Assembly (NCBI GenBank): GCA_965207275.1
Contig: CBDBMH010000001.1
Location: 553,244-617,243, forward strand
Reading direction: 5' to 3'
DNA: 64,000 nucleotides
Source: Dehalococcoidia bacterium
GTDB lineage: Bacteria; Chloroflexota; Dehalococcoidia; Lucifugimonadales; UBA3495
Part shown: positions 1 to 64,000 of the stretch, piece by piece
Position numbering within the stretch: position 1 is the stretch's first letter
Layout of the letters: the number at the start of each line of letters is the position of its first letter
Notes under the pieces: generated by a model
Told to the model about the DNA's origin: nothing
Seen by the model: the letters and a program-made list of their open reading frames with translations, nothing else
Database searches by the model: none
Program-made: the position numbers and the translations under genes

Positions 1-20
1 CGTCGAAACGGGGCTCGTTC

Positions 21-302
21 TTACGGGTCGTCATCAATGTCCTCCATTCTGAAAAGCTGGTTAAAGTCGCTCACGCCGAGGACCTTGAGCATCCGGTTGC
101 GGATGCGTCTCGATGGCGCCCGACCCCCGTTGACCAGCATGGAGACGTAGGCTGGAGTGACCCCGATCCGCCTGGCGAGCCAGGCCTGGGAGCGGTTGAG
201 CAGTTCCAGCCGCTCCCACAGGGCCGCCGCGTCGAGCCGGACGACGGTCCGTCCCCCACGCCCCCGAGGTCCCCGTACGTGATTGGTATGTTGCTTGCAC
301 AT
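21..302 (-). CDS. XRE/Cro-C1-type helix-turn-helix transcriptional regulator (93 aa)
   Basis: The ATG at 302 has a GGAGG about 9 nt upstream on the minus strand. HTH signature SQAWLARRIGVTPAYVSMLVNGGRAPS. It is the last gene of the minus-strand transfer cluster. Confidence 0.8.
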   Translation of the reverse strand: MCKQHTNHVRGPRGRGGRTVVRLDAAALWERLELLNRSQAWLARRIGVTPAYVSMLVNGGRAPSRRIRNRMLKVLGVSDFNQLFRMEDIDDDP

Positions 303-366
303 TGCTTGACTCCTCCTATCGGAAATGAGGCGATTTCGGATGATTTGGCGTTTTCCCTATTGCATT

Positions 367-1998
367 TCAACGCGCCAGGGGCAGTTGACCGGGTTCCCAG
401 TCTCCGGGTGTCCGCCAGGCCCTTCCCAGCGGCCCGGCGGATTCAAGGCCGGCCCGGTGGGACACCCGCAGGGGAACGTTGACCCCGGCCTGGCCCATCT
501 CGGCCTCCGCCTGCCGCAGGAAGCTGTCGGCGGCCATTTGGTCCTCGAAGACCACCAGAACGTCGGGCGGGAAGCCGTGGTCGTCGGTGGGCCGGCGGGT
601 GGAGTAGTAGCGCAGGTAGGGGGCCAGGCGGACGGTCATGGTGCCGGGCCTCACGGCGCGGCGCTCCCACTCCAGGAAGAAGGCCCAGGTCACGGGGCCG
701 CGCCGCAGCAGGCCGAAGGCGTCGGGGTGGACCGAGCGCGGACCGCCCTGGAAACGGAAGTGGCGGGAGGCCCGGTGGGGTGGGTCCAGCTGCGCCACCT
801 CCCACCCCAGGGCGCGGGACTGGACCGCCAGCGCCGCCAGGAAAGCATGGACGGCGGAGGTGTGGTCCAGGTTGCGGAGCAGTTGCCGGGACCTGCCGCC
901 GGAGACGTTGCGCCAGTAGAGGGGCTCGTCCTCATCCAGGGGAGAGACGCTCCACCGCTGTCTCGCCGCGCCAACGGAGGCGCGGTCGCGGCGGGCCAGC
1001 AGGGCCAGCCCCCGGTCGGTGACGGCCAGCCGCCCGCCCGCGCCCCTTGGCCTGGTCGTAAGACCGTGGCTTTCCAGGGATACCGTCAGCTGGGAAGCGC
1101 GGGGTTCCGACACGCCCAGCATCGCCGCCAGTTCCCGTCGGGACAGCCAGGGCCAGTCAGCCATCAGGTCCAGGGCCAGTTTCTGGCCGGGCCTCAGCAT
1201 TGCGGCCAGCGAGCATCTGGGCTGATCCTCGTCGCCGGGCAGTTCAGCCTTTGACAACGGCTCCTCTCCGGGAAGTTCTCCACCCGGCCGCAGCCGCTCC
1301 AGGGCGTAGCGCAGGTCCAGGCTGGCGTTCGCCGATGGGGGTCGCCAGATGCGGTGGTCGGGGCCGGCCAGCGCGGCGTCGTTTTCCAGGGCCAGCAGGG
1401 CGTTGACCGGGCTGCGGGCCAGGAGCCTGCGGGCGTGGCGAAGGCGCACCTCGTCGGGCGCCAGCGCCAGCACCAGGCCGGGCAGCGGCCCCTCGGCCAG
1501 CCGCCATATCCGCTTGGCGAAGCCGGTGCGGTCGGCGGTGGCTCCCTGCCGGAGAATGCCCAGGGAGCGCCCGCCGGGCAGCGAGATGGCGGCGTCCAGC
1601 GGCGCGGCCCGGTACCGTCGGAACCGGATGGGATGCGCGGCATTGGCGACGGTCGCGGCCAATCGATAGATCACGGCGACGGCATCCAGCCGGTCCAGCA
1701 GGATGCGCAGCCAGCGACCGGAGACGGGGAGGTCGCGCAACAGGCCGTCCACAGTATCGCCCCTGACCTCGGCCAGGCGCCGGAGTCCGGCGGCGGTGAG
1801 GTGGTAGCGGCGGGTCGTGGCGATGACGCCGGCGCCGTGGGGGATGGAAGCCAGGTATCCCCCGAGCTCCAGCTTCCCGGCGCCCCGGTAGGCCGCGCCC
1901 CGGGACCAGCCGGTGACGGCGGCCAGTTCCAGTCGGTCCACAAAGGGCATCTCGGCCAGCACCCCCAGCAGTTCCCCCTCCCAGGGCGCGGGCCTCAT
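367..1998 (-). CDS. Replication-relaxation-like protein with two winged-helix-like segments (543 aa)
   Basis: ATGA start/stop overlap with the upstream coupling-protein gene. Segments LLGVLAEMPFVDRLELAAVTGWSRGAAYRGAGKLELGGYL and DWPWLSRRELAAMLGVSEPRASQLTVSLESHGL resemble wHTH units of replication-relaxation family proteins of conjugative elements. The family call is from memory only. Confidence 0.5.
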   Translation of the reverse strand: MRPAPWEGELLGVLAEMPFVDRLELAAVTGWSRGAAYRGAGKLELGGYLASIPHGAGVIATTRRYHLTAAGLRRLAEVRGDTVDGLLRDLPVSGRWLRILLDRLDAVAVIYRLAATVANAAHPIRFRRYRAAPLDAAISLPGGRSLGILRQGATADRTGFAKRIWRLAEGPLPGLVLALAPDEVRLRHARRLLARSPVNALLALENDAALAGPDHRIWRPPSANASLDLRYALERLRPGGELPGEEPLSKAELPGDEDQPRCSLAAMLRPGQKLALDLMADWPWLSRRELAAMLGVSEPRASQLTVSLESHGLTTRPRGAGGRLAVTDRGLALLARRDRASVGAARQRWSVSPLDEDEPLYWRNVSGGRSRQLLRNLDHTSAVHAFLAALAVQSRALGWEVAQLDPPHRASRHFRFQGGPRSVHPDAFGLLRRGPVTWAFFLEWERRAVRPGTMTVRLAPYLRYYSTRRPTDDHGFPPDVLVVFEDQMAADSFLRQAEAEMGQAGVNVPLRVSHRAGLESAGPLGRAWRTPGDWEPGQLPLAR

Positions 1999-4643
1999 TC
2001 GCCACCCTCCTTATTGGCATTGGCGCCGTCGTTCCTCCTGCTGGTCTGCCGTCTCCGCTCCGCTTGATGGGGCGAGGGACTTCCGCCGTTCTGCTTTTCT
2101 GCCAGCAACCGGCGGTAGTCGCCGGCCTCCCGTTCCCCGGATTCGCCGCCTCCGGCGCCCTGGCCGCCGTTCTGCATCTCGGCCAGCAACCGGCGGTACT
2201 CACTGACCTTCTGCTCGCCGTCGGCTTCCCCCTCCATCAGACCGGACAGGTCATTGGACGGCAGAGTGTAGGCGGCGGTGGCGGAGCGGATGCGTTCTGC
2301 CACGGCGGGGTCACCGTCCTCGGGCTTGCGCACCATCATGGAGAAGGCGGGCATCCGCTCCTTTCCCACAGTGGCCCGGACGTAGCAGTGGTGCACGTCC
2401 AGCGACGTGATGTCGTCCTCGGACACCCGCTCCTTGCCCAGCTCCCACACCAGTTGACGGGCGTCGCTGCCGGCCACCTGGAACACCGCCAGGCAGCCCA
2501 CGTTGGCCAGGATGGTGTCCCGCATGGTGGGGGAGAGGTCGTCCAGCTTGGCCAGGCTCTGGGTCGCCAGGATGAAGGACGCGCCGAACTTGCCCAGCTC
2601 GCTGAGCATGGACTCGTAATCGACGCCGGGCATGGACTGCATCTCGTCCACCACCACCAATGCGCCCCGCCTTTGTGAGAATGCCAGCCCGCCCTGCTCC
2701 CTTATCACCGAGTCCACCAGGTTGAGCAGCGACGCCCCCACCAGGGCGGCCACGTCCCTCCCCACCGTTCCCTGGGAGGTGGACACCAGCAGGATGCCGC
2801 CGTCGAGGATGGTCTCCCGCAGGTCGATGGTGGAGCGGGGCTGGCCCAGGATGGCCCGCGCCCGCTTGGACGATGCGTAGTAGGAGAGTCGGGTCTGCAC
2901 CGGGGCCAGGGCCTCGGCCCGGTACTGGCGGTGCCAGCTGCCGAAGTCCCTCGCCCACCATTCCAGGATGTAGGGGTCGGAGACCTTGGCCAGCACCGAG
3001 TTGCGGTAGGGGTCATTGGACAGGAGGCGCAGCCCGTCCAGGATGGTGTGCTGCCGGTCGTCCGCCGTAGTCGGATGCTCGTTGGCCTCGTGCAGGGTCT
3101 TGACCGTCTGCTCCAGGATGGACTGCATCCTCGGCCCCCACTGCTCCCACAGGCCCCGCGCCACCCGCACGACGGAATCAGCAGTGCGGTCCCTATCGGA
3201 AAAGACGCGGGTGTCCAGCAGGTTGATGCCGGGGGCGCGGGTCTCGTCGGCCAGGTCTATCAGCCGTACCTTGTCCACCAGGGACTCGGGAACCTGTTCC
3301 AGGATTCCGGCCACCAGGTCGGCGTGGGGGTCAACCACCACGATGGCCTCGTCGTCGCGGCCCTCGGCCTTCTCGCGCAGCTTGTGGCTGACGATGTGGT
3401 GCATCAGGGTGGACTTGCCCATGCGGGTGCGTGCCACGTAGAGGTGGTGGCGGCGCAGCAGGTCCTCGGGGAAGCGGATGGGCTGCTGGGTTCCTGCCGT
3501 GGTGTCGCCCACCAGGGCGCCGCCGCTGACGCTGCGGGCCGAGGGGGACAGCGCCCGGGAGCCGGAGCGTTCCACCAGGGGCGTCTCGTCCCGCTCGCCG
3601 GGCGGGTGCCACAGCGACGCCGCTTCTCTCACTCCCAGGACGCTGCGCTTGCCGAACAACCCGGCCCCGGACGGGTGAAGGTTCATGACCGGCACGATGG
3701 GCTTCACGCCGCCGACCTTGAACCTGGCCCCGGCGGGGTGGTCGTAGTGGCGGTAGGCGGCGGCCACCGATTCCAGCACCTCGTTGGCCCGCTGCTCCCC
3801 CACGCCGTCGGGCAGGACGGCGATGATCTCCAGCTCGCCCTCGAAGGCGATGCGGCCCACCTTCTCCTTGATCAGCAGGGGGTCGTGGACCCGGTTTCTC
3901 GCCTGCTTCCAGCGCCACCAGGCCCAGCCGGCCACGGTGATGCCCAGCAGGGAGCCGGCGGCCAGCAGCGCAGTCTTGAGGATCTCCCCCTGCTGCACCC
4001 ACAGGTAGCCTCTGAGTGCAATGAGAGCGACCACGCCCAGGACGGCCATGGTCACCCCGTCCAGTTGCAGGGGCCTGGTCTGGTAGGTGTAGGAGGGGTC
4101 GGGGCGCTGGTAGCCGGGGTCCTTGAAGGCCCGCTGCTGGTGGGCCTGGGACCAGTCGGGACCCAGGGAGCGCAGCAGCAGCCGGGCCAGAACGCGCTCC
4201 CCCTCCCGCAGGTTGGAAAGGGCGCCGATGACCGACAGCAGCGGGTCGGAACCGGCGTCCAGCAGGTCGTCGTCCCGGAAGGTGCGCAGGGGCACGTACT
4301 CCGGCCCGCCGGCGCGGAGGGTCAGGCCCCAGGCGTGTTCGCCCCGGTGGACGAAGATGGGGTCCTCCTCCACCGGCACCTGCCGGATGCGGGCCTGGGG
4401 GTAGTGGGCGGAGAGTTGGCTGCGCACCACTTGGCCGTCCTGGCAGCGGGCCAGCAGGGTGACGCCGTTGGAGTCGCCCGCCAGTTCCAGGGAGAAGGGT
4501 TCGGGGACGGCGATGGACTGGAGCAGGTTCTCGACACCCAGCAGGGTACGCTCGCCGGTCCTGGGCGGCGTCACCGCCAGCAGGAAGGGAGGGCGCTTGT
4601 TGCGCCCATCGCCGAACAGCATCTTTTTGACGTTCAATTTCAT
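1995..4643 (-). CDS. Type IV secretion coupling protein (TraD/VirD4-like T4CP, 882 aa)
   Basis: Central TM segments. Walker A ARTRMGKSTLMHHIV, Walker B-like IVVVDPHADL, and a TraD/TraG C-terminal-type motif GALVVVDEMQSMPGVDYESMLSELGKFGASFILATQS. AAGAGG SD upstream. Confidence 0.8.
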   Translation of the reverse strand: MKLNVKKMLFGDGRNKRPPFLLAVTPPRTGERTLLGVENLLQSIAVPEPFSLELAGDSNGVTLLARCQDGQVVRSQLSAHYPQARIRQVPVEEDPIFVHRGEHAWGLTLRAGGPEYVPLRTFRDDDLLDAGSDPLLSVIGALSNLREGERVLARLLLRSLGPDWSQAHQQRAFKDPGYQRPDPSYTYQTRPLQLDGVTMAVLGVVALIALRGYLWVQQGEILKTALLAAGSLLGITVAGWAWWRWKQARNRVHDPLLIKEKVGRIAFEGELEIIAVLPDGVGEQRANEVLESVAAAYRHYDHPAGARFKVGGVKPIVPVMNLHPSGAGLFGKRSVLGVREAASLWHPPGERDETPLVERSGSRALSPSARSVSGGALVGDTTAGTQQPIRFPEDLLRRHHLYVARTRMGKSTLMHHIVSHKLREKAEGRDDEAIVVVDPHADLVAGILEQVPESLVDKVRLIDLADETRAPGINLLDTRVFSDRDRTADSVVRVARGLWEQWGPRMQSILEQTVKTLHEANEHPTTADDRQHTILDGLRLLSNDPYRNSVLAKVSDPYILEWWARDFGSWHRQYRAEALAPVQTRLSYYASSKRARAILGQPRSTIDLRETILDGGILLVSTSQGTVGRDVAALVGASLLNLVDSVIREQGGLAFSQRRGALVVVDEMQSMPGVDYESMLSELGKFGASFILATQSLAKLDDLSPTMRDTILANVGCLAVFQVAGSDARQLVWELGKERVSEDDITSLDVHHCYVRATVGKERMPAFSMMVRKPEDGDPAVAERIRSATAAYTLPSNDLSGLMEGEADGEQKVSEYRRLLAEMQNGGQGAGGGESGEREAGDYRRLLAEKQNGGSPSPHQAERRRQTSRRNDGANANKEGGE

Positions 4644-4677
4644 GTTGGTTGCCTCTTTCTATGGGAATTGATGGAGT

Positions 4678-6939
4678 TCAGTGCCTGGGCCCGGGCCGCC
4701 ACTCGATGACCTCGGTCTCCTCGGGTGTGGCCTCGATGCGGACGGGAAAGCGGTTGCCCCGGGCCAAGAGCAGCCCGTCCCCACGGGGACAGGACAGGAG
4801 CCAGCGTTGCAGCTCCTCGGGCAGGTCGAAGGCTTCGCCCACGGTGGAGACGGCGGCGGCGTCCTGCTGCAAGAGCAGCTTGAAGGCGGCGTTCTGGAGC
4901 AGCGCCCTGCCGCTGTGGCCGGTGATAGCCCGCGAGGAGTCCTCGGAGAGGAGGTCCTGCACGTCCTGGGTGATGAACTGCAATCCCAACCGGTGCTTGC
5001 GGGCGCGTTTCGCCATCGAGACCATGAAGGCGGCCCCCTCCGGGTGCTGCATGATGCTCCACACCTCGTCCACCACCAGCAGCCGGGGCCGGGGGTCCTG
5101 GGCGGCAGCGGCCCACACCGTCTCGGTGCAGACCATCGCGGCGGCGGGACGCAACTCCGGTTCCAGCAGGTGCAGGTCGAAGACGGTGACCAACGCCTCG
5201 CGGGCCAGCAGGTCGTCGCCTTCGTCGGAGAGCAGGTCCCGCAGGCTGCCGGTGGCGAAGGGCCGCAGCAGATGGGCGATCTCCGGGGTCTCCTCTCGCA
5301 GGAAGGCGTAGAAGTCGCGGAAGCCGGTGCGCTCCCGCCTTTCGGAGTAGTAACCGGCCAGGGCGTGGTCCAGGGAGGAACGCCGCTCGGCGGACAGCCT
5401 TTCCCCCACCATCACTTCAATCAACCGCCGCAGGCTGCCGATGCGCTGGAGGAGTTCCTCCGAATCTCCCCGGTCGATGACGAAGGGGTTCATGCCCTGG
5501 CCGGGGACGCCGGGGGAGAGGACACGCCCACCGGCGGCCCTTGCCATGTCGGTGTACTCGCCCTCGGGGTCGATGATGTAGGCCCGCACGCCCCGGCACA
5601 GCCCCCGCAGCACCCCCAGCTTGGTGGCAAAGGACTTGCCCGAACCGGAACGGGCCAGCACCGCCGTGTTTGCGTTGAGATGGGTGCCGTCGAAGGGGTC
5701 GTACACGATGGGGGCGCAGGCACGTAGGTCGATGCCGTAGAGGGTGCCGCTCCTGGTGTCCAGGTCCGGCGGCGAGAAGGGGAACAACCGCGCCAGTGAC
5801 GACGTGTCCAGCGTCCGCCACACCGCCACGGCGTTCAGGCCCAGGGGCAGGGTGGACAGCAGGCCCTCTCGCTGCCGGAAGGCCAGGTTGTCCAGCTTGC
5901 CCAGGGTGGCGGCGAAGTGGGCCCGGGCCTTCTGGGTCAGGTCCTTCAACGTGTCCTGGTCGTCGGCGTGCAATGTCACCGACAATGAGGCGTGGAACAG
6001 CCTTTCCCGGCCCCGCTGCACCTCGTCCCTGAGCCGCGACACGTCCTCCAGGGCGATCTCCGCCTCCGGCGACATGGAGCGGCCCCGCTTGAATGAGAGG
6101 GACTGGGCCGACTCGAAGCGGACCTTCTGCCATTCCAGGGTGCGGGCCGCCTGCTCCGTGGGTATGGCGCCCAAATGGATCGACAGGTCCATGGGCGCTC
6201 CGGCGGCCATTAGCCCTTGCAGGAAGCCGGGGGCTAATGACCTGGGCCACTTGCCCAGGTGCAGGGAGCGCACCAGCTTCCCGCCGATGCGGATGTCGCG
6301 GCGGTTGACCTCGACCTCCGTCTCGGCGTCCTCGTCCATTTCGTCGGGCGAGCCTCCCAGAGCGCAGGCCAGCAGCAGCAATTTCAGGGTTTCGCCGTTC
6401 AGGGGATACACCCCGAGACCGGCCCGGACCAGCAGCCCCCTCAGCTCGTCGGCGCGGGCATGCTCGCACACGGCGTAGAACCGCCGGTCCAGGATTCCCT
6501 CCCGGGTCTCCAGCGTGGTCAGCAGCCGTCCCAGGCTGTCGGCGGCGTCTTTCGTCTGCTGGGGGAGGTCATGGGGCTGGGCCTCGGTCAATTTGTCCCT
6601 CAAGCCCTGCAAGACCGGCGGGTGCTGCCTTACCAGCAGTTGCACCGGGAAGTCCACCGCGTTCAGGGAACCAGCGAAGGCGCCCAGCTTGGGCTCGTCC
6701 AGCTCCAGACCCATCACCTCCAGCACCGCCAGCTTCACCCCGTCCAGCCTGACCGGTCCGTCGTCCTCCAGGTGGGACAGCATGAAGAACAGGGGCAGGG
6801 GCGGCGGCAGCTTGGGTTCGACAGTAGCTTCCGCCGCCGTTTCGTCGGTCTCATCAGGTTGGGACCGGCCCGGCGGCCAGCGCCGGGCCAGGTCCTTCAG
6901 GTCCTTCGGGTTGGGTAGTGTCAGTTTCATAGTCGTCAA
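4678..6939 (-). CDS. VirB4/TraE-family conjugal transfer ATPase (753 aa)
   Basis: Walker A ARSGSGKSFATKLGVL and Walker B LLVVDEVWSIM, followed by ARKHRLGLQFITQDVQDLL. AAAGGAG SD. Sits between membrane components and the T4CP. Confidence 0.85.
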   Translation of the reverse strand: MTTMKLTLPNPKDLKDLARRWPPGRSQPDETDETAAEATVEPKLPPPLPLFFMLSHLEDDGPVRLDGVKLAVLEVMGLELDEPKLGAFAGSLNAVDFPVQLLVRQHPPVLQGLRDKLTEAQPHDLPQQTKDAADSLGRLLTTLETREGILDRRFYAVCEHARADELRGLLVRAGLGVYPLNGETLKLLLLACALGGSPDEMDEDAETEVEVNRRDIRIGGKLVRSLHLGKWPRSLAPGFLQGLMAAGAPMDLSIHLGAIPTEQAARTLEWQKVRFESAQSLSFKRGRSMSPEAEIALEDVSRLRDEVQRGRERLFHASLSVTLHADDQDTLKDLTQKARAHFAATLGKLDNLAFRQREGLLSTLPLGLNAVAVWRTLDTSSLARLFPFSPPDLDTRSGTLYGIDLRACAPIVYDPFDGTHLNANTAVLARSGSGKSFATKLGVLRGLCRGVRAYIIDPEGEYTDMARAAGGRVLSPGVPGQGMNPFVIDRGDSEELLQRIGSLRRLIEVMVGERLSAERRSSLDHALAGYYSERRERTGFRDFYAFLREETPEIAHLLRPFATGSLRDLLSDEGDDLLAREALVTVFDLHLLEPELRPAAAMVCTETVWAAAAQDPRPRLLVVDEVWSIMQHPEGAAFMVSMAKRARKHRLGLQFITQDVQDLLSEDSSRAITGHSGRALLQNAAFKLLLQQDAAAVSTVGEAFDLPEELQRWLLSCPRGDGLLLARGNRFPVRIEATPEETEVIEWRPGPRH

Positions 6940-6951
6940 CTCCTTTCTGGC

Positions 6952-7281
6952 CTATGGGATGGGAAAGACCTCGATGATGCGGCTGTTGATGGCGACGGCG
7001 ATGCCCTTGGCCAGCAGCACCACCACCAGGCCGACCACGGCCATAATTACGGCGTTCCTGGCCCGGCCCCTGTTCTCGCCCTCGGCGCCCTCGGCCATCA
7101 GGACGAACCCGGCCCAGACCAGGGCGAAGAAGCACAGGCCCACCCCGGCGTAGGCCATTCCCGTCAGCACGTTGTCGAAGGCGGCCTGCATCGCGGCCTT
7201 CTTTTCCCCGGTTGTCCCGGCGGCGACGGAGACCAGCGCCGCCGCCGGGGACAGGAGGATGGCGGGAATGCGCCCTACCAC
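6952..7281 (-). CDS. Small hydrophobic T4SS-associated membrane protein (pilin/VirB2-like topology)
   Basis: This is the C-terminal part of ORF 6952..7938. It has three hydrophobic helices: IPAILLSPAAALVSVAAG, MAYAGVGLCFFALVWAGFVLMA and AVIMAVVGLVVVLLAKGIAV. A putative GTG start overlaps the upstream stop (GTGGTAG). An alternative ATG lies at 7191, so the start is uncertain. Confidence 0.45.
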   Translation of the reverse strand: MVGRIPAILLSPAAALVSVAAGTTGEKKAAMQAAFDNVLTGMAYAGVGLCFFALVWAGFVLMAEGAEGENRGRARNAVIMAVVGLVVVLLAKGIAVAINSRIIEVFPIP

Positions 7282-8936
7282 GGAAAACCCCACCAGGAGG
7301 AATCGCCCACGGTGGTCTGCTCCGCTTTGGGCGGCTCCGGGGTGGGAGCGGGCACCACCAGCCCCGCGTAGGGGGCGTCGGCTCCCAGGCCCAGGGACCG
7401 GACCTGGCCCGTAATCGGGGTGGGGGCCAGGGCAATGGTCTCGGTGCGGGAGGGGGTTACGGCGCTGCGCTCCGTCTCCACTGCCCGCACGTGCTCCGGG
7501 TGATGGACCCGTATGCGCACCGTCTTGATGGTGGTGCTTTCGCCGCACCGGCACGTCACCCGCCGGGTGTAGACGTCGGTGCGCGCCGGGTGGTGGGTGG
7601 TCTGCAACATGGGCGGCAGCGGCACGTTCAGCGCCGCCGTAAGCTCCGCCGTGATCTCCAGTTCGTGGACCGCCTTCTCGTCGGGCACGGTCAGGGTGAA
7701 ATTGGTCTCGCCGCCCTGGACGAAGCTGGCGCTGGTCGTGTTGGAACCGGCGGATACGCTGACCGTTCCGGTAACGCCGGTGACGGTGGCGTCCAGCAGG
7801 GCCGGGACCGACTGGCTGAAGTGGCCGCCGTAGACCGGCAGATCCACCTCCTGGCGGGTCTCGGCGATGCACTCCGAGGCTATGACGCCGGTGATTGCCC
7901 CGGGCGTCCACTCCAGGGAGGTCATTGCCAGGTCGCACAGCTCCCCGTCGGCCTCGGGCAGGGGGTAGGGGATCTGGTTGCTCTTCAGGGACACCGCCCC
8001 GCTGCGGCCCAGGGCGTCCACCCAGGAGAAGGTGAGGGACGGCGAGGGTCCGTCCAGGGAGAGGTTGTAGCTCTTGGACTGCCCGGCGCTCATGGGAGTG
8101 TTGAACCCCATGCGCAGGGTCCGGCCGCTCCTGCCGCCGTAGGCTCTCCCCCGCAGGTGCAACTCGTGGGCCGCGCGGAGGGTGACGTTGGCGTGGTTGG
8201 CGGTTACGCTGATGCCCTCGATGAAGACTCGCCGCCCCGGCGCCGGGTCCGGCGGGACGAAGTAGATTTCGCCCAGCCGCCAGGCGTCTCCGTAGGGCTG
8301 GTCCTCGGGTTCGTCCTCGGTTTGGTCATCCGGGTCGTCGGCCAGGGCGCCGCCGGGCAGCAGCACCAGGGCCAGCACCGCCAGCGCGCCCACCCCGGCC
8401 ACGGCCAGGAACCGGCTCCACGGTTTCCTGTGCTTGACCATTTCGCGTTCGGTCCGAGGCCGGTTGGCGTCGGCGTCCCTGGAACGGCGGCCCTTGCCGA
8501 ACCAGCTGTGGGGGCGGAAGGGGCGCCGCCCCTTCTGCCGCGCCGCCTTCACCGCATTGCCCACCTTGCCCACCGCCTTCTTCGCCAGCAGCCGCAGCGG
8601 GTCGGGCTTGGCCTCCGGCACGGGCGGCGGCTCGCTGATTGCCAGCTCCGCCGGACAGCCGGCGTAGAGCCGGGCCCCCAGCTTGAACTTCAGCAGGTCG
8701 GCGGCCACCAGGGGCAGCCCCCGGCCGCCCACCTTGCCCACGGTCATGGCGATGCCCGTGATTCCCAGCAAGATGGCGATGCCCAGCTTCAGCCCCGAGG
8801 GGCCGAAGGGGAAGTAGCGGTATACGCCGTAGGCCACGGCGCAGGTCGCCACCACCGCCACGATCTGGGGGAAGGTGAACCACAGCAGCGCCTTGTCCTC
8901 GGCCTGCACGTGGGTTGGTACTTCGTGCTCTCTCAT
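7275..8936 (-). CDS. PrgI/VirB3-like membrane protein with a large C-terminal extracytoplasmic extension (553 aa)
   Basis: The N-terminus VPTHVQAEDKALLWFTFPQIVAVVATCAVAYGVYRYF plus a second TM helix matches the PrgI-family pattern. AGGAGGGAAGGA SD. The remaining ~400 aa are uncharacterised. Confidence 0.6.
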   Translation of the reverse strand: MREHEVPTHVQAEDKALLWFTFPQIVAVVATCAVAYGVYRYFPFGPSGLKLGIAILLGITGIAMTVGKVGGRGLPLVAADLLKFKLGARLYAGCPAELAISEPPPVPEAKPDPLRLLAKKAVGKVGNAVKAARQKGRRPFRPHSWFGKGRRSRDADANRPRTEREMVKHRKPWSRFLAVAGVGALAVLALVLLPGGALADDPDDQTEDEPEDQPYGDAWRLGEIYFVPPDPAPGRRVFIEGISVTANHANVTLRAAHELHLRGRAYGGRSGRTLRMGFNTPMSAGQSKSYNLSLDGPSPSLTFSWVDALGRSGAVSLKSNQIPYPLPEADGELCDLAMTSLEWTPGAITGVIASECIAETRQEVDLPVYGGHFSQSVPALLDATVTGVTGTVSVSAGSNTTSASFVQGGETNFTLTVPDEKAVHELEITAELTAALNVPLPPMLQTTHHPARTDVYTRRVTCRCGESTTIKTVRIRVHHPEHVRAVETERSAVTPSRTETIALAPTPITGQVRSLGLGADAPYAGLVVPAPTPEPPKAEQTTVGDSSWWGFPW

Positions 8937-8946
8937 TCCTTCCCTC

Positions 8947-9261
8947 CTATCCGCCGCCGGGTGGTTCGGGGGTGCCGGAGGGGGTGGTGCCGCTGTTGCT
9001 GGGGTCGGGCACGTCCAGGTCCACCGGCGAGCCGACGACGGCGTTGATCACCAGCTCGACGACGCCATAAGCGACGAGGGCCAGCACGATGCCGGCCAGG
9101 GCGGTCATCATGGCGGACTTGCCGCGCTCCATCTGGTTGGGCGCGCCGGAGGCGGTGAGGTACATGTAGGCGCCGTATATGAAATAGCCAACGCCGACTA
9201 CTCCCACCAACCCCAGCAGGATGCCCACCAGGTTGGAAATTGTTTGTGTCAGGTCTCCCAT
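8947..9261 (-). CDS. T4SS pilin-like small membrane protein (104 aa)
   Basis: Two TM helices (LVGILLGLVGVVGVGYFIYGAYMYL and AMMTALAGIVLALVAYGVVELVI) flank a short loop, as in TrbC/VirB2-type pilins. AAGGAGAG SD. Confidence 0.55.
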   Translation of the reverse strand: MGDLTQTISNLVGILLGLVGVVGVGYFIYGAYMYLTASGAPNQMERGKSAMMTALAGIVLALVAYGVVELVINAVVGSPVDLDVPDPSNSGTTPSGTPEPPGGG

Positions 9262-9404
9262 AGATTTCTCTCCTTGCGTGTTCAGGCTTGGTCCGTTCAG
9301 CTGCTGATTGGGCGGTCAGCTCCGTTGTCCTACTGGCACATGGCTCCACCTCCCGGGATGGATGGCGGCGCGAGACAGGTCCGCGCCCGTAGTTGTCGTT
9401 GCTG

Positions 9405-11066
9405 CTATGGCCCCTGGCTGCGGGGCGTGGGGCTGTTCTGGGCTGCGGGCGTGGCGTTGGAAGCCGCCGAGTTCACCGCGCCGGCCGCGTTGCTGGCGGC
9501 GCCGGTAGCGGCAGCCGCAGCCGCCACACCCGCCGGTCCTCCGGCGGCGCCGCCCGCGATCAGCCCCAGTGCCCGTCCCGAGCGCACCATGGAACCGGGC
9601 AGGGACATGCCGAAGTAGAGGGTGTGCAGCCAGGCGTCGAAGGTGCCGTGGTTCCCCAGCATCGCGGGGATGCGGCCCGCCAGGTACATGAAGGCGATGG
9701 CCATCAGCAGCATCCACACCAGGTCCTGGGCCGCCTCGCCGCCGGTGATGTCGGCGAACTGGTCCAGGAAGGCGAAGGCCAGGGCCACGGCGATGAGCTG
9801 CACCGCCTGCTGGAACACCGTGGTCATGAACAGCCGCAGCCAGTGGCGTCCCCAGCCCGCCGTGTGGGGCAGAATCCACAGCCCCAGGCCGATGGGCGCC
9901 AGGCACAGCAGGATGTCGATCAGGGCCAGGCGCAGGACCATCTGCACCAGCAGGTAGAGGACGAAGAAGCCGAAGACGATGTAGAGCAACGCGATGAACA
10001 CCGCCAGCCCGGTGTTGGCCGCCTGGACCGCCACCAGCAATGGGTCCAGGGGAGCGCGCAGGAGGTCGCCGGGCGTGACCTCCAGGGAGGCGGCGATGAA
10101 CTGCGATACTGCATGGGCCACGTCGATGACCAGGGCGCACCACCACAGCGACGACGCGGCGGCGGTCAGGCCCAGCACCAATCTGGGCACCATCTCCCGC
10201 CAGCCCGACTGGTGTCTTCCGAGATGTTCTTGGACGATGAAGCTCAGGCCCATCCAGCCCAGGATCACCACCAAAGCCCCGGAGGTCACGGCCCATACCG
10301 CCGTCCACGCCTTCCGGATGAAGGGATGTTCGTAGGTCAGGTTGGGCGGGGTGCCGGTGAGGATGTCTCCCATCAGCCCCCGGGCCTCCCCGTCGCACTC
10401 GGCGATTCCCGCTCCGATGATTCCCTGCACCACCCCGCACAGGGTCCCGTGGGCGCCCTCGACCAGCCACCCGGCGGCGGCCCGGGCCCATCGGTCCGGT
10501 TTCAGCGCGCCCAGCACTTTGTCCCACAACCCCTTGGGCTGGTGGACAGGAATCAATGCGTGGAAGACGTGGCGCTCGCCGCCGCCCTGGCGGGGAACCC
10601 CCAGGACCAGCAGGAAAGCCTGCTCCGGGTCCAGGTCGGGCTGCTGGTCCAGGGCCGGGTACTCGAAGGTGTACTCCCAGCCCTCGGAAAGCTTCTTGCC
10701 GCTCCCCTGGACCCGGTAGGTGTTGGTGATCCACTCGCCGGTGTCCGGGTGGCGGACGGAGTAGTACAGCTCGCTGACCTGGCGGCTGAAGACGGGACGG
10801 GCCACGAAGTCCCCCTCCTTCTTCCGCTCCACCATCTGCCGGTCCTTGTTGACCAGGCTGATGTCGTCGGGGGACTGGGCCAGGGCCACGCCGCTAATGG
10901 GGACAGCAATGATTGCCGTAATCAACAGCGCCACCGCCAACAACACGGCCCGGCGTATCAACCGGAGTTTCCTTTTCTCCGCCAAGTCGTTCACCTCACT
11001 TCGGTCTGGGCGGCGGCGGTTTCGCCAGCGCCGCCGGAGAGTGTGAACGGGCCAGGCCTTCCGCAT
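9405..11066 (-). CDS. VirB6/TrbL-like polytopic membrane protein (up to 553 aa)
   Basis: At least 6 hydrophobic helices and an Ala/Gly/Asn-rich C-terminal tail. First gene of the T4SS operon. The true start may be downstream: a TTG near 10990 follows GAGGTG. Confidence 0.6.
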   Translation of the reverse strand: MRKAWPVHTLRRRWRNRRRPDRSEVNDLAEKRKLRLIRRAVLLAVALLITAIIAVPISGVALAQSPDDISLVNKDRQMVERKKEGDFVARPVFSRQVSELYYSVRHPDTGEWITNTYRVQGSGKKLSEGWEYTFEYPALDQQPDLDPEQAFLLVLGVPRQGGGERHVFHALIPVHQPKGLWDKVLGALKPDRWARAAAGWLVEGAHGTLCGVVQGIIGAGIAECDGEARGLMGDILTGTPPNLTYEHPFIRKAWTAVWAVTSGALVVILGWMGLSFIVQEHLGRHQSGWREMVPRLVLGLTAAASSLWWCALVIDVAHAVSQFIAASLEVTPGDLLRAPLDPLLVAVQAANTGLAVFIALLYIVFGFFVLYLLVQMVLRLALIDILLCLAPIGLGLWILPHTAGWGRHWLRLFMTTVFQQAVQLIAVALAFAFLDQFADITGGEAAQDLVWMLLMAIAFMYLAGRIPAMLGNHGTFDAWLHTLYFGMSLPGSMVRSGRALGLIAGGAAGGPAGVAAAAAATGAASNAAGAVNSAASNATPAAQNSPTPRSQGP

Positions 11067-11380
11067 AACCTCCTGTGGGGGACAGCACGTATGAACGGAC
11101 TTTCAGGGCCTTACGTGGTCGGCCCTCCCCGTGATGTCATTGGGGTGTACAGGGATTTGCGTTTTGTCGTCAGGCGGGAAGGCGGGTCGTGTTGAACGTG
11201 AATCGGGGCGAAACCGGCCCCCTACAGGAGGTCAACGGTTAATGCTTTTCGTAAGTCCCCGTTCCAACGCCGGCGGACACGGTCCGTAGCTGGAGCGTGC
11301 ATTTCTGTCCAGCGGAAACCCGGGGAAGTCGTGCAAGGCCCCAAGGTGAAATGAGCAAATTTGTACGCGGAGGCGGGATC

Positions 11381-12226
11381 ATGGCAGAGGAGCAGCCGGG
11401 CATAGACAAGAGCAGGAGCATCGAGGACCTGCACCATCTGAGGCTGATGGCGCTGTTGGACGAGCAGGTGCGGGACAAGGGGGTGAGGAAGGCGGCGGAG
11501 GACCTGGGGGTGGACCACCGGACATTGGCGTCGAGTCTGGAGTCCGGGCAGCTGACCCGGCGGATGCGGGTGGCCCTGGACCGGGCGTTGCTGGCCGGGG
11601 AGGGGTCTCCGGCCAGGGAACAGAAGGATCGCAACGATCAGCTGGCCGGGCGGCTGGACGGGGTGGAAGAAAAGGTGGAGGAGCAGGGGCGGGAAATGAG
11701 CAAGGGCCTGTCCGCCGTGCAGGGGGAGGTGAAGCAGCTCAGGACGGAGCAGGAGCAATCAACGCGGCGCATTGAGGGACGGCTGGACCGGGTGGAAGGC
11801 GGCGGCGACGGCGCGGCGGCGGGAACGACGGCACAGGACAGCTCCGGCAGGCGTTCACCGCCCAGGTTGCGCCGGGAATTTCCAGACCTGGTGACCGTCG
11901 ACCCCGCCCCTGACGACGCATCGGTCTTCGGCGCCGCCTGGCCGCTGGTCCAGGAATGGCGGGAGCTGAGGAATACCCACCCCAGCCGGGGCAAGGGGCT
12001 GGAGTGGCTGCGGGCGGAAGAACGGATTCTCACGGTGGAGCTGGCCTTGCTGGAGGAACACGGCCTGACCCTGCCCCCGGAGACCTTCCCGTTGAAAGGC
12101 CTGGACCGCAGCGGGCAGGTCAACTGGCGGCGCCGGGCGCTGGACGAAACGGGCCGGGCCCGGAAGCGGCGGGAGTTGCTGCTGCGGCTGGGGCGGGCAC
12201 TGACGCTGGGGCGGTGGCGGCAGTAG
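11381..12226 (+). CDS. Hypothetical protein with a possible N-terminal DNA-binding region and central coiled coil (281 aa)
   Basis: ATG at 11381 preceded by GGAGG. Sequence KGVRKAAEDLGVDHRTLASSLESGQLTRRMR is HTH-like. The E/Q/R-rich segment GRLDGVEEKVEEQGREMSKGLSAVQGEVKQLRTEQEQ looks coiled-coil. Divergent from the T4SS operon. Confidence 0.5.
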   Translation: MAEEQPGIDKSRSIEDLHHLRLMALLDEQVRDKGVRKAAEDLGVDHRTLASSLESGQLTRRMRVALDRALLAGEGSPAREQKDRNDQLAGRLDGVEEKVEEQGREMSKGLSAVQGEVKQLRTEQEQSTRRIEGRLDRVEGGGDGAAAGTTAQDSSGRRSPPRLRREFPDLVTVDPAPDDASVFGAAWPLVQEWRELRNTHPSRGKGLEWLRAEERILTVELALLEEHGLTLPPETFPLKGLDRSGQVNWRRRALDETGRARKRRELLLRLGRALTLGRWRQ

Positions 12227-12243
12227 CTGCGGTGGGCCGGCCT

Positions 12244-12268
12244 GTTAACGTTGTTAATGTTGTTAACG
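12244..12268. repeat. AT-rich triple direct repeat GTTAAC-GTTGTTAAT-GTTGTTAAC
   Basis: Sequence GTTAACGTTGTTAATGTTGTTAACG stands out as an AT-rich patch in GC-rich non-coding DNA. It contains two HpaI-type palindromes (GTTAAC). Confidence 0.7.
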
Positions 12269-12432
12269 ATTTGCCGGTGGGACTCGCAGGGGCTATGCGG
12301 GAGGCTCGGGGAGGGGCGACAATTACACCGTTGTCTGGCTTTTCCAGTGTTTCCCGCCCTAGAAACCTGGGGGTCCATCCCTCAGCCCGGGCTTTGCCGA
12401 GAGGCTGGCCCACGAGGGAACGCTGCCGACGC

Positions 12433-12578
12433 GGGGTGTTCAAGTCCCTCGCAGGCAGCGCGGGCCGGTGGTTGGAGTGTTCAAGTCCTTCTTCCCCGGT
12501 CCGGTCCAGCGGGTTGGAGTGTTTAAGTCCTTCTCCCGTTGGGCAGTCCGGCGGCTGGAGTGTTTAAGTCCTTCTTCC
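12433..12578 (+). repeat. Four tandem 41-42-bp repeats with a conserved ~22-nt core GGAGTGTTYAAGTCCTTCTYCC (iteron-like)
   Basis: Cores start at 12433 (degenerate GGGGTGTTCAAGTCCCTC), 12474, 12516 and 12557, giving spacings of 41, 42 and 41 bp. The intervening ~20 nt are only loosely similar (CAGCGG-like). Confidence 0.8.
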
Positions 12579-13245
12579 GCCGGGCACCGTTCAGCGGTCC
12601 GGGGCTGATCCCTTCGGATTTCTGGACATCCGTCCTCTGGCCGGAGTTGATCGCTCCTGTCTCTGGGCGGCGGGTTCGGAGCGACTGATCCCGCTTCGTT
12701 CTCACCCTGGCTGTGGCGTCCGTGGGTTCGCTCGCGGCGCCCCAGCCGGAATCCCAACCCATCGAAGCGCACCGTGCGTTTCACCAGTGACCTAATTCCA
12801 ACGGCGGTATCCCAACCCAACGGATCATCATCATCGACAAGGAGGTCGCGGACAGAAACAACAGGGCATCCCGGAATCCCCCTGACCATTCGGTCCCAAC
12901 TGCGGAGCGGTTGCACGCTTCGCCCTCTCTTCACCATGCGGCTGGAACGCGGACAGCGCCCCGGCCGCTTCCTCACGCCTGCGGCATGGCTGCTGACTGA
13001 CAGCGGCGGGCCGCAGGTGCCACACGCTCCGGCCGGCCAGCGGCGGCAGGCCGGACGCTTGACGTTTCCACTCCCCTTCCTTCTCGCAGCAGGTCCCCGG
13101 GCCTAACACCCTGGGCGAGCTGCGTCTTTCGCCAACTCCCCACACCGGCGTTTTCCATTGCGGTGTCAGTACCGGGTCGGAGTGCGTCCGGCGCCGGGCG
13201 GCATACCCGTTTACCTACGTCGTTCACAAATTCAAGGAGGTGCGT

Positions 13246-13572
13246 ATGAGCATCACGGATCGGTTCTCCCAACTCAAGACCGTCGCGCTGGCGGTCGTTG
13301 ATTTCGTCAAGCGCCACAAACGGGCGTCCATTGCGGCGGCGGTGGCCCTGGTCATCCTGGGACCGCTGCTGACCGGCTCCGGCGGCGGGGCTTTCTTTCT
13401 CAACCTCATTGGCCTGGGCATCGCCGCCCTGGTGGTGCGGCGGATCATGCGGGCCAACGACCGCCACCGGGCGGCCCAGGCGCGGCAGGCCAATTGCCGG
13501 TGCCATTTCCACCGGCAGCAGCACACTCAGCAACAGACGGCGAATCAGCAACAACAAGGAGGCACCCCATGA
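13246..13572 (+). CDS. Small membrane protein with a Gln-rich tail (108 aa)
   Basis: AAGGAGG sits 6 nt before the ATG at 13246. Two TM helices (RASIAAAVALVILGPLL, FFLNLIGLGIAALVV). The stop overlaps the next start. Confidence 0.5.
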   Translation: MSITDRFSQLKTVALAVVDFVKRHKRASIAAAVALVILGPLLTGSGGGAFFLNLIGLGIAALVVRRIMRANDRHRAAQARQANCRCHFHRQQHTQQQTANQQQQGGTP

Positions 13573-14033
13573 CGACGATTACCCTGGAATCCCCATCTTC
13601 TACCGGCCGGTTGGAGGAACTGGTTGACCGGTTGCTGGCGGCCCTGTTCCTGCCGGAACCTGAGCGGGAGACCCCGGCATCCAACCCGGTCAGGATGGTC
13701 CACGAAGCCCGGCGGCTCAGGCAGTCGGGCGATCTGGACGGGGCGCTGGCGATGCTGGCAGACGTTGACACGGCCAACGCTTCGGAACTCCAACTCCGTT
13801 GGCTCTACGGCGAGTGGCTGGACATCGCCCGGCGCCGGTTCGCCGGAGACAACGCGGCGCTCTACAGCCCCGCCACCGGCAAAGCGGCGGTCCTGGTTCC
13901 CACGGGCGACGCCGCCGCCACCCTGCTAACGGCTGCCGTCCTGGGGATGCGCTGGCCTGTCGGCAAGACCGTTTCCCGCCGCAGCCTGCGGGGGCTGAAA
14001 CCGCTGGCGAAGGGAGGCGCGTCATGGTCGTAG
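13569..14033 (+). CDS. Hypothetical protein (154 aa)
   Basis: AAGGAGG precedes the ATG at 13569. Overlaps the previous stop and the following primase start. I recognise no motif. Confidence 0.5.
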   Translation: MTTITLESPSSTGRLEELVDRLLAALFLPEPERETPASNPVRMVHEARRLRQSGDLDGALAMLADVDTANASELQLRWLYGEWLDIARRRFAGDNAALYSPATGKAAVLVPTGDAAATLLTAAVLGMRWPVGKTVSRRSLRGLKPLAKGGASWS

Positions 14034-15085
14034 CCAACGCCACCGTTGACATCGCGGAACTCAAGGCCCGCAACCTCCTGGGCGACGTTGTGGAGGCCGC
14101 CGGGGTCGCCCTGCGGGGCAGGGGCCGGGTCAGGCAGGGCGTCTGCCCTTTTCATAAGGAAGGTGAGGGCAGCTTTACGGTGTACGGAGATAGTGAGAGG
14201 TTCTACTGCTTCGGCTGCGGCGCCGGTGGGGACGTGCTGGACTTCGTGCAGCGGACGGAGGGACTGACCCTGCCGGAGGCCATCCGGCGACTGGATGACG
14301 GCTCGGCGTCTGCGGCTACAGCGCCGTCCAACCGGGCTGCTCCAGGGCAACGTCCCACGGTTCCCCCGACTGTTCTGCCGCCCAGGGACCCGGCGCTGCT
14401 GACGGCGGCAGCGCGGTTCTACTCCGCGCAACTGCGGGGCAGCGCGACGGCCAGGGACTACCTGGCGTCGCGGGGCATCGGGTTGAACGCCGCCCAACGG
14501 CTGGGTCTGGGGTACGCAACGGGCCACGGCCTGCGGCCTTTCCTCGACTCCGCCGGGTTCGACAACGGGCGGCTCAGGGACAGCGGGCTGTTCCTGGAAC
14601 GGGGCCGGGAGCGGTTCGCCGGAATGATCACCGTTCCCGACGTTGCCAAAGGCAGGGTCCGGTGGCTCACCGGACGGGCGGTGCGGGCTGATGCCAAGCC
14701 CCGCTTCCAGGCGCTGCCGGGTCCCAAGCCGGTGCTCGGCCTGGCCGCCCTCGGTCCGGCGCCGTCCTGGGCAATTGTCACCGAAGGCGTCTTCGACTAC
14801 CTGACGCTGGCGGGCTGGGGATACCCCGCCTGCGCCGCCCTGGGCACCCAGGGCATGGACAAGGTGGCGGCGGCGCTGCGAGGCTGCCCCAGAGTGTTCC
14901 TGGCCTTCGACAACGACGATACGGGCCGGGAAGCCGCCGATGGTCTGAAGGAACTTCTGGGGCGCCGCGCCGCCGTGGTCCACCTGCCACAGGGCGTCTC
15001 CGACGTGGGCGAACTGGCGGCGCTGCCCCACGGCCAACTCCTCTTCCAACGCCTGCTGGCGCTGGCCGCCCGCAACGCCCGCTAG
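14024..15085 (+). CDS. DNA primase, CHC2 zinc finger + Toprim (DnaG-like, 353 aa)
   Basis: CHC2 finger CPFHKEGEGSFTVYGDSERFYCFGCGAGGDVLDF. Toprim residues IVTEGVFDYLTL and FLAFDNDDTGREAA. The longer ORF from 13799 is judged a GC-driven extension. Confidence 0.85.
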   Translation: MVVANATVDIAELKARNLLGDVVEAAGVALRGRGRVRQGVCPFHKEGEGSFTVYGDSERFYCFGCGAGGDVLDFVQRTEGLTLPEAIRRLDDGSASAATAPSNRAAPGQRPTVPPTVLPPRDPALLTAAARFYSAQLRGSATARDYLASRGIGLNAAQRLGLGYATGHGLRPFLDSAGFDNGRLRDSGLFLERGRERFAGMITVPDVAKGRVRWLTGRAVRADAKPRFQALPGPKPVLGLAALGPAPSWAIVTEGVFDYLTLAGWGYPACAALGTQGMDKVAAALRGCPRVFLAFDNDDTGREAADGLKELLGRRAAVVHLPQGVSDVGELAALPHGQLLFQRLLALAARNAR

Positions 15086-15111
15086 TCCTTCCCCCCGACC
15101 CTTCCCCTACC

Positions 15112-15143
15112 GGCCCGCCCTCCCCGGCGGGCCTTTCCTTTTA
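15112..15143 (+). terminator. Intrinsic terminator-like hairpin after the primase gene
   Basis: GGCCCGCC/GGCGGGCC 8-bp stem followed by TTTCCTTTT. Confidence 0.5.
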
Positions 15144-15274
15144 CACCCCTCAACCCATTTCTCCTGGGCCACCTCTGCCCATTTTCCCACGGGGCATTGC
15201 CCCGCCCACGGCTCTGCCTCCGGGCAGGCCGCGTTTCCGGCACACCCACAACAGAACCAATAAGGAGCAACGTC

Positions 15275-16153
15275 ATGTCCAACGAGAACGGCAACGGCAA
15301 CCACCACAGGAACGGGACCAGCCCTAACGGTAACAGCCCCAACGGGCAGGTTCACGAGACCCGCAACGGCAACTCCAACGGCCACCAGAACGGTAACGGC
15401 CACATCCCCAGCAACGGCGCCGCCAAGAACGGCAACGGGCACCACGGCGCCGACGCCATCCCCGCCCACGACCTCCTGTGGGACAGCCTCCCCGCCACGG
15501 TCACCGACAAGCTGGGCCAGCCCCTGGACGCCAGCCTGGTCTCCCAGCGCCGGGGCCGGGGCAACCGCAGCTTCTCCTATGTCGAGGGGCGCACCGTCAT
15601 CGACCAGGCCAACCGCATCTTCGGGTTTGGCGGCTGGGGCCACGAGGTCGTCGGCGACGTGCTGCTGCGGGACCTGGACCAGTTGAACACCCAGACCGGC
15701 GAGGTCCGGCGCATCCGGGCCTACTCCGCCACGGTGAAGGTCACCGTCCCCGGCGCTCCGCCCCGCACCGACGTGGGCTTCCAGCCGGTGGCCGAGGAGA
15801 CCGCCGAGGGCCACGAGACGGCGTTCAAGGGGGCGGTGACGGACGCGCTGAAGCGGGCGTTCCGCACCTTCGGCGCCCAATTCGGCAACGCCCTCTACGG
15901 CGACGTGGCTGGCCAGCCGGGCGGCGGCGCCGGGGACACCCTGGCCCCGGCCCTGCGCAAGACGCTGCTGGACCTGGGCGTCAGCCAGGGCTTCGACGAG
16001 GAGCGTGTCCGGCAGGCGGTGCGGGGCCAGACGGGCAAGGACCTGGACGAGCTGCCCGCCTCGGAGCTGACTCCGCTGGTGGAGCGGGCCGCCCGCAAGG
16101 TCCAGCAGCGGCAGGACGCCGAGGCCCAGGCTGCTGACAACGGCGAGCAGTAG
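15275..16153 (+). CDS. Rad52/Rad22-family single-strand annealing protein with an Asn/Gly/His-rich N-terminal tail (292 aa)
   Basis: Core motif RGNRSFSYVEGRTVIDQANRIFGFGGWGHEV...AYSATVKV...GHETAFKGAVTDALKRAFRTFG. TAAGGAG SD. The N-terminal ~60 aa are NGNGNHH-type low complexity. Confidence 0.8.
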   Translation: MSNENGNGNHHRNGTSPNGNSPNGQVHETRNGNSNGHQNGNGHIPSNGAAKNGNGHHGADAIPAHDLLWDSLPATVTDKLGQPLDASLVSQRRGRGNRSFSYVEGRTVIDQANRIFGFGGWGHEVVGDVLLRDLDQLNTQTGEVRRIRAYSATVKVTVPGAPPRTDVGFQPVAEETAEGHETAFKGAVTDALKRAFRTFGAQFGNALYGDVAGQPGGGAGDTLAPALRKTLLDLGVSQGFDEERVRQAVRGQTGKDLDELPASELTPLVERAARKVQQRQDAEAQAADNGEQ

Positions 16154-16184
16154 GCCGCGCCACCGAACCACCAACCCAGGCAAC

Positions 16185-16225
16185 GGGGCCGTCCTGCGGG
16201 GCGGCCCCGATTCTCATTTACCGGA
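16185..16225 (+). terminator. Hairpin plus T-rich tract after the annealase gene
   Basis: GGGGCCG/CGGCCCC stem followed by GATTCTCATTTACCGGA. Confidence 0.5.
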
Positions 16226-16251
16226 CCTCACACAACTGAGGAGGAAACGAC

Positions 16252-16569
16252 ATGACCGGAACCAGGATGCACACCCCCTGGGGCTATCCCCAGGACATAG
16301 AGGAGTTGGCCGAGGGCATCTGGCGGGTCTCCACCGCCGGCCACGGCGGGCTGAAGCTGAGCCGGGAGCGGTGGGAGGAACTCCCCGACGTGGTGCGGGA
16401 CACGTTCCTGACGCCGACCTTCGCGGAAGAGGACTGCGAGGAACCCATCGCCCGGACGCTCTTGGGCATCGGCGACGGGCGGGAGCGTGAGTTCGCCCTC
16501 AAGGTGGCGAACTGCTTTGACCGCTACGCCCCGGCGCTGTCCTACCTTGAAAAAGCGGGAGGTGGGTGA
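16252..16569 (+). CDS. Hypothetical protein (105 aa)
   Basis: GAGGAGG SD. Motif STAGHGGLKLS. I cannot assign a confident family. Confidence 0.55.
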   Translation: MTGTRMHTPWGYPQDIEELAEGIWRVSTAGHGGLKLSRERWEELPDVVRDTFLTPTFAEEDCEEPIARTLLGIGDGREREFALKVANCFDRYAPALSYLEKAGGG

Positions 16570-16970
16570 TGGCGGCCACGACGACCCGCCCCAGGCCCCG
16601 CAGCCTGCCCAGCGTGACGACCAAGCTGGCGACGGAGCTGGGCAACCTCTACGTCACCGTCTGCCTGGACGATGACGGCCAGCCCTTCGAGGTATTCGGC
16701 TCTCTCGGAAAAGCGGGCAGCCTCCAGCACGGGGTCACCGAGCTGGCCTGCCGCCTGGTGTCGCTGCACCTGCGCCGGGGGACACCCGTCGAGGAGATCG
16801 TGGACCAGTGCCAGGGCATCAGCGAGATGCAGCCCTGGCCCAACGTGATGGAGGACGGCAGCACGGTGTACGTCCGTGGATTGGGCGACGCCATCGCGTT
16901 GATTCTGCGGGGGCATCTGGAAGTCCAGGAGGACATGCAGGAACCCGACCTCAAGCTGGCCGCCGACTGA
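16569..16970 (+). CDS. TSCPD-domain protein (about 133 aa)
   Basis: TGATG stop/start overlap. The pattern LGNLYVTVCLDDDGQPFEVFGSLGKAGSLQHGVTELACRLVSLHLRRGTPVEEIVDQCQGI matches the TSCPD domain found at the C-terminus of class II ribonucleotide reductases. Confidence 0.7.
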   Translation: MAATTTRPRPRSLPSVTTKLATELGNLYVTVCLDDDGQPFEVFGSLGKAGSLQHGVTELACRLVSLHLRRGTPVEEIVDQCQGISEMQPWPNVMEDGSTVYVRGLGDAIALILRGHLEVQEDMQEPDLKLAAD

Positions 16971-16996
16971 CTAGCAACTCCTGACCGACAGGCGCA

Positions 16997-17043
16997 CGGG
17001 GCCGTCTCTCTTCGGAGGGCGGCCCCGCTGTTCATCTACCGGA
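16997..17043 (+). terminator. Hairpin plus T-rich tract after the TSCPD gene
   Basis: CGGGGCCG/CGGCCCCG stem followed by CTGTTCATCTACCGGA. Confidence 0.45.
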
Positions 17044-17071
17044 TACCGACTACATCGAGAGGAGACAGGAT

Positions 17072-18127
17072 ATGACGACCACCTTTGACAGCAAGACCGA
17101 CGCGTACTCCCGGCCCAACGCCCGCTTCGGCGACGACGGGACGCTGGCGATCCGGGCCTCGGCGGTGGGGAACTGCCGCCGCGCCCTGTGGTACGAGGCC
17201 ACCGGCCGCAAGGTCACCAACCCCCGCAGCGACGACTCCCTGACCATGCTGGACGCGGGCAACGCCCTGGAGCCGGTGGTGCTGCGGGCCATGCAGCGCT
17301 CCGGCTGGGACATCACCCCCACCGACCGGGACAACCCCCGGATGGTCTCCCTGCGCCTGGGCCCGACGCTGTTGGTCAGCGGCCACGTGGACGCCGCCGG
17401 CGTCGCCCCCATCTTCGGCATCGAACCCAGCATCGTCGAGGTCAAGACCCGGGGGCCGGAAGCCTACAAGAAGTGGCGGGTGATGGGCGCCGAGCGCAGC
17501 CACCCGGAGTCGGTGTGGCAGGCCGCCTTCTACACCTTCGCCGCCTTCGAGGAAGCCCGGGACGTGGTGATCGCCACCCTAGACACCGGCAACCGGGTTT
17601 GGGACTACGAGGTGATACCGGCCCGGCGGGTGGAGCGGGCCTTCGACCAAGCCTGCTCCCGTCTGGGCGAGCTGGCGGCCCACCACCTGGTCAACGGGCC
17701 GGACCCCTATGCCCTGCCGGAGCGGGACTTCACCGCCGAGGACTGGCAGTGCCGGCGCTGCCCCTTCCTCAACGCCTGCCTGCCCGGAACGGCGGCGGTG
17801 GAACCGGGGGATGAACCCGCCGTTGACGCCGAGCTGGTCAGCGACGAAGAGGCTCAAGCCGCCTTGCTGGAGTACGAGCAGGCCCAGGAGATGCTGAAGG
17901 CCATCGAAGAGGACAAGGCTTGGGCGCTGGGGATGCTGCGGACCTGGCTCACCCAGCAGGGCAGGGACAAGGCCAGGCTGGAGGGGCGGGAGAAGACCCG
18001 CACCGTGGGGAAGGTGAAAAGCACCCGCTACAACGTGAACCACAAGCGGCTGAACTCGCTGCTGGACCCGGAGACCAGGGCCACCATCGTTACCGAGAAC
18101 GTTTCCGAGTACGTCAGGGTCAGCTAG
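17072..18127 (+). CDS. PD-(D/E)XK exonuclease with Cas4/AddB-type Cys cluster (351 aa)
   Basis: N-terminal Cys (GNCRRALWY). Catalytic GHVDAAG...SIVEVKT. QxxxY motif (WQAAFYT). C-terminal CRRCPFLNAC. Likely partner of the adjacent annealase. Confidence 0.8.
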   Translation: MTTTFDSKTDAYSRPNARFGDDGTLAIRASAVGNCRRALWYEATGRKVTNPRSDDSLTMLDAGNALEPVVLRAMQRSGWDITPTDRDNPRMVSLRLGPTLLVSGHVDAAGVAPIFGIEPSIVEVKTRGPEAYKKWRVMGAERSHPESVWQAAFYTFAAFEEARDVVIATLDTGNRVWDYEVIPARRVERAFDQACSRLGELAAHHLVNGPDPYALPERDFTAEDWQCRRCPFLNACLPGTAAVEPGDEPAVDAELVSDEEAQAALLEYEQAQEMLKAIEEDKAWALGMLRTWLTQQGRDKARLEGREKTRTVGKVKSTRYNVNHKRLNSLLDPETRATIVTENVSEYVRVS

Positions 18128-18235
18128 GGATACTACGACGCTCCGTAGAGTCGGGGCGCGCACGGGGCAGCTTTCTCATACCGGATGAAGCCCTGCTACG
18201 GCAACCAAGACTCATAAATTAACGGAGGAACGGTC

Positions 18236-18667
18236 ATGGCGAAGACCATCAACAAGGTGGAACTCCTGGGGCGGGTCGGAAGCGATCCGGAGATGAAGTA
18301 CACGGCGTCGGGCGTCGCTGTTACCCAGCTCCGCCTGGCCACCGACCGGGTTCGCAAGGGCGGCGAGGCCGAGACCGAATGGCACCAGGTTGTGGTGTGG
18401 GACAAGTTGGCGGAAGCGGTTGCCAACTACGTCGAAAAGGGGCAACGGCTGTACGTCTCGGGCCGCCTGGCGCAGAACTCCTGGACCGGAGACGACGGCC
18501 AGCGGCGCTACCGCACCGAGATTCACGCCCAGGACGTGGTGTTCCTGGACTCCGCCCGCAACGGCAACAACGGCGGCAATGGCAGCAACGGCCACCACGC
18601 CGACGCCGGCAACGGGGTCCACACCGGCGCCTACCACCAGCCCGGCGACGAGGACTCCCCCTTCTAG
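18236..18667 (+). CDS. ssb: Single-stranded DNA-binding protein (143 aa)
   Basis: OB-fold signature INKVELLGRVGSDPEMKYTASGVAVTQLRLAT...WHQVVVWDKLAE...YVSGRL. Gly/Asn-rich linker and acidic tail DEDSPF. Confidence 0.9.
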   Translation: MAKTINKVELLGRVGSDPEMKYTASGVAVTQLRLATDRVRKGGEAETEWHQVVVWDKLAEAVANYVEKGQRLYVSGRLAQNSWTGDDGQRRYRTEIHAQDVVFLDSARNGNNGGNGSNGHHADAGNGVHTGAYHQPGDEDSPF

Positions 18668-18711
18668 CCCGACTACCAACCGCCTACGCCCATTCCAAGG
18701 CGCAACACGGA

Positions 18712-18750
18712 GCCGCTGCCTGCTAGCAGGCAGCGGCCCCGCTTTCATTT
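18712..18750 (+). terminator. Strong hairpin terminator after ssb
   Basis: GCCGCTGCCTGC/GCAGGCAGCGGC 12-bp palindrome followed by CCCGCTTTCATTT. Confidence 0.6.
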
Positions 18751-18775
18751 CCAGACTCATCGCAAGGAGTGAACC

Positions 18776-19333
18776 ATGCCCAGGAAGAAGCAAGCCAAGC
18801 AGGACGAACTGCCCCTGTCCATGCCCGAACCCGCCGTTCCCGCCACCCCGGAGGGCGAGGCGGTGCTGGAGGCCCTGCGGTCCAACCTGACCCTGCTGGG
18901 AGAGCTGGCCGCCCGCTACCAGGTGTCCTTCCAGCCGGGGCGCCCGGCCGATATGCCGCAGATAAATTGCCCCCAGGATGTCCACACCCTGCTGGGGCCT
19001 GAAATGTCTGCCCTGGCCCAGGAGCAGCTGCGGGTGCTGCTGCTGAACACCCGCAACCAGGTCACGGGCCAGCGGATTGTCTACCAGGGGAACGTGAATA
19101 GCTCGATAGTCAGGCCCGCCGAGGTGCTGCGACACGCCATCGTCGACTGCGCCACCAGCATCATTGTCGTCCACAACCATCCCAGTTCTGACCCGACGCC
19201 CAGCCCGGAGGACGTGAGCATCACCCGCGACCTGGCGGCCGGGGCCAAGCTGCTGGGCATCGACCTCCTGGACCACGTGGTCATCGGAGGCGACCGCTGG
19301 GTCAGCCTCAAAGAGCGGAAGCTGATGGACTAA
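18776..19333 (+). CDS. radC: RadC-like JAB/MPN domain protein (185 aa)
   Basis: JAMM motif VVHNHPSSDPTPSPEDV and the typical RadC C-terminal half. Confidence 0.85.
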   Translation: MPRKKQAKQDELPLSMPEPAVPATPEGEAVLEALRSNLTLLGELAARYQVSFQPGRPADMPQINCPQDVHTLLGPEMSALAQEQLRVLLLNTRNQVTGQRIVYQGNVNSSIVRPAEVLRHAIVDCATSIIVVHNHPSSDPTPSPEDVSITRDLAAGAKLLGIDLLDHVVIGGDRWVSLKERKLMD

Positions 19334-19428
19334 CCCATTCCCCCGAGACCGGCGCACCGCAGCCGGTTCCCACGCGGGAAGTCGATCCCCGCGCCTTCTC
19401 CCACACTTTCACCTACAGGAGGCAACCC

Positions 19429-20079
19429 ATGATTTCCACGGAATCCGCCGGAAACGGCGAGGACTTGTTCACGGTCAACGCCGGAGGCTACTCGGCCACC
19501 GCCGACGCCTTCGCCCGCGACCCGGACACCGAGGGCCTCTGGTTCCTGTCCATGGTGGGACCGCAGACCGCCCTCAAGGCCATCTGGGCCTCCCTGCTCA
19601 AGCAGCCCCCGGACGCCGCCTACATCATCAGGGGCATCAAGGGCATGGCATTGAGCGGCGGATACCAGCGGTGCCAGGTGCCCCATCACACCGTCGGCAC
19701 CTGGACCACCCGCATCGCCCGCCTGCCCGCCAGCCGGGGATGGCACGCATTGGTGTACACACGCCTGGCCGAATTCAGCTTCGAGCGTGACGACTTCCTT
19801 TTGCTGGCCCAGGAACAGGCCGAAGCGCCGGGGCTGCACCATCGCTTCCTCGACCGTCGCAGCCCCCTGCCCCTGCACCACTCCTGGCGGGACTGGCTCT
19901 GGCGGCGGGGGTTGGACACCGGCGAGATCGTCCCCCTGGAGTCCGCCGGACTGCTGGCCTACACCTGCAACCCCAGGGGCGAGGAGTTGAAGGCGGACCT
20001 GTCGGCGGCGGTGGCGGCAGGAACGCTGACTTTGAAAGAACACGATAACGACACCAAGGAGGACAACAACGATGGATAG
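19429..20079 (+). CDS. Hypothetical protein (216 aa)
   Basis: AGGAGG SD. No recognisable motif. The stop overlaps the next start (ATGGATAG). Confidence 0.5.
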   Translation: MISTESAGNGEDLFTVNAGGYSATADAFARDPDTEGLWFLSMVGPQTALKAIWASLLKQPPDAAYIIRGIKGMALSGGYQRCQVPHHTVGTWTTRIARLPASRGWHALVYTRLAEFSFERDDFLLLAQEQAEAPGLHHRFLDRRSPLPLHHSWRDWLWRRGLDTGEIVPLESAGLLAYTCNPRGEELKADLSAAVAAGTLTLKEHDNDTKEDNNDG

Positions 20080-20482
20080 GACGCTGAACCCTGTGAAGCG
20101 GGGCAACAAGCGCCGCCGCGCCCGCAACTGGAAGGCCTGGCAGCTCTTCTCGCCGGATGGAGACAGGTGCCGGTTCTGCCCCCACGGGGCCGCCGACCAC
20201 CTAACCAGTTCAGGGCAACCGCATTTCTACCAGCCTGCCGTCGAGCAGGACTGGCGGAAGTCCAACGAGAAGCTGTACCGCCACGAATTGGAGGACGGCT
20301 CGGAGGTGCTGGTCAAGCGCGTGACCGTCGCCAACCGCGCCGAACTGCTGACGGCCTTCTGCATCCAGTGCGCCAGGGACAAGCAGACCGGTCAGGTCCT
20401 GTGTTTCCAGCGCACCCTGGCCAAGGGCGAGGTCGTGGGACTGAAGAACTTCGCCAACGGAAACCACAACAACGGGAGGTAG
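20072..20482 (+). CDS. Hypothetical protein, basic N-terminus (136 aa)
   Basis: Overlapping start with the previous gene. Contains a CRFCPH motif. No family assigned. Confidence 0.45.
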   Translation: MDRTLNPVKRGNKRRRARNWKAWQLFSPDGDRCRFCPHGAADHLTSSGQPHFYQPAVEQDWRKSNEKLYRHELEDGSEVLVKRVTVANRAELLTAFCIQCARDKQTGQVLCFQRTLAKGEVVGLKNFANGNHNNGR

Positions 20483-20486
20483 CAAA

Positions 20487-20750
20487 ATGGCCGACACACA
20501 GACCCTGTACTTCCCCTGCCCCTCCTGCGGGGCAAGGTTCTGCCAGGTGGAGGAGCCGGACGGGGACATCCACGCCGGGGAGACCTACACCTGCAACGAG
20601 TGCGGCGCCGCCGTGGTCCTGGTTGCCCTGAGCATGGAGATGCTGGCCGACCCCGCCTCCATCCGCTGGGGCTGCCACTTCTGCCAGCCCGGCCCCTGCC
20701 GGTTGGCTCCATCCGGCGGCGGCGACTCATCCGAAAGCGATGCCAATTAA
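20487..20750 (+). CDS. Small zinc-ribbon protein (87 aa)
   Basis: Cys pairs CPSC...CNEC plus CHFC. GGGAGG SD. Confidence 0.5.
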   Translation: MADTQTLYFPCPSCGARFCQVEEPDGDIHAGETYTCNECGAAVVLVALSMEMLADPASIRWGCHFCQPGPCRLAPSGGGDSSESDAN

Positions 20751-20784
20751 CTCACCGAATCCAGATAGATGAAGGAGGACTGAC

Positions 20785-21819
20785 ATGAGACTAGCTGCTC
20801 AGGCAAAGGGGGGCTTCTACCCGACGCCGCCCCAGGTCGTTGACCTGACTACCAAGCTGCTCTATGGGGCCAGGGGCCGCGCCAGGAACGCTGACACCCT
20901 GCGCATCCTGGACCCCTGCTGCGGCGCCGGGGACGCCCTGGCCCAGTTCGCGGGCCTGCTGCGCGACCGCAGCACTGTGCCCGTGGAGACCTTTGGAGTG
21001 GAACTGCACCGGGACCGGGCGGAACAGGCCGCCCGGATCCTGGACCGCGCCCTGGCCTGCGACCTCTTCGCCACCACCATCGCCAACAACGCCTTCGGCG
21101 TGCTGTTTCTGAACCCGCCCTATGACCACGACTCGGAAGACAAGCGGATGGAACACGCCTTCCTGATGTATTGCACCCGCTACCTGGCCGAGGGCGGGCT
21201 GCTGCTGTTCATCGTCCCCAGGCAGCGACTCGCCGTCTCCGCCCGCTACCTGTCCTCCCACTACCGGGACCTGCGGTGTTGGGCCTTCCCCAACCCGGAA
21301 AGGGAGGTCTTTGACCAGGTGGTGCTCATCGGGCGGCGCAAGGCCGAGCCCAGCCCCGACCCCTACGCCGAGGAGCAGGTCAGGGGTTGGTCCTTCGGCG
21401 AGCCGGAGGAGTTCTCCCCCCGCCCCTACCCGGTCTACGACCCGATGGTGACGCCCGCCGGGGACATCCTATTCGCCACCCGCACCGTGGACCCGCTGGC
21501 CGCCGTCGCCGAGGCCCGGAAGACCGGCCTGTGGGCCAGCCAGGAGGTGAAGGACTCCCTGTGGCCCGCCGAGGACCGGCGCACCCGGCCCCTGATGCCG
21601 CTGCGCCGTGGTCACCTGGCCATGCTGGTGGCGGCGGGATTCCTGGACAACCTGGTGCTGGAGGCCGACGGGCAGCGCATCCTGGTCAAGGGCCGCACCA
21701 CTAAGGAGATGATCCTGGCCGAGGAGACCGAGAACACCGAGGTCTACCGGGAGCGACTAAAAACCACCGTGGTGGCCCTGGACCTGGACGGCGGGGAGAT
21801 CACCGACATCGCCGCATAG
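20785..21819 (+). CDS. N6-adenine DNA methyltransferase-like protein (344 aa)
   Basis: SAM motif ILDPCCGAGD and catalytic LNPPYD. GAAGGAGG SD. Immediately upstream of the SNF2 helicase. Confidence 0.75.
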   Translation: MRLAAQAKGGFYPTPPQVVDLTTKLLYGARGRARNADTLRILDPCCGAGDALAQFAGLLRDRSTVPVETFGVELHRDRAEQAARILDRALACDLFATTIANNAFGVLFLNPPYDHDSEDKRMEHAFLMYCTRYLAEGGLLLFIVPRQRLAVSARYLSSHYRDLRCWAFPNPEREVFDQVVLIGRRKAEPSPDPYAEEQVRGWSFGEPEEFSPRPYPVYDPMVTPAGDILFATRTVDPLAAVAEARKTGLWASQEVKDSLWPAEDRRTRPLMPLRRGHLAMLVAAGFLDNLVLEADGQRILVKGRTTKEMILAEETENTEVYRERLKTTVVALDLDGGEITDIAA

Positions 21820-21942
21820 CCCAGCGCCAATTACCAACCGGACGGCTGCAGCGCCAGCCGCCGCACGAAGGCCCCGCTGGTCTTGGACACCGGCGGGGCC
21901 TTCGCCTTGTTCAACGGCAACCCTCACTCAAGGAGACTACCC

Positions 21943-24291
21943 ATGAACCTTTCCGGTTTCATCGACACCTTCAAGGAGTCCATCGCCCGCCGGGTGGTGG
22001 AGTCCTACCCGCCCCTGTACCGGCCCTCGGAGACCCCGGTCCAACTGCCCCGGCTGCTTCGCAAGCCGATGGGCGGCCAGGAGGACGCCATCAAGGGGAC
22101 GGCCCTCTCATTGCAAGCCCACCGGGGCACCACCGTCGTTGGAGAGATGGGCACGGGAAAAACTTTCATCGGCGCCGCCGCCGCCCACGCCGCCGGCTTC
22201 CGGCGGGTGTTGATCTTGTGCCCACCCCACTTGACCCGAAAGTGGAAGCGGGAGGTGGAGGATACGGTGCCAGGCGCCCGGGCCGCCATCGTCGCCTCCA
22301 TCACCGACCTGGAACGGCTGCGGCTGTCCGTGGGTCCCGCACCTCTCTTCGCCATCATGTCCCGAGAAAGGGCCAAGCTCTCCTACCGATGGCAGCCCGC
22401 CGTCATCCAGCGCTGGGCTGCTGCCGGGGGGCGACTGGTACGGGACGAGCAGACCGGCGAGCCCTTCCGGGTGCCCTGCTGCCCCACCTGTCACGCCCAG
22501 GTGGTGGACAAGGACGGGGTTCCCCTGACGATAGAGGAACTCTCCCGCAAGCGCCGCGACTGCGACCTCTGCCGGTCCGGCCTGTGGCAGGCCGACGGCA
22601 CCGGCCCCCGAAGGTATCCCCTTGCGGACTACGTGAAGCACCGGATGAAGGGCTTCTTCGACCTGATGGTGGCGGACGAGGTGCATGAGTTTAAGGCAAG
22701 AGGCTCGGCCCAGGGCATCGCCGCCGGGGTGCTGGCCGACTCCTGCGGCAAGTCCCTCACTCTTACCGGAACGCTGACGGGTGGGTATTCGAGCACTCTC
22801 TTCCACCTGCTCTACCGCTTCTCGCCCGACATCCGGGCCGAGTTCGGACGCTCCGAGGAGGGGCGCTGGATACAGCGCTACGGCTTCCTGGAGCAGACGG
22901 TGCGCCAGTCCGACGACGGAGACTCCTTCGAGGACGGGCGCAACAGCCGCCGCAAAGGATACCGCAAGACGGTCAGGGAGCGGCCCGGCCTGGCGCCCTC
23001 GGCTCTCTTCCACCTCATCGGCAACTCGGTTTTCCTGCGCCTCTCCGACGTGGCCTCGGGGCTGCCTCCCTACGAGGAACAGGTGCTGCTGTCGGGCATG
23101 GACCGGGAGACGGACCACACCGGATTCTCGCAGCGCAAGGCCTACGACGCGGTGTTCGACACCCTGCGGCAGGCGCTGGCGGCGGCGCTCCAGAAGGGTT
23201 CCAAGCGGCTGCTGGCGACCTATTTGCAGACCCTGCTGGCCTACCCCGACGGCTGCACCCGGGGCGAGACGGTCTTCGACCCGCAGACCGGCAACATGCT
23301 CATCCAGATGCCGCCGTTGTCGGAAGACAAGCTCTACCCGAAGGAGCAGGCGCTGGTGGACCTGGTGGCGGCGGAAAGGCTGGCCGGACGCAAGGTGCTG
23401 GTCTACGCCACCCACACCGGAACGCGGGACATCACCGAACGGATGGAAGAGTTCCTGACCACTCACGGGTTTCGCGTGGCGGTGCTCAAGGCGGACTCGG
23501 TGGCCCCGGACCGCCGCGAGGCCTGGGTGGAGGAACGGGTCAAGCAGGGCATCGACGTGCTGATCTGCCATCCCCGCCTGGTGCAGACCGGCCTCGACCT
23601 CATCGACTTCCCAACATTGGCTTGGTTCGAGACGGATTACAGCGTCTACACCATGCGGCAGGCGTCGCGCCGCTCCTGGCGCATCGGGCAGAAACGCCCG
23701 GTGAAGGTCGTCTTCATGGCCTACCGGAACACCCTCCAGGCCGACGCGCTCAAGCTGGTGGCCAAGAAGCTGCAAAGCTCCCTGGCGGTGGAGGGGGAGC
23801 TGCCCGAGGACGGCCTGGCCGCCTTCGGGGACGACGGCGACGACCTGATGCTGGCGTTGGCCCGCCAGATCGCCAGCAGCGATGAGACCGACGCCGATGG
23901 GGAGTCCGTGGAGGACGTGTTCGCAAAGGCCAAGGACGCCGAGGCCAGCGCCGAGGAGTTCCTGGTAGACGACGGATGGAAGGCGGTTCAGGTCGAACCG
24001 GAGGCCGTCGTGGTCAACGGGAACGGGGCCAATGGTAACGGCCACTACGAAGCCATTGAGCACACCGTCGAACTGGCGCTGGGTGACGGCCACACCAACG
24101 GGAACGGCCACGATGAAGGACCCACCGAGGGGCAGCAGTCCCTGTTCTCCTGGGCCGAGTTCCTGGCCGACGAACCGGCCCAGCCCAGGGGACGGAACGG
24201 CAAGCCGAAGCCCGCCACCCTCTCCATGTTCGAGTGGGCCCTCACCGTCGAACAGGAAGGGGAAAAAGAGCCGGTGAGCGCGGGACGCTAG
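21943..24291 (+). CDS. SNF2/DEAD-like helicase with an inserted zinc ribbon (782 aa)
   Basis: Motif I GEMGTGKTF, motif II MVADEVHEF, motif VI QASRRSWRIGQKRPV. Cys4 insert CCPTCH...CDLC. AAGGAG precedes the ATG at 21943. The C-terminal tail has NGNGANGNGH low complexity. Confidence 0.85.
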   Translation: MNLSGFIDTFKESIARRVVESYPPLYRPSETPVQLPRLLRKPMGGQEDAIKGTALSLQAHRGTTVVGEMGTGKTFIGAAAAHAAGFRRVLILCPPHLTRKWKREVEDTVPGARAAIVASITDLERLRLSVGPAPLFAIMSRERAKLSYRWQPAVIQRWAAAGGRLVRDEQTGEPFRVPCCPTCHAQVVDKDGVPLTIEELSRKRRDCDLCRSGLWQADGTGPRRYPLADYVKHRMKGFFDLMVADEVHEFKARGSAQGIAAGVLADSCGKSLTLTGTLTGGYSSTLFHLLYRFSPDIRAEFGRSEEGRWIQRYGFLEQTVRQSDDGDSFEDGRNSRRKGYRKTVRERPGLAPSALFHLIGNSVFLRLSDVASGLPPYEEQVLLSGMDRETDHTGFSQRKAYDAVFDTLRQALAAALQKGSKRLLATYLQTLLAYPDGCTRGETVFDPQTGNMLIQMPPLSEDKLYPKEQALVDLVAAERLAGRKVLVYATHTGTRDITERMEEFLTTHGFRVAVLKADSVAPDRREAWVEERVKQGIDVLICHPRLVQTGLDLIDFPTLAWFETDYSVYTMRQASRRSWRIGQKRPVKVVFMAYRNTLQADALKLVAKKLQSSLAVEGELPEDGLAAFGDDGDDLMLALARQIASSDETDADGESVEDVFAKAKDAEASAEEFLVDDGWKAVQVEPEAVVVNGNGANGNGHYEAIEHTVELALGDGHTNGNGHDEGPTEGQQSLFSWAEFLADEPAQPRGRNGKPKPATLSMFEWALTVEQEGEKEPVSAGR

Positions 24292-24395
24292 ACCGCAAAG
24301 GCACACGGAGGGGCCGTCGCTAATCGAACGGCGGCCTCCCCGCACATGGCAAACCGGACGAAACGGCAACCAACGATTTCAGAGGAGATAAAACG

Positions 24396-24602
24396 ATGGC
24401 ACGTGTGTTTGTTTACGACGAACGGGAGTTCCCCGACCCCGACCCGGAGATGACAGTCGAGCAGGTGAAATCCACATTGGCCGACTTCTACGGGGAAATC
24501 GCCAACGCCTCGGTGAAGGAGACCCAGCGGGGCCAGGACACCATCTACGAGTTCCAGCGGCGGGTGGGCACCAAGGGCGCCTTCACCTTCGCCCGCAGCT
24601 AG
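24396..24602 (+). CDS. PRTRC system protein C-like ubiquitin-like (beta-grasp) protein (68 aa)
   Basis: The pattern EFPDPDPEMTVEQVKSTLADFYGEIANASVKE...IYEFQRRVGTKG matches my recollection of PRTRC protein C. JAB and ThiF genes lie in the same cassette. Confidence 0.75.
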   Translation: MARVFVYDEREFPDPDPEMTVEQVKSTLADFYGEIANASVKETQRGQDTIYEFQRRVGTKGAFTFARS

Positions 24603-24614
24603 GGAGGCAATCAA

Positions 24615-24845
24615 ATGGACAACCACACCCTGTCCGGTCTGCTGGCGGCAACCCCGCCGGCGGACCTGAAGATCATCGAGCTCACGGCGGAGCTCACCCG
24701 GCCCGACGGCTCCCTTGACTTGGACGCGGCGGCGGCCCGGCAGGCGGAGGCGGAACTGGCCTGCGCCCAGGCCGAGGAGTACGCCGCCGCCACCAAGCGG
24801 CTGCTGGGAGCGATGCGGTGGAAGCTGCGGCCCCGCCGCTCCTGA
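24615..24845 (+). CDS. Hypothetical protein of the PRTRC cassette (76 aa)
   Basis: GGGAGG SD. Ala/Glu-rich helical sequence. Confidence 0.45.
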   Translation: MDNHTLSGLLAATPPADLKIIELTAELTRPDGSLDLDAAAARQAEAELACAQAEEYAAATKRLLGAMRWKLRPRRS

Positions 24846-25663
24846 GCGGGCTGGCTCAATCGCTCCTGCGGCGTCCGCCGTCGCTGCGGGAGCTGGTCAC
24901 CCTTATCGGCTACGCCGAGGACTACGCCTGGTTCGCCGGCCTGGTAAGCCGCCTCTTTCCCCAGGAGGCCGAGGCGATTCTGGCCGCTCCCGACGTGAAC
25001 CGGAGGGTGGAGGGTTTTGCAGAACTTTTCCAGGAGCGGCACTTCCCCCTCTACGGCCCCTTCCTGGACTTCTGGCTGGACGAGGGCGACGAGCCTCCCT
25101 GGAGCTGGCTCAGGCGGGGAATCCCCTTCGACCTGGTGGGCTTCGGCTACGACGACCTGCACGAGATGTGGGACGGCTACCGGGAGGGGTTGTCGGCCCT
25201 GGCGCTGCTGGCCCAGCCGCCCGACTCCTTCTTCATGGGTCCCGAAGGGATGAGGACGGCCTGGCTGGAATCCGCCGCCGAGCGCATCCCCCAGGACACG
25301 CTGGAGCGGATTCCCGCGGGCGGCATACCCCTGGAGGCCCTGACCGAGGCGGTGCAGGAAACGGAGTTCCAGGGAGCGGCCCAGGCCGCCGCCTGGGTCT
25401 GGAGCGAGACCGGCAACTTCTTTCTCGACCACAACTACAGCGATGGCGATTACGACGGGTTCTCAGACCCCTGGGAGGAGGAAATCATCCGGGAAGGGAC
25501 AGAGGAATGGCAAAAGGCCAGCGCCCTGATCGACTCGGTGACCCAACTCGCCGGATGGCTGGAGGGAGACCTGCCGGGCCGCTTCGCCGGGATGCTGGAC
25601 TTCATCCTGCCCCAGCTTCCCGAACCAACGACACAACAGGAGGAAAACGATGACGACTGTTGA
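24818..25663 (+). CDS. Hypothetical acidic protein of the PRTRC cassette (281 aa)
   Basis: GTG start with GGGAG upstream. No recognisable motif. Ends by overlapping the protein B start. Confidence 0.5.
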   Translation: MEAAAPPLLSGLAQSLLRRPPSLRELVTLIGYAEDYAWFAGLVSRLFPQEAEAILAAPDVNRRVEGFAELFQERHFPLYGPFLDFWLDEGDEPPWSWLRRGIPFDLVGFGYDDLHEMWDGYREGLSALALLAQPPDSFFMGPEGMRTAWLESAAERIPQDTLERIPAGGIPLEALTEAVQETEFQGAAQAAAWVWSETGNFFLDHNYSDGDYDGFSDPWEEEIIREGTEEWQKASALIDSVTQLAGWLEGDLPGRFAGMLDFILPQLPEPTTQQEENDDDC

Positions 25664-26088
25664 CACCGACACCGCCCGCTGGTCCCTGCCGGGTCGGGCG
25701 GACATGCCCACCGACCAGCTCCAGGTGCAGTTGGAGGTCTACAACGAGACCGTCCTGCTGCGGGGCTTCGAGGGCGACACCAACTGGGTCAGGACTGTCT
25801 CGGCGGACGAGATCGCCAATGTGTTCACCCGGCACCTGGGATTCTCCTCGGGGCTGCTGCCCGAAAACACCCTCTGGTGGGGCCAGGGCGAGACCGGCCA
25901 GATGGTGGCCCTCTGGAGGCCGCCCCAGGTCTGGCCGGTGGCCCTGCAACGGGAAGCCTTCAAGCCGCCAGCACGGCTCAGGGTTCCAATGCCGGGGCTG
26001 GTGTTCGTCTGCTCACCGGCACGGGCGCCCTGGGTCTATGCCGCCCTGGAAAGGCCCAGCAACCCGGAGCAGCAGCTCTACCGCGCCC
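25650..26088 (+). pseudogene. PRTRC protein B-like gene, 5' fragment (interrupted by IS)
   Basis: AGGAGG SD and ATG at 25650. The reading frame runs into the IS left end after ...EQQLYRAP. It joins in frame with 27983..28251 once the IS and one GCCC copy are removed. Confidence 0.7.
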
Positions 26089-27978
26089 CCCAAATCCACC
26101 ACCTAATGGGAGGAAAAGACCTCGTTGGAGCCAGCGGCAAAGCTGGCTATGATGGTTACGGGACAAACACAACCATCACCAACGAGGTGCAGTCATTATG
26201 CAACAGGGAGTCCTGCCATTCCAGTATGGGACGGAGCATCGCGCGGGGGGCATGACGGGGCTGTCGGGGTTGGCGGTCTATCTGGAAATGGCCGATGCGA
26301 TGGGGCTGGGCGAGTCGATCCGGCGCTACGTGAAGGTCAAGGAGGGCGGACAGGGATGGACGGACCGGCAGATGGTCACCGCGCTGGTGCTGCTGAATCT
26401 GGCCGGTGGAGAAGGAGTGGACGACCTCCGGGTGCTGGAAGGGGACGAGGGTCTGGGCCGGATGTTGGGCCGGGTGGAGACGCACCGGCAGCGGGCTTGT
26501 GAGCGCCGGGAGGAGGGCAGCCGGTGGCGGGGCGGGCGGCGCCGCAGCGTCCCGTCTCCGTCGGCGGTGTTCCGGTACCTGGGCCGGTTCCACGACCCGG
26601 TTCAGGAGGAGGCCAGGCAGCCCCATACGGCGTACATACCCGCGCCCAGCGGCGCGCTGCGCGGGCTGGGGAAGGTCAACGCCGAGATGATGAGCTTCGT
26701 CCGGGACCACCTGGAGCAGGAGCAGGCGACGCTGGACATGGACGCGACGCTGATCGAGACCTACAAGCAGGAGGCGCTGTACTGCTACCAGGGCTACAAG
26801 GCCTACCAGCCGATGGTCACCTACTGGGCCGAGGCGGACCTGGTGGTCCATTCGGAGTTCCGGGACGGCAACGTGCCAGCGGGGTTCGAGCAACTGCGGG
26901 TGTTGCGGGAGTCGCTGGCCCATCTGCCGGAGGGCGTGGTGAAGGTGATGCTGCGGTCGGACACGGCGGGGTACCAAGTTGAGTTGTTGCGGTACTGCGC
27001 CGAGGGGAGGGATGAGCGGTTCGGAGTGATCGAATTCGCGGTGGGGGCGGACGTCACGGAGGGGTTCAAGCGTGCGGCAGCCGAAGTGGAGGAGAGCCAG
27101 TGGCGCCGGTTGCCCCGGATGGTGGGGGAGTTGGCGGTGGAGACGGAACAGGAGTGGGCCGAGGTGGACTTCGTGCCCGATAGATTGGCTTATTCCAAGA
27201 ATGATCCCGACTACCGTTTCATAGCGGTCCGGGAGCCGCTGAGGCGGCCGCCGCTGCCGGGCATGGAGGATGACCTGGAGTTGTCGGTTCCGGCGATGGA
27301 GATGCCGGACCGGGGCTGGTACAAGATCCGGGGGATAGTGACTAACCGGGAGCTACCGGGAGATGAGGTGGTGCGGTGGTACCGGGAGAGATGCGGGAAG
27401 GGCGAGGAGGTGCATGGTGTGCTGAAGGAGGACTTGGCTGGCGGGAGGCTGCCGTCGGGACAGTTCGGGGCCAACGCGGCCTGGTGGGCGATAGCGGCGC
27501 TGGCGTTCAACCTGAACTCGGCGGTCAAGCAGTTGGCCCTGGGCGGTCAGTGGGTGAACAAGCGGCTCAAGGCGGTGCGCTTTGCTCTGATCAATCTGGC
27601 CGGACGGGTGGTCTGCCACGCCAGGAAGCTGCTGATCCGGCTGGCCCGGGGCCATCCATCCTTCCCGCTGCTGGCGGGAGCGCACCGGAGAATAGCGGCG
27701 CTGGCCCACGGCCCACCCTGACCTGGGACGGTCTGCGCCACTACCGACGGGCATTCAAGCGACGGGGACTCCCGCCGTAGGGACACTGCGCCCTTCTCCA
27801 GGACCGGTTGGCATAGACCTCGCCCTGGCGTCGCCGGCCAACGCCCCAATATCCCCTTCCAGCGCCTACTCCTGCCACGCCAACCCACTGCCAACCTGTC
27901 AGCCGTCAGCCGATGCCCCAACCGGCCCAATCAAGGAGCCCCAAAACCATTTTTCTCCCATTAGGTGGTGGATTTGGG
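26089..27978 (+). mobile_element. IS element, IS1380-family-like, 1890 bp
   Basis: Terminal inverted repeats CCCAAATCCACCACCTAATGGGAG(G/A)AAAA: 24 perfect bp, then one mismatch, then 4 more matches. Flanked by a 4-bp direct duplication GCCC (26085-26088 and 27979-27982). Carries a single transposase ORF. Confidence 0.85.
26198..27721 (+). CDS. DDE transposase (IS1380-family-like, 507 aa)
   Basis: The N-terminal pattern GGMTGLSGLAVYLEMADAMGLGESI...GGQGWTDRQMVTALVLLNLAGGEGVDDLRVLEGDEGL is as I remember for IS1380/IS4-related transposases. Bounded by the IRs. Confidence 0.75.
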   Translation: MQQGVLPFQYGTEHRAGGMTGLSGLAVYLEMADAMGLGESIRRYVKVKEGGQGWTDRQMVTALVLLNLAGGEGVDDLRVLEGDEGLGRMLGRVETHRQRACERREEGSRWRGGRRRSVPSPSAVFRYLGRFHDPVQEEARQPHTAYIPAPSGALRGLGKVNAEMMSFVRDHLEQEQATLDMDATLIETYKQEALYCYQGYKAYQPMVTYWAEADLVVHSEFRDGNVPAGFEQLRVLRESLAHLPEGVVKVMLRSDTAGYQVELLRYCAEGRDERFGVIEFAVGADVTEGFKRAAAEVEESQWRRLPRMVGELAVETEQEWAEVDFVPDRLAYSKNDPDYRFIAVREPLRRPPLPGMEDDLELSVPAMEMPDRGWYKIRGIVTNRELPGDEVVRWYRERCGKGEEVHGVLKEDLAGGRLPSGQFGANAAWWAIAALAFNLNSAVKQLALGGQWVNKRLKAVRFALINLAGRVVCHARKLLIRLARGHPSFPLLAGAHRRIAALAHGPP

Positions 27979-27982
27979 GCCC

Positions 27983-28251
27983 CGGCCTTCAACGTCTTCC
28001 GGGACGGGCGGACCTGCCCCGGAAGCCACCGCTTCCCCGAGGAGGTGGGACTGATACCTGAGTCCTTCTTCCAGTCCTTCTTCTCCCTTACCGGAGACAC
28101 GAACGACCGGTCGAAGACGCACCCTGAGAATCTGCAAGCCTTATGGGAGGAACTCGATGGACAGACTGACTACCCGGTTGAGGACCTGGTTCCCCAGTGC
28201 ACCGTGGGGCAGGTCATCGCCGCCTGCGAAGGAAGGCGGGGCTACCGCTAG
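27983..28251 (+). pseudogene. PRTRC protein B-like gene, 3' fragment
   Basis: Continues ...(RAP)AFNVFRDGRTCPGSHRFPEEVG... to a TAG at 28249-28251, in frame with the 5' fragment after IS removal. Confidence 0.7.
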
Positions 28252-28891
28252 CGCGGCGCCCAACGCTGGCAATGCCGCGAGGCCGGTGGGCTACCTGGTG
28301 AACCATCCTGCCGGTCTCGGCGGTTTCCACGGCGTGGGGTACGACTACGTTCTCGGGTCGGGCGGCCTCTACGTCCAGTCCGAGAGCGCCCACCTTACGG
28401 TGCGGGTCCTGGTCGCTCCTTGCGAAGTGCGGGGACTGGCTCCCGTAACCGAGAAGTTGACTCTCACCCACGGCCCCATTCCGGCCCATGTCTTCGAGCT
28501 GGGGCTGGCCTGGATGCTGGCCGCGCCGGGCACCGAGCGGTTCTTCGCGGTGCGCTGGGACGGCGACCTCTACCGGCTGGTCGTGCCCCCGCAGGAGGGT
28601 ACGGCTTCGTCCCTCTCCTACCAGCCTCCCGCCGGGGTGGTCGCCGAGTTTCACTCCCACGGGCGCCACCGCGCCTTCTTCTCCGCCACCGACGACCGGG
28701 ATGAGCAGGGCTTCCGAATCTACGGCGTCGTGGGCCGCCTGGACAAGCCTGAACCGGAGCTAACCCTGCGAGTGGGCGTCTACGGCCACTTCGCGCCGCT
28801 GCGCTGGCGGCAGGTCTTTGGAGGACTGCCCCCCGGCCTGAGGCCGGCGGGCGAGGAGCCGGAGGCGACACCAAGCTACCCACTCATATAA
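28157..28891 (+). CDS. PRTRC protein A-like JAB/MPN metallopeptidase
   Basis: JAMM motif AEFHSHGRHRAFFSATDDRDE. The start is uncertain. The maximal ORF overlaps the protein B 3' end, and a GTG at 28286 is an alternative. Confidence 0.7.
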   Translation: MDRLTTRLRTWFPSAPWGRSSPPAKEGGATASAAPNAGNAARPVGYLVNHPAGLGGFHGVGYDYVLGSGGLYVQSESAHLTVRVLVAPCEVRGLAPVTEKLTLTHGPIPAHVFELGLAWMLAAPGTERFFAVRWDGDLYRLVVPPQEGTASSLSYQPPAGVVAEFHSHGRHRAFFSATDDRDEQGFRIYGVVGRLDKPEPELTLRVGVYGHFAPLRWRQVFGGLPPGLRPAGEEPEATPSYPLI

Positions 28892-28906
28892 GGAGGTAAC
28901 ACCACC

Positions 28907-29707
28907 ATGCCCTACTACCTGACCAACGAGTTCCTGCTGGACAACCCCTGGATCACCGTGGTGGGCTGCGGCGGCACCGGCGGCTTCGTCGCCGAAGGCC
29001 TCTGCCGCCTCTTCCAGGGCCGCGACGCCACCATCGTCCTGGTGGACCACGACCGGGTGGAACCCCACAACCTGCTGCTCCAGAATTTCTACGCCGAGGA
29101 CGTGGGCCGCTTCAAGAGCCAGGCCCTGGCCGACCGGCTGTCCCAAGCCTACCACCGGCCCGTGGGCTACTCGGTCTATCCCTTCCGGGGGGAAGATCCC
29201 CTGGCTGACGGCCAACGCTACCCCGGGCTCTCCTTCCACGACGGCCTGATCATCGGCTGCGCCGACAACGCCGCCGCCCGGCGCGCCATGGCCGAGTGCC
29301 TGCCCGGAGACCCCTGCCGCTGGCTCATCGACGCGGGCAACGACACCAACTGGGGTCAGGTATTGATTGGCAACGTGGCCCAGCGGATGCGCCTGGAGGA
29401 ACCGCCCTTCACCGGCGACACCTGCCTGCTGGCCCCGGCGCCGACGCTGCAACGCCCCGACCTTCTGACGGCGGTCTCCACCAGGCCACCGGACGTGGAC
29501 TGCGCGGCGGCCCTGGACCTCACCGACCAGGACCCGACCATCAACCAGATGATGGCCTCGCTGGTGTTGCAGGTGGTGCGCCGCATGGTGGCCGGGACCT
29601 GTCCCTTCCTGGCCCTCTACCTGGACATGGACCAGGGGACGGTGACCCCCAGCTACGTCACGCCGGAGACGGTGACACGGCTGATAGGCCGGACTGACGC
29701 CGGGTGA
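28907..29707 (+). CDS. ThiF/MoeB/E1-like adenylyltransferase of the PRTRC cassette (266 aa)
   Basis: Rossmann motif ITVVGCGGTGGFVAEGL, then VLVDHDRVEPHNLLLQNF and CADNAAARRA. AAGGAGG SD. Confidence 0.85.
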   Translation: MPYYLTNEFLLDNPWITVVGCGGTGGFVAEGLCRLFQGRDATIVLVDHDRVEPHNLLLQNFYAEDVGRFKSQALADRLSQAYHRPVGYSVYPFRGEDPLADGQRYPGLSFHDGLIIGCADNAAARRAMAECLPGDPCRWLIDAGNDTNWGQVLIGNVAQRMRLEEPPFTGDTCLLAPAPTLQRPDLLTAVSTRPPDVDCAAALDLTDQDPTINQMMASLVLQVVRRMVAGTCPFLALYLDMDQGTVTPSYVTPETVTRLIGRTDAG

Positions 29708-29754
29708 ACGGCGCAAACCAACATTCGCACAGCACCGACAAGGAGAATGAAACC

Positions 29755-30747
29755 ATGCCTGACGAAAAGGAAACCGCCACGACCATGTGGCAGGACCACC
29801 GGAGTGGGAAGCGGGGGCACGAGTTGATGACCAGGAAGCTGGCCGACACCATCCCCGCCCTCTACGCCAACGAGCGCGTGGCCGACTACGATACCGTCCT
29901 GGCCCGCGCCAAGCTCTTCAGTCCGTATAGCCAGTGGACCTGGTTCATAACGGAAATGGACCCCGCTACCGGAACCTGCTTCGGCCTGGTGGAAGGGTTG
30001 GAGCAGGAAATCGGCTACTTCGACCTCACCGAGCTGGCCGAGACCACCGTCTTCGGCGGCGTCCCCGCCGTGGAGCGCGACCTGTACTGGGAACCCAGGA
30101 CCCTGGGCGAGATCAAGAACGGCTCTCAGGGGGACTTGGCGCACAAAGCGGGAATCAGAGGGGGAGATACCATGAATGACGATACGGGAACGGAAATCCA
30201 CCCCGTCGACGTGGTGGACGTGGTGAACGTAGAGGAGTTCCTCTTCGGCGGCGTGACTGAGGAAACGGTGGACGAAGCGCCCGCCGAAGTTGCCGGAGAG
30301 CTTCTCGCTGGAGAAGCCACGGACGAGGCGGGCGACCTGGAAATCGCCGAGGAACAGGACGCCGAGGCGGAGACCGCTGCTGACGAACCCGATGATGCGG
30401 ATGATGACGGGAAGCAGCCCGCTCCTGCTGAGACCGAAACCACCGATGAATTGAAGGTGGTGCTGTCCATCAGGGGAGGCCGGGCCATCATCGGGGTACA
30501 GCAGCCCTTGGCGGACCCCCACATCGAGTCCTTCGACAGCCTGGACCTCCTGGGTCTGGCGTTGCAGGTCCCGGGGGTGGTCGAGAGGGCCAGGGACCGG
30601 TGGGAGGAAGCGCCCAAGTACCCGGCCTACGAAAAGCCCGCTCCCCCGGCCCGGCGGCAGCGCCAGCGGCGGCAGGCGCCGGTGGAGGCTGAGGCAGAGC
30701 AGGGAGAGACGGAGCAGGAGCAGCCGGAAACGCTGCGGCTGTTCTAG
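29755..30747 (+). CDS. DUF2958-like N-terminal domain protein with an acidic C-terminal half (330 aa)
   Basis: IPALYANERVADYDTVLARAKLFSPYSQWTWFITEMDPATGTCFGLVEGLEQEIGYFDLTELAE...VERDLYWEPRTLGEI matches the DUF2958 pattern common on conjugative plasmids. GGAGAATGA SD region. Confidence 0.65.
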   Translation: MPDEKETATTMWQDHRSGKRGHELMTRKLADTIPALYANERVADYDTVLARAKLFSPYSQWTWFITEMDPATGTCFGLVEGLEQEIGYFDLTELAETTVFGGVPAVERDLYWEPRTLGEIKNGSQGDLAHKAGIRGGDTMNDDTGTEIHPVDVVDVVNVEEFLFGGVTEETVDEAPAEVAGELLAGEATDEAGDLEIAEEQDAEAETAADEPDDADDDGKQPAPAETETTDELKVVLSIRGGRAIIGVQQPLADPHIESFDSLDLLGLALQVPGVVERARDRWEEAPKYPAYEKPAPPARRQRQRRQAPVEAEAEQGETEQEQPETLRLF

Positions 30748-30894
30748 GGTCGTCCGGGCCGTCCCATCAAGAGGAGGCCCATCGCTGTCGTGGCGGTGGG
30801 CCTCCCATTGATCCATATATGTGCGCCTTTTTTGTTGCTTTGCGATAACTCCAGGAACCAACCGGGGTCGGGCCGTGAGAGCGGGTGCGGGCCG

Positions 30895-31059
30895 CTACCG
30901 GCTCGGAGGATTGTTGCCCCGGCCGCCTCCCGAAGGGTTGCCCGTCGTGCTGGGCCCGTTCGGGGGCCGGCCTCCTCCTCCCTTTCCGCTGCCGCCCTTG
31001 CCGCCGCCACCTTTGCCACCGCCGCCCCGGCCGCCTCGCATCATCGGTACCTTGTTCAT
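30895..31059 (-). CDS. Small Gly/Lys/Arg-rich protein (54 aa)
   Basis: MNKVPMMRGGRGGGGKGGGGKGGSGKGGGGRPPNGPSTTGNPSGGGRGNNPPSR. AAAGGAG sits 7 nt before the ATG. A near-consensus promoter lies about 60 nt upstream. It is antisense to the flanking genes. A low-complexity artefact cannot be excluded. Confidence 0.4.
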   Translation of the reverse strand: MNKVPMMRGGRGGGGKGGGGKGGSGKGGGGRPPNGPSTTGNPSGGGRGNNPPSR

Positions 31060-31121
31060 ATTCAACTCCTTTGCGGCAGAATTTCGCCCACACATCCCGT
31101 CTTCGGATTGCTGGGGGCGGC

Positions 31122-31150
31122 ATTCTATCGGAGACGGCGGGGAATGGCAA
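31122..31150 (-). promoter_or_regulatory. Sigma70-like promoter TTGCCA-17 nt-TAGAAT for the small Gly-rich ORF
   Basis: Minus-strand TTGCCA (31150-31145), a 17-nt spacer, then TAGAAT (31127-31122). Confidence 0.4.
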
Positions 31151-31284
31151 GTCTGGTGTCTATGGCTGGAGGCCGCTCCTTTTGCCTGCATCAAGATGAG
31201 CCGGGCATCCCCGGCCGGTATAATGATGCCGGCGGGGTCATGGCCGTGGCTCCGCCGTTTCGCCCAAGGGCTCGGGGAGAGGAT

Positions 31285-32142
31285 ATGCCAGCAGAGGATA
31301 TTCAGCCAGTGCCGGAGGGCGCCGGTCTCTACGTGGACCTGGAGAACCTGCACGCCGACGCCCAGGTTCTGGTCAAGAGGCTGATCGAAAACTGGCCGGA
31401 CAAGGCGCCGGCCCTGTCCCGCTTGGCGCTCTACGTGCGGGCGGACCAGGTGGAGCTGTGGCGGCTGTGGGTGGCCAGCAGATTCCCGGACCTGGACCTG
31501 GCGGTCAGCGGCACCCAGCATTTCAGCATGTCGGCCACCAAGAACTCGGCGGACATTGCCATCGCAACCCACGCCATGGCCGACCTGGCGCTGGGAAGGG
31601 TTTCCCACGTGGTCGTCTTCAGCGACGACAGCGACTTCATCTCCCTCTACGCCGCGATTCGGGACGAGCCGGAGATTCCATTGCGGGATGGGAAGGTACC
31701 CTTTCTATGGGTGATTACCGACCGGGATGGCTCGGTGTCCGGCACGGTCAGGCAGTTCTTCCCGCCGGAGCAGCTTCACCTGGTCAGCGCCGGCGGAACG
31801 GAACAGGCCGGGCCGTCCAGGAAGGCCGCCTCTGCCACTGCCGGGGAGTCGCCGGCGGCGAAATCGCAGACCGCCGGAACGCCGGAGGAGATGGCCCGGT
31901 TCGTGGTGGAGCGCATCGAGGTGGGGCAGTTCAAGAGCACCGAATGCCAGAAGATTATCAAGGAACGCTGGCCCAAGCATTCCCTGGCATCAGCGGGCGG
32001 CGGGGCCTTTGGCATCGAGTTCAAGAACAACCTCTGGCCGGTTCTGAAAGGGCTGGGAGTCAAAATCCGCAATCCCGGGAAGAAACCGATCAAGTACGAG
32101 ATGACGGAGGAGGCGAAGCTGGCGGTAGGGGAGTCGGGATAG
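31285..32142 (+). CDS. NYN (LabA-like PIN-fold) domain protein with a C-terminal extension (285 aa)
   Basis: Acidic motifs LYVDLENL, TKNSADIAIATHAMAD and VVVFSDDSDF. GGGGAGAGG precedes the ATG at 31285. The upstream part of ORF 30790.. is judged non-coding. Confidence 0.75.
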   Translation: MPAEDIQPVPEGAGLYVDLENLHADAQVLVKRLIENWPDKAPALSRLALYVRADQVELWRLWVASRFPDLDLAVSGTQHFSMSATKNSADIAIATHAMADLALGRVSHVVVFSDDSDFISLYAAIRDEPEIPLRDGKVPFLWVITDRDGSVSGTVRQFFPPEQLHLVSAGGTEQAGPSRKAASATAGESPAAKSQTAGTPEEMARFVVERIEVGQFKSTECQKIIKERWPKHSLASAGGGAFGIEFKNNLWPVLKGLGVKIRNPGKKPIKYEMTEEAKLAVGESG

Positions 32143-32185
32143 CCTACCGGAAAGACCCTGCCCCTGCTGAACTCGCCGGACCCCT

Positions 32186-32213
32186 GGCCGCCCGCCTGTA
32201 TGCGGCCTTTTTG
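32186..32213. terminator. Hairpin plus T5 between the convergent NYN and HTH genes
   Basis: GGCCGC/GCGGCC stem followed by TTTTT. Confidence 0.5.
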
Positions 32214-32251
32214 CCTTTCGGGACCCTTGGGTGTTCCTATGGGATACCGCC

Positions 32252-32497
32252 TCAGCGGGTAAACAGGTGGCCGAGGCCCAGGCCGTCGGCCAGGTCCAGG
32301 AGCGCCAGCATGTGCTCGGCGCTGGGGCGCACTCCCAGGTTCCGCCAGCGCCACAGGGTGTGGGGATAGGTGCCGAGGCGGCGGGCAAGGTCGGCCCAGG
32401 ACAGGCCGGACTCCTGCCGGAACCTCTCCAGCCGCCGGGGGAAGTCCTCTGGAAAGGCGTAGGAAATTCTCCTGTATTCAATGCGCTGTCGCGGCAT
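32252..32497 (-). CDS. Helix-turn-helix regulator (81 aa)
   Basis: SGLSWADLARRLGTYPHTLWRWRNLGVRPSAEHMLALLDLA is HTH-like. Lies downstream of the giant gene on the same strand. Confidence 0.65.
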   Translation of the reverse strand: MPRQRIEYRRISYAFPEDFPRRLERFRQESGLSWADLARRLGTYPHTLWRWRNLGVRPSAEHMLALLDLADGLGLGHLFTR

Positions 32498-32656
32498 CGA
32501 GCCGGTCCTTGGGGACGTGGATCGTCACTCGCCACGCCATGTATGCGGCCTCTTCGCGTTCCGTGGTAAACCTGGGGGACGGCCCGTCCGGCGGCCCCGC
32601 AGCGGGTCACTGCGGAGCCGCTCGCAGCCGCGTCAGGATCTCGGGCCGCCGTCTCG

Positions 32657-34410
32657 CTACTGTTGCCAGTCCACCTTGTGGTTGGAGTCGTGGGCCAGGC
32701 CGGTGTGGGACAGGTCGGCATCGGTGTCGGTGGAGGCCGACTCGATGTCGCCGCCGTTCAGCTCCAGGGTGTTGGCGAGCACCGCGATGCCCTGGGGAGA
32801 GAAGTTCGGCTCAACCACCGTGAAGGTGAAGATGAGGGCCGTGCTGCCGCCGCCGCTGGCGTAGCCCGCCCACTTCTCCCCGTAGCTTGGGTCCATCTTT
32901 ATCTTGAGGCGCGGCGTTCCTCCCGACCTGTCCACGTCCACCGCCTCGTCGAAGGTGACCCGGATGCGGATCACGTCGTCCCTGGCGTAGGTGTCGTCGT
33001 CGCCGGGGTCGGAGACTATCGCTACGGCGGTCACCGCAGGCGGCGTTGCGGCCGCCACGGCGGCGGTGGCAGTGCTGGTCAGCGTTTCCGCGTGGCCGGC
33101 GTCATCGGTGAAGGACACCCGCACCTTGACGGTCTTGCCCTGATCTCCGCTGGCCAGGGTGTAGGCGCTGCCCGTGGCCCCGGATATGTCGGCGTCGGCG
33201 GCAACCCACTGGTAGCTGAAAGTCGCCCCGGTCAGTCCGTCGCTATCGGAGATGCCCGTGGTGTCCGCCGTCAGCGTCTCGCCCACCCGGGCCGTGCCGG
33301 TGATGGCCGGCGCGCCCGTGGCCGGACTGTTCTGCGACTGCTGCTGCTGTTGCCAGTCCACCTTGTGGCCGGAGTCATGGGCCAGGCCGGAGTGGGACAG
33401 GTTGGCGTCGGCGTCCGTGTTTGCCGACTCAATGCCGCCGCCGTTCAACTCCAGGGTGTCGGCCAGCACTGCGATGCCCTGGGATGAATAGTTGGGCTCA
33501 ACCACCGTGAAGGTGAAGATGAGGGCCGTGCTGCCGCCGCCGCTGGCGTAGCTGGCCCACTTGTCTCCGTAGTTGGGGTCCATCTTGATCTTCAGCCTCG
33601 GCGTGCCTCCCGACGTGTCCACGTCCACCGCCTCGTCAAAGGTGACCCGGACCTGGATCACGTCGTCCTTGGCGTAGGTGTCGTCATCGCCGGGGTCGGA
33701 GACTATCGCCACGGCGGTCACCGCAGGCGGCGTTGCGGCCGCCACGGCGGCTGTGGCCGCGCTGGTCAGCGTCTCCGAGTGGCCGGCGTCATCGGTGAAG
33801 GACACCCTCACCCTGACAGCCTTGCCCTGGTCGGCGCTGGCCAGAGTGTAGGTGCTGCCCGTAGCCCCGGATATGTCGGCGCCGGCGGCAACCCACTGGT
33901 AGCTGAAGGTCGCCCCGGTGATTCCGTCGCTGTCGGAGATGCCCGAGGTGTCCGCCGTCAGCGTCTCGCCCACCCGGGCCGTGCCGGTGATGGCCGGCGC
34001 GCCCGTGGCCGGACTGTTCTGCGACTGCTCCTGCTGCTCCCAGTCCACCTTGTGGCCGGAGTCGTGGGCCAGGCCGGTGTGGGACAGGTTGGCGTCCGCG
34101 TCCGTGTTCACCGACTCGATGTCGCCGCCGTTCAGCTCCAGGGTGTTGGCCAGCACGGCGATGCCCTGGGATGAATAGTTGGGCTCAACCACCGTGAAGG
34201 TGAAGATGAGGGCGGTTGCGCCGCTGCCGCTGGCGTAGCTTGCCCACTTCTCCCCGTAGTTGGGGTCCATCTTGAGCTTCAGCCTCGGCGTGCCTCCCGA
34301 CGTGTCCACGTCCACCGCCTCGTCGAAGGTGACCCGGATGCGGATCACGTCGTCCTTGGCGTAGGTGTCGTCAGCGCCTGGGTCGGAGACTGTGGCCACG
34401 GCGGTCACCG
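32657..34410 (-). repeat. About 2.5 tandem copies of a 687-bp (229-aa) coding repeat at the 3' end of the giant gene
   Basis: Protein units AVTAVAIVSDPGDDDTYAKDDVI...HKVDWQQQ...SFTDDAGH.ETLTS..TAAVAAATPP recur. Shadow ORFs 33252.. and 33918.. are nearly identical with a 687-nt offset. Confidence 0.8.
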
Positions 34411-37400
34411 CTGGCGCCGGCGTATTGTTCACCGCCGGCTGGTCGGCGAAGGCCACCGCTACCGGGCTGTCGCCCGGGACGTAGCTCACCGTGACGGTCT
34501 GGCCCGCATGCACCGGCGCCGCCAGGGTAAGAGTGATGGTGTCGCCGGTGGTCACCGGCCTGGCGTCGGCCAAGCTCACCGCCGCGCCGTCGGCCTTCAG
34601 CACGAACTGGTCCGCTGCGGGCCAATCGTAGCTCCAGCCCAGGTCGCCGTCGAACTCCAGCGTCACCGTCGCGCCGTCCACCGTCGCGGTTGACAGCGAC
34701 GGGCAGCCGAAGTCCTCGCGGGTGGTGCGGAAGGTCGCCGTCACCGAGCCGGTGGCGCCGTCAGGATCGGTCGCCGTCATGGTGACCACCGACTCGTAGG
34801 TCTGCGGCAGCGGCGGGTCCAGGGAGGCCAGCGCGCACTCGGTGTTGGCCTTGAAGAAGATGCGCTGGGTGGCGTCGCTGTACAGCAGATCGCCCGGCAC
34901 GTGCACGTCGTCGCGGACGGTGCTCAGCGAGAAGGTCAGCGCGTCGCCGTCGGGGTCCCGGAAGTCGGCCTTGGACGCCACGAGGCTGACCAGCGTGGCG
35001 GACGGCGCGTTCATACTGCCCGGCGCGTCGCCCACGAACATGGGCGCCCGGTTGGCGCCGCCCGGCGGCGACTGCGGCGGCGGCAATTGCCAGTCCACCT
35101 TGTGGTCCGGATCGTGGTCGAGGCCGTCGTGGGACAGGTCGGCGTCCGTCTGCGACGACGCCGAGACAATCGCGCCGCCGTTCAGTTCCAGGGTGTCCGC
35201 CAGCACGGCGATGCCCCGGGTGGACAGGTTGGGCTCCACCACCGGGTGGAAGAACACCAGCTCGTTCGTGGCGCTGCCGCTCTCATAGACCGCCCACTGT
35301 TCGCCCCAGTCCGCCGGGTCCATGTCGATCTTCAGGCGGGGCCGCCCGCCCGTGGTGGCCACATCCATCGCCTTGCTGAAGGTCAGGCGCACGCGGACTG
35401 TCTCGCCCATGGCGTAGGTGTCATCATCCCCAGGGTCCGAGGTAATTGACACGGCGTTCACCGTTGGCGGGTGGCCCACCGTGTTCACCACCGGCATGTC
35501 GATGACGTCGGCTATCTGGTTGCCGTCGATGTTCCACAGCCCCGGGTGGCCCCGCGGCCGCCGGTAGCTGAACGAGATCGTCTCGCCGGCAACAAAGTCG
35601 CGGCTCAGCGACAGCACCAGGCGACTCGCGTCGTCCGGATCAAACGCCGCCGCCGTCACCGTCACCGGTCCGCTCGACGCCTTGACCGTGAACCACTCCG
35701 GCTGCGGCTGGTAGTCGGTGTCGAAGGGGCGCGTGCCGTGCAGGATCAGGCTGCCGATGGTCGGTCTCTCGAATCCCGGCACGCACGTCTCCGTCCCCCC
35801 GTAGGTCACCGCCTGCCCGGAGATGTCGTTGGCCTCGGTGTCCCACAGGTTGCGCAGCCCGCCGCTGGCAGGCTTGGCGTAGCTCACCGTGAAGCTGTCG
35901 GTGCAGGGATACAGCTTTTCGGGCAGGCCCAGTTCCACCTTCTTGCCGCGCACCACGACGCTTTCGGCGGAGAACCACACATGGGAGAACGTGAAGGCCG
36001 AGGCCGCCGGCACGCTGGCCGGGTCCAGCTCCTTGTCGAAGGTCAACGTCAACACACTGCTCTGGTCCGCCGAGCCATCGCCGACGCCGGCCGTGTACAC
36101 CTTCGCCGACGCCACCGCCGGCGCGCCCGTGTCGGTGGGTCCCAGGTTGGTCATTGCCTCGTTCGAGAGGTTCCCCGCGTTGGCGCCGGCCAGGTCCCGG
36201 ACCGGGTTCGTGCCCGGCGCCGTGTAGGACACCGTCACCGCGCTGCTCGCCGCCACCGACGAGGCCAGGGTCAGCGTCACGGCGGTCTCGCTCACCGCGA
36301 CGCTACTGACCGTCACCCCGCTGCCCGCCGCCGTGACCGTGAAGGCGCTCGTAGCGGGCACCGAGCCGGTGTCCAGCGCCTCGTTGTAGTACAACGTGAC
36401 CTTCGTCCCGGCGACCACTGCCGAGTCCAGCGCCGGCGCGCTCGCGGCGGCCACGTTGGCCCAGATGCCGTTAATGTACTCCACCGGCGAACCGGAGGAC
36501 GCTCCCCGCAGCGGGTTCGCGTCGTCGCCCGGCGGGTCGTAGTACACCCGGGGCGTATGGCCCACAGGTACCGCTGAGGCCAGCGGGACCGTGACATGGT
36601 TCCCGTTCACCGTCGCCGTGCCCATGCCCTGAACCTGGGTTGACGTGCCGGTGCCGGCGCCGGTGCCGTTGACGCGGATCAGAGCAGTATTGACGGCGAG
36701 CCATGCCCAGCTCCCATGGCCACGTTCGTAGCTACCGTTTTCTATCGACCAGCCGGGCTCTCCGCCCGTATCTTCCCCGTGATCCGCCGTCATGCTGAGC
36801 GTTCCCGTGTTCGTCGAGTCCACAACCACGTAGTACGTCGTGTTGGCTGCAAGCACCTTGATCGCCGGCGCGGTGAAGGTGAGGTTGCCGGCGGCCAGCG
36901 TCGACGGATTGGTCAGCGTGGCAACCTCTGTCCCCGTATGAGTGTCCTGAAGGACCCTCACCCTCAAATCCGAACCTGGCGCAATGCTGAACTTCACGTC
37001 GACGCTGGTCAGGGTCACCGTGCTTGACCCCGTTGTGAACCCTTGGGCAGCGGTGGTATTCCGAAGAAGATGGCCTCGCGATGGGTCGACTGACTTCCCG
37101 ATGTTCGAGACCAGCACGCCCGCGGTGGGGATGGGGGCCGAACTCTGCACCCGGAACCGGCTTCCCGCCGGGGCCCAGCTCTCGTCCAGGGCCCGGTCGA
37201 AAGTCAGCGTCAGCTTCGCGCCCTCCACCCGCGCCGCGACGGGCACCGGGGGCGGGTCCGCCGCCGGCCGCGCCGCCGTAACGGTGAAGCTCCCCAACTT
37301 GTCCCCGCCGGCATACCGGAGGCGTTGCCCGTCGCCCGACCCTTCCGGGATGTAACTCACCGTCGCTTCCTTGCCGATGGGGACCCCCGAGCCCAGGGTC

Positions 37401-40027
37401 AGCGTCACCGTCGCGCCGCTGACCGCAACCTCGTTGGGGGATATGACGCCGACGGGAATCCCCTGATGGTAGGCGCCGTGCACCGCGAAGGACTGGCGCA
37501 ACCCGTACTGCGGCGCCGCGCTGAGCGCCGCCAGGCTCTCGCTGAAGGCCAGCGTCACGATCTTCCCATCGGTGGCGGCCACGGCCGCCGCCGTCACCGT
37601 TGGCGTTCTGGTGACCGAGCCGTTGACGCGGATCTGCAAAGCATTCTCGCTGGGTTGTCTCCAGATGCCTACCTGATGTGTGTGGGTTTTGTTTGCTATC
37701 GACCAGCCGGTCTGTCCGCCGGTATCTTCCCCGTCCGACAGCGTCAAGGACAGCGTCCCTCCCCCCGTCGTCGTGCTCAGGACCACGTAGTACTTCGTGC
37801 TGGCGGACAGCGTGGTGTTCGCCGGCGCAGTGAAGGTGAGGTCGGCGGCGGCCAGCGTAGTCGGATTGGTCAGCGTGGCAACTACTGTCCCCGTAGGCGA
37901 ACCCTGCCGGACCCTCACCCTCAAGTTGGAATCCGGCCCATGCTGGAACTTCACGTCGACGCTAGTCAGGGTCGCTGGGTCCGTCCCCGTCGTGAACTCT
38001 TGGGCGTGGGCAGACGTAAGCACCCCGCCTTGGTAAGGGGTGGCTGACTGACCAATGTTGGAGACGAGCACCGGCTCAGCCACCATAATATCGAAGGTGT
38101 CACTGACCGAGTTCGTGGAGTCGCTGGCGGTCACCTTGACCGACAACGTGGCGGCGTCGGTGGGCTGCGGCGTGCCCGAGAAGGTGCGGGTCGACGGCGT
38201 GAAGGTCAGCCAGGACGGCAGCGCGCTGTCGTCCGCCTGAGTCGCCGTGTAGGTCAACGTGTCGCCGTCGGCGTCAGTGAACGTGTTGGACGGGAAGGCA
38301 TAACTGAATGGCACTCCGACCTTCGCACTTTGATCCGGGATTTCGTTCGCCACCGTTGGCGTTCTGGTGACCGAGCCGTTGACGCGGATCTGCAAAGCAT
38401 TCTCGCTGGGTTGTCTCCAGATGCCTACCTGATGTGTGTGGGTTTTGTTTGCTATCGACCAGCCGGTCTGTCCGCCGGTATCTTCCCCGTCCGACAGCGT
38501 CAAGGACAGCGTCCCTCCCCCCGTCGTCGTGCTCAGGACCACGTAGTACTTCGTGCTGGCGGACAGCGTGGTGTTCGCCGGCGCAGTGAAGGTGAGGTCG
38601 GCGGCGGCCAGCGTAGTCGGATTGGTCAGCGTGGCAACTACTGTCCCCGTAGGCGAACCCTGCCGGACCCTCACCCTCAAGTTGGAATCCGGCCCATGCT
38701 GGAACTTCACGTCGACGCTAGTCAGGGTCGCTGGGTCCGTCCCCGTCGTGAACTCTTGGGCGTGGGCAGACGTAAGCACCCCGCCTTGGTAAGGGGTGGC
38801 TGACTGCCCAATGTTGGAGACGAGCACGTCCGAAACGGACACCGTGATATCGAAGGTGTCGCTGACCGAGTTCTTGGAGTCGTCGGCGGTCACCTTGACC
38901 GACAACGTGCCGGTGTCGGTGGGCTGCGGCGTGCCCGAGAAGGTGCGGGTCGACGGCGTGAAGGTCAGCCAGGACGGCAGCGCGCTGTCGTCCGCCTGGG
39001 TCGCCGTGTAGGTCAGTGTGTCGCCGCTGTCGGCGTCGTTGAAGGTGTTGGCCGGGAACTGGTAGCTGAAGGCCGATCCCGCCGTCGCGCTCTGGTCCGG
39101 GATCGCGTTCGCCACCGTAGGGAAGTTGTTGGTGCATTGGGTGCTGCTGAATGTCGTCTCGTAGGTCAGCTTCGCCTCCACCGTCGCGCCGTGCGGGTCG
39201 GTGGCCGTAAAGGTGACGACCGTGTGGTGCCTCGGGCTCGTTGGGAGCGGGGTGAGCTGGGCCAATCGGCACTGGGTCTTCGCCTTGAAGAACTGCCTGC
39301 CCAGGGTCTTGCTCCATTCTCTGTCGCCCGGGACATGGATGTCGTCGCGGCTCCAGGTTCGCGAGATCGTCAGGGTGTCGCCGTCGGGGTCGCTGACGCT
39401 GATCGGCAATGACACCAGCGTGCCGGACGGCGCGTTGATGGTGGCCCCCGCCCCGCTGAACACGGGGAGGTTGTTGGCGCCGTTCACCTTGTGGTTGGCC
39501 TGGGAAGTCCTCGGCAGGCCCGCGAAGGTGAGTCCGGCGTTGTTGTTGGTGAGGTCCTTCAGCGTGGCGCCGCTCGCCAGGAAAACCACCGCGTTGTTGA
39601 CGTGCCTCAGGGCCACGCCGCTGGGGTCCACGTCCGCCTCCACCACCGTGTAGGTGAAGGTCAGCGACGGCCCCGCGCCGCTCGTCCCCAGGCCGACCAG
39701 GGAGAAATCCCGGTCCGCCGAGCCGACCTGCGCGCGGGTCGTGATCGCCGCGTTGGCCGCACTCTTATCCCAATACACGTCCTGGTTCCAGGTGACCGTC
39801 ATCTGAATCAGGTCGCCGCGCATGTAGGTGTCCGGCGTCCCGTCGCCGTCCGCGTCGTGATTCGGCGTCGAGCTGATGGTGATGGCGGTGATGCTGGGCG
39901 CGGAGCTCTGCGCCTCCGCCGGACCGGGGCCGGTCGTCAGGACCAGGGCGAAGGCGGCAGCGAACAGGGCCAGCAGGCCAAGGAGTAGCCACCGGCGGAA
40001 GAAGGGTGAAAAAGCTGGGAACCTCAC
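32657..40027 (-). CDS. Giant secreted repeat protein (2456 aa) with cadherin-like (dystroglycan-type) and other Ig-like repeats
   Basis: GTG start with GGAGGTGA SD. Signal peptide LLLGLLALFAAAFALVLTTGPGPAEA. CADG-like units PDQSA..G..FSY.FP.NTF.DAD.GDTLTYTATQADDSALPSWLTFTPSTRTFSGTP. Many tandem units. Ends ...HKVDWQQ. Confidence 0.85.
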   Translation of the reverse strand: MRFPAFSPFFRRWLLLGLLALFAAAFALVLTTGPGPAEAQSSAPSITAITISSTPNHDADGDGTPDTYMRGDLIQMTVTWNQDVYWDKSAANAAITTRAQVGSADRDFSLVGLGTSGAGPSLTFTYTVVEADVDPSGVALRHVNNAVVFLASGATLKDLTNNNAGLTFAGLPRTSQANHKVNGANNLPVFSGAGATINAPSGTLVSLPISVSDPDGDTLTISRTWSRDDIHVPGDREWSKTLGRQFFKAKTQCRLAQLTPLPTSPRHHTVVTFTATDPHGATVEAKLTYETTFSSTQCTNNFPTVANAIPDQSATAGSAFSYQFPANTFNDADSGDTLTYTATQADDSALPSWLTFTPSTRTFSGTPQPTDTGTLSVKVTADDSKNSVSDTFDITVSVSDVLVSNIGQSATPYQGGVLTSAHAQEFTTGTDPATLTSVDVKFQHGPDSNLRVRVRQGSPTGTVVATLTNPTTLAAADLTFTAPANTTLSASTKYYVVLSTTTGGGTLSLTLSDGEDTGGQTGWSIANKTHTHQVGIWRQPSENALQIRVNGSVTRTPTVANEIPDQSAKVGVPFSYAFPSNTFTDADGDTLTYTATQADDSALPSWLTFTPSTRTFSGTPQPTDAATLSVKVTASDSTNSVSDTFDIMVAEPVLVSNIGQSATPYQGGVLTSAHAQEFTTGTDPATLTSVDVKFQHGPDSNLRVRVRQGSPTGTVVATLTNPTTLAAADLTFTAPANTTLSASTKYYVVLSTTTGGGTLSLTLSDGEDTGGQTGWSIANKTHTHQVGIWRQPSENALQIRVNGSVTRTPTVTAAAVAATDGKIVTLAFSESLAALSAAPQYGLRQSFAVHGAYHQGIPVGVISPNEVAVSGATVTLTLGSGVPIGKEATVSYIPEGSGDGQRLRYAGGDKLGSFTVTAARPAADPPPVPVAARVEGAKLTLTFDRALDESWAPAGSRFRVQSSAPIPTAGVLVSNIGKSVDPSRGHLLRNTTAAQGFTTGSSTVTLTSVDVKFSIAPGSDLRVRVLQDTHTGTEVATLTNPSTLAAGNLTFTAPAIKVLAANTTYYVVVDSTNTGTLSMTADHGEDTGGEPGWSIENGSYERGHGSWAWLAVNTALIRVNGTGAGTGTSTQVQGMGTATVNGNHVTVPLASAVPVGHTPRVYYDPPGDDANPLRGASSGSPVEYINGIWANVAAASAPALDSAVVAGTKVTLYYNEALDTGSVPATSAFTVTAAGSGVTVSSVAVSETAVTLTLASSVAASSAVTVSYTAPGTNPVRDLAGANAGNLSNEAMTNLGPTDTGAPAVASAKVYTAGVGDGSADQSSVLTLTFDKELDPASVPAASAFTFSHVWFSAESVVVRGKKVELGLPEKLYPCTDSFTVSYAKPASGGLRNLWDTEANDISGQAVTYGGTETCVPGFERPTIGSLILHGTRPFDTDYQPQPEWFTVKASSGPVTVTAAAFDPDDASRLVLSLSRDFVAGETISFSYRRPRGHPGLWNIDGNQIADVIDMPVVNTVGHPPTVNAVSITSDPGDDDTYAMGETVRVRLTFSKAMDVATTGGRPRLKIDMDPADWGEQWAVYESGSATNELVFFHPVVEPNLSTRGIAVLADTLELNGGAIVSASSQTDADLSHDGLDHDPDHKVDWQLPPPQSPPGGANRAPMFVGDAPGSMNAPSATLVSLVASKADFRDPDGDALTFSLSTVRDDVHVPGDLLYSDATQRIFFKANTECALASLDPPLPQTYESVVTMTATDPDGATGSVTATFRTTREDFGCPSLSTATVDGATVTLEFDGDLGWSYDWPAADQFVLKADGAAVSLADARPVTTGDTITLTLAAPVHAGQTVTVSYVPGDSPVAVAFADQPAVNNTPAPAVTAVATVSDPGADDTYAKDDVIRIRVTFDEAVDVDTSGGTPRLKLKMDPNYGEKWASYASGSGATALIFTFTVVEPNYSSQGIAVLANTLELNGGDIESVNTDADANLSHTGLAHDSGHKVDWEQQEQSQNSPATGAPAITGTARVGETLTADTSGISDSDGITGATFSYQWVAAGADISGATGSTYTLASADQGKAVRVRVSFTDDAGHSETLTSAATAAVAAATPPAVTAVAIVSDPGDDDTYAKDDVIQVRVTFDEAVDVDTSGGTPRLKIKMDPNYGDKWASYASGGGSTALIFTFTVVEPNYSSQGIAVLADTLELNGGGIESANTDADANLSHSGLAHDSGHKVDWQQQQQSQNSPATGAPAITGTARVGETLTADTTGISDSDGLTGATFSYQWVAADADISGATGSAYTLASGDQGKTVKVRVSFTDDAGHAETLTSTATAAVAAATPPAVTAVAIVSDPGDDDTYARDDVIRIRVTFDEAVDVDRSGGTPRLKIKMDPSYGEKWAGYASGGGSTALIFTFTVVEPNFSPQGIAVLANTLELNGGDIESASTDTDADLSHTGLAHDSNHKVDWQQ
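37590..39100 (-). repeat. Tandem 756-bp duplication inside the giant gene, about 480 bp per copy near-identical
   Basis: Shadow ORFs 37797..38036 and 38553..38792 translate identically. CACCGTTGGCGTTCTGGTGACCGAGCC occurs at 37595 and 38351, an offset of 756. Confidence 0.85.
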
Positions 40028-40032
40028 GGCGT

Positions 40033-40050
40033 CACCTCCAAAGGGAGGTG
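40033..40050 (-). promoter_or_regulatory. Hairpin sequestering the SD of the giant gene (CACCUCC-CUUU-GGAGGUG)
   Basis: On the minus strand, the 7-nt anti-SD CACCTCC pairs perfectly with the SD GGAGGTG across a 4-nt loop. The SD lies 7 nt upstream of the GTG start at 40027. Confidence 0.5.
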
Positions 40051-40092
40051 GGCGCTAGGCTCGGCGAGGTCGGGTTTAGGGCAGGAAGAGTC

Positions 40093-40103
40093 GGGGGGGG
40101 GGG
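40093..40103. repeat. Homopolymer G11 (C11 on the coding strand) upstream of the giant gene
   Basis: A run of 11 G at 40093-40103, 66-76 nt upstream of the GTG start. Confidence 0.9.
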
Positions 40104-40813
40104 TAAACTTGGCTAGAGCAACGTCCCCGGCCGGAGACGCCGCCAACGCGGCGGGCAGCCCGGCCGGGTTTGCCGGGGTCGGGGCCGCTTCAAGAGCATG
40201 ACTATGGCGATTGTTGAACACCTGCTCCGCTCCGCTTACAGTTATTTCGGGTGGGACCGCCGGGGCCGGTTCCTTATCGGAAATGGCCCATTCCTATCCC
40301 GGCATTGACATTACGCGCAAACCTGATTTCAGCCGTTGCCTGCCCCTGTCAGGAAGGGTGGAACTGATGCGCGACAACCAATGCGCAGGACGGGGGACAT
40401 TGCACCGAAGTCCTCCGCCCGGGCTGCGGTCCACTCTTGCTGTCGCGTTGCAACAGTGCAGCAGGCTGCGAGGCCCACATTGAAAATTGTGGAAGTCTCG
40501 GGCGGTCTTGCAAAGCTCATAAAGAACCAATTAATCCGGGAATTTGTGCTAGCTTTGCGATGGAGCGATTTGCCCAATGCGGTTGGTACTTTCTGCTCTT
40601 TTGGCCCGCAGGAATCTGTTGTACTTTGAAGATGGATCAACTCGCGGGGTGGAACTGGCATATGTGCTGGATCAGGTCTGCAACATCAAGGCCGACCGGA
40701 ATGCCGGGCTTGGCCACGGAGGATTGGACCCGGTGAGGGCTGGCGCCGCATCCGTGCAGCGGTGGGTGACGGGCGGCGTCCCCACCGACCCGGACGTGGT
40801 GCGCTTCGCCACC

Positions 40814-41956
40814 ATGATCTCCATCTGGGGCCGCTGGTCCATGTGGTGCGTGGTGGTCTTCCAGCTGTCCTACAGGCCGGAGACCTGGTACCCCGACGAC
40901 GCCGAGTACCTGGTCTTTCCGGTGGTCCTGGGGTTGTGCAACGGCTTCGTCCACCTCCGGGTCCGGGCGAGGAGGTACGTGACCTGGCGCTGGATGCTCT
41001 TCCTCGGAGCCGTGGACGTTACCCTGGTCACCTACAGCGTCATCCTCGGCGGCGGGGTTCCCAGCTACAGTTTCGTGGCCTACTATCCCGCCCTGGCCAT
41101 CTTCGCCGTGGTCCTGTCGTACATCTGGCTCAGTCTCACCTGGACCACGGCCACCGTCGCCGTCTACGTTACCGTGTGCCTGCTGGCGGGGGACGGCGTC
41201 GACCTGGATGCCGGGGAGGATAAGGCGCTGGTGGCGAGGTCGGCGGTGATGTACATCCTGGTGCTGGGAATCAACGTCATCACCCGTTTCGAGCGGTCGC
41301 GGTGGCGGTCTTCGGTGGCGAGGGAGCGGCGGATGCGCGAGGAGCGGATGGAACTGTCCCAGAGAATCCACGACACGACGGCCCAGACCGCCTACATGAT
41401 CGACCTGGGGATCCACCGGGCCAGGGAACTGGCCGGCGACTCCAACCCGAAGCTCATCGAGGCCCTGGACGGGACCTCCATGCTGTCGCGGTCGGCCATG
41501 TGGGAGATGCGGGGGCCCATCGACGCCGGCCACATAGTCGAGGGCCGGGAGTTGGGACGGGTCCTGTGGTCGCACTGCGCGACCTTCGAGAGGATCACGT
41601 CGGTGGCTACGGAGATGTCGCAGTCGGGGACCGAGCCTCCCCTTGCCACCGCCACCCGGGCCGGACTCTTCTCCATTGCGCACAACGCCCTGACCAATGC
41701 CTTCCTCCACGCCCGTCCGTCCCGGGTGGCGGTGGCACTGAGCTTCGGGGCCGACCGGATCGGGCTGTCCGTCTCGGACGACGGGGCGGGCCTGCCCGGA
41801 GACTATGCCCAGCGGGGCCGGGGCATAGAGGGCATGAGAGCGGAGGCCGGGCGCCTGGGTGGAGAGCTCACCATCGAGAGTTCCGAAGAAGGCGGAACGA
41901 CCGTCGCTTGCTCGGCGCCCTACCAAAGGGATGACGTGGATGACGCAGATGACTGA
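40814..41956 (+). CDS. Membrane sensor histidine kinase, NarL-partner type (HisKA_3 + HATPase)
   Basis: About 6 TM helices. H-box LSQRIHDTTAQTAYMIDLGI, N-box IAHNALTNAFLHA, G-boxes VSDDGAGLP and GRGIEGM. The start is uncertain. The maximal ORF begins at 40577, and the ATG at 40814 immediately precedes the first TM helix. Confidence 0.8.
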   Translation: MISIWGRWSMWCVVVFQLSYRPETWYPDDAEYLVFPVVLGLCNGFVHLRVRARRYVTWRWMLFLGAVDVTLVTYSVILGGGVPSYSFVAYYPALAIFAVVLSYIWLSLTWTTATVAVYVTVCLLAGDGVDLDAGEDKALVARSAVMYILVLGINVITRFERSRWRSSVARERRMREERMELSQRIHDTTAQTAYMIDLGIHRARELAGDSNPKLIEALDGTSMLSRSAMWEMRGPIDAGHIVEGRELGRVLWSHCATFERITSVATEMSQSGTEPPLATATRAGLFSIAHNALTNAFLHARPSRVAVALSFGADRIGLSVSDDGAGLPGDYAQRGRGIEGMRAEAGRLGGELTIESSEEGGTTVACSAPYQRDDVDDADD

Positions 41957-41966
41957 GGAGGCTGAG

Positions 41967-42647
41967 ATGCCGTCGGAAGGTTCGATACGGGTGATGGTGG
42001 TGGACGACCATCCCATCGTGCTGAAGGGCCTGCGGGAGGTCCTGGAGGCGTCGGGCCGCATCGAGGTGGTGGGGCTGGCCGAGGATGGGGAGGAGGCGGT
42101 GAGGATGGCCCGGGAACTGAAACCCGACGTCATCATCATGGACGTGATCATGCACCGCATGGACGGCATCGACGCCTGCCGGGAGATCATGGAGCTCCTC
42201 CCCAGCACACGGGTGATGATGCTCACGGCGTCGACCGAGGAGGATGCGGTCATCGAGGCCATCGCGGCGGGGGCCACCGGCTACCTTCAGAAGTACTCTC
42301 GGCCCGAGGAGCTGCTGCAGGCGGTCATGGACGTGGCCGAGGACCGGCTGCGAATTCCCGACCGGGCGACCAGGCAGGTCTTCGCGATGCTCCGCAACCA
42401 GCAACAGCTCGTGTCCGCCCCGGCCCTGGACCGGCTGACCGCGCTGGAGCGGGAGACCCTCAGGCTGTTCGCCAGCGGAAAGTCCTACGCGCAGATTGCC
42501 GAGCTGCGGGGCAACAGGAACGTGACGGTGCGAAACACCCTGTACCGCATACAGGATAAGCTGAGGATCAAGACCAAGCAGGAACTGGTGATCTGGGCCG
42601 TGCGTAACGGGCTCATGGACGACATCGTGGTGGGCGAGGAACCGTAG
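41967..42647 (+). CDS. NarL/FixJ-family response regulator (REC + LuxR HTH, 226 aa)
   Basis: VMVVDDHPIV and DVIIMDVIM receiver motifs. LuxR HTH LTALERETLRLFASGKSYAQIAELRGNRNVTVRNTLYRIQDKL. GAGGAGG SD. Confidence 0.9.
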   Translation: MPSEGSIRVMVVDDHPIVLKGLREVLEASGRIEVVGLAEDGEEAVRMARELKPDVIIMDVIMHRMDGIDACREIMELLPSTRVMMLTASTEEDAVIEAIAAGATGYLQKYSRPEELLQAVMDVAEDRLRIPDRATRQVFAMLRNQQQLVSAPALDRLTALERETLRLFASGKSYAQIAELRGNRNVTVRNTLYRIQDKLRIKTKQELVIWAVRNGLMDDIVVGEEP

Positions 42648-42773
42648 CCTTAGCCGGGGGCGTCGTGGGATTGGAACCGGATGGAGGATACGTTGGGAAT
42701 CTCACTGCGAAGGCCGCCAGGGGAGAAGGGAGCATTGGAGGACTTGTTGAAATCAAGGGGAGGGTCGAGATAT

Positions 42774-43175
42774 ATGAGGTTAATACCGTCGCAGTACATA
42801 CCGCTCATAGCGCTTGCGGCAGCAGTTTGCCTGATGGCCGCAACATCTTGCGGCGGAAATGACGAGGAGAAGCAGAGGGCTGCGGAGAGGACGCCGGCGC
42901 CCCCTGCCAATGAGACCGTCCCTGGAGAGATGGAGACTGCGGCGCGCACGTTTCTGGGCGGTGAGCTGGGTGTTGACGAGGGGGGACTCAGCCTCGTCAG
43001 CTCCGAAGGGATGCAGTGGTCCGACGCCAGCCTGGGATGCCCCCAGGAGGGCATGAGGTACGCCCAGGTGATTACTCCGGGCTACAAGCTGGTCTTCGAT
43101 TTGGCGGGTGCGTCCCACGCGGTGCATACCAACTCGGACGGGTCGCACATGGTGGTCTGCGGGGACGGGCGGTAG
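42774..43175 (+). CDS. Putative lipoprotein (133 aa)
   Basis: Signal peptide plus lipobox-like IPLIALAAAVCLMAATSCGG. Last GC-rich gene before the island. Confidence 0.55.
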   Translation: MRLIPSQYIPLIALAAAVCLMAATSCGGNDEEKQRAAERTPAPPANETVPGEMETAARTFLGGELGVDEGGLSLVSSEGMQWSDASLGCPQEGMRYAQVITPGYKLVFDLAGASHAVHTNSDGSHMVVCGDGR

Positions 43176-43291
43176 GGCTGGTAGGCGATTCGGCGGGTTG
43201 GCTGAATTGACTCCGCCAATGAGCAGTGTCTTGACCAAGATGCACTGAGTAAGCTCACATCTCAGCGATTGCTGAAAGAGAGGTGAAAGAA

Positions 43292-44149
43292 ATGAGTACG
43301 CTGCCAACCGTGGGCCCAATTGGGCCGGCAGATACCCAAAGACTATTCGAAGAATTGGCCGAATTGACGTGGGGATGGCTGGCTGACGCTAGGCGCTTGG
43401 GTTTAGGGTTTTCCGAAGATACCATTTCCGACTTAGCCATGCTGGAAATTGGGCGTTCTGGCTCAAACAGCGTCGGAGTTAAGCGGGTTTCGAAGCGCCG
43501 AGAGCGGGTTGTGGGATTCGACTGGCTATGGGTGATTCTCAGGTCCGGCCGGCTACCCACGTTCTATGTTGTTCAAGCGAAGAAACTGCAACTGTACGAA
43601 AGGCCTCCATACTCATACGGAAGACTGAGGTATCCCACCGGAGCAAATTACCAAATCGACGCCCTTGAGGACTTCGCAAATTGGTTAGGTGCGGTTCCGA
43701 TGTACTGCTTCTATAACAATGTTGATGACCTGACTGCCCAATTACATTGGAATTGTCAAATACAGCGGCCCCCGAATCCTCTCCAAATGGGATGCACTCT
43801 CGCCCCTCTGGATGTGGTGCGACCAATCCATGATGGCAGAGGCCCCAAGAACTTCCACGCGATTCATTGGAGGAACCCGGAAGCTCTACCTTGGAGGTGC
43901 CTGTTTCATCCCTCTTGCGCCAGTTTCAGTTTGGGCCCAGCATCAGACAGCCACCCTATCGCAAATAGGAGTGAAGGGATGAACAGGATGCTCGAATTCC
44001 TTCCAGTATTGACCTCGGGAGACGAGGATTGGATCGACGTGGAGGAACTCGTCCGCCAACTTGACCTCGACGAATTGGTCGACAGGTATGAAAGCCGGAG
44101 TTTCACACCAATACCTGACAGGATTTTCTTTGCCAATCTGGAGGACTAG
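43292..44149 (+). CDS. Restriction-endonuclease-fold (Mrr-like D...QxK) protein, island gene 1 (285 aa)
   Basis: GAGAGG SD 8 nt before the ATG. Putative PD-(D/E)XK elements are LAMLEIG (E), VVGFDWLWVI (D) and FYVVQAKKL (QxK), followed by NYQIDALEDF. The fold call is an inference from the motif pattern. Confidence 0.45.
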   Translation: MSTLPTVGPIGPADTQRLFEELAELTWGWLADARRLGLGFSEDTISDLAMLEIGRSGSNSVGVKRVSKRRERVVGFDWLWVILRSGRLPTFYVVQAKKLQLYERPPYSYGRLRYPTGANYQIDALEDFANWLGAVPMYCFYNNVDDLTAQLHWNCQIQRPPNPLQMGCTLAPLDVVRPIHDGRGPKNFHAIHWRNPEALPWRCLFHPSCASFSLGPASDSHPIANRSEGMNRMLEFLPVLTSGDEDWIDVEELVRQLDLDELVDRYESRSFTPIPDRIFFANLED

Positions 44150-44291
44150 CTAGCTTATGCTTATCGACGGCTTTGCCAGTCCTCATCGTTTCGCGGGGTC
44201 AAGGTCCGTTGCGTCAACCAGACGGAATACGAAGGGGTCGAGACTAGGGGCACCATCCGGCAACGTGTCGAACCGTCATTTGGGGCGTGAT

Positions 44292-44314
44292 TGGTGTTGT
44301 ATAATACATCACCA
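44292..44314 (+). promoter_or_regulatory. Palindromic operator overlapping a TATAAT -10 box upstream of the HTH gene
   Basis: TGGTGTTGTAT-A-ATACATCACCA forms 11-bp arms with one mismatch. TATAAT at 44300-44305 lies inside it, about 40 nt upstream of the ATG at 44343. Confidence 0.5.
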
Positions 44315-44342
44315 CTATCGCGTCCGCGTGGACGGAGACAAC

Positions 44343-44543
44343 ATGACGATGCCAGAGGAGTTCACGGTACCCCAAGCGGCGACCTACCTCAAGGTAAGTG
44401 AGGAAACCGTCCGAAGGAACATTCGGGCGAAGCGCCTTTCGGCGCTGCGACGGGGCACCCAATGGTTCATTCCTTCCGAGGTGTTGGTGCTGTTTGCCAA
44501 CTCATACGATCCGAAGACAGGGAAGATAAAGCGGATGCTCTAG
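44343..44543 (+). CDS. Excisionase/MerR-type helix-turn-helix protein, island gene 2 (66 aa)
   Basis: FTVPQAATYLKVSEETVRRNIRAKRLSALRRGTQWFIPSEVL is the classic excisionase-family DNA-binding pattern. Confidence 0.75.
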   Translation: MTMPEEFTVPQAATYLKVSEETVRRNIRAKRLSALRRGTQWFIPSEVLVLFANSYDPKTGKIKRML

Positions 44544-44609
44544 CGCCCCTTGGCACTTGAACCCTTGGCCGCGAGGAAGTAATGCAGATCAATACGTCCG
44601 GGAAACTAC

Positions 44610-44638
44610 TTGACTCAGACTAGTGGGTGCATAAGAAT
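44610..44638 (+). promoter_or_regulatory. Candidate promoter TTGACT-17 nt-AAGAAT upstream of the GHKL operon
   Basis: The -35 TTGACT is at 44610-44615 and the weak -10 at 44633-44638, about 50 nt upstream of the GTG at 44690. Confidence 0.3.
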
Positions 44639-44689
44639 GCGCCCGCGTAACGGAGCGGCACCGACCTGCTCTCCCAGGGAGAATATCTC

Positions 44690-46564
44690 GTGAACGAACG
44701 ACCCTCATGGTACTTCCCACCTAGAGGTTGGGGACTGGATGTAATCCAAGACTCGTCCAGCACACACTTTAGGGACGACCCCATTCCAAAACTCGTCAGG
44801 GAGGTTTTGCAAAACTCCCTGGACGCTAATGACAGGGATTTAGTCGGCCCGGTAGAGGTGGAGATCGCCGAGAGCTACGTTGATGGCCGGACCATCGGTG
44901 CCAAAGAGCTGCAGAAGCACCTGGATTCGTGCTTGGAGAGGGCGAAAGAGGAAGACAGAAAAAACGTCCAAGCGTTTTACGGCAGGGCTCTGCAGGCGCT
45001 CGAGGCCGAAGAAATCCGGTGCCTTCAGGTCGTAGACGCCGGTACACTGGGACTCGTCGGCCGCAGCTGGGACGCTCTCGTGTTCCAAGAAGGATCAGTT
45101 CAGAAATCGGGGGCCGCTCCCGGTGGGTCTAACGGTGTGGGGAAAAACGCGGTGCTCAACGTAAGCGATCTTCGCACCGTGTTTTACAGCACCAGATATA
45201 TTCAACGGCGTGAAGGCAGGGTGGAAAAGCTCCAGGGCAAGGCCACCTTGATGGACCATCGCAACCCCCAGGACAAGAGCGAGAGCCTACAGCACGTTGG
45301 CTTCTATTCGATGCCTCAAGGGGAGCCGGTTTTGACTACGCAGATTCCCGGCTTTTTCCGGCTCGACGACGTGGGGACCGGTGTATTCATCATGGGATTC
45401 AACCCCAGGTCGAATGATTGGACCAGGGAAGTAACCGCTGCGGTCATCGAGAATTTCTTTCACGCCATACATCACAAGAAGCTCGTCGTCAGAGTAAAGA
45501 ACCGCATTGATGACCCCATTCTGATTAACCACGAAACCCTTGACTGGCTCTTCGAGCGTGAAAGCAGCAATAAACCGGCATTTCATTACTACAAAGCTAT
45601 CAGAGACGTGGAACCGGGGGAGACAGACCCTATCGGAAAAATTGGGCCGCTCAACGCATACGTTTTCATCGGTTCCGGTCCTCGCAGGACCGCATATATA
45701 AACCGCAATGGGATGCTAATCACCGACAGCCGTGAGCAGAAAATCAATCCAATTGCTCCGCGTGGCAAGAGCCTGTGGCCGGATTACTGTGTCGTGGTGA
45801 CGCCAGAATCCGACAGGGGAGACGAATGGATAAGGCAAACGGAGAACACAAGCCATGACTCCATGTCGCCCCGACAATGTTTCGAGGGTAGGGAGCTGAC
45901 CGAGGCGGAGCGCTGGTTCAGGCAGGCCAGAAACACAATAAGCAAGATCATTGACGATGCCGCCCAGGTGCAGAAGTACGGCGATACCACCAATCTGAGT
46001 GAGTTGGCGTCCATGTTCCCGGACGAGTTTGACCCCGAAAGCCCAGGGAACAAACTGCTGAAGACGAAGACCACCAACACTAGACTCGTAATACCCCCGT
46101 CCGTTACACCGGACCCGGAGTCTGGTCCAGATCCCGAACCGGGGCCGGGTCCGGGGCCTGACCCTGATCCTCGTCCCAATCCTGGCCCGGGACCTAGGCC
46201 AGACCCGGGACCAAATCCGAGGCCAGGGCCGGTGCCAGGCCCGGGGCCGGGCCAAAGAAGAAGCCGGCGGCCACGTATTGAACGTCCGCGCTTGATTCCC
46301 ACGGACCGGACTTCGGCTACAGTGGCGTTCACCCCAATGAGTGAAACGCCGCAGGAAATAGCCATCCGATTGAGACCGGCCGGAGGCGAGTGGGGCCAAG
46401 AAAATCCAATCGAGGTCGTGAGTGCTAAGGTCGTAAGCCCGGCGGGCCAAGAAGCCAAAATTCAAGACGGGTCGGTTCAATTGACTCCGCAATCCAACGA
46501 GCGAGTGGTGATCGAGATAGAGACCAGCGATGCGCTTGACGACTTTGCATTCAGGATAGGGTAA
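44690..46564 (+). CDS. GHKL/Bergerat-fold ATPase (Hsp90/sacsin/MORC-like), island gene 3 (624 aa)
   Basis: N-box REVLQNSLDA, DxGxG VVDAGTLGL, G-loop GGSNGVGKNA. Pro/Gly/Asp-rich linker (DNA 46108-46255), then a ~100-aa C-terminal domain. GTG start with GGGAG SD. Confidence 0.75.
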   Translation: MNERPSWYFPPRGWGLDVIQDSSSTHFRDDPIPKLVREVLQNSLDANDRDLVGPVEVEIAESYVDGRTIGAKELQKHLDSCLERAKEEDRKNVQAFYGRALQALEAEEIRCLQVVDAGTLGLVGRSWDALVFQEGSVQKSGAAPGGSNGVGKNAVLNVSDLRTVFYSTRYIQRREGRVEKLQGKATLMDHRNPQDKSESLQHVGFYSMPQGEPVLTTQIPGFFRLDDVGTGVFIMGFNPRSNDWTREVTAAVIENFFHAIHHKKLVVRVKNRIDDPILINHETLDWLFERESSNKPAFHYYKAIRDVEPGETDPIGKIGPLNAYVFIGSGPRRTAYINRNGMLITDSREQKINPIAPRGKSLWPDYCVVVTPESDRGDEWIRQTENTSHDSMSPRQCFEGRELTEAERWFRQARNTISKIIDDAAQVQKYGDTTNLSELASMFPDEFDPESPGNKLLKTKTTNTRLVIPPSVTPDPESGPDPEPGPGPGPDPDPRPNPGPGPRPDPGPNPRPGPVPGPGPGQRRSRRPRIERPRLIPTDRTSATVAFTPMSETPQEIAIRLRPAGGEWGQENPIEVVSAKVVSPAGQEAKIQDGSVQLTPQSNERVVIEIETSDALDDFAFRIG

Positions 46565-46569
46565 CGGCA

Positions 46570-47421
46570 ATGACCACCTGGAACGACAGATTGCTCCCTC
46601 ACCCTTTGTTGGCGCCTTGGACGGACGACTACCCGGAGGCGGCCTTTACGGCGCAAGTTCCGCACGCCGTGATTAACAATGGCAAGCAAATCAACTTGAC
46701 CATCAAGTATCACCTGACCAGCCAGTCGCTTCGGGACTTGATCTCAGAAGGCAAAGCCCACTACGTAAGCCTGGTGGCGTGCGCAAAGACCTTTAGCCGC
46801 AATTCCTATCCCTGCGAACACGAGGACGACCTCTGTATCCTGGACGCCCAGGACTTCTCTGAGGAACTCAAGCTCACTCCCTATGTGGTAGCCAAGCAGC
46901 CCATAGACGGATTCACGTCCTCCGAACTCGTGGACGAAATCACCCGTTTCAAGCCAGATGGGTTCCACATTCCAACAGGGTCGATACTGGCCGTCGGAAA
47001 TTCTACTGAGGTGGAGTTGGAAGAAGGGGGTAGTCCCTTTGCGGTTATCGACCTGGTTGCTGACGCCAAAGTCGAAAGCGGCACATTCAAGGTCGATCTT
47101 GATGATAACCGAATAAAAGTCTACATGGCTCCGGGGGACAAAGACCAGATCGAGGCGCTGCGTCAACACGGAGAACAAAGCTGGGAAATGGCAGTGTTGT
47201 TCCCTTCCATCTATCTCCATGCGATTTCCGAGGCGTTGCGGAACCTGGCCTACTATCCCGAAAACCGCTGGGCGCGAACCATGCAGAGGGCGCTTGAACG
47301 CCACAGCATAGTAGTTGACGAAGACGAACTGAAAGATAATGCACTTACCCACGCGCAGACCCTCATGGAGCGGCCTGTGGGGACGTTGATGAAAGCCCTC
47401 AGCCGCGAGGAGGAGGGTTAA
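46570..47421 (+). CDS. Hypothetical protein, middle gene of the GHKL/PP-loop operon (283 aa)
   Basis: 6-nt gap from the upstream gene and a TAATG overlap with the downstream gene. No motif recognised. Confidence 0.6.
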   Translation: MTTWNDRLLPHPLLAPWTDDYPEAAFTAQVPHAVINNGKQINLTIKYHLTSQSLRDLISEGKAHYVSLVACAKTFSRNSYPCEHEDDLCILDAQDFSEELKLTPYVVAKQPIDGFTSSELVDEITRFKPDGFHIPTGSILAVGNSTEVELEEGGSPFAVIDLVADAKVESGTFKVDLDDNRIKVYMAPGDKDQIEALRQHGEQSWEMAVLFPSIYLHAISEALRNLAYYPENRWARTMQRALERHSIVVDEDELKDNALTHAQTLMERPVGTLMKALSREEEG

Positions 47422-49043
47422 TGGAGATGGCTGCGCAGGAATTCCAGATTTTAAGGCTGACGCAAGAGGCATACGACCAACTCTGGTTGTTCGCTAGGGA
47501 GAATCCAAAAGCCTATCTCGACCCTGACACAGACTTCAATCGGGTCCTGCTTGACCGCGGCGTTACCGACTATGCGGAGGATACAGGGATTGTTGCTGAC
47601 AGCCCCATAAGTCTCACGCCAGTGGAGAGGGTCCCAGCGAATCGGGCAGACCGGCAGGCCTTGGACTTCCACCGTTCGATGCCAGATTTGACTCCCAGCG
47701 CCGCTACCGACAGCCTGATGTGGACCTGGATGACCCATTTCAGGTTGCACTCGTACAGTATCAAGCGCTGGCGCTTGCAGGGGGACCTGACCAATCACAT
47801 CAGGAACCACTGGTTCGTGGGAAACGAGTCGGACGCCCTACGTCAAAACAACACCGCGTCGCGTACCTGGTGGATTGCCAACACGGCGATCAAGGCAGCA
47901 AAGGCTTCGGGAGGCGCCTTCACCGAAGAGGAGGCGATAAATCATTTCGCCAATAACCCCCGCCACTACCACAACATGATGGACTCGAACTTCAGCAGAC
48001 ATCCGGTCGTATGCGCCGAAATGTTGCTGGCGCTCATGACTGAGGCTAGAGGAATCTCTGGGGTGGGTTCCGACCAAATCTGGAAACGGATGAATTTAGC
48101 CGCCGGAACCCTGCTACTGGACGCGATGCCCAGGGAGCAGCTAAGGGAGCGCATCAACCACCACATCGACGAAATAATGTCGGTCTCTGACTTCGTGACA
48201 GACCGTACCAAGCTGCGGAATCGTGTTCCTTGTCGTGTACTCAGCCTGGGGGCAGGGGTTCAATCATCCTGTCTGGCCCTGCTTGCTGAACGAGGGGAAT
48301 ATGGCCTTCCCAAGCCCGACTTTGCCATCTTCGCCGATACAGGCTGGGAACCTCAGGCCGTTTACGACCACCTAGATTGGCTCAAATCGCAGCTCTCATT
48401 TGAAGTCATTCGTGTCAACAATGGGAACATTCGGGAAAACATACTACAAGGCCGGATGCCCGACGGGTCGAGGTTTCTAGGAATTCCCGCGTTCCTGCGC
48501 AATACTGACGGAAGCACCGGTATCCTGCACCGACAATGCACGACCCACTATAAGACAAAGCCAATCCACGATTACCTCAGAGACAGGCTAGGACTAAAGC
48601 CCGGCAGGAGGGCCCCTTCCGACGTCCAAGTGGAAATGTGGCTTGGAATAAGCACCGACGAAGCGATACGACAGAAGCCCGACCAGGAGGAATGGGTCAC
48701 AAAGCGGTACCCGCTCATCGACTTGGGGTTTAGCCGAGGTCAGTTGTTGAATTGGTTCAGAGAAAATTACCCTGGCCACCATTTACCTAGCAGTTCCTGT
48801 GTCGGATGTCCGTACCACAGTGACTCGGTCTGGAAGCAGTTGAAGGAAAGCGACCCCAAATCCTTCCAGGATGCTGTCTTCATCGACCAGGCGCTACGCA
48901 ATGTCCCTATTGTAAAAGACACGGTCATAGGAGAGGCATATCTCCATCGATCAAGGACCCCGCTGTTGGAAGTGGATCTTGAGGAGATACCCAGTTATGA
49001 AGACTTAATGCTGGATGAATGCGAAGGGCTTTGCGGGATTTAG
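47421..49043 (+). CDS. PAPS-reductase-like PP-loop enzyme with a ~270-aa N-terminal helical extension, island gene 5 (540 aa)
   Basis: PP-loop variant RVLSLGAGVQSSCLALL, then FADTGWEPQAVYDH. C-terminal Cys pair SSCVGCPYHS. I do not recognise the N-terminal half. Confidence 0.75.
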   Translation: MEMAAQEFQILRLTQEAYDQLWLFARENPKAYLDPDTDFNRVLLDRGVTDYAEDTGIVADSPISLTPVERVPANRADRQALDFHRSMPDLTPSAATDSLMWTWMTHFRLHSYSIKRWRLQGDLTNHIRNHWFVGNESDALRQNNTASRTWWIANTAIKAAKASGGAFTEEEAINHFANNPRHYHNMMDSNFSRHPVVCAEMLLALMTEARGISGVGSDQIWKRMNLAAGTLLLDAMPREQLRERINHHIDEIMSVSDFVTDRTKLRNRVPCRVLSLGAGVQSSCLALLAERGEYGLPKPDFAIFADTGWEPQAVYDHLDWLKSQLSFEVIRVNNGNIRENILQGRMPDGSRFLGIPAFLRNTDGSTGILHRQCTTHYKTKPIHDYLRDRLGLKPGRRAPSDVQVEMWLGISTDEAIRQKPDQEEWVTKRYPLIDLGFSRGQLLNWFRENYPGHHLPSSSCVGCPYHSDSVWKQLKESDPKSFQDAVFIDQALRNVPIVKDTVIGEAYLHRSRTPLLEVDLEEIPSYEDLMLDECEGLCGI

Positions 49044-49084
49044 AAACTGCACATGTTCCAAATTTGTAGCTGGCAGCACAGGCG

Positions 49085-49591
49085 ATGAGCACCGACCGAG
49101 AATTCTTCGACGACATCATTTCCATTCTGCAAAAGCATAGGTTGAGGTTCGTTCATTCTCCCCAGATGTGGCAGCAGTGCAATCTGCCGGTCACCCTGGA
49201 ATGGAATTCAGTGGAATTTTCGGAGAATAACGGTGACAGCGTTCCTTCGGATAAGTTTGGAGTCTACGCCTTTATGTTGGAGCCAAATTTCGCCGGTCCG
49301 CCTAAATCCGCATATCTGCTTTATATAGGAAAAACAGGCCGGCATTTTCAGGTGAGATACAAGGAGTACCTCTACGAAGAAGATCAAGGATTTGCCCGTC
49401 CCCCGATTTCCAGAATGCTGGAAAGGTGGAGCGGACACATTTCATTTCACTATGCTCCGATTGAGGATCCGGGTTTGCTTCGTCGAACGGAAGAGGCTCT
49501 CTTAAATGCCTGTATCCCTCCATACAATCGACAGTTCACGGGAAGAGTCGGAAGGGCAATTATGGCCTTTCGGCAGGATAGCGGAGGTTAA
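49085..49591 (+). CDS. Stand-alone GIY-YIG nuclease-like protein, island gene 6 (168 aa)
   Basis: GIY element FGVYAF. YIG element YLLYIGKTGRHFQVRYKEY with the conserved Arg. Distal EEALLNACIPPYN (Glu/Asn). Confidence 0.65.
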   Translation: MSTDREFFDDIISILQKHRLRFVHSPQMWQQCNLPVTLEWNSVEFSENNGDSVPSDKFGVYAFMLEPNFAGPPKSAYLLYIGKTGRHFQVRYKEYLYEEDQGFARPPISRMLERWSGHISFHYAPIEDPGLLRRTEEALLNACIPPYNRQFTGRVGRAIMAFRQDSGG

Positions 49592-49597
49592 TCCGAC

Positions 49598-50917
49598 ATG
49601 ACAACTTCATCGTCAACAAAACTCTTGCCCGCAATCCAAGGAAAGATAGGAGACTGGTACTACTATATGACCACGTTGCCTCTTTCTGAAGTTGCAGAAA
49701 GAGTCCAGCCAGCCCGTGAGTTAGTAACTCCGAAGGACATGAACGAGTGGATTCAACGAGAGGTAATTCCAACCCACATCCGACAGATAGCGGATTACCT
49801 CATGCACCGAGAACAGCATTTCTTCCCTGCCATCGTGGTTGGGGTTTACCTTGGAGAGCCAACTTGGCATGAAATTAACATAGAGGAAAATGCCCTCTTC
49901 GAGACTCCAGCCCTCGACCCCAGGTCGAGGTCCACCCTTGGCTTACTGGAACTGGATGGTACGGAGCGGTTGTACGCAATAGATGGTCAGCACCGCGTAG
50001 CGGGAATAAAGAAGGCGCTTGCCCGTTTAACCAAAGCGAATGATACTGAAGGCTATAACCGTCTGGCCAGTGAAGATCTGGCGGTAGTTTTTGTTTCCGC
50101 AGATATCGATAGGGAAGGCCAACGTGAACGAGTGCGCAGGCTATTTACTACTCTTAACAAGCAAGCGAAAAGGGTAACCGAGCCTGAAATCGTCGCCCTC
50201 GATGAGGACGACCCCGCTGCGATAGTTACTCGTTGGATCGCGATTCGCTATTCTGGATTGAAGGCGTTCAACCAAAACGGGAGTGAATCTGACCACAATC
50301 TCATTCAGTTGGGAAGGCAACACGAGATACGGCCGAACAATCGACGGAGCGTCACGACCATTGTAACTCTGTACCGCATGATAAAGAATGCGTTCCAGTT
50401 GGAACTCAAGGAAATCGCAGCAGAAAATAATCACGGTCGGCCTGCCGAAGAAACGCTAGAGAACCTCTACTCCAAGGCCGAGGCGCTATGGGATATGCTA
50501 AGGCTCTACGATCCGGCACTAGGCTATGTGTTGGCGTCCGACCCAAGTGATGAGCGCGCCGCAGCGTACCGCACCCTAGAAGGGGGACACATGCTGTTCC
50601 GTCCTGTAGGTTTGCAAGCGTTTTCTGGGGCTTTGGGGGTACTACGCGTGAGGGGGGTAGATACGGACTTAGCGGTAAGAAGCCTGTGCCGCCTACCGAC
50701 GGAGATCTCAATACCGCCTTGGGAGCACGTAGTTTGGAATCCCAGCACCCGCGGCATGATTACAGCGAACAGGACTCTGGCCGAAGCGCTATACCTTCAC
50801 ATGGTGGGGGAACGACCTCGGACGCTGAGGTATCCGATAGGAACTAAATACCGGGAGGCACTCGGCATACGAAACGGAGACCCATTGCAACAGGTAACGG
50901 TATTTGGGCTGGAGTAG
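49598..50917 (+). CDS. DGQHR-domain protein (DndB/DpdB-like ParB-fold), island gene 7 (439 aa)
   Basis: Exact motif LYAIDGQHRVAGI. N-terminal GKIGDWYYYMTTLPLSEVA...REV..THIRQIADYL resembles DndB-type proteins. Confidence 0.8.
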   Translation: MTTSSSTKLLPAIQGKIGDWYYYMTTLPLSEVAERVQPARELVTPKDMNEWIQREVIPTHIRQIADYLMHREQHFFPAIVVGVYLGEPTWHEINIEENALFETPALDPRSRSTLGLLELDGTERLYAIDGQHRVAGIKKALARLTKANDTEGYNRLASEDLAVVFVSADIDREGQRERVRRLFTTLNKQAKRVTEPEIVALDEDDPAAIVTRWIAIRYSGLKAFNQNGSESDHNLIQLGRQHEIRPNNRRSVTTIVTLYRMIKNAFQLELKEIAAENNHGRPAEETLENLYSKAEALWDMLRLYDPALGYVLASDPSDERAAAYRTLEGGHMLFRPVGLQAFSGALGVLRVRGVDTDLAVRSLCRLPTEISIPPWEHVVWNPSTRGMITANRTLAEALYLHMVGERPRTLRYPIGTKYREALGIRNGDPLQQVTVFGLE

Positions 50918-51147
50918 CCCTTCCTAGAACGGTTAACGTGCTAGTCCGTGTCTAGGTACACGTTGCGGAGGGTCTGTTAAACGGTCGTGGCCGTAAACGT
51001 GAGGTATCAAGGATTAGTCAGCATTTCTACTGGCTGCGCAGAGCCATAGTCCATGCTTTGACGCACCTCCTTCACAGGATGATCGCTCATATTCAGGGAT
51101 TGTCCTGATGACCCGAGGTATATCCCAGTTCCGAGGAGGCCCCGATA

Positions 51148-54100
51148 ATGGCGGGAACAGAAACCTTGAAAGATTTGTCGCGTGTTCAATCCTCCGTTGA
51201 TCGACTGGTCAATGCGTCAGAGGACCAACTGCCATCGGCCTTTGAGGAATTATCCCGGTCGATTCTTGAACACTATGGCGTAACTTACGACTCGACGGCC
51301 ACCAGTAAATTGTTCTCTCGTGATTTGCCTTTACCGGTTCAGAGCTTTGCGGCTACTTGGCTGGTTCGCTGCCTGACCAGGTCTTCCTCGGCACTCAGAT
51401 TTGGACATACTGAGCGACTAGCAGCCGACCTGTTCGACCAAATCTTCCAACACAATGTTTACCAGCGCGCCAACATTGACCATCGACAGCAGACTTTTGA
51501 GAAGTTACGAGCTTTAGAAGGGCATTTGCATTCGATATTGATTGATGCCGAAGGGCTGGTGTCAGTCTCTCCAAATCTAGGTCAGCTTAACTCCTTCCTT
51601 CAAAGACTATTGGCCTTCTTAAATCATCGTGGGAATCAACCTTTTCTAACCCACCTTTTGCCCGCTCCGTTGCTTCATCAGTCCCGAATCGCCAATTTGT
51701 TTCAAGTTGTAGCCGACTACGCTGACAATCTAGACGGTGATCCCATTCATAAGCGCGATGCTGCAGTGGAAGCTTGTGAGGAATTCGAAAGGGAGGCGCA
51801 GGAATTCGGCACTATAGATGCCGAGCGCATTCTAGGTGCCCTAGCCCGGCAGCTCAAGTCGGCTGTAGAGAGCCATTTCGAATCTTCGGAATCGGGCAAG
51901 AGCCCGACCCTTGCGTTCGGCCCCATTAGCAAGAAATATCCTTTGGAAAGGGTTAGTGAGACTGTTTCCTTCAGAATCAAAGTGGACAATCACGGCACCG
52001 GTCCGGCAAGGGACTTGAGGCTTGATGGAGTCGCAGTCGACGAGTGTCTTCTTATTCAGGCTTCCTCCATTGGTCTTGGAACCCTACAGCCCGGGGATTC
52101 CTTGGTCTTCGACATCGTGGCAAGTGTGGTTGCACCTTCCTCAGGGGCAACAATGGTGGCAGAATTTTCCTGGAGTTCGCCCGGGGGGAGGGTAGGGGAA
52201 ACCCACACTTTCGAAGTTCCTGCGCAACGAGGGGATGTTAATTGGGTTTCAGTAGAGCTCACTGAGCCTTATTCGCTGGAGCCAGTAGCCACAGAGGACG
52301 ATCTTATTGGCCGGAAGGCAGAGCTGACCCGCTTGCTTCGACTGGCCAACAGCCGGACAGTCGGGTCTGGGTTCATCTTTGGTCAAAAGAGAGTAGGCAA
52401 GACATCACTGGCTAACGCTGTTGAAGAGAGCCTTGAATCGAGTTCTGACATCAAATGGGTCGTGATAAACAAGGGTAGCGGGGATTACGTAGGAGACGAT
52501 GCTCATAGCAGTCTGCGAACGATGGGAGAAGTCCTGGCAGAAGCTATCATAGACCGAGTACCACATCTGAATGACACACCTATCCCGGACTTTACCAGTG
52601 GGCTCTCTCCTCTGTCTCGTTTGGTAGATCAAGCTCTCGTCCAAGGAGACCTGCGAATTCTATTCATTTTGGATGAATTCGATGAGTTGCCACCCGAGCT
52701 GTTCAGACGGACTGATCTGGCGACGGCTCTGTTTCAGCCACTGCGCCAGATAAGCAACAAACGAGGTTGTGGGTTCCTCTTGGTAGGGGGAGAAAGTATG
52801 CAGCAAATTGTCAATTCTCAAGGGGATCGCCTCAACAAATTCACTCCCATTGAACTAGACTACTTCACCAGATCAAACAACTGGAATGATTTCGTCGAGC
52901 TCATTAGGAGGCCAGTACAGGATTGGTTGACCATAAGCGATGGCGCTCTTGAGGAACTTTTCACTTCCAGTGCAGGGAATCCGTATTTCGCCAAGCTGTT
53001 GGCACGCCAACTGTTTGCAGATATGGTCGACAATCGCTATAGCGATGCGAGTGAAGTGGATATGGGTACTGCGATAGACCATACACTGTCCACAATTGGA
53101 GCCAACTCTTTCGCTCACTTCTGGACTGACGGTTTAGCCCAATCCCCTAACAACGCGGAAGAGATACGCATAACCAGGCGATCAGTCTTGATTGCAGCTG
53201 GCCGGGCCTTTCGGAAAAACCCTTTTGTCAACTATGAAGGCATTTGGGAGGAATTCAAGCACGCAGCCGGGTTGCCGGTAGAGGAACAGCGTTTTCGGAT
53301 TACATTGCAAGACTTCCTTCGTCGGAAGATATTTGTGGAGGATGAAGCTGGCGGCGTTAGTCCCAAGATTCCGCTATTTCGGTCTTGGCTGATGGACAAA
53401 GGGGTTAGAGACCTATTGGAGGATTCTCAAGAGCTAGATTACTTGAGGTCCAGGCTGCAAGAAGAAGAGGAAGTGCGGGTAACGGACGGTGAAATCTTGT
53501 GTCTCTCCGAGCGTCTGGAGAATTTCCGCTATCGCGGCCGCGCTATTGAGACGACGGCGATTAGGAGATGGCTCGGGCAATTCGACGGCCCCAGGGAACA
53601 GCGGTTGATGTTCCGGTTGGCATCGGCCGTGAGGTGTTACGACGAAGATGCCGTTCGGACCAAAATGCGCGAGGCCTTCGGTATCGTAATGCGGAATATG
53701 CGTACCGTAATCGAGCCAAGGGCAAGGGTACGCAATGACATCCTAGTTAGCCCTCTGGATGATTCACCGGCTAAGTCGGGATCGACCTATTGCCGACTGT
53801 TCGTCAGTGAGAACAGATTATCGACTAATTCAGTTCATACTCTGGAATCGCTGGAGCGAAGGTTTCCAACTAATAATGAGGTTCAACGCCTTGTGCTCAT
53901 TGATGATTTCTCTGGTACAGGGGCGACTTTGGCTGGCGGACTGAAACGGCATTCAGACCTTCTTCGCCGCCTGAACTCGGAGGGCGTCCGTATAATTGTC
54001 ATAGCCTTGGTAGGATTTTCGGAAGCCCGCGAACACATCGAGCACTTTGTCGAGCAGGCAGGAATCGAGGCTGATGTCTATTTCTGCGACGAGTTGGGCC

Positions 54101-54330
54101 CAGAACATAGAGCTTTCTCAGAGTCCTCCTCTATCTTTCCAGAGGTCGCTGAACGGGACCTTGCCAGACAAATTGCAGAGTCCAGGGGTGTGGCACTAGA
54201 GCGGAGGTTCCCCCTCGGGTACCAAGACACACAAGGGTTGATCGTCTTTCACCAAAGTTGTCCAAATAACACGTTGCCAATCTTTTGGTCTCGGAATGGG
54301 GATTGGAATCCATTGTTTCCGCGCATCTAA
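51148..54330 (+). CDS. Multidomain P-loop (STAND/ORC-like) NTPase with a beta-sandwich module and a C-terminal phosphoribosyltransferase domain, island gene 8 (1060 aa)
   Basis: Walker A GQKRVGKTSLANA and Walker B RILFILDEFDEL, preceded by LIGRKAELTRL. CARDB-like stretch KVDNHGTGPARDLRL...LGTLQPGDSLVFDI. PRPP-binding loop RLVLIDDFSGTGATLAGG. GAGGAGG SD. Confidence 0.75.
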   Translation: MAGTETLKDLSRVQSSVDRLVNASEDQLPSAFEELSRSILEHYGVTYDSTATSKLFSRDLPLPVQSFAATWLVRCLTRSSSALRFGHTERLAADLFDQIFQHNVYQRANIDHRQQTFEKLRALEGHLHSILIDAEGLVSVSPNLGQLNSFLQRLLAFLNHRGNQPFLTHLLPAPLLHQSRIANLFQVVADYADNLDGDPIHKRDAAVEACEEFEREAQEFGTIDAERILGALARQLKSAVESHFESSESGKSPTLAFGPISKKYPLERVSETVSFRIKVDNHGTGPARDLRLDGVAVDECLLIQASSIGLGTLQPGDSLVFDIVASVVAPSSGATMVAEFSWSSPGGRVGETHTFEVPAQRGDVNWVSVELTEPYSLEPVATEDDLIGRKAELTRLLRLANSRTVGSGFIFGQKRVGKTSLANAVEESLESSSDIKWVVINKGSGDYVGDDAHSSLRTMGEVLAEAIIDRVPHLNDTPIPDFTSGLSPLSRLVDQALVQGDLRILFILDEFDELPPELFRRTDLATALFQPLRQISNKRGCGFLLVGGESMQQIVNSQGDRLNKFTPIELDYFTRSNNWNDFVELIRRPVQDWLTISDGALEELFTSSAGNPYFAKLLARQLFADMVDNRYSDASEVDMGTAIDHTLSTIGANSFAHFWTDGLAQSPNNAEEIRITRRSVLIAAGRAFRKNPFVNYEGIWEEFKHAAGLPVEEQRFRITLQDFLRRKIFVEDEAGGVSPKIPLFRSWLMDKGVRDLLEDSQELDYLRSRLQEEEEVRVTDGEILCLSERLENFRYRGRAIETTAIRRWLGQFDGPREQRLMFRLASAVRCYDEDAVRTKMREAFGIVMRNMRTVIEPRARVRNDILVSPLDDSPAKSGSTYCRLFVSENRLSTNSVHTLESLERRFPTNNEVQRLVLIDDFSGTGATLAGGLKRHSDLLRRLNSEGVRIIVIALVGFSEAREHIEHFVEQAGIEADVYFCDELGPEHRAFSESSSIFPEVAERDLARQIAESRGVALERRFPLGYQDTQGLIVFHQSCPNNTLPIFWSRNGDWNPLFPRI

Positions 54331-54660
54331 TAGAGGTTTGTGGAAATCCATCGGTAGCGCGAAGCGCCGTTGCATACACGCATTCAAAAGTCCTACTGCT
54401 GCTCAATCCGTCAATCGGGAGTTTCTAGTACAACCGTCTTCCAGTTTGGTATTATAGGGTCACTAGCATCTCGAAGATGGTACTGTCTACCGTCAAGTCC
54501 GGCCCACCAAGCTGGATAAAATCAAGAACTTTCCACATCAGGTTCGCCCTGGACTTGTAGGCGCCCTTGGCCGCGCCCACTGTGAGGCCGCGTTTGGCCC
54601 TGCTGGTGGCAAAGGCGGCGAGGCGGTTGCAAACGGCCAATCACTGCACGGCAACCAAGC

Positions 54661-54693
54661 GAGACCGCCCCGGTAATCCGCCGGGGCGGTCTC
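54661..54693. terminator. Perfect 13-bp-stem hairpin (GAGACCGCCCCGG/CCGGGGCGGTCTC)
   Basis: Seen directly in the sequence. Lies downstream of the minus-strand gene ending at 54872. No clear U-tract. Confidence 0.4.
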
Positions 54694-54871
54694 CTGCCGG
54701 TCATGCCGGCAAAGAAGGACATTGCCGTTCCCCTGGCCGCGCCGCGCCGGGGGTCGCCGGGCCGCCACGTCCCCAGGTTGCCTTCCCTGCCGCGTGGCAG
54801 GGCAATGACCGCCGGCGAATTCGCCGCGTCCCGCAAGCCGGCTCACCGGCAGGTTCGGGGCGCTTCCCCGC

Positions 54872-55408
54872 TCATCCGGAGCGGCGCATCCTGGCCCACA
54901 GCCGGAGCGTTCCGCCAGCGCATACCGCCGCCAGGGTCGCCGCGATCAGTACCGTCTTGACCAGGGTGAGCGCCGCCGCCAGCCAGGCCAGCGGAGACGG
55001 CGCCCCGTCGTGGCTCAGGGCCAGCGCCGCCACCGTGACGTTCTCCAGCATATCCGCCGCGGCCAGGGCCAGCGGCAGCAGGTGCAGCGGCGCTCCGCCG
55101 CGAAAGAGCCGGAACAGGATGATAGCGAAAAGCAGGCCGTAGCAGGCCGGAAACGCCATGTCGACGGTCAACGCGGTGATGGCGTAGACGGCCCGAGCGC
55201 CGGCGTCGAGGCCGTCCAGGGCGTCGAACAGGGCCGCCGCCTCCCCGGGCGTGTACCAGCCCCGGCCGTCGAGCAGGTCCAGCCCGCCCAGTCGTACCTG
55301 GCGCCAGGCCAGGCCCGCCACGCAGCCGGCGACGCCCGCCAATGTCGCCGCCGCTACGGGCCAGTTGGCGCACCGCTCCACCGTCCCGCCCACCGACAAT
55401 GCCATCAT
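54872..55408 (-). CDS. Small polytopic membrane protein (178 aa)
   Basis: AGGAGGAG SD before ATGATG at 55408. Has 4-5 hydrophobic helices. The longer ORF reaching 55609 is judged an extension. Confidence 0.55.
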   Translation of the reverse strand: MMALSVGGTVERCANWPVAAATLAGVAGCVAGLAWRQVRLGGLDLLDGRGWYTPGEAAALFDALDGLDAGARAVYAITALTVDMAFPACYGLLFAIILFRLFRGGAPLHLLPLALAAADMLENVTVAALALSHDGAPSPLAWLAAALTLVKTVLIAATLAAVCAGGTLRLWARMRRSG

Positions 55409-55595
55409 CTCCTCCTGACCGGCCGGGCGCGCCGCCGTTTCCAGGGAGCTTCGCATTCCACCGCCGTCCTCCGGCGCCCTACCCGGAGCCACCTGGCCGA
55501 GACCAACCCGGCGGCGGACCTTGCGCACTAGTCTATCACGTCCGCGCGCCCACCGGCCGCAAGTCCTCGCCGGGCCGGAGGCGCGGGCAAGGGGA

Positions 55596-55622
55596 GGGGC
55601 CGGCAGCATCGCCGCCGGCCCC
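55596..55622 (-). terminator. GC-rich hairpin downstream of giant gene 55658..61396
   Basis: GGGGCCGGC/GCCGGCCCC stem. A near-identical hairpin follows the paralogous gene at 61644-61672. Confidence 0.5.
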
Positions 55623-55657
55623 CTTGCCTCGTGCTGGCTGTCCGGCCAGGCCCCGGG

Positions 55658-58600
55658 CTAGTCGTCGTCCACGATGGTCATGGTTCCCACCGCGTCGGGC
55701 GGGTGGTAGTTCCCGGGCAGGAACGCCTCCACCGCGAAGTACTCGTCCGGCTCGTCGTCCTCGTCCTGCTCCAGCCACACCTCCGCCGTCAGCACCGTCA
55801 CTCCCGGCTTGAACACCAGTTCTCCCTCCGCCGGCTGGTAGTCGGACCGGTGCGCCCGGTCGTCCAGCAGGTGGTAGGCCGGCGCGGTGTACCACCGCAC
55901 CCGGATCTCCTCGGTGGGCGCCGCCGACAGCGCCACCCGGAACTCCAGCACGTCGCCCTCCACCGCCGAGGCGTCCGCCACGGTCACGCTGATCTCCACC
56001 TCCGGGGCCGCGTCGTCGTTGTCGGCCACGGCCACCGTGGCCGCGCCCTGGGTCGAGGACACCGTGTAGTCGCTGCCCGCGTTCACCGTCGCCGTCACCG
56101 ACCCGTCGGTCTCGTCCGCGCTATCGTCCGTGGTGCCAACGGTCAGGGTGACGCTGCCCGTGGTGGGGACGGTCACCGTGCGCTGTCCCGTGGCCGCGCC
56201 GTAGTCGCCGGTCTGGGTGACCGTGACCTTCACGTCCAAGTTGGACGCCGGCGCCGGGCTGGCGCTGACGGTGAAGCTCGCGCTCCCGCCCTCGGTGATC
56301 CCGCCGCCCCCGCTGACGCTCACCACCGGGGTGGGGGCGTCGTCGTCGTCGGACACGGCCACCGTGGCCGCGCCCTGGGACGAGGACACCGTGTAGCCGC
56401 TGCCGGCGTTCACCGTGGCCGTGACCGAGCCGTCGGCCTCGTCGGCGTCGTCGTCGGTGGTGCCCACGGTGAGGGTGACGCTGCCCGAAGTGGGGACGGT
56501 CACCGTGCGCTTGCCGGTGGTGGCGCCGTAGTCGCCGCTCTGGGACACCGTGACGCTGACGTCCAGGTTGGACGCCGGGGCCGGGCTGGCGGTCACCGTG
56601 AAGACGGCGTCGCCGCCCTCGGTGATCCCGCTGCCGCCGCTGCCGCTCACCACCGGCGTGGGGGCGTCGTCGTTGTCGGCCACGCCGACCGTGGCCGCGC
56701 CCTGGGACGAGGACACCGTGTAGCCGCCGCCGGCGTTCACCGTGGCCGTCACCGACCCGTCGGCCTCGTCGGCGCTGTCGTCGGTGGTGCCGACGGTGAT
56801 GGTGACGCTGCCCGAAGTGGGGATCGTCACCGTGCGCTTCCCCGTGGCCGCCCCGTAGTCGCCGCTCTGGGACACCGTCGCGCTCACGTCCAGGTTGGAC
56901 GCCGGGGCCGGGCTGGCCGTCACCGTGAAGACGGCGTCCCCGCCCTCGGTCACCCCGCTGCCCGCGCTGACGCTCACCACCGGCGTGGGGGCGGCGTCGT
57001 CGTCGGACACGGCCACCGTGGCCGCGCCCTGGGTCGAGGACACGGTGTAGCCGCTGCCCGCGTTCACCGTGGCCGTCACCGACCCGTCGGTCTCGTCGGC
57101 GCTGTCGTCCGTGGTGCCGACGGTGAGGGTGACGCTGCCCGTGGTGGGGATGGTCACCGTCCGCTGGCCCGTGGCCGCGCCGTAGTCGCCGCTCTGGGAG
57201 ACCGTGACGCTGACGTCCAGGTTGGCCGAAGGCGCCGGGCTGGCGGTCACCGTGAAGACGGCGTCGCCGCCCTCGGTCACCCCGCTGCCGCCGCTGACGC
57301 TCACCTCAGGCGTGGGCGGCGGCGGAGGCGTCTGTGCCGCCTCCGCTTCCAGGGCGGTCAGCTCGACGACCACCAGGTCCCACACCGGGCTGCTGTGATT
57401 GTCGGCCATGTCCTGCGCCTCGGCCGCCGTCATCGGGCCGCCGGTGACGCCGGTGCCGTCGTGCTTGCCGAAGGCCAGCAGCACCCGGTTCCAGCGGTTA
57501 ACGTGGGCCGTCCCGTGCTGCGTCTGCGACGCCAGCTCCCTGACCTTCGCGATCACGTCCGGGTCCACCGTGTAGCCCGTCTGCTCCTCGACGACCGGGT
57601 CGTCGTTGTCTGCGACGCCGACCGTCTCCGACGACGGCGCCCCCACCGTGTAGCCGCTGCCCGCGTTGACGGTCAGCGTGACCGAGCCGTCGGCCTCGTC
57701 CACCTCGTCGTCCGTGGTGGCGATGGTCACCGTGGCGCTGCCCGACGTTGGGATGGTGACGCTGGCGGGCAGCGTCCCGTACCCGAAGTCCCCGGTCGTG
57801 GCGACCGTGACGCTCACCGCCAGGTCCGCCGCCGGGGCCGGGCTGGCCGTCACCGTGAAGACGGCGTCCCCGCCCTCGGTCACCCCGCTGCCCGCGGTGA
57901 CGCTCACCTCCGGCGTGGGGGCGGCGTCGTCGTCCAGCAGCGGCAACGTGACGCGGGAAGGGTCGCCCAGCGTGTAGCCCTCGCCGACCACAATTTGCGC
58001 CACCAGCGTGCCGTCGGACAGCGCGTCGTCGTCGGAGTAGGCGATGATGGTCTGCGATGCGGACGACTCGAAGGCCTTGATGACCAGCGTGAGGAACTGT
58101 TCACGCGCGACGCGGTCCGCACCCTCGCCCATCTCCTCGATAACGCTCACGATGACCGGCGTGTCGACCGGCGGGACCGGGCTGGCGCTGACCGTGAAGG
58201 TCACGTCGCCGCCCTCGGCCGCCGACAGCGCGTTGCTGGAGAGCGTCATCGTGGAGCCGTCGTTGAGCGTCCCCAGCGCCGAGAACGCGCGGCGGATCTC
58301 CGGCGGCGCAGTGGACGGCGGCGTGAACTGGTTGCAGTCCACCTTGACGCTGAACTTGTTCGACGGCCAGCCGGACGGCGACTGCAACTGCACGCAGAAC
58401 GTCACGGCCTCCCCCGGCACCTCGTCGTTGCGCAGGGTCACCGGCGTGATCGTGATCCGGTAGACCGGGTCGCCGGGGTTCGAGCGGTCGCGGTACGTGG
58501 TCTTCAGGCCGGTGTTGACGATGCCCGCCCTGTACGGCTCCTGGTTGACCACGCCGTCGTGCCCGATGACCCGGTCAACACGCCGCGAGTAGATGTACGT

Positions 58601-61396
58601 GGGCGGCGTATCCGTCAGGCTGTTGTCGGCCTCGACCTTGACGCGCCACTCCGAGAAGTGCTCCTCGGCGTCGTAGAGGTCGTTGCGCGGTTTACCGGGG
58701 CTGACCAGCGGCGGGCCGGTCGGCAGGTCCCACCACCAGTGGATGTTGAAGTAGTACTCGCACTCGCCGCCCGTCGTGTAGCTGTCGCACCTGTAGCCGA
58801 CGGCGTCGCCCGCGTTCGCCAGCAGCGTGCCCGTGTAGGCCGTGTCGACCGTCAGGTCGGCGGGCTGCGGCGACTTGGTGTCCACCACCTTGACCCGCAC
58901 GTCGTGCCAGGTGGAGAGGTTCCAGTCGATCCCGCGGCCGAGCCGGTCGCGGCCGGCGAACTTGTCGCCGGGCAACTCCAGCTCGTGCTGGATGATGTAC
59001 GCGTTGTGATCCTCATGGTCGGCGCAGTGGACGTTGACGCTGATCGTATGCCACTGATCCCAGTTGCTGGAGTCGAAGTCCAGCGAGATGTAGGTGTTGA
59101 CGGGCGGCCCGCCGGAGACCGCGTAGGTCGTGTCCTCGCCGGGCGGCCGCACGGTGATGCCGTTGCGGTAGAAGTTGGAGGCCCATATCTCCCGTTTCCA
59201 GATCTCGTTCCAGTGGTCGCTGTCGACCGGCCCCGTGGCGAGGCTGCCCTGCCGGTAGACGACGTACTTGGGGTTGTAGACATAGAGCTCGGCCAGGCCG
59301 ACGGGGTCGGCGTAGAGACGCACCCGGTAGGTGACCAGGTCCGTGGGGTGGGTGACGCCGCCCAGCTCGGAGACGTCGTTGGGCGCGGTATTACAGGCGG
59401 AGGGCTCGTCCACCACGATCATCCGCTGCCGTCCCTGCCAGCGGAGTAGTCCCCGCTGCAGCGGTTCCTCCACATCGGCCTGCACGATCTCCAGGCGCGG
59501 CCGCTTGTCGATGCGGAAGACCGGCGAGATGCCCAGGATTGAGTGGCTCTCAACCCTCGTGGTGGAAGCGCCCACCCAGGGGTTCCGGGCTTCTCCTTCT
59601 TCGAAGGACTGGCCGCGGACGACGTGTCCGCTGCTGCCCATGCTGCTCAACGCATGTTTCGTCCCGTCCGGTTGGGTGCCGCTCCAGTGCCAGTCGACGC
59701 GGGTGTCGCCGTCGACGACCGAGACGCTGGCCGCCGTCCTGCGGTCATGTTCGGACCAGTTCTCCCACGAGCTGCTGAAGAACCCCGCCGTGTCCCTGGC
59801 CACGCGCGGGCCGTTGAGCCAGTAGATCGCCGTGTCGCGGCCCGGGTCGATGTGGTCTCGGGCGTTGACCGTGGGCGTCGATCCCACCACCTTGAACGCG
59901 TCGGAATAGGGAATAATCGCCGGGTGCGAGCCGCCGGTGTGGCTGCCCGCGATGGAGTCCTGGACGTGGGCGTCGTAGTCGGCAATGTTGGCGGTGGTGG
60001 CGTCGCGCCAGGTGTTGGTCAGGAACAGCAACCGGAACTCGCCGCCGATACTGCGCAGCTCCTCGGGCACCAGCGGCCAGTCGGCGGGCACGGTGTAGGT
60101 GCCGTCGCCGTTCGCCTCGGGCGCCGGAGGCGGGATCTCGTCATCGATGATCGTCACCCGCAGCCAGTCGCGTCCGCCCACCTCGTAGCCGTCGAGGCCG
60201 CCGGTGAGCTTCAGGTAGAAGTGCTCGTAGTCCTCATGGTTGGCGTCGTCCTTGATTTCGACGCCGCCGGTGGTGTCCCGGTTGACCTCGACGGTCACGT
60301 TTTCCGTGCCGGCCGATATGGGCACGTCGATGTAGTCGGTGGTCACGGTGGACCCGTAGTCGTAGTCGCTGCTCTCGGTCGCGCTCCATCGGCCCTGATG
60401 CGGCTCCTGGGTCCGGAGCCGCACCGTGATGTCCTGGTAGGGTGCTGGACGCGCGTACAGCACCGCCTCATAGGAATCGGTCGAGCCTTCCACCACCGCG
60501 AGGGTGGTCCCGCCGAAGGAGACCTGCGGCGTGTCATCGTCCTTCACGAGCACGGTGACCGGGTTGAACGCTTCCTCGATGATGTAGCTGGAGCCCGGGA
60601 GGATCTCGAACGTGATCTTGCCGTCGGCTTCGTTGGTGTCGTCGTCACTGATGGGGATGTGGATGTCCACAACATTGACGGTCGGGTTGACCGTTGTGGT
60701 CGTGGTTCGGATCTCTGAGGCGACGACGAAGTCGCCTTCCTGGGTGACTCGGTACCTGATGGTGAGCGGGTTGGGGAACGAGCCGCCGCGTATGTTGGGG
60801 ATCGCCCGCACACGGAACTCCGCGTGCGCATCTTCACCTTCGGTATAGGTGGCGGGTCCGTCAGCGCTGGAGCCGATGGCGTACAGGGAGACGAGCGCCG
60901 TATTATTGGGGTCATAGTCGCCTCCCCTGCTGTCGTTGTCCACCACGGTGATCACGGCAGACTGGTCATCCAAATCCACCCGATAATGAGGCATCAACTC
61001 GATCGTCAGCGTGACCCAGCGTTCGGCTGTGTGGACATCGTCGTCCAAGATCGGGACATCCACAAAAAACCCTGAATTGCCTGCCGTGACCGTGTACTCC
61101 TTGTCAAGACCAGCACTCGTCGTTTCATCAGCGCGCGCCTCATCAATGGCGTTGTCCGACTGAGACAAGTGATAAACCAAGGTGAGGTCGCTGGTGAGGC
61201 TGCCGCCGCCGACGTCCCTCACGAGGACAATGAAACTCGCCACAGCGCCTGGGCCCTCATCGACCGTGGTGCGCACATAGTGAAGCACCGACACAACCGG
61301 CTGATTGCTCTGCGCGTCAGCCGGTTCCGCCGGCAGCGCTAACAGGGCCGTCGCCAGCAGCGCCAGGACGAGGGGCATCGCTCCAGCGCGCCTCAT
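55658..61396 (-). CDS. Giant secreted Calx-beta-repeat protein (1912 aa)
   Basis: Signal peptide MPLVLALLATALLALPAEPADAQ. GGAGAGG SD. Non-repetitive N-terminal ~1100 aa. C-terminal array of ~109-aa units (SV..GSGVTEGGDAVFTVTASPAP..NL.VSVTV..SGDYG...TVTIPT.GS.T.TVGTTDD..DE.DGSVT.TVNAGSGYTV) and a terminal Calx-beta-like domain ending TMTIVDDD. Confidence 0.85.
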   Translation of the reverse strand: MRRAGAMPLVLALLATALLALPAEPADAQSNQPVVSVLHYVRTTVDEGPGAVASFIVLVRDVGGGSLTSDLTLVYHLSQSDNAIDEARADETTSAGLDKEYTVTAGNSGFFVDVPILDDDVHTAERWVTLTIELMPHYRVDLDDQSAVITVVDNDSRGGDYDPNNTALVSLYAIGSSADGPATYTEGEDAHAEFRVRAIPNIRGGSFPNPLTIRYRVTQEGDFVVASEIRTTTTTVNPTVNVVDIHIPISDDDTNEADGKITFEILPGSSYIIEEAFNPVTVLVKDDDTPQVSFGGTTLAVVEGSTDSYEAVLYARPAPYQDITVRLRTQEPHQGRWSATESSDYDYGSTVTTDYIDVPISAGTENVTVEVNRDTTGGVEIKDDANHEDYEHFYLKLTGGLDGYEVGGRDWLRVTIIDDEIPPPAPEANGDGTYTVPADWPLVPEELRSIGGEFRLLFLTNTWRDATTANIADYDAHVQDSIAGSHTGGSHPAIIPYSDAFKVVGSTPTVNARDHIDPGRDTAIYWLNGPRVARDTAGFFSSSWENWSEHDRRTAASVSVVDGDTRVDWHWSGTQPDGTKHALSSMGSSGHVVRGQSFEEGEARNPWVGASTTRVESHSILGISPVFRIDKRPRLEIVQADVEEPLQRGLLRWQGRQRMIVVDEPSACNTAPNDVSELGGVTHPTDLVTYRVRLYADPVGLAELYVYNPKYVVYRQGSLATGPVDSDHWNEIWKREIWASNFYRNGITVRPPGEDTTYAVSGGPPVNTYISLDFDSSNWDQWHTISVNVHCADHEDHNAYIIQHELELPGDKFAGRDRLGRGIDWNLSTWHDVRVKVVDTKSPQPADLTVDTAYTGTLLANAGDAVGYRCDSYTTGGECEYYFNIHWWWDLPTGPPLVSPGKPRNDLYDAEEHFSEWRVKVEADNSLTDTPPTYIYSRRVDRVIGHDGVVNQEPYRAGIVNTGLKTTYRDRSNPGDPVYRITITPVTLRNDEVPGEAVTFCVQLQSPSGWPSNKFSVKVDCNQFTPPSTAPPEIRRAFSALGTLNDGSTMTLSSNALSAAEGGDVTFTVSASPVPPVDTPVIVSVIEEMGEGADRVAREQFLTLVIKAFESSASQTIIAYSDDDALSDGTLVAQIVVGEGYTLGDPSRVTLPLLDDDAAPTPEVSVTAGSGVTEGGDAVFTVTASPAPAADLAVSVTVATTGDFGYGTLPASVTIPTSGSATVTIATTDDEVDEADGSVTLTVNAGSGYTVGAPSSETVGVADNDDPVVEEQTGYTVDPDVIAKVRELASQTQHGTAHVNRWNRVLLAFGKHDGTGVTGGPMTAAEAQDMADNHSSPVWDLVVVELTALEAEAAQTPPPPPTPEVSVSGGSGVTEGGDAVFTVTASPAPSANLDVSVTVSQSGDYGAATGQRTVTIPTTGSVTLTVGTTDDSADETDGSVTATVNAGSGYTVSSTQGAATVAVSDDDAAPTPVVSVSAGSGVTEGGDAVFTVTASPAPASNLDVSATVSQSGDYGAATGKRTVTIPTSGSVTITVGTTDDSADEADGSVTATVNAGGGYTVSSSQGAATVGVADNDDAPTPVVSGSGGSGITEGGDAVFTVTASPAPASNLDVSVTVSQSGDYGATTGKRTVTVPTSGSVTLTVGTTDDDADEADGSVTATVNAGSGYTVSSSQGAATVAVSDDDDAPTPVVSVSGGGGITEGGSASFTVSASPAPASNLDVKVTVTQTGDYGAATGQRTVTVPTTGSVTLTVGTTDDSADETDGSVTATVNAGSDYTVSSTQGAATVAVADNDDAAPEVEISVTVADASAVEGDVLEFRVALSAAPTEEIRVRWYTAPAYHLLDDRAHRSDYQPAEGELVFKPGVTVLTAEVWLEQDEDDEPDEYFAVEAFLPGNYHPPDAVGTMTIVDDD
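55990..57330 (-). repeat. About 4 tandem 327-bp (109-aa) coding repeats
   Basis: Periodic recurrence of CACCGTGAAGACGGCGTC...GGTCACCCCGCTGCC blocks. The matching protein units are listed under the gene. Confidence 0.75.
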
Positions 61397-61643
61397 GACG
61401 GCGCCTCTCCACGAGATCGGGGGGCGGTGAATCTCCGCAGCGCGTTGGCCATGTCGTCGAACCTCCTCTTCGCCCGACTTATGCCACGACGCCGTGCGGG
61501 CGCTGGATCACTGTATTTCAAAGCCCAAGTACGTAGCTGCCGCAAACAGCCAACCTAGATTGGCCGCCAATCTGGGCGGAGGTGTCAAGGCAATCAACCG
61601 TTCCTGTTGTTGTTCAATCGATTCCGTCCGTGGTGCAGAACAA

Positions 61644-61672
61644 GGGGGCCGGCAGCGTCGCCGCCGGCCCCC
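61644..61672 (-). terminator. GC-rich hairpin downstream of the second giant gene
   Basis: GGGGGCCGGC/GCCGGCCCCC stem, a paralogous copy of 55596-55622. Confidence 0.5.
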
Positions 61673-61710
61673 CTTGCCCTGTTCTGCGCTGGCAGTCCGG
61701 CCCGGCCGGG

Positions 61711-64000
61711 CTAGTCGTCGTCCACGATGGTCATGGTTCCCACCGCGTCGGGCGAGACGAGGCTCCCGGGCAGGAACGCCTCCACCGCGAAGTACTCGTC
61801 CGGCTCCTCATCCTCGTCCTGCTCCAGCCACACCTCCCCCGTCAACTCCGTCACTCCCGGCGCAAACACCAGCTCTCCCTCCGTCGTCTGGTAGTCGGAC
61901 CGGTGCGCCCGGTCGTCCAGCAGGTGGTAGGCCGGCGCGGTGTACCACCGCACCCGGATCTCCTCGGTGGACGCCGCCGACAGCACCACCCGGAACTCCA
62001 GCACGTCGCCCTCCACCGCCGAGGCGTCCGCCACGGTGACGCTGATCTCCACCTCCAGCGCGGCGTCGTCGTCGTCGGCGACGCCGACCGTGGCCGCGCC
62101 CTGGGACGAGGACACGGTGTAGCCGCTGCCGGCGTTCACCGTGGCCGTGACCGAGCCGTCGGTCTCGTCGGCGCTGTCGTCGGTGGTGCCGACGGTGAGG
62201 GTGGCGCTGCCCGTGGTGGGGACGGTCACCGTGCGCTGGCCCGTGGTGGCGCCGTAGTCGCCGCTCTGGGAGACCGTCACGCTCACCGACAGGTTGGCCG
62301 CCGGGGCCGGGCTGGCCGTCACCGTGAAGACGGCGTCGCCGCCCTCGGTCACCCCGCTGCCCGCAGTGACGCTCACCACCGGCGCGGCGTCGTCGTCTGC
62401 GACGCCGACCGTGGCCGCGCCCTGGGACGAGGACACCGTGTAGCCGCCGCCCGCGTTCACCGTGGCCGTCACCGACCCGTCGGTCTCGTCGGCGTCGTCG
62501 TCGGTGGTGCCCACGGTGAGGGTGGCGCTGCCCGTGGTGGGGACGGTCACCGTCCGCTTCCCCGTGGTCGCGCCGTAGTCGCCGCTCTGGGACACCGTTA
62601 CGCTCACCGCCAGGTTGGACGCCGGGGCCGGGCTGGCCGTCACCGTGAAGACGGCGTCGCCGCCCTCGGTCACCCCGCTGCCCGCGGTGACGCTCACCAC
62701 CGGCGTGGGGGCGGCGTCGTTGTCGGCCACGCCGACCGTGACCGCGCCCTGGGACGAGGACACCGTGTAGCCGCTGCCCGCGTCCACCGTGGCCGTCACC
62801 GACCCGTCGGCTTCGTCAGTAGTATCGTCGGTGGTGCCAACGGTGAGGGTGACGCTGCCCGTGGTGGGAACGGTCACCGTCCGCTTCCCCGTGGCGGCGC
62901 CGTAGTCGCCGCTGGCGGACACGGTCACGCTCACGTCCAGGTTGGCCGCCGGGGCCGGGCTGGCGGTCACCGTGAAGACGGCGTCGCCGCCCTCGGTCAC
63001 CCCGCTGCCGCCGCTGACGCTCACCACCGGCGTGGGGGCGGCGTCGTTGTCGGACACGCTGACCGTGGCCGCGCCCTGGGTCGAGGACACGGTGTAGCCG
63101 CTGCCCGCGTTCACCGTGGCCGTCACCGACCCGTCGGTCTCGTCAGTAGTATCGTCGGTGGTGCCCACGGTGAGGGTGGCGCTGCCCGTGGTGGGGACGG
63201 TCACCGTCCGCTTCCCCGTGGTGGCGCCGTAGTCGCCGCTCTGGGACACCGTGACGCTCACGTCCAGGTTGGCCGCCGGGGCCGGGCTGGCGGTCACCGT
63301 GAAGACGGCGTCGCCGCCCTCGGTCACCCCGCTGCCCGCGCTGACGCTCACCACCGGCGTGGGGGCGGCGTCGTTGTCGGACACGGCCACCGTGGCCGCG
63401 CCCTGGGACGAGGACACGGTGTAGCCGCTGCCGGCGTTCACCGTGGCGGTCACCGACCCGTCTGTCTCGTCCGTACTGTCGTCCGTGGTGCCCACGGTGA
63501 GGGTGACGCTGCCCGTGGTGGGTATCGTCACCGTCCGCTGGCCCGTGGTGGCGCCGTAGTCGCCGCTCTGCGACACCGTGACGCTCACGTCCAGATTGGA
63601 CGACGGGGCCGGGCTGGCCGTCACCGTGAAGGTGGCGGAGCCGCCCTCGGTCACCCCGCTGCCAGCGGTGACGCTCACCTCAGGCGTGGGCGGCGGAGGA
63701 GGCGTCTGCGCTGACGCCGCTTCCAGGGCCGTCAGCTCGGTCACCACCTCGTCCCAGACGGGACTGCTGTGTTTGTCCGCCATCTCCTGGGCCTCGGACG
63801 CCGTCATCGGGCCGCCCGTGACGCCGGTGCCGTCGTGCTCGCCGAAGGCCAGCAGCACCCGGTTCCAGCGGTTCACGTGGGCCGTGCCGTGCTGCGTCTG
63901 CGACGCCAGCTCCCTGACCTTCGCGATCACGTCCGGGTCCACCGTGTAGCCCGTCTGCTCGTCAACGACCGGGTCGTCGTTGTCTGCGACGCCGACCGTG
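61711..64000 (-). CDS. Paralogous giant Calx-beta-repeat protein, 5' end outside the window (partial, more than 763 aa)
   Basis: The frame stays open from 63943 to the window edge (...TVGVADNDDPVVDEQTGYT VDPDVIAKV), mirroring residues of the upstream paralog. Five 109-aa units and the same terminal domain ending TMTIVDDD. Confidence 0.85.
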   Translation of the reverse strand, partial: TVGVADNDDPVVDEQTGYTVDPDVIAKVRELASQTQHGTAHVNRWNRVLLAFGEHDGTGVTGGPMTASEAQEMADKHSSPVWDEVVTELTALEAASAQTPPPPPTPEVSVTAGSGVTEGGSATFTVTASPAPSSNLDVSVTVSQSGDYGATTGQRTVTIPTTGSVTLTVGTTDDSTDETDGSVTATVNAGSGYTVSSSQGAATVAVSDNDAAPTPVVSVSAGSGVTEGGDAVFTVTASPAPAANLDVSVTVSQSGDYGATTGKRTVTVPTTGSATLTVGTTDDTTDETDGSVTATVNAGSGYTVSSTQGAATVSVSDNDAAPTPVVSVSGGSGVTEGGDAVFTVTASPAPAANLDVSVTVSASGDYGAATGKRTVTVPTTGSVTLTVGTTDDTTDEADGSVTATVDAGSGYTVSSSQGAVTVGVADNDAAPTPVVSVTAGSGVTEGGDAVFTVTASPAPASNLAVSVTVSQSGDYGATTGKRTVTVPTTGSATLTVGTTDDDADETDGSVTATVNAGGGYTVSSSQGAATVGVADDDAAPVVSVTAGSGVTEGGDAVFTVTASPAPAANLSVSVTVSQSGDYGATTGQRTVTVPTTGSATLTVGTTDDSADETDGSVTATVNAGSGYTVSSSQGAATVGVADDDDAALEVEISVTVADASAVEGDVLEFRVVLSAASTEEIRVRWYTAPAYHLLDDRAHRSDYQTTEGELVFAPGVTELTGEVWLEQDEDEEPDEYFAVEAFLPGSLVSPDAVGTMTIVDDD
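62040..63690 (-). repeat. About 5 tandem 327-bp coding repeats in the second giant gene
   Basis: Same unit as 55990-57330. I counted the period as 109 aa from the protein. Confidence 0.75.

Follow-up and report, generated by a model that had tools for sequence, protein, structure and literature searches.

Operon class 6d is a kind of ubiquitin-like tagging kit predicted in 2006 (Iyer, Burroughs & Aravind 2006, Genome Biol 7:R60, PMC1779556). It encodes a small ubiquitin-like protein (Ubl), in which a C-terminal Gly is conserved, together with a helical protein, an E2-like protein, a JAB and an E1. Its name in TIGRFAMs is PRTRC (ParB-Related, ThiF-Related Cassette; NCBIfam TIGR03734-TIGR03742), and no experimental studies of class 6d or PRTRC were found in the literature. 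On the Sphingomonas sanxanigenens plasmid pNXO2 (NZ_CP011450.1), the genes are arranged as ParB, E, C, hypothetical, B, A and ThiF, and a Prok-E2_D cassette is present on a conjugative plasmid of Tolypothrix sp. PCC 7601 (NZ_CP064880.1, 64-70 kb). Among the characterized relatives, the anti-phage Bil systems (Type I/II BilABCD, Type II being class 6C) combine a Ubl and a JAB with an E1 and an E2 that has a catalytic Cys. In Type II BilA, a universally conserved Gly is followed by nine or fewer non-conserved residues, which are removed before adenylation through cleavage by the JAB protein BilC (PMC10557695). Relatives of the E1, E2 and JAB are also found in Bub (class 6E/DUF6527) and Type II CBASS Cap2/Cap3, which conjugate proteins (PMC11601596).

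The window analysed here is a stretch of 64,000 nucleotides of a Dehalococcoidia bacterium genome. Six genes were delineated on the plus strand of positions 24396-29707, encoding a Ubl, a 76-aa protein (u76), a 281-aa protein (u281), an E2-like protein, a JAB and an E1 (Table 1). All parts of the PRTRC-type Ubl, JAB, E1 and E2-like cassette described in the original prediction were located. The cassette is a divergent, ParB-less branch of operon class 6d/PRTRC; the family is known, and the window copy is a disabled representative of it. The whole reading, in which a Ubl conjugation operon of this Iyer-Burroughs-Aravind class on a Dehalococcoidia ICE family follows the pathway proposed below and has been inactivated in this copy, is considered reasonably probable. 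The Pfam gathering scores of Prok_Ub, Prok-E2_D, Prok-JAB and ThiF are all passed, and the best NCBIfam matches of the expected ORFs are the PRTRC A, B, C and ThiF models, respectively. Of these, protein C alone exceeds the curated cut-off, whereas A, B and ThiF score 58.6, 68.6 and 87.6 bits, about half of their cut-offs (101.8, 131.45 and 144.75). The gene order is kept in 80 related loci, nearly all from genome bins of Dehalococcoidia or other Chloroflexota, and dN/dS values of 0.20-0.39 across all six genes in this set indicate purifying selection. Each gene has a strong SD, and neighbouring genes abut or overlap.

Table 1. Features of the cassette and its surroundings, in window positions.
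Feature	Position	Strand	Basis or remark
DUF6094 N6-methyltransferase	20785-21819	+	Pfam match; upstream neighbour
SNF2-type helicase	21883-24291	+	Pfam match; upstream neighbour
GC-rich hairpin	24306..24342	+	in 104-nt gap between SNF2 and Ubl genes
Ubl precursor, 68 aa	24396..24602	+	Pfam Prok_Ub, TIGR03738 PRTRC_C
Ubl, predicted mature part	24396-24578	+	last residue Gly61
Ubl 7-residue tail AFTFARS	24579-24599	+	beyond Gly61
u76, 76 aa, conserved	24615..24845	+	SD GGGAGG ahead of start
u281, 281 aa, mostly alpha-helical, conserved	24818..25663	+	own ATG/GTG start, GGAG SD
E2-like gene, 5' part	25650..26088	+	codons 1-146 plus one base; PF14460 31.9 bits, profile positions 17-94
IS1380 4-bp target duplication GCCC	26085-26088 and 27979-27982
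IS1380-family IS, 1890 bp	26089..27978	+	NF033539 transpos_IS1380 230.3 bits
IS1380 inverted ends, 29 nt	26089-26117 and 27950-27978		97% complementary
IS1380 transposase	26198-27721	+
E2-like gene, 3' part	27983..28251	+	PF14460 26 bits, profile positions 90-170
E2 Asn150	27991-27993	+	in 3' part
E2 predicted catalytic Cys158	28015-28017	+	in 3' part, as is His162
JAB/JAMM metallopeptidase with N-terminal extension	28157..28891	+	PF14464 29.3 bits; TIGR03735 58.6 bits
E1, 266 aa, minimal, one ThiF-type adenylation domain	28907..29707	+	PF00899 46 bits; TIGR03736 PRTRC_ThiF 87.6 bits
E1 Leu58 codon CTC	29078-29080	+	in place of Arg of ATP-binding NLxRQ motif
DUF2958 protein	29704..30747	+	PF11171 37.6 bits; start overlaps E1 stop (GTGA)

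The 68-aa product had been proposed to be PRTRC protein C, and this identity is borne out by scores of 52.7 bits against Prok_Ub (cut-off 25) and 48.7 bits against TIGR03738 (cut-off 45.95), a profile that ends at Gly61. Among the 77 related loci recovered, about 75 keep the stretch EFQRRVGTKG, of which this Gly is the last residue, and the tails after it differ in both length and sequence. Such conservation up to Gly61 with a variable tail is the signature of a JAB-trimmed precursor. By contrast, canonical protein C is tail-less, the C-terminus lying exactly at ..KG in the proteins of Pseudomonas, Sphingomonas and D. gobiensis plasmids. The two ORFs that follow, previously listed as unknown, are u76 and u281, both conserved and both lacking a family match. 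u76 was found in 76/80 related loci (dN/dS = 0.39), shows at least 97% conservation at 41% of its residues, and has no match in Pfam, NCBIfam or PADLOC. u281 was found in 77/80 loci (dN/dS = 0.37); its start codon and SD are conserved, and its AlphaFold2 model is all-helical (pLDDT 64). The u281 family amounts to 560 clusters at 50% identity; neither u281 nor 76 diverse family members matched Pfam or NCBIfam, and the family profile matches the protein at the same position on the Tolypothrix plasmid (hhalign 94%, E 1.4e-7). u281 matches by position the "novel alpha-helical protein" of class 6d.

The E2-like gene is interrupted by an IS1380-family IS within codon 147, 11 codons ahead of the invariant Cys158, which separates the N-terminal two thirds of the protein from the active-site loop. 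Joined across the IS, the two pieces read in frame as ...YRAPAFNVFRDGRTCPG, and the joined protein matches PF14460 as one stretch (66.9 bits) and scores 68.6 bits against TIGR03737 PRTRC_B. Since this protein has more than 1000 full-length homologues (E<=0.001), the best with 92% identity, the reading is not due to chance. Intact copies, for which the original prediction had suggested a survey, are plentiful among these homologues and the 80 related loci. All of 76 close sequences, as well as five distant PRTRC B/Prok-E2_D proteins of 23-33% identity, share N150, C158 and G160, C158 being the Cys of AFNVFRDGRTC. The Asn-to-Cys spacing equals that of the HPN...C loop of UBC enzymes, N150, G155 and C158 being spaced as in the UBC motif HPNIxxxGxIC. 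The invariant Cys and this spacing support the earlier view of protein B as E2-like; the UBC fold itself was not confirmed, the AlphaFold2 model of the reconstructed protein having a pLDDT of 43.6 and no Foldseek match at this low confidence. The E2 profile aligns with human UBE2D2 in register at the active site, at a non-significant probability of 1.2%. The genome contains 37 full-length IS1380 copies with exactly these ends, 35 of which are identical, implying that the insertion in E2 is recent. No large insertion in E2 was found across the 80 related loci or in the two other cassette copies of the genome.

The predictions of a JAMM/JAB peptidase and a ThiF/E1 enzyme hold as well, the former resting on the Prok-JAB match together with the motif E127...H166-S-H168...S176-x-x-D179, all five residues of which are kept in the Tolypothrix and Sphingomonas homologues. 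The JAB gene has two alternative starts, ATG 28157 (SD GGGAGG, 95-nt overlap with the E2 gene) and GTG 28286; protein conservation begins at the latter, and residues 17-42 are not conserved. In the E1, no Cys other than Cys199 is kept in all distant homologues. The Arg replaced by Leu58 in the window copy is present in 79/80 clade members, in all five distant PRTRC-type ThiF proteins and in MccB (PDB 3h5n). R58L and D6T are the sole private changes of the window copy at otherwise invariant columns across the six genes. As predicted from these genes, the conjugation pathway is broken in the window copy by the split E2, together with the private R58L, and it would work only if other genome copies supply E2 and, probably, E1. 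Three cassette copies are present in the genome, and two carry lesions, the second having a frameshifted Ubl.

The cassette shares five kinds of protein with class 6d: the beta-grasp protein is small and keeps a C-terminal Gly, the helical protein evolves fast, the E2-like protein conserves the Cys but lacks the HPN His, the JAB carries an additional N-terminal region, and the E1 contains no rhodanese domain. The cassette differs in the additional, conserved u76 gene, which separates the Ubl gene from that of the helical protein, in the short variable tail of the Ubl and in the IS-interrupted state of this copy, and Chloroflexota hosts are missing from the 2006 list. The order C, X, B, A, ThiF and the Asn...Cys-x-Gly motif of protein B are shared with PRTRC as found on pNXO2; however, ParB and protein E are absent here, no relationship is detectable for the protein between C and B, and the E2 is about 30% identical to PRTRC-annotated B proteins. 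On the likewise ParB-less Tolypothrix plasmid, the order is Ubl, helical protein (homologous to u281), E2_D, MPN/JAB and ThiF, and the E2, JAB and E1 are matched at hhalign probabilities of 98.4-99.4%, with an E2 identity of about 27%. Its Ubl (..AGTKG) is fused to a 79-residue extension, in contrast to the 7-residue tail here, and it has no separate 76-aa gene. The conserved Gly followed by a variable tail is shared with Type II BilA/BilC, whereas the BilD E1 is multidomain (inactive and active adenylation domains and a Cys domain) and that of the cassette is a single 266-aa domain. A helical accessory protein is absent in Bil, and the present cassette is set at an ICE backbone junction. Bub uses Ser/Tyr oxyesters and has a DUF6527 protease, and Cap2 is an E1-E2 fusion conjugating a cGAS-like enzyme, whereas the cassette has a separate E1 and E2, an invariant E2 Cys and a dedicated small Ubl.

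On the basis of these sequence features, a pathway can be proposed in which the JAB metallopeptidase would trim the variable tail of the 68-aa Ubl precursor to expose Gly61, which the 266-aa ThiF-type E1 would adenylate, possibly with a relay via the invariant Cys199. The Ubl would then be transferred to the E2-like protein, where it would form a thioester with Cys158, and be attached to target proteins. u281 and u76 would be clade-specific partners that confer specificity or act as scaffolds, and the JAB might in addition undo the tagging.

The cassette is carried by a mobile element in a Chloroflexota-type genome. The element has genes for a relaxase, a coupling protein, VirB4, a pilin and VirB6; these T4SS genes and a primase/Rad52/SSB/RadC/methylase/SNF2 block adjoin the cassette, and the block stands beside all three cassette copies in the genome. 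A PRTRC-type ParB, reported earlier as missing from the window, is absent from the whole genome as well. The earlier placement was in the establishment region of a T4SS element; more exactly, the cassette lies at the junction of establishment block and cargo region. The conserved establishment block ends with the DUF6094 methyltransferase and SNF2 genes, and sister elements may lack the cassette. Full-length SNF2 lies upstream of the Ubl gene in 65/80 loci, and at least its 3' part in all 10 other re-examined loci with upstream flank and Ubl gene. The DUF2958 gene travels with the cassette, following E1 in 65/80 loci and missing from eight cassette-less sister loci. The cassette is facultative on the element family: among 301 genomes of the class, 52 have an SNF2 orthologue but only 27 the E2, which counts against an essential establishment role. 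In 8/8 cassette-less sister elements examined, unrelated cargo follows SNF2, including known defence systems in three.

Regarding the role, the module may serve the ICE itself by tagging host or competitor proteins at entry or settling; this is the least certain part of the interpretation and is put forward tentatively. Alternatively, the ICE might carry the cassette as cargo for defence, in the manner of Bil, Bub and CBASS Cap2/Cap3; the cassette would tag proteins of phages or rival elements and protect the host cell, and so the element. Every bacterial Ubl/E1/E2 pathway characterized to date functions in anti-phage immunity (PMC11601596, PMC10557695). The facultative cassette also occupies the first slot after SNF2, in which sister elements hold a Type I R-M system with a DRT4 reverse transcriptase, an HmaC/DUF499 ATPase or a Type IIG R-M enzyme. 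However, the Ubl, E2, JAB, u76 and u281 have no match among the PADLOC models, and the E1 is matched through its generic Rossmann part only. Moreover, the cassette is co-oriented with SNF2 and joined to its 3' end in every re-examined locus with flank and Ubl gene, it is accompanied by DUF2958, a family typical of conjugative elements and not of defence islands, and its plasmid relatives adjoin replication or partition genes (ParB, dnaN, a primase-type protein). Defence is regarded as rather unlikely.

The same plasmid neighbourhoods lend some weight to control of the replication, partition or maintenance of the element, by reversible tagging of element or host replication proteins or, as Iyer et al. 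2006 speculated (PMC1779556), through an addiction-type module, given that a ParB homologue accompanies canonical PRTRC, which on plasmids lies beside dnaN or dnaX. A primase, annealase, SSB and helicase block precedes the cassette, and the pairing of E1/E2 with JAB provides opposing activities (PMC1779556). Such a role is improbable, since this branch lacks ParB, the replication and recombination block is also found in sister elements that have no cassette, and the lesions in two of the three genome copies are accompanied by no sign of element loss. A sulfur-carrier pair of Ubl and E1 like ThiS/ThiF or MoaD/MoeB, with no protein conjugation, would suit the minimal, single-domain ThiF-type E1, the next-best NCBIfam matches of which are ThiF models, although these score 31-46 bits, far under cut-offs of 152-275. 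The E2-like protein with an invariant Cys and the JAMM peptidase are fixed parts of the operon, the Ubl carries a variable tail needing removal, and no rhodanese domain, thiamine or molybdopterin genes were found among the scanned neighbourhood ORFs, making this explanation highly implausible.

The gap ahead of the Ubl gene contains a GC-rich hairpin, and the ViennaRNA fold of 24292-24395 has an energy of -31.6 kcal/mol. One or two strong hairpins are located at the same spot in 14/14 related loci inspected, where the stem sequences differ and the pairing is kept. The hairpin is a candidate terminator, attenuator or single-strand signal.

Six close-packed genes, separated by small gaps or overlapping and each provided with a strong Shine-Dalgarno sequence, occupy positions 24396-29707 of the plus strand. 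They encode a ubiquitin-like protein (Ubl), two proteins without family that are named by their lengths (u76 and u281), an E2-like protein, a JAMM peptidase (JAB) and a ThiF-type E1 enzyme. The cassette proteins pass all four Pfam models concerned (Prok_Ub, Prok-E2_D, Prok-JAB and ThiF). The ubiquitin-like cassette named in the original prediction is real and was rightly identified; it is a divergent member, lacking ParB, of a family whose existence was predicted in 2006. Because the median dN/dS values are low (E1, 0.20; Ubl, 0.22; E2, 0.25; u281, 0.37; u76, 0.39; JAB, 0.39), all six are maintained genes.

Features of the ubiquitin-like cassette and its immediate neighbor
Feature	Position	Strand	Matches and remarks
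Ubl (68 aa)	24396-24602	+	Prok_Ub 52.7 bits; TIGR03738 PRTRC_C 48.7 bits (cut-off 45.95)
u76	24615-24845	+	no family match
u281	24818-25663	+	no family match
E2-like gene, first piece	25650-26088	+	Prok-E2_D 31.9 bits (profile 17-94)
IS1380-family element (1890 bp)	26089-27978		splits E2 gene; DDE transposase of the family, NF033539 230.3 bits (cut-off 180)
E2-like gene, second piece	27983-28251	+	Prok-E2_D 26.0 bits (profile 90-170)
JAB	28157-28891	+	Prok-JAB 29.3 bits; PRTRC_A 58.6 bits
E1 (266 aa)	28907-29707	+	ThiF 46 bits; PRTRC_ThiF 87.6 bits
DUF2958 gene	29704-30747	+	start falls on E1 stop codon

The assignment to PRTRC (ParB-Related, ThiF-Related Cassette of NCBIfam) stood only in part when the corresponding models were run: protein C lies above its cut-off, but A, B and ThiF do not reach theirs (101.8, 131.45 and 144.75 bits, against 58.6, 68.6 and 87.6 bits obtained). 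The claimed absence of ParB was borne out, as no TIGR03734 match occurs among the window ORFs scanned; the best match in the whole genome scores 38.6 bits (cut-off 278.6) and lies at 2.48 Mb of contig C2, far from the three cassettes of this genome. Proteins E and F were not found either: u76 and u281 match no NCBIfam model, and neither do 76 diverse relatives of u281. Strict PRTRC membership thus fails, since ParB, E and F are missing and A, B and ThiF reach about half of their cut-offs. The features described for operon class 6d of Iyer et al. 2006 (PMC1779556) recur here, namely a small β-grasp protein with a conserved C-terminal Gly, an E2-like protein with a conserved Cys and without the HPN His, a largely α-helical protein between Ubl and E2, and a JAB with an N-terminal extra domain adjacent to a rhodanese-less E1. 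u281 holds the position of the α-helical protein, as do the corresponding proteins of the Tolypothrix and Sphingomonas cassettes, with homology shown only to the cyanobacterial one. With the UBC fold of E2 as a putative feature, these likenesses suggest that the cassette belongs to class 6d. PADLOC 2.0.0, which may or may not include Bil models, gave no match for Ubl, E2 or JAB; the E1 matches were confined to CBASS E1-E2 models and to a stretch of about 70 residues. The E1 of Bil systems is multidomain (IAD-AAD-CYS), whereas the E1 here is a single domain of 266 aa; owing to this single-domain E1 and the lack of defence-model matches, the cassette is not Bil.

The Ubl sequence provides a clear indication of processing. 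Of the 77 relatives recovered, about 75 keep its EFQRRVGTKG motif, and the residues beyond Gly61 differ among them in both length and sequence. In the alignment, Gly61 corresponds to the last Gly of PRTRC C proteins from three plasmids, whose C-terminus lies exactly at ..KG, and a Tolypothrix homologue carries a 79-residue extension after ..AGTKG. Conservation up to Gly61 followed by a variable tail is the pattern of a precursor that would need trimming. Type II BilA shows the same precursor pattern and is trimmed by the JAB enzyme BilC (PMC10557695). The β-grasp fold of Ubl is predicted from the HMM alone (Prok_Ub, 52.7 bits). A PRTRC cassette annotated on pWTJH12-KPC, a large plasmid of Pseudomonas aeruginosa, lies at 8.6-12.3 kb of its record and consists of ParB, E, C, a 458-aa protein, B and ThiF; it has no protein A (JAB), and its Ubl ends exactly at ..DKG. 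As a single observation, this fits with JAB being needed where the Ubl has a tail.

The E2-like gene is split by an IS1380-family element with inverted repeats of 29-30 nt at its ends, flanked by a 4-bp target duplication, GCCC. Removal of the element and of one GCCC regains an open frame of 235 codons, reading ...QQLYRAPAFNVFRDGRTCPGSH..., which matches PF14460 as one stretch (66.9 bits) and TIGR03737 (68.6 bits). The joined product has more than 1000 full-length homologues, the best of which is 92% identical. As anticipated, the protein contains a conserved Cys: C158 is invariant in 76 close sequences, together with N150, G155 and G160. Three of these residues, N150, C158 and G160, stay unchanged in five distant homologues (23-33% identity), which come from Deinococcus, Tolypothrix, Pseudomonas and Sphingomonas. 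The spacing N-x4-G-x2-C is the same as that of the UBC motif HPNIxxxGxIC; Phe takes the place of the HPN His, and the candidates for a conserved downstream His are H162 and H193. An AlphaFold2 model of an intact E2 homologue, built from a shallow alignment of 76 sequences of 74-90% identity, reached pLDDT 43.6, and Foldseek against PDB returned no match at E<=0.001; a profile search of PDB sequences likewise gave nothing meaningful. The alignment of the E2 profile with human UBE2D2 (hhalign) places N150, G155 and C158 on the Asn, Gly and Cys of the HPN loop, and it counts as no evidence because its probability is only 1.2%.

The element entered at E2 codon 147, three codons ahead of Asn150 and 11 ahead of Cys158. 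The same 1890 bp occur at full length 37 times in the 4.3-Mb genome, and 35 of these copies are identical; therefore, the E2 insertion is recent and part of an IS burst. As to whether intact copies exist in related elements, none of 80 related loci has its E2 gene split by a large insertion. Some of the IS1380 copies form head-to-tail dimers and one trimer, with units exactly 5 bp apart (e.g., C2:2955794-2961473, C2:3071191-3074975 and C1:513430-517214, where C1 and C2 are contigs of this genome). Such tandem arrays are unusual, and might reflect either the transposition mechanism or an effect of assembly.

E1 comprises a ThiF domain only and contains the G-x-G-G-x-G loop, D47/D49, N55, Q59, D120 and R125; C199 is the sole Cys that distant homologues share without exception. 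The Arg of the NLxRQ motif, which touches the ATP phosphates in the ThiF/MoeB/E1 superfamily, corresponds to E1 position 58. Arg occupies this position in 79 of the 80 clade members and in the two sister copies of the same genome; MccB of PDB 3h5n and five PRTRC-type ThiF proteins that are distant relatives have it too. In the window, codon 58 (29078-29080) is CTC, encoding Leu, and because the contact with the ATP phosphates would be affected, the window E1 is probably impaired as well. The window copy is thus disabled by the recent IS1380 insertion and, probably, also by this active-site substitution as a second lesion. General decay of the copy was ruled out: apart from the IS, R58L and D6T, both in E1, are its sole private changes at otherwise invariant columns of the six genes.

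In JAB, the JAMM residues E127, H166, H168, S176 and D179 are present and conserved, and sit in the C-terminal half of a protein of 244 aa (or 201 aa). About 95 nt at the start of the JAB frame (28157-28251) are shared with the end of the E2 gene, likewise in related loci, and its Shine-Dalgarno sequence and ATG are encoded within the invariant E2 motif LWEELDG. Since JAB residues 17-42 are not conserved, the true start may be GTG 28286.

The u281 protein belongs to a large, uncatalogued family, which comprises 560 clusters at 50% identity (E<=0.001); the 76 diverse members searched gave no matches in Pfam or NCBIfam. Its AlphaFold2 model is all-helical (pLDDT 64), which fits the largely α-helical protein of class 6d, and Foldseek gave no match for the model. 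The family profile matches the protein that takes this place in the cassette of a conjugative plasmid from Tolypothrix (hhalign 94%, E 1.4e-7), and no match was obtained with the same-position proteins of Sphingomonas, Pseudomonas and Deinococcus PRTRC cassettes. In the broad family, conservation falls mainly on aromatic residues, Pro and Gly, along with H115, D204, R146 and E151 (80-89%), a pattern that does not decide between an enzyme and a scaffold. The possibility that u76 and u281 represent one frameshifted PRTRC-F-like gene was rejected, because the u281 start codon with its GGAG Shine-Dalgarno sequence is conserved (ATG in 44 and GTG in 21 of 78 loci); distant relatives are also called as separate proteins of ~280 aa. 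A further candidate, u76 as the counterpart of the 79-residue extension of the Tolypothrix Ubl, agrees in position and size, but was dropped at an hhalign probability of 0.7%.

The cassette lies within a conjugative element. Genes for a relaxase, coupling protein, VirB4, pilin and VirB6 are found on the minus strand (367-11066), and a plus-strand block encodes primase, Rad52 annealase, DUF7007, TSCPD, a PD-(D/E)XK nuclease, SSB, RadC, a weakly Lar-like zinc protein, an orphan methyltransferase and an SNF2 helicase. After SNF2, a conserved, covarying GC-rich hairpin leads to the cassette. The zinc protein (87 aa, 20487-20750) has weak matches to Lar-type restriction-alleviation and CxxC zinc-binding models (E ~0.002, below cut-offs), which would suit an anti-restriction flavor of the block. 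Strong GC-rich hairpins, one or two in number and lacking a clear T-run, occur in the gap between SNF2 and Ubl, here (24292-24395) and in the related loci L001-L017; their position is kept, and the stem sequences vary by locus yet still pair. When 11.0-13.85 kb was searched for an oriT-like inverted repeat, only two short palindromes turned up, and hence no claim is made on the first-entering end. Promoter and terminator consensus counts at 24.2-31 kb equal the shuffle level.

A scan of one genome per species yielded 80 related loci, almost all in Dehalococcoidia, Chloroflexota or SAR202 genome bins and often several per genome. Their gene order by tblastn is nearly fixed: SSB, RadC, u216, u136, (u87), methyltransferase, SNF2, Ubl, u76, u281, E2, JAB, E1 and DUF2958, in which u216, u136 and u87 are also proteins named by length. 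Of 301 genomes sampled evenly from the class, 27 contain E2 and 52 contain SNF2 orthologues, and eight cassette-less sister loci (SNF2 69-77% identical) have unrelated genes directly after SNF2. In three of these eight, the genes include Type I R-M with a DRT4 reverse transcriptase, an HmaC/DUF499 ATPase, or a Type IIG enzyme. From these frequencies and the cassette-less loci, we conclude that the cassette and DUF2958 form a facultative module, which occupies the first cargo slot in this family of integrative conjugative elements.

Regarding function, the original placement in an establishment region holds in that the cassette adjoins the establishment block; a core establishment role is weakened by its facultative nature. 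An optional module at the site where sister elements carry defence genes narrows the plausible roles and points to conflict-type functions. The cassette may serve the element against its host (counter-defence, takeover) or the host against invaders (defence); PADLOC gave no match for the parts specific to it. In a more specific scenario, which we consider rather unlikely, the cassette and DUF2958 would form a conflict module of conjugative elements that tags proteins of the recipient, phages or rival elements, with u281 and u76 as a new substrate-selecting partner replacing an E3. The biochemical mechanism of the cassette is one that we infer from sequence. Our literature search found no experimental work on class 6d/PRTRC, and only annotation mentions for PRTRC and for ubiquitin-like systems in plasmid leading regions; a 2024 preprint on Bub still gave further families as uncharacterised (PMC11601596). 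Class 6d/PRTRC is one of the bacterial ubiquitin-like operon families without experiment so far, and its cousins CBASS Cap2/3, Bil and Bub all proved to be real conjugation pathways. The window copy by itself adds little, being a recently disabled family member. The Dehalococcoidia branch offers a clean comparative set, with ~80 syntenic loci, natural knock-outs, an invariant E2 Cys, a clear Ubl processing signature and the large u281 family.

The window's genome contains three copies of the whole block, and E2 is intact in the other two. In the second copy (C2, about 109.1 kb), the loss of 1 nt puts Ubl out of frame: at C2:109085-109290, GGAGACCC is changed to GGGACCC and the frame is lost after residue 41, with the rest of the cassette intact. 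The deletion may reflect a true pseudogene or an error of sequencing. The third copy (C2:2216024-2219402) looks intact. Independent lesions are thus present in two of the three copies (E2::IS1380 with E1 R58L, and the Ubl frameshift), which, under the conflict-module scenario, could mean that having several active copies per cell is costly or leads to mutual interference. The same genome has at least eight related T4SS modules (VirB6, pilin, a protein named u553, VirB4, coupling protein and relaxase; e.g., C1:2740-14440, C1:464905-476727, C2:50223-61873, C2:1342391-1354145 and C2:2133347-2145054), of which only three are connected to the establishment block and the Ubl cassette.

Several relatives carry about 2.5 kb of extra DNA between block neighbors, at L046:6805-10001, between SNF2 and Ubl in L018 and L064, and between E1 and DUF2958 in L005 and L020 (L-numbers denote related loci); the extra DNA of L046 appears to truncate u281. 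In L012, L021, L036, L045, L057, L069 and L032, just the last ~220-240 SNF2 codons lie upstream of Ubl, and in L012 and L069 the end of a T4SS is located ~2.8-4.1 kb upstream in the same orientation, with coupling protein and relaxase genes in both and also VirB4 in L012. Loci of this type are variants, rearranged or with deletions, whose cassette retains the SNF2 3' end.

Follow-up and report, generated by a model that had tools for sequence, protein, structure and literature searches.

An island of low G+C content, found in the 64-kb stretch of DNA that was analysed (the window), contains three consecutive genes, G3, G4 and G5, that may encode a new phosphorothioation-type modification module driven by a GHKL ATPase. 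The lineage that the three genes define is conserved and comprises hundreds of protein clusters, most of them from uncultured Dehalococcoidia; in it a domain with the PAPS-reductase fold is combined with a putative GHKL ATPase and two domains of unknown function. The established systems of DNA phosphorothioation number four (Dnd, Ssp, Tdp and BREX type 4), and in Dnd, Ssp and BREX type 4 the PAPS-reductase homologue is partnered by a P-loop ATPase. The triad is proposed, tentatively and with confidence well short of even, as a fifth kind of machinery for phosphorothioation or related sulfur marking of DNA, distinct in its mechanism. In it a GHKL ATPase of the sacsin/Hsp90 type would stand in for the P-loop ATPases DndD, SspC and BrxC, DUF6339 and G4 would replace DndE/SspB, and the PAPS-reductase-like genes of phages and plasmids would be the source of the enzyme. 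The adjacent pair G6-G7 would then be a universal mark reader, serving Dnd, Ssp and the triad. The features of the island, in window coordinates, are:

43176–54563, no strand: entire low-GC island, 53% G+C (flanks 67–70%)
43283–44149, plus strand: G1, DUF6615 protein, putative nuclease, block A, orphan (Pfam DUF6615 1.7e-7, 31.5 bits)
44343–44543, plus strand: G2, 66-aa excisionase-type HTH protein, first gene of block B (HTH_17 38.8 bits, TIGR01764 34.5 bits)
44690–46564, plus strand: G3, PDC-M33A homologue, putative GHKL ATPase (PADLOC 1.4e-65)
46570–47421, plus strand: G4, PDC-M33B homologue, beta-sandwich and helical domain (PADLOC 7.5e-36)
47421–49043, plus strand: G5, fusion of DUF6339 and a PAPS-reductase-fold domain (Pfam DUF6339 2.4e-22, PADLOC M33C 6.5e-22)
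49085–49591, plus strand: G6, small URI/GIY-YIG-like protein, partner of G7 (conserved G59, Y61, Y80, G82, R91, E136)
49598–50917, plus strand: G7, DGQHR-domain protein, ParB-fold and DndB-like (TIGR03187 2e-28, 99.9 bits; Pfam DndB 7e-26, 91.5 bits)
51148–54330, plus strand: G8, STAND-type P-loop NTPase with a C-terminal PRTase-CE effector (VLIDDFSGTGAT), block C (Pfam PRTase-CE 4e-46)
54497–54563, plus strand: right-border element of ~70 nt (GGCCCACCAAGCTGGATAAAATCAAGAAC...), coinciding with the GC shift

Eight open reading frames of the plus strand fill positions 43176–54545, where the G+C content is 53.3%, compared with 67.5% in the left flank and 70.3% in the right. In 1-kb windows the G+C fraction ranges from 0.49 to 0.585 within the island and from 0.59 to 0.75 beyond it, and GC3 is 0.53–0.68 in the eight genes and 0.74–0.87 in the flanking ones. 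The first-pass annotation had described a compositionally foreign island of eight same-strand genes, every one of a conflict type, and all of this was confirmed. Its treatment of the eight as one gene set was not. When the island was compared by blastn and tblastn with 70 related loci it separated into three blocks, and by these alignments it is a mosaic of independently inherited parts: G1 (block A), the HTH gene with G3-G7 (block B) and G8 (block C). The central block B, at 44343–50917, holds six genes, HTH, G3, G4, G5, G6 and G7. Positions 44343–50930 are collinear with locus L067 at 79% nucleotide identity, while L005 and L006 match at 85–86% only up to the G5 stop, beyond which a different version of G6-G7 has been swapped in. 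G8 matches L068-L070 by itself, and a homologue of G1 is absent from all 70 loci.

Co-occurrence of the homologues in other genomes holds in part. G3-G4-G5 are always found together, and in 71 of 80 metagenome loci the gene immediately before a G7 homologue is a G6 homologue, but in the 70 related loci G1 and G8 never occur with the other island genes. A single eight-gene system was rejected because the triad is never accompanied by either. As had been stated, no named system matches the whole set, but G3-G5 correspond to PADLOC PDC-M33A/B/C and G8 to the PRTase-CE/retron III-A PRTase. Membership in Dnd, Ssp, BREX type 4, Dpd or the retrons was rejected, since their core genes are missing. Triads also adjoin genes of type ISP restriction-modification, CBASS, MORC-like plus PLD proteins and Shedu, surroundings that speak for a role in defence. 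The preferred account, held with about even confidence as a whole, is that three unrelated blocks make up a defence island gained by horizontal transfer, that block B would be a restriction-modification-like system, and that its triad would mark host DNA as set out below.

G3, G4 and G5 follow one another with 5-nt gaps or overlaps, the stop of G4 overlapping the start of G5, and they have the same order and strand in all of the ~30 full-length loci, which are mostly from Dehalococcoidia. A G3 homologue is present upstream of every full-length G5, and homologues number 180 for G4 and 855 for G5. Adjacent on one strand, the three match the A, B and C models of PDC-M33 with the PADLOC values listed above, the C model corresponding to the N-terminal half of G5. 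PDC-M33 is one of 145 predicted PDC candidates obtained through ‘guilt by embedding’ (Payne et al., 2024, preprint), and a literature search returned no paper mentioning PDC-M33 or DUF6339. Gene order, strand and a small upstream ORF are common to both; classical PDC-M33 loci on plasmids likewise open with an ORF of 76–80 aa. The system described here differs in that its C subunit has an additional PAPS-reductase-fold domain of 270 residues, that the G6-G7 pair lies downstream of the triad, and that the lineage is mainly Dehalococcoidia.

G3 is predicted to comprise an N-terminal GHKL (sacsin/Hsp90-like) ATPase domain, a Pro/Gly-rich linker (~466–525) and a small C-terminal domain. The earlier assignment of this protein to the GHKL ATPases draws some support from invariant N-box, G1-motif and G2-motif residues (E38, N42, D45, D116..G121, G146-K152) and by weak Pfam SACS matches in 4 of 12 homologues, but hhalign against MORC-like proteins aligned the N-box alone (5% probability), and no Pfam HATPase match was obtained for G3. 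The AlphaFold model of G4 (pLDDT 74.8) gave no significant PDB fold match, only generic Ig-like beta-sandwich matches with E >1e-3. No structural or sequence analogue was found for G4 or DUF6339, and PDB sequence searches with profiles of G3, G4 and G5 and with the single sequences of G1, G7 and G8 yielded nothing useful.

Classical PDC-M33 has no PAPS domain and is conserved nonetheless as HTH-A-B-C; the A-B-DUF6339 core must therefore be able to work without one. This favours an alternative, considered unlikely here, in which the triad provides an innate, modification-independent defence of the classical PDC-M33 kind, with the PAPS-fold domain serving as effector or sensor and G6-G7 being a mere neighbour. 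The domain might then bind a sulfonucleotide or ATP or use it up, or it might attack phage nucleic acid or protein after sensing by the GHKL protein. The routine juxtaposition of unrelated systems in defence islands is compatible with such a defence. A precedent to the contrary is BrxP, a PAPS reductase fused with a DNA-handling domain (PMC12914056), in which the fused domain makes phosphorothioate.

The two domains of G5 are DUF6339 (PDC-M33C), at residues ~1–262, and the PAPS-reductase-fold domain, at ~268–540, which has conserved cysteines at Cys373, Cys460, Cys463, Cys534 and Cys538. The second domain matches PHROG 424 (2e-39) and PADLOC SspD (6.2e-11). The top Foldseek matches of the G5 model are CysH and APS reductase, and the DUF6339 half has no fold match; the PAPS-reductase-like character first read from the sequence is thus well founded. 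G5 and genuine SspD have in common RxCT..K..P, SxCxxC, DTGxE and the C-terminal cysteines, and this agreement in cysteines weighs against modification-independent defence. The nucleotide-binding loop of G5, SLGAGVQSS, is as in CysH and the phage enzymes rather than the SGGxDS PP-loop of DndC/SspD, so its chemistry may differ from adenylation-based phosphorothioation.

A CysH-like loop would suit modification-independent defence. It is also consistent with a further alternative, held to be improbable, that G3-G5 modifies nucleic acid with a mark other than phosphorothioate, such as base thiolation, PAPS sulfonation or some other product of a PAPS-reductase/PP-loop enzyme, with the enzyme borrowed from a phage or plasmid. 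The nearest relatives of the G5 C-domain are stand-alone proteins of phages or conjugative plasmids (36–49% identity, compared with 25% for SspD). Their genes adjoin those of Dcm methyltransferases and ArdC, and these mobile-element neighbourhoods of DNA modification and anti-restriction argue for such a mark, as does the presence of the sulfurtransferases TtuA, LarE and TrmU among the Foldseek neighbours of G5. On the other hand, the cassette contains no genes of an alternative substrate pathway, and every partner module seen adjoining the triad comes from a family associated with phosphorothioate.

These partner modules are of several kinds. G7 has the invariant motifs DGQHR, RRLFTTLNK and ALDEDD, and the scores listed above establish the DGQHR/DndB-like identity that had been claimed for it. 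Since it reaches 42.7 bits against the DndB equivalog TIGR03233, for which the cut-off is 328, it belongs to a paralogous DGQHR family. The GIY-YIG nuclease proposed for G6 is supported by the conserved G-Y, Y-G, R and E positions, but weak Pfam matches to GIY-YIG were seen in only 1 of 10 homologues (E 0.018 and 0.065). Metagenomic G6-G7 pairs directly follow SspB-SspC-SspD (PADLOC 1e-110, 0 and 6e-138), and they also directly follow DndC-DndD (1e-152 and 3e-153) or DndC-DndD-DndE::HerA. A Dnd or Ssp modification gene is present in 52 of the 80 G6-G7 loci from metagenomes and in 32 of the 39 that are at least 7 kb long.

Next to the triad, genes for PbeA (1e-169) and PbeB-like and PbeC-like proteins lie directly downstream in L017, L018 and L060 and upstream in L029, and DUF262-DUF1524 genes resembling SspE/GmrSD come directly after G5 in L027 and L029. 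DndC, DndD, DndE, SspB and SspC are absent from every triad locus searched, which leaves G5 as the sole candidate modification enzyme there. In phmmer searches with metagenomic queries, neither the window nor any of the triad loci yielded a homologue of DndC, DndD or DndE::HerA, and PADLOC gave no DndC, DndD or DndE match. The repeated occupation of the slot beside the triad by families tied to phosphorothioate (the DndB-like pair, Pbe and SspE-like proteins) speaks against modification-independent defence. That alternative gains from the absence of G6-G7 from ~17 of 30 triads; since the modules moreover recombine at the G5/G6 joint, triad and pair could be neighbours rather than partners. A possible sulfur-binding domain was also considered, from a weak precomputed SBD_ScoMcrA match in a 92-aa fragment after G7 in L067. 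The match was not reproduced on this fragment, nor with the complete HNH proteins (300 aa) that L006 and L008 encode, and the clue was dropped.

In the preferred account the HTH protein would be the regulator of block B, and G3-G5 would be a variant of PDC-M33 whose C subunit gained a DndC/SspD-type domain. The triad would scan host DNA and mark it, most likely with phosphorothioate or another sulfur-dependent mark, and the presumed outcome would be protection against phage. In this division of labour G3, G4 and DUF6339 would take the ATPase and DNA-handling roles of DndD/DndE, SspC/SspB and BrxC/DUF4007. DndB and the ParB-like sensor domain of SspE serve as models for G6-G7, which would read or limit the mark and nick unmarked DNA. 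The cassette contains no cysteine desulfurase, and a motif search of the 64-kb window detected none; sulfur would be supplied by a housekeeping enzyme. Cysteine desulfurase often comes from elsewhere in the genome (PMC12914056), and its supply in trans in BREX type 4 is counted as a likeness to the system proposed for the island.

Dnd neighbourhoods contain URI nucleases and the ParB-fold protein DndB (PMC10853773). The likeness to Dnd includes a putative URI nuclease at the boundary, and that to Dnd and Dnd-Pbe includes the DGQHR/DndB-family protein G7 and the PbeA-C modules that flank the triad in four loci. The island differs from Dnd in having no DndC, DndD or DndE and in that G7 is paralogous to DndB. 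With Ssp it shares the match of the G5 C-domain to the SspD model, with its cysteine motifs, and, in the proposed roles, the logic by which a PAPS-fold enzyme is combined with an ATPase and a protein that handles DNA. G7 has a ParB fold like the sensor domain of SspE, and a similar G6-G7 pair follows SspBCD in metagenomes. In contrast to Ssp, there is no SspB (DUF4007), SspC or SspA, only the SspD-like domain (6e-11, 25% identity); the putative ATPase is GHKL, not P-loop; the loop is not SGGxDS; and the nuclease, if G6 is one, is a separate URI-like protein rather than a fused DUF1524 domain. The arrangement of BrxP-BrxC in BREX type 4, in which one ATPase serves a protein that unites PAPS-reductase and DNA-handling domains, is similar to that proposed here. 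The fusion partner here is DUF6339, however, not DUF4007, and none of the eight proteins, G5 included, gave a PADLOC match to BrxP, BrxC, PglZ or BrxL.

In Dnd, Ssp and BREX type 4 the PAPS-reductase homologue works with an ATPase, whereas in Tdp tdpC alone suffices for phosphorothioate synthesis (PMC12914056). With the modification enzyme in the last gene and three genes A-B-C in both systems, the triad might be the published TdpABC of extremophiles or a close relative, in which TdpC makes phosphorothioate and TdpAB restricts, though this is very improbable. Against it, TdpA is an ATP-driven DNA translocase that forms hexamers, and TdpB has nuclease activity, descriptions that match neither a GHKL ATPase nor a beta-sandwich protein such as G4. 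None of G3-G5 carries a name in NCBIfam release 20 (June 2026), and no Tdp label occurs among the names in PHROGs, Pfam and PADLOC.

The sulfur-marking reading provides a first functional hypothesis for the candidate PDC-M33 and for DUF6339. If the triad does modify DNA, the modification chemistry would be portable between unrelated DNA-scanning motors. The reading also ties the abundant ‘PAPS reductase’ genes of phages and plasmids, usually taken for auxiliary genes of sulfur metabolism, to DNA modification. Because the pair of a small putative nuclease and a DGQHR protein is common to Dnd, Ssp and the triad, the role of DndB-like proteins becomes directly testable.

The remaining genes of the island are G1, G2 and G8. 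DUF6615 was the sole match of G1, which gave none in PADLOC, NCBIfam, PHROGs or PDB sequences, and this orphan, to which a restriction-endonuclease fold had been ascribed, is possibly a nuclease. The mechanical ORF of G2 begins at 44157, but synteny and homologues point to the ATG at 44343 and hence to a protein of 66 aa. Synteny at the nucleotide level sets in at 44285–44343 in the comparisons with L067, L005 and L006, and the G2 homologue of L067 is likewise a 66-aa ORF. The excisionase-type HTH recognised in the first pass is confirmed by the two profile matches listed for G2.

G8 has the Walker A motif GQKRVGKTS and Pfam matches to AAA_22 and ATPase_2. With a PRTase-CE score of 158 bits and a match to PADLOC PRTase_III-A (6e-36), it is indeed the fusion of a P-loop NTPase and a phosphoribosyltransferase that had been suggested. 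These domains are also those of retron type III-A and the STAND-PRTases. Retron type III-A differs from the island, which has no reverse transcriptase and no ncRNA (no RT domain in the eight proteins, no Rfam match), and in every context that was inspected G8 stands alone as a one-gene system, its homologues (76–83% identity) being single genes in unrelated surroundings. A literature search found nothing on PRTase-CE. G8 may act as an independent STAND NTPase in which a trigger releases the phosphoribosyltransferase-fold effector, in the style of abortive infection.

The mechanism of insertion is still unexplained, as the first-pass annotation had said, but a recurring element was found at the right border. 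The reported absence of an integrase, a transposase and flanking direct repeats was borne out: the island has no transposase, no integrase-sized ORF and no space for an integrase, and no repeat of at least 11 nt is common to both junctions. With no tRNA in the 64-kb window, none of the marks of an integrative genomic island (integrase, tRNA target, flanking direct repeats) was seen, only a one-sided border element. Composition shifts at ~43190–43200 and ~54500–54560 in 100-bp windows. For an empty-site comparison the nearest HK-RR neighbourhood (L068, L069) is only 48–55% identical at the protein level, and the exact junctions are therefore set by composition alone. The right-border element was considered as a protein C-terminus, as an Rfam RNA and as the 3′ half of a tRNA. 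These were rejected, since it has no long ORF, belongs to no Rfam family and gave no tRNA call except in L048. Copies were detected by nhmmer in L021, L032, L048, L008, L005 and L001, at the borders of related islands, and in L048 the element adjoins the CCA 3′ end of tRNA-Ile(GAU).

The island at window positions 43176-54545 has a G+C content of 53.3%, compared to 67.5% in the left flank and 70.3% in the right. In 1-kb windows the maximum within it is 0.585 and the minimum outside it is 0.59. The eight island genes have a GC3 of 0.53-0.68, the flanking genes (histidine kinase, LuxR-type response regulator, small lipoprotein) one of 0.74-0.87. The shifts in G+C were located at ~43190-43200 and ~54500-54560 using 100-bp windows. 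The stretch is clearly foreign in composition, as the first-pass annotation had proposed, and its count of eight same-strand genes was also upheld: eight ORFs, all on the + strand and separated by short intergenic gaps, pack the interval.

Genes of the island (window coordinates, strand)
43283-44149 (+): G1, DUF6615 protein
44343-44543 (+): G2, excisionase-type HTH protein
44690-46564 (+): G3, predicted GHKL ATPase
46570-47421 (+): G4, PDC-M33B match
47421-49043 (+): G5, DUF6339 joined to a PAPS-reductase-fold domain
49085-49591 (+): G6, protein with GIY-YIG core positions
49598-50917 (+): G7, DGQHR/DndB-family protein
51148-54330 (+): G8, NTPase with C-terminal PRTase-CE

The annotation regarded these as a set of conflict genes. 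They do form a defense island, but one that is a mosaic of three blocks, partly catalogued already (PDC-M33, PRTase-CE). The eight proteins were compared by tblastn with 66 loci recovered via G5. The order and strand of G3-G4-G5, hereafter the triad, were constant in all ~30 full-length loci, and G6-G7 lay directly 3' of it in 12 of these. G2 was found upstream of the triad in the closest loci only, and G1 and G8 were absent from all 66. Co-occurrence held for the triad, which is always linked, and for the G6-G7 pair, but not for G1 and G8, which never accompany the triad. Window 44343-50930 is collinear with comparison locus L067 at 79% nucleotide identity. Two other loci, L005 and L006, are 85-86% identical to the window from ~44285-44341 to the G5 stop (49043) only, and beyond it carry different versions of G6-G7. 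Since the similarity ends there, the G5/G6 joint is a point of recombination. Synteny with these three loci and a 66-aa homologue in L067 place the true start of G2 at 44343. In most hosts the GC of the central cassette (G2 to G7, 44343-50917) is below that of its surroundings, where type ISP restriction-modification, CBASS, MzaB-like GHKL plus PLD, and Shedu genes occur.

The only match of G1 was DUF6615, and it is an orphan putative nuclease. G8 was correctly recognized from the start as a P-loop STAND-type NTPase fused to a phosphoribosyltransferase (PRTase-CE, 158 bits); retron III-A PRTase models matched too. Homologues with 76-83% identity occur singly in unrelated contexts; one lies between transposases and another beside a MORC-like pair. 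The best reading of G8 is that of an independent STAND sensor carrying a PRTase effector. The excisionase-type HTH of G2 and the DGQHR (DndB/ParB-like) assignment of G7 were likewise confirmed.

The triad belongs to PDC-M33, one of 145 untested candidate defense systems in PADLOC. G3 matches subunit A (1.4e-65), G4 subunit B (7.5e-36), and the N-terminal half of G5, DUF6339, subunit C (2.4e-22, 6.5e-22). The N-box (E38, N42, D45), G1 and G2 motifs of GHKL ATPases are invariant in G3 and weak sacsin-domain matches were found in 4 of 12 homologues, which suggests that G3 is a GHKL ATPase; in a profile-profile comparison with MORC-like neighbors the N-box alone aligned. Residues ~466-525 of G3 (window 46085-46265) form a Pro/Gly-rich low-complexity linker, variable in length and composition across homologues, which yields long spurious antisense ORFs at 45716-46570 (-) and 45784-46458 (-). 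The models of G4 (a beta-sandwich joined to a helical domain) and of DUF6339 (all-helical) gave no significant fold match, nor did either have a significant sequence match. The G5 family had 855 matches at 58-91% identity, mostly in Dehalococcoidia MAGs, with some in Acidimicrobiia and Gemmatimonadota. Among 1.84 billion representative proteins, DUF6339 formed 384 clusters at 50% identity, a mixture of stand-alone proteins of ~250 aa and PAPS fusions of ~540 aa. PDC-M33 and DUF6339 were not mentioned in the papers searched, and a detailed survey of Dnd neighborhoods mentions neither a GHKL ATPase nor DUF6339.

Classical PDC-M33 on plasmids runs from a small ORF through A and B to DUF6339 (~255 aa), as in Ligilactobacillus salivarius pMP1046A (L232) and in plasmids of Planococcus (L233), Deinococcus (L231) and Arthrobacter (L234). 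DNA methyltransferase genes adjoin it in all four, either Dcm together with Vsr or type I HsdM/S accompanied by a large methyltransferase. The proximity could reflect embedding in restriction-modification systems or a core with exchangeable modification enzymes. On the latter reading, which is a lead from four examples rather than a finding, the A-B-DUF6339 core may use a methyltransferase classically and a PAPS-fold domain here, in parallel with the exchangeable enzymes earlier proposed for DndD-DndE cores. Loci L014 (11717-15446, -) and L046 (11695-15469, -) have an additional PDC-M33-like triad (634, 293 and 302 aa) in inverted orientation just downstream of the fused one; its C subunit is devoid of the PAPS domain. 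In L004/L015, from a Dehalococcoidia genome (7217-9136 and 11766-13130), a frameshift splits G3, and a radical-SAM/HHH_3 'DNA modification/repair' protein follows G5 in place of G6-G7.

The C-terminal half of G5 had been called a PP-loop PAPS-reductase-like enzyme, and this fold was found by PHROG 424 (2e-39), by PADLOC SspD (6e-11) and by Foldseek, with CysH and APS reductases as best matches. Identity to genuine SspD is only 25%; the two share DTGxE, RxCT..K..P, SxCxxC and a pair of cysteines near the C terminus. The conserved cysteines of G5 are C373, C460, C463, C534 and C538. The nucleotide-binding loop, SLGAGVQSS, is CysH-like and not SGGxDS. The nearest relatives are stand-alone proteins of 250-300 aa (36-49% identity), which are common on viral stretches (131; loci L151-L230) and on plasmids (181, H1-H12 among the matches), mostly of Agrobacterium and Rhizobium. 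Their neighbors are Dcm methyltransferase, SSB and helicase genes on viral contigs, and ArdC and Dcm on plasmids, a context of DNA modification or anti-restriction and not of sulfur metabolism.

G6 has no family match; it retains G-Y, Y-G, R and E as conserved positions of a GIY-YIG core, and 1 of 10 homologues matched the GIY-YIG models weakly. G7 is a ParB-fold protein of the DGQHR/DndB family scoring far under the DndB equivalog cut-off. A metagenome scan with the G7 alignment gave 80 loci, with a G6 homologue directly 5' of G7 in 71 and the remainder cut by contig ends. None of the 80 contained G3, G4 or DUF6339. A Dnd or Ssp modification gene was present in 52 of them, and in 32 of the 39 loci of at least 7 kb.

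Bona fide phosphorothioation genes ahead of G6-G7 in metagenome loci
SspB-SspC-SspD (PADLOC 1e-110, 0, 6e-138): L107, L139, L123, L137, L141
DndC-DndD (PADLOC 1e-152, 3e-153): L075, L085
DndC-DndD-DndE::HerA: L111, L080, L120

Triad loci lacking G6-G7 had other phosphorothioate-associated families on the triad flank. A set of PbeA (1e-169), PbeB-like and PbeC-like genes is located downstream of the triad in three loci (L017, L018, L060) and upstream of it in a fourth (L029), and DUF262-DUF1524 SspE/GmrSD-like genes are directly 3' of G5 in L027 and L029. Thus the triad occupies the place of the Dnd/Ssp modification genes relative to three kinds of phosphorothioate-associated partners. DndC, DndD, DndE, SspB and SspC were absent from the window and from every triad locus, and G5 is the sole modification-type enzyme available in triad loci. 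A 300-aa HNH_2 protein, grouped by PADLOC with type IV modification-dependent REase-like proteins, follows G7 in L006 (13686-14588), L008 (13675-14577), L067 (14428-14706) and L140 (1895-2689). The truncated L067 copy had a precomputed weak match to the sulfur-binding domain SBD_ScoMcrA, which was not reproduced on re-search.

Dnd, Ssp and BREX type 4 each combine a PAPS-reductase homologue, an ATPase and a DNA-handling protein, and the sulfur for phosphorothioation often comes from a housekeeping cysteine desulfurase (PMC12914056). In BrxP the PAPS reductase is fused to a DNA-handling domain, and BrxP plus BrxC suffice for phosphorothioate synthesis (PMC12914056). At the edges of Dnd neighborhoods lie ParB-fold DndB and URI nucleases, and in Ssp the restriction component that senses the mark is SspE, also of ParB fold (PMC10853773). 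From these precedents we infer each step of a possible mechanism. The ATPase G3, with G4 and DUF6339, would guide the attached PAPS-fold domain onto host DNA, where this domain would place a sulfur-dependent mark; G6-G7 would limit or read this mark and nick DNA without it, and the HTH protein G2 would regulate the operon. Against this proposal stand chiefly the non-canonical nucleotide-binding loop of G5, the closer relation of its PAPS domain to functionally unassigned phage and plasmid enzymes, the occurrence of classical PDC-M33 forms that lack this domain, and the lack of G6-G7 in over half of the triads. The central cassette was also tried as a Dnd, Ssp, BREX type 4 or retron system and failed these membership tests. 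In Tdp, tdpC alone suffices (PMC12914056). Being a hexameric translocase, TdpA would differ from G3, and it is very improbable that the triad is identical with Tdp. The triad-based system is a candidate phosphorothioation-type defense on a different motor. We consider the central operon a credible candidate for a phosphorothioation-like system of a new type.

With respect to insertion, the earlier report of neither an integrase nor a flanking direct repeat was borne out: the island has no room for an integrase and its junctions have no repeat of at least 11 nt in common. There is no tRNA gene in the 64-kb window. At the right border (54497-54563), coinciding with the GC shift, is a ~70-nt element (GGCCCACCAAGCTGGATAAAATCAAGAAC...TGTAG) within which CTGGAT-AAA-ATCAAG makes up a small hairpin. 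The element lacks a left-border copy, an Rfam family and a long ORF.

Copies of the right-border element (nhmmer), at or close to the edges of related islands
L005 17086-17154: at the GC shift of this locus
L021 6706-6773: 550 nt upstream of G3
L032 16186-16251
L008 21452-21519
L048 6935-7000
L001 1641-1685 and 14587-14637: two weak copies in inverted orientation on either side of the island

In L048 the element is directly 3' of the CCA end of tRNA-Ile(GAU), with a G5 relic and several transposases nearby. The 54497-54563 element may be the relic of an att site.

The kinase/regulator genes bordering the island (40577-42647) are 48-55% identical to a HisKA_3 kinase/LuxR-type regulator pair in L068 (15167-17085) and L069 (12282-14200). 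There the pair adjoins cadherin/Ig-like surface-protein genes and a G8 homologue of 76% identity that has transposases on either side. This neighborhood may be a recurrent integration hotspot. Giant surface-protein genes also lie on both sides of the region in the window, at 32657-40027 (-) and 55658-61396 (-); they encode 2456 and 1912 aa with Ig-like, SWM-repeat and Calx-beta domains. Antisense to the second is a 1272-aa ORF at 55631-59449 (+), typical of high-GC DNA.

Follow-up and report, generated by a model that had tools for sequence, protein, structure and literature searches.

We show here that an operon in a window of 64,000 nucleotides (the whole stretch of DNA analysed) from a Dehalococcoidia bacterium is a fusion of two modules, the core of the candidate defence system PDC-M33 and a PAPS-reductase-like PP-loop enzyme. 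The two are separable because the PDC-M33 trio occurs elsewhere without the PP-loop gene and the PP-loop gene without the trio. Our best explanation, which we hold tentatively and at slightly less than even probability, is a composite, restriction-modification-like defence operon in which the PAPS-reductase-type enzyme replaces the methyltransferase. The features of the locus are as follows.

44157-44543, + strand: small DNA-binding ORF of the HTH_17/excisionase family (Pfam HTH_17, TIGR01764)
44690-46564, + strand: g1, 624 aa, GTG start; PDC-M33A-type protein with a GHKL-like ATPase N-terminus
46570-47421, + strand: g2, 283 aa; PDC-M33B-type protein
47421-49043, + strand: g3, 540 aa; fusion of DUF6339 and PP-loop
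47421-48215, + strand: N-terminal half of g3; DUF6339 (PDC-M33C part), Pfam match at aa 82-246
48216-49043, + strand: C-terminal half of g3; PAPS-reductase-fold PP-loop domain
49085-49591, + strand: orf168; GIY-YIG nuclease-like protein
49598-50917, + strand: DGQHR gene; DGQHR-domain (DndB/ParB-like) protein
51148-54330: AAA-PRTase, downstream in the island

A previous sequence-only reading described 44690-49043 as a packed unit of three ORFs. Its coordinates and tight coupling stand, but the operon comprises five genes, since orf168 follows g3 after 41 nt and the DGQHR gene follows orf168 after 6 nt. Read directly, the TAA of g1 ends at 46564 and the ATG of g2 lies at 46570, leaving 5 nt between them (the 6-nt gap previously given is the coordinate difference), while g2 and g3 do overlap in TAATG at 47419-47423, with GAGGAGGAGG just 5' of the overlap. 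The whole five-gene unit sits in a low-GC island of 11 kb (~43.3-54.6 kb; GC 0.47-0.59 vs 0.65-0.74 in the flanks) and is horizontally acquired. The HTH ORF upstream of g1 (Pfam HTH_17 1.1e-9, TIGR01764 1.9e-8, aa 69-115) likely starts at M63, near 44343, giving ~66 aa; it is kept only in the two closest loci (L001 and L002, 83-84% identity) and is possibly a regulator of the operon. It is a different ORF from the ~76-aa helical one that precedes the A gene of PDC-M33 in Planococcus, Arthrobacter, Priestia and Deinococcus, which is absent here.

PDC-M33 is a candidate system in PADLOC, one of 145 'phage defence candidates' that guilt-by-embedding predicted (bioRxiv 10.1101/2024.01.29.577857), and its A, B and C profiles match g1, g2 and the N-terminal half of g3 in the same order and strand, with the GHKL-like motifs of the A family kept. 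The trio matches a catalogued candidate, and the earlier proposal of an undescribed machine, with a GHKL ATPase and an unknown protein as dedicated partners of the PP-loop enzyme, is not supported.

The g1 protein consists of a GHKL-like ATPase (aa ~30-250), a middle region, and the Pro/Gly/Asp linker (aa ~468-521, a low-complexity Pfam match) and ~100-aa C-terminal domain that had been noticed before. It matches PDC-M33A with an E value of 1.4e-65 over aa 5-454 and has no Pfam HATPase match; 5 of 27 relatives show a weak Sacsin-domain match (best E 0.042). The Bergerat-fold motifs read previously are all present, and RE..QN..DA, D..T.GL and GGS.G.GK are kept in 84-86 of 86 relatives, distant ones included. 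A diverse g1 profile also aligned by hhalign with a genuine HATPase_c_3 family (E 8.1e-5, probability 61%, 206 columns, motifs I-III in register), so that the assignment as a GHKL-like ATPase, made from sequence, is supported but not proven. The g2 protein matches PDC-M33B (E 7.5e-36) and, much as the first reading found no familiar motif in it, has no Pfam, NCBIfam or PDB match and no recognised catalytic motif. Its AF2 model (pLDDT 79) shows two beta-sandwich domains followed by a C-terminal helical bundle, with generic Ig/FnIII-like matches only in Foldseek (E ~5e-3).

The helical N-terminal extension formerly noted in g3 is DUF6339 (Pfam 2.4e-22; PADLOC PDC-M33C 6.5e-22), mostly alpha-helical with an AF2 pLDDT of ~85-95 and with no PDB match among its top Foldseek hits. 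In contrast to canonical PDC-M33, the C protein here is fused at its C-terminus to a domain of ~275 aa, whose PAPS-reductase/PP-loop signatures, likewise recognised earlier, mark an SspD-like domain of PAPS-reductase fold: Foldseek ranks CysH 6vpu and 1sur first (E 3.8e-4, prob 1.0), then TtuA and LarE, with GMP synthetase also among the neighbours, and the PADLOC SspD profile matches at 6.2e-11. SspD is the best defence-library match for 41 of 41 relatives (best 3e-23), and one family member, P0090, reaches 25.7 bits with Pfam PAPS_reduct, above its gathering score of 22.5; NCBIfam has no model for the family. The domain carries every family-invariant residue, with the motifs SLGAGVQSS, FADTGWEP, RQCT..YK, GIS.DE, C460xxC463 and a C-terminal EC534EGLC538GI, and the five conserved cysteines may form an Fe-S or persulfide site. 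Searching with the family sequence profile retrieved a single solved structure, PDB 21fy chain C, 'PptA' (270 aa, E 0.0015), which is of similar size and aligns via GIS-DE, R-DC and CxxC; the match is distant and covers the C-terminal ~100 residues only.

A PAPS-reductase fold could also belong to a housekeeping sulfate-assimilation (CysH) operon. However, g3 has no NCBIfam CysH match, its PP-loop is fused to DUF6339, defence genes lie on the flanks and there are no cys genes. Moreover, the locus sits in an island of low GC within a high-GC genome, and it occurs in both bacteria and Nitrosopumilaceae archaea, at 45-50% identity; island and cross-domain spread therefore exclude a housekeeping role, which we reject by context and to which we assign next to no probability. 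It is rather improbable, too, that the PP-loop enzyme is an effector or an auxiliary enzyme with nucleotides, tRNA or sulfur metabolites as substrates, for instance by depleting ATP or nucleotides on infection, by thiolating tRNA or as an auxiliary sulfur-assimilation gene in phages. The structural neighbours named above, none of which acts on DNA, would suit such a role, as would the lack of a P-loop NTPase partner at the locus and the C-terminal EC.G.CG motif, which recalls the 'ECGLH' of CysH that carries its catalytic cysteine. Yet there is no sulfate-assimilation context, SspD is the best match throughout the relatives, and the PP-loop gene is consistently found beside nucleases, helicases, ParB-like proteins, DNA methylases, ArdC and replication genes.

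The three genes are linked in other genomes far beyond chance, g1 being present in 58 and g2 in 56 of 60 loci with the fusion, in constant order and strand. Nevertheless, seven distant bacteria and archaea carry the trio with no PP-loop at all (Planococcus, Arthrobacter, Priestia, Ligilactobacillus, Deinococcus, Halobaculum and Halorussus). Conversely, the PP-loop family, which forms 4,377 clusters at 50% identity, is mostly stand-alone: such genes head other nuclease modules without the trio (L060-L079), and a lone gene was found in 50 phage and 175 plasmid records, including a 17-kb phage. Neither trio nor PP-loop requires the other, because each occurs alone elsewhere, and the earlier interpretation of a Dnd/Ssp-like module with non-canonical partners is for that reason only partly right: the PP-loop is SspD-like and canonical partners are missing, but two independent modules are fused in the unit.

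These distributions also weigh on an unlikely alternative in which the trio is by itself a new machine for phosphorothioation or another DNA modification, with the GHKL ATPase replacing DndD/SspC, g2 and DUF6339 replacing DndE/SspB, and the downstream genes forming the restriction arm. The physical fusion, the synteny and the grouping of fused PP-loops in essentially one clade of a neighbour-joining tree argue for it. So does precedent, in that every characterised phosphorothioate system has, besides its PAPS-reductase protein, a P-loop NTPase (DndD, SspC or BrxC) and a partner that binds or targets DNA, and BrxP is likewise a PAPS reductase fused to a DNA-binding domain (PMC12914056, PMC12839542); a PAPS-reductase gene without these partners gave no phosphorothioate in one tested isolate (PMC12914056). 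The separate occurrence of trio and PP-loop argues against it. As had been stated, the window holds no cysteine desulfurase, DndD/SspC, DndE or BrxA/B/C/L; SspB is absent from it as well, nor are SspA, SspB (DUF4007), SspC, BrxC, PglZ or BrxL found at the locus, unlike in SspD and BrxP systems. Among the genes that recur in the neighbourhood of 79 related loci, no cysteine desulfurase was found. The only ATPases at the locus are GHKL-like and ParB-like, which, like the pairing in characterised systems and the result from that isolate, counts against the explanation that we prefer, as does the modest match to the SspD profile (6e-11).

The two genes following g3 are partners co-inherited with the PP-loop gene, a link that the first reading missed. 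The orf168 protein aligns with a family that matches Pfam GIY-YIG (7.2e-6) and has the invariant residues G59, Y61, Y80, G82, R91 and E136. Its neighbour matches TIGR03187 DGQHR (2e-28), Pfam DndB (7.1e-26) and, weakly, GmrSD_N (3e-3). Like DndB it has a DGQHR domain and adjoins a PAPS-reductase-family gene, but no dndCDE genes are present, and it is not a DndB orthologue because it scores 42.7 bits against an equivalog cut-off of 328. A DGQHR gene lies directly 3' of the PP-loop gene in 23 of 79 loci, stand-alone ones among them. The pair resembles SspE/GmrSD (ParB-like NTPase plus nuclease), and single-chain GmrSD/SspE-like proteins fill its position in sister loci; here, however, the two parts lie in separate genes, a GIY-YIG nuclease takes the place of HNH/DUF1524, and modification sensing is putative. 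Stand-alone PP-loop genes head small islands straight after metabolic flanks, with GIY-YIG+DGQHR or helicase+GHKL+PLD modules next; PbeA/PbeC-like modules also occur 3' of PP-loop genes and, like the GmrSD/SspE-like ones, belong to families linked to phosphorothioate systems. The PP-loop tree tracks the downstream module in stand-alone and fused clades alike.

This co-inheritance argues against the stacking, in one island, of independent systems (PDC-M33 with a passenger PP-loop fusion, GIY-YIG+DGQHR, and AAA-PRTase), the PP-loop serving one or none of them. Defence systems do cluster, the gene 3' of g3 varies widely among related loci, the AAA-PRTase recurs in none of the 79, and PDC candidates are defined by embedding in other systems. 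But the short gaps tie g3, GIY-YIG and DGQHR together, the same two module types recur behind stand-alone and fused PP-loop genes alike and follow PP-loop phylogeny, and the protein fusion is hard to square with full independence of DUF6339 and PP-loop. We regard such stacking as rather improbable.

In the composite operon that we prefer, the first module would comprise the GHKL-like ATPase, the beta-sandwich/helical g2 and the DUF6339 protein, and the second would be the PP-loop enzyme, which is of a kind common among mobile elements and is in this clade fused to the DUF6339 C-terminus and co-inherited with the GIY-YIG and DGQHR/ParB-like pair. We infer that the PP-loop domain would activate the host's own DNA with ATP and mark it covalently, most likely, by analogy with SspD, DndC and BrxP, with a backbone phosphorothioate, the sulfur being presumably supplied by a housekeeping cysteine desulfurase, for which precedent exists (PMC12914056, PMC12839542). 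The PDC-M33 core and/or the GIY-YIG+DGQHR pair might then act on DNA according to the mark; a restriction role for g1, g2 or DUF6339 is conjecture, because no nuclease domain is recognisable in them.

In seven of the seven hosts lacking the PP-loop, a DNA methyltransferase lies no more than about 5 kb from canonical PDC-M33, unlike at our locus, where none is adjacent and the GIY-YIG+DGQHR pair follows instead. That adjacency may reflect ordinary defence-island clustering, because several of these methylases have their own endonuclease. The PP-loop enzyme would stand in for this methyltransferase, a swap with precedent in BREX type 4 (PMC12914056, PMC12839542), where BrxP, like g3, is a PAPS-reductase-fold enzyme in a defence context, fused to another domain and in the methyltransferase position of sister systems, although the fusion partner of g3 is DUF6339 rather than DUF4007. 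The PP-loop enzyme is most closely related to lone phage and plasmid genes (36-47% identity, E to 1e-72), a far closer match than the SspD profile. Lone homologues lie in phage replication modules, adjoin the anti-restriction gene ArdC on Agrobacterium plasmids, overlap an ArdC gene, and adjoin orphan methylases, one being fused to part of a C5-methylase. Judged from such gene neighbourhoods, their niche is that of a predicted self-sufficient, DNA-protecting modification enzyme. The joining of trio and PP-loop enzyme in one operon suggests a restriction-modification-like system whose DNA mark would be other than a methyl group.

The three genes that the sequence-only reading took to be one unit are present exactly as it placed them. 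Read directly, the junctions show 5 nt between the g1 stop and the g2 ATG, and a 1-nt overlap between g2 and g3 (TAATG, preceded by GAGGAGGAGG). The tight packing extends further than that reading had followed it, with a 168-aa ORF beginning 41 nt 3' of g3 and a 439-aa ORF beginning 6 nt 3' of the 168-aa ORF. The operon is five genes:

44690-46564, + strand: g1, GHKL-like ATPase gene, 624 aa
46570-47421, + strand: g2, gene for a beta-sandwich/helical protein, 283 aa
47421-49043, + strand: g3, DUF6339 and PP-loop (PAPS-reductase-like) fusion gene, 540 aa
49085-49591: GIY-YIG nuclease-like gene, 168 aa
49598-50917: DGQHR gene (DndB/ParB-like), 439 aa

A 230-nt gap separates the last of these from a gene for a 1060-aa protein. 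The operon lies in a low-GC island (GC 0.47-0.59, ~43.3-54.6 kb) of a genome whose GC is 0.65-0.74. No tRNA or obvious att site was found within the 64-kb window, and promoter and terminator scans gave a signal no higher than background.

Two modules, each existing alone elsewhere, are fused in this locus. The N-terminal half of g3 matches Pfam DUF6339 (2.4e-22), while its C-terminal half is matched by the PADLOC model for SspD (6.2e-11). When the AlphaFold model of g3 (pLDDT 75 overall, ~85-95 in both domain cores) was searched with Foldseek, the best matches were CysH-type PAPS reductases (6vpu/1sur, E 3.8e-4, prob 1.0), with TtuA, LarE and GMP synthetase ranking after them; this series of matches identifies the fold of the C-terminal half as the PP-loop alpha/beta fold. 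The DUF6339 half had no structural match among the matches listed. An assimilatory CysH was ruled out, as no NCBIfam match was obtained and the context is a defence island, not sulfate assimilation. The Pfam PAPS_reduct model does not match g3 of the window at E<=0.01, and scores 25.7 bits with a close relative (P0090) and 22.2 bits with a Geobacillus phage homologue, against a gathering cut-off of 22.5 bits. Single-sequence and profile searches of the PDB with g1, g2 and g3 gave no usable match. The only solved relative found by sequence, through a broader PP-loop profile (A6), was PDB 21fy chain C, 'PptA' (E 0.0015), on which a literature search found no publication. Whether fused, stand-alone or from phages, members of the family have an invariant PP motif (SLGAGVQSS, with S275 and G277 in g3) and DTG motif (FADTGWEP). 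They also have in common RQCT..YK, GIS.DE, CxxC and a C-terminal EC.G.CG, which gives five conserved cysteines (positions 373, 460, 463, 534 and 538 of g3). A relative in which a SAM-methyltransferase is fused to g3 (P0089) was set aside as evidence, being a single-member cluster with a truncated DUF6339.

The product of g1 is likely a GHKL (Bergerat-fold) ATPase, judging from motifs and profile comparison. Motifs I (E38/N42/D45), II (D116/T119/G121) and III (G146/G149/G151/K152) occur in order and are kept in 82-86 of 86 relatives, some of which share just 25-30% identity. Searches with g1 gave no HATPase match in Pfam and nothing in a PDB profile search, and the Sacsin (Hsp90-like) domain weakly matched 5 of 27 g1 relatives (best E 0.042). 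In hhalign comparisons, a g1 profile built from 86 diverse sequences could be aligned to a genuine HATPase_c_3 family across 206 columns, the three motifs falling in register, at E 8.1e-5 and a probability of 61%. With a shallow profile the alignment was confined to the N-box (probability 3.5%), and comparison with the N-domain of a neighbouring double-GHKL family (c7) was not significant (probability 4%). For g2 neither a family match nor a PDB match was obtained. Its model (pLDDT 79) comprises a pair of beta-sandwich domains together with a helical bundle, and its structure matches were only generic, of the Ig/FnIII-like kind; a guess from a D...ExK string that g2 is a PD-(D/E)xK nuclease was dropped, since this model gave no nuclease match.

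PADLOC models A, B and C of the candidate defence system PDC-M33 match g1, g2 and the DUF6339 half of g3 at 1.4e-65, 7.5e-36 and 6.5e-22, and the three are adjacent and co-directional here, in the same order as in seven plasmid loci. PDC-M33 C is otherwise a single-domain protein (~235-350 aa; profile lengths 247-346), a feature from which g3 departs with its 540 aa and added PP-loop domain. Apart from this feature, profile matches and synteny place the locus as a predicted member of PDC-M33. The PDC systems are 145 candidates, predicted from their position inside BREX, DISARM or Type I RM loci (bioRxiv 10.1101/2024.01.29.577857), and our literature searches returned nothing relevant on PDC-M33, on DUF6339 or on PAPS reductase combined with GHKL. 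A tblastn search of plasmids with g1 gave 26 records, from which seven hosts with the full A-B-C set annotated were inspected (Planococcus, Arthrobacter, Priestia, Ligilactobacillus, Deinococcus, Halobaculum and Halorussus). Their operons encode A of ~620-655 aa, B of ~235-345 aa and a DUF6339 protein of ~230-275 aa, and the PP-loop is absent in all seven. A conserved helical ORF of ~76 aa stands 5' of the operon in four of the seven and is found neither in the window nor in any of the 79 related loci that we compared; the HTH ORF upstream in the window was compared with it and is not the same. A DNA methyltransferase lies within ~5 kb of A-B-C in all seven hosts:

5' of A-B-C: dcm(+vsr) in Planococcus, Deinococcus and Arthrobacter
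Divergent from A-B-C: dcm in Halorussus
3' of A-B-C: dcm in Priestia and Halobaculum
5' and 3' of A-B-C: HsdS/HsdM (5') and an MmeI-like methylase (3') in L. salivarius

This adjacency is suggestive of a methyltransferase partnering canonical PDC-M33 rather than proof of it, because some of these methylases carry their own endonuclease.

A search with the ~540-aa fusion gave 855 matches; over 120 clusters are 58-91% identical to it across the full length, and 557 relatives were found in species-representative genomes. The hosts are Dehalococcoidia, Caldilineaceae, Acidimicrobiia, Gemmatimonadota, Arenicellales, Latescibacterota and, as MAGs, Nitrosopumilaceae/Cenarchaeum archaea. The sequence-only reading had named a lack of linkage in other genomes as a case against itself; in the best 79 loci, taken as a synteny sample, the fusion is carried by 60, with g1 upstream in 58 and g2 in 56 of these and the order constant, and the linkage thus holds. 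Between archaeal and bacterial copies the identity is 45-50%. The distribution looks like cross-domain exchange of a defence module among Chloroflexota, Acidimicrobiia, Gemmatimonadota, Proteobacteria and Nitrosopumilaceae archaea within one habitat, which the record names suggest to be marine sponge microbiomes. Three loci (L007, L011 and L022) hold two g1-g2(-g3) copies less than 10 kb apart, in opposite orientation in the first two, and the number of separate loci reaches two or three in several MAGs (e.g. OZ242308.1, OZ219748.1).

The PP-loop enzyme also occurs as an independent module. In loci L060-L079 a stand-alone protein of ~289 aa, ~50% identical to the C-terminal half of g3 and matching SspD at 1.2e-14, is adjoined by none of g1, g2 and DUF6339 and has ordinary metabolic genes directly 5'. 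It is followed by either a GIY-YIG and DGQHR pair or a helicase, an HATPase_c_3 GHKL protein and a PLD nuclease. Both modules are also found 3' of fused g3 genes, the remaining fused loci having GmrSD/SspE-like, PbeA/PbeC-like or double-GHKL proteins instead. The helicase, GHKL and PLD genes (neighbour families c6, c4 and c5) had been expected from their size to be SspA, SspC and SspB, and are not. In a neighbour-joining tree of the PP-loop domains the stand-alone members form two clades that match the downstream module exactly, and the fused ones essentially a single clade whose subclades again follow it; the PP-loop gene and its downstream module are therefore co-inherited. An exhaustive search put the size of the domain family, clustered at 50% identity, at 4,377 clusters, of which 1,241 reach E<=1e-30; stand-alone proteins of 260-300 aa make up the majority. 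All 41 sampled members match PADLOC SspD (best 3e-23) and none matches an NCBIfam model. One stand-alone locus (L064, 11172-14750) encodes, 3' of the DGQHR gene, a protein of 689 aa resembling g1 (27% identity), so the place of the GHKL-like component can vary.

In the window itself, the 168-aa protein aligns with a family matching Pfam GIY-YIG and retains the catalytic pattern (G-x-Y, Y-x-G, Arg, Glu). The 439-aa protein is DGQHR/DndB-like (TIGR03187, 2e-28), with a score of 42.7 bits, far below the 328-bit cut-off of the DndB equivalog; its family profile had no significant match in the PDB. The window holds further features outside the operon:

32657-40027, - strand: secreted repeat protein, 2456 aa; numerous near-identical repeats of ~100 aa and ~250 aa, N-terminus signal-peptide-like
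43283-44149, + strand: DUF6615 protein, 288 aa, at the left edge of the low-GC island, directly 5' of the HTH ORF
51148-54330, + strand: AAA ATPase and PRTase-CE protein, 1060 aa (AAA_22/ATPase_2 at aa ~386-612; C-terminal PRTase-CE, 4.2e-46; PADLOC PRTase_III-A, 6e-36)
55631-61396: two overlapping ORFs on opposite strands, 1272 aa (+) and 1912 aa (-), GC 0.67-0.74

The 1060-aa gene is found in none of the 79 related loci and is thus regarded as a separate system, a single-gene defence candidate within the same island. The DUF6615 gene was likewise not found in related loci. The 2456-aa protein, which sits in the high-GC host region adjoining the island, resembles the adhesins or 'eukaryotic-like' repeat proteins of symbionts. 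At most one of the two overlapping ORFs is likely to be real, an example of how unreliable raw ORF lists are for this genome.

Homologues of the PP-loop enzyme are carried by mobile elements, in 50 phage records (31-44% identity, E to 8e-62) as lone genes within replication/recombination modules, and in 175 plasmids (43-47% identity), 108 of them from Agrobacterium, where they are annotated merely as 'hypothetical protein':

Geobacillus phage PK5.1: flanked by an HNH gene and SSB
Thermus phage P23-77 (17-kb genome): ORF3, 3' of the replication protein
Pelagibacter phage HTVC034P: in the replication/recombination module
Mycobacterium prophages: near a DNA methylase
Agrobacterium pAt CP048491.1 (L092, 4015-5807): stand-alone, 288 aa, 47% identity, overlapping the stop of a genuine ArdC anti-restriction gene (ArdcN and MPTase-PolyVal)
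Roseobacter pTB1: 3' of a 631-aa ParB-family protein
Laceyella plasmid: adjoining an adenine methylase
Mesorhizobium plasmid NZ_AP023261.1 (L093, 4491-5810): 439 aa, the N-terminal third of a C5-cytosine methylase (Pfam positions 4-115 of 324) fused with a complete PP-loop domain and located in a P4-like primase region

The Mesorhizobium protein, whose annotation reads DNA cytosine methyltransferase, may be either a true fusion or the product of a rearrangement. By their gene neighbourhoods, the phage and plasmid genes occupy the niche of orphan protective DNA-modification enzymes. This niche is indirect but consistent evidence that the substrate of the enzyme is DNA and that it requires no dedicated partner.

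To our knowledge, the established phosphorothioation architectures number just four (dnd, ssp, tdp and BREX type 4), and in each a PAPS-reductase protein is coupled to a P-loop NTPase. The minimal Ssp set is sspBCD (PMC12914056). While the SspD model matches g3, the lone phage and plasmid genes are far closer to g3, and neither SspB (DUF4007) nor the SspC ATPase has a match in the window or among the recurrent neighbours. DndC, DndD and DndE have no profile match in the window, and a reappraisal paper on Dnd does not cover the PP-loop family. BREX type 4 combines BrxP (PAPS reductase and DUF4007) with BrxC, PglZ and BrxL, none of which was detected in the window; BrxP is touched by one of 41 PP-loop relatives, at 8e-4. 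Because these partners are absent, the locus falls outside Ssp, Dnd and BREX type 4 despite its SspD-like enzyme. No cysteine desulfurase was found among the recurrent neighbours of the related loci; in BREX type 4, housekeeping SufS/IscS can provide sulfur (PMC12914056, PMC12839542).

We conclude with high confidence that the locus is a composite defence operon of a PDC-M33 core and a PP-loop module. That it modifies DNA is proposed with moderate confidence, and that the mark would be a phosphorothioate with lower confidence, both by analogy. In the model that we propose, the PP-loop domain, with ATP and a cysteine/Fe-S site, would mark self DNA as in SspD, DndC and BrxP, and would substitute for the methyltransferase of canonical PDC-M33. 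The GIY-YIG and DGQHR pair would correspond to SspE/GmrSD-type sensors split over two genes, and action on DNA as directed by the mark would fall to this pair, to the PDC-M33 core or to both. A PAPS reductase can stand in place of a methyltransferase in BREX type 4 (PMC12914056, PMC12839542). On the other hand, characterised phosphorothioate systems all depend on a P-loop NTPase, and one tested isolate with a PAPS-reductase gene but no such NTPase yielded no phosphorothioate (PMC12914056); for this reason the mark may not be a phosphorothioate, or the NTPase role may fall to the GHKL or ParB-like proteins. Taken as a whole, we hold this model, in which the PP-loop enzyme replaces the methyltransferase and the nuclease or core acts by the mark, to have slightly less than an even chance of being right. 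A wider reading is in our estimate rather unlikely. It holds that the mobile-element PAPS-reductase-like family is a self-sufficient DNA modifier, making a phosphorothioate or a new ATP-activated mark with no P-loop NTPase or dedicated specificity partner; that it would serve phages and conjugative plasmids as anti-restriction armour and interchangeable nuclease modules of defence islands as a 'self' mark; and that PDC-M33 would be a modification-agnostic restriction core using a cytosine methylase or, via the DUF6339 fusion, this enzyme. Should it be true, the family would be a fifth, architecturally distinct backbone-modification defence family.

From these comparisons we classify the locus as a putative PAPS-reductase-for-methyltransferase swap on an uncharacterised defence core. 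The 'undescribed architecture' announced by the sequence-only reading was half right: the trio is already public, catalogued in the candidate list as PDC-M33, and neither the PP-loop/DUF6339 fusion nor the wider lone-enzyme family has a description in anything searched. Several hundred related loci in species-representative genomes join an SspD-like enzyme to partners unlike those of known phosphorothioate systems. The lone phage and plasmid family, its modular pairing with nuclease modules and the PDC-M33 fusion, on the basis of comparative inference, are of interest to the field of DNA modification and defence. If the PP-loop family modifies DNA, it would reveal a minimal modification enzyme, explain a role for the common phage 'PAPS reductase' gene, and give a first functional handle on PDC-M33 and DUF6339.
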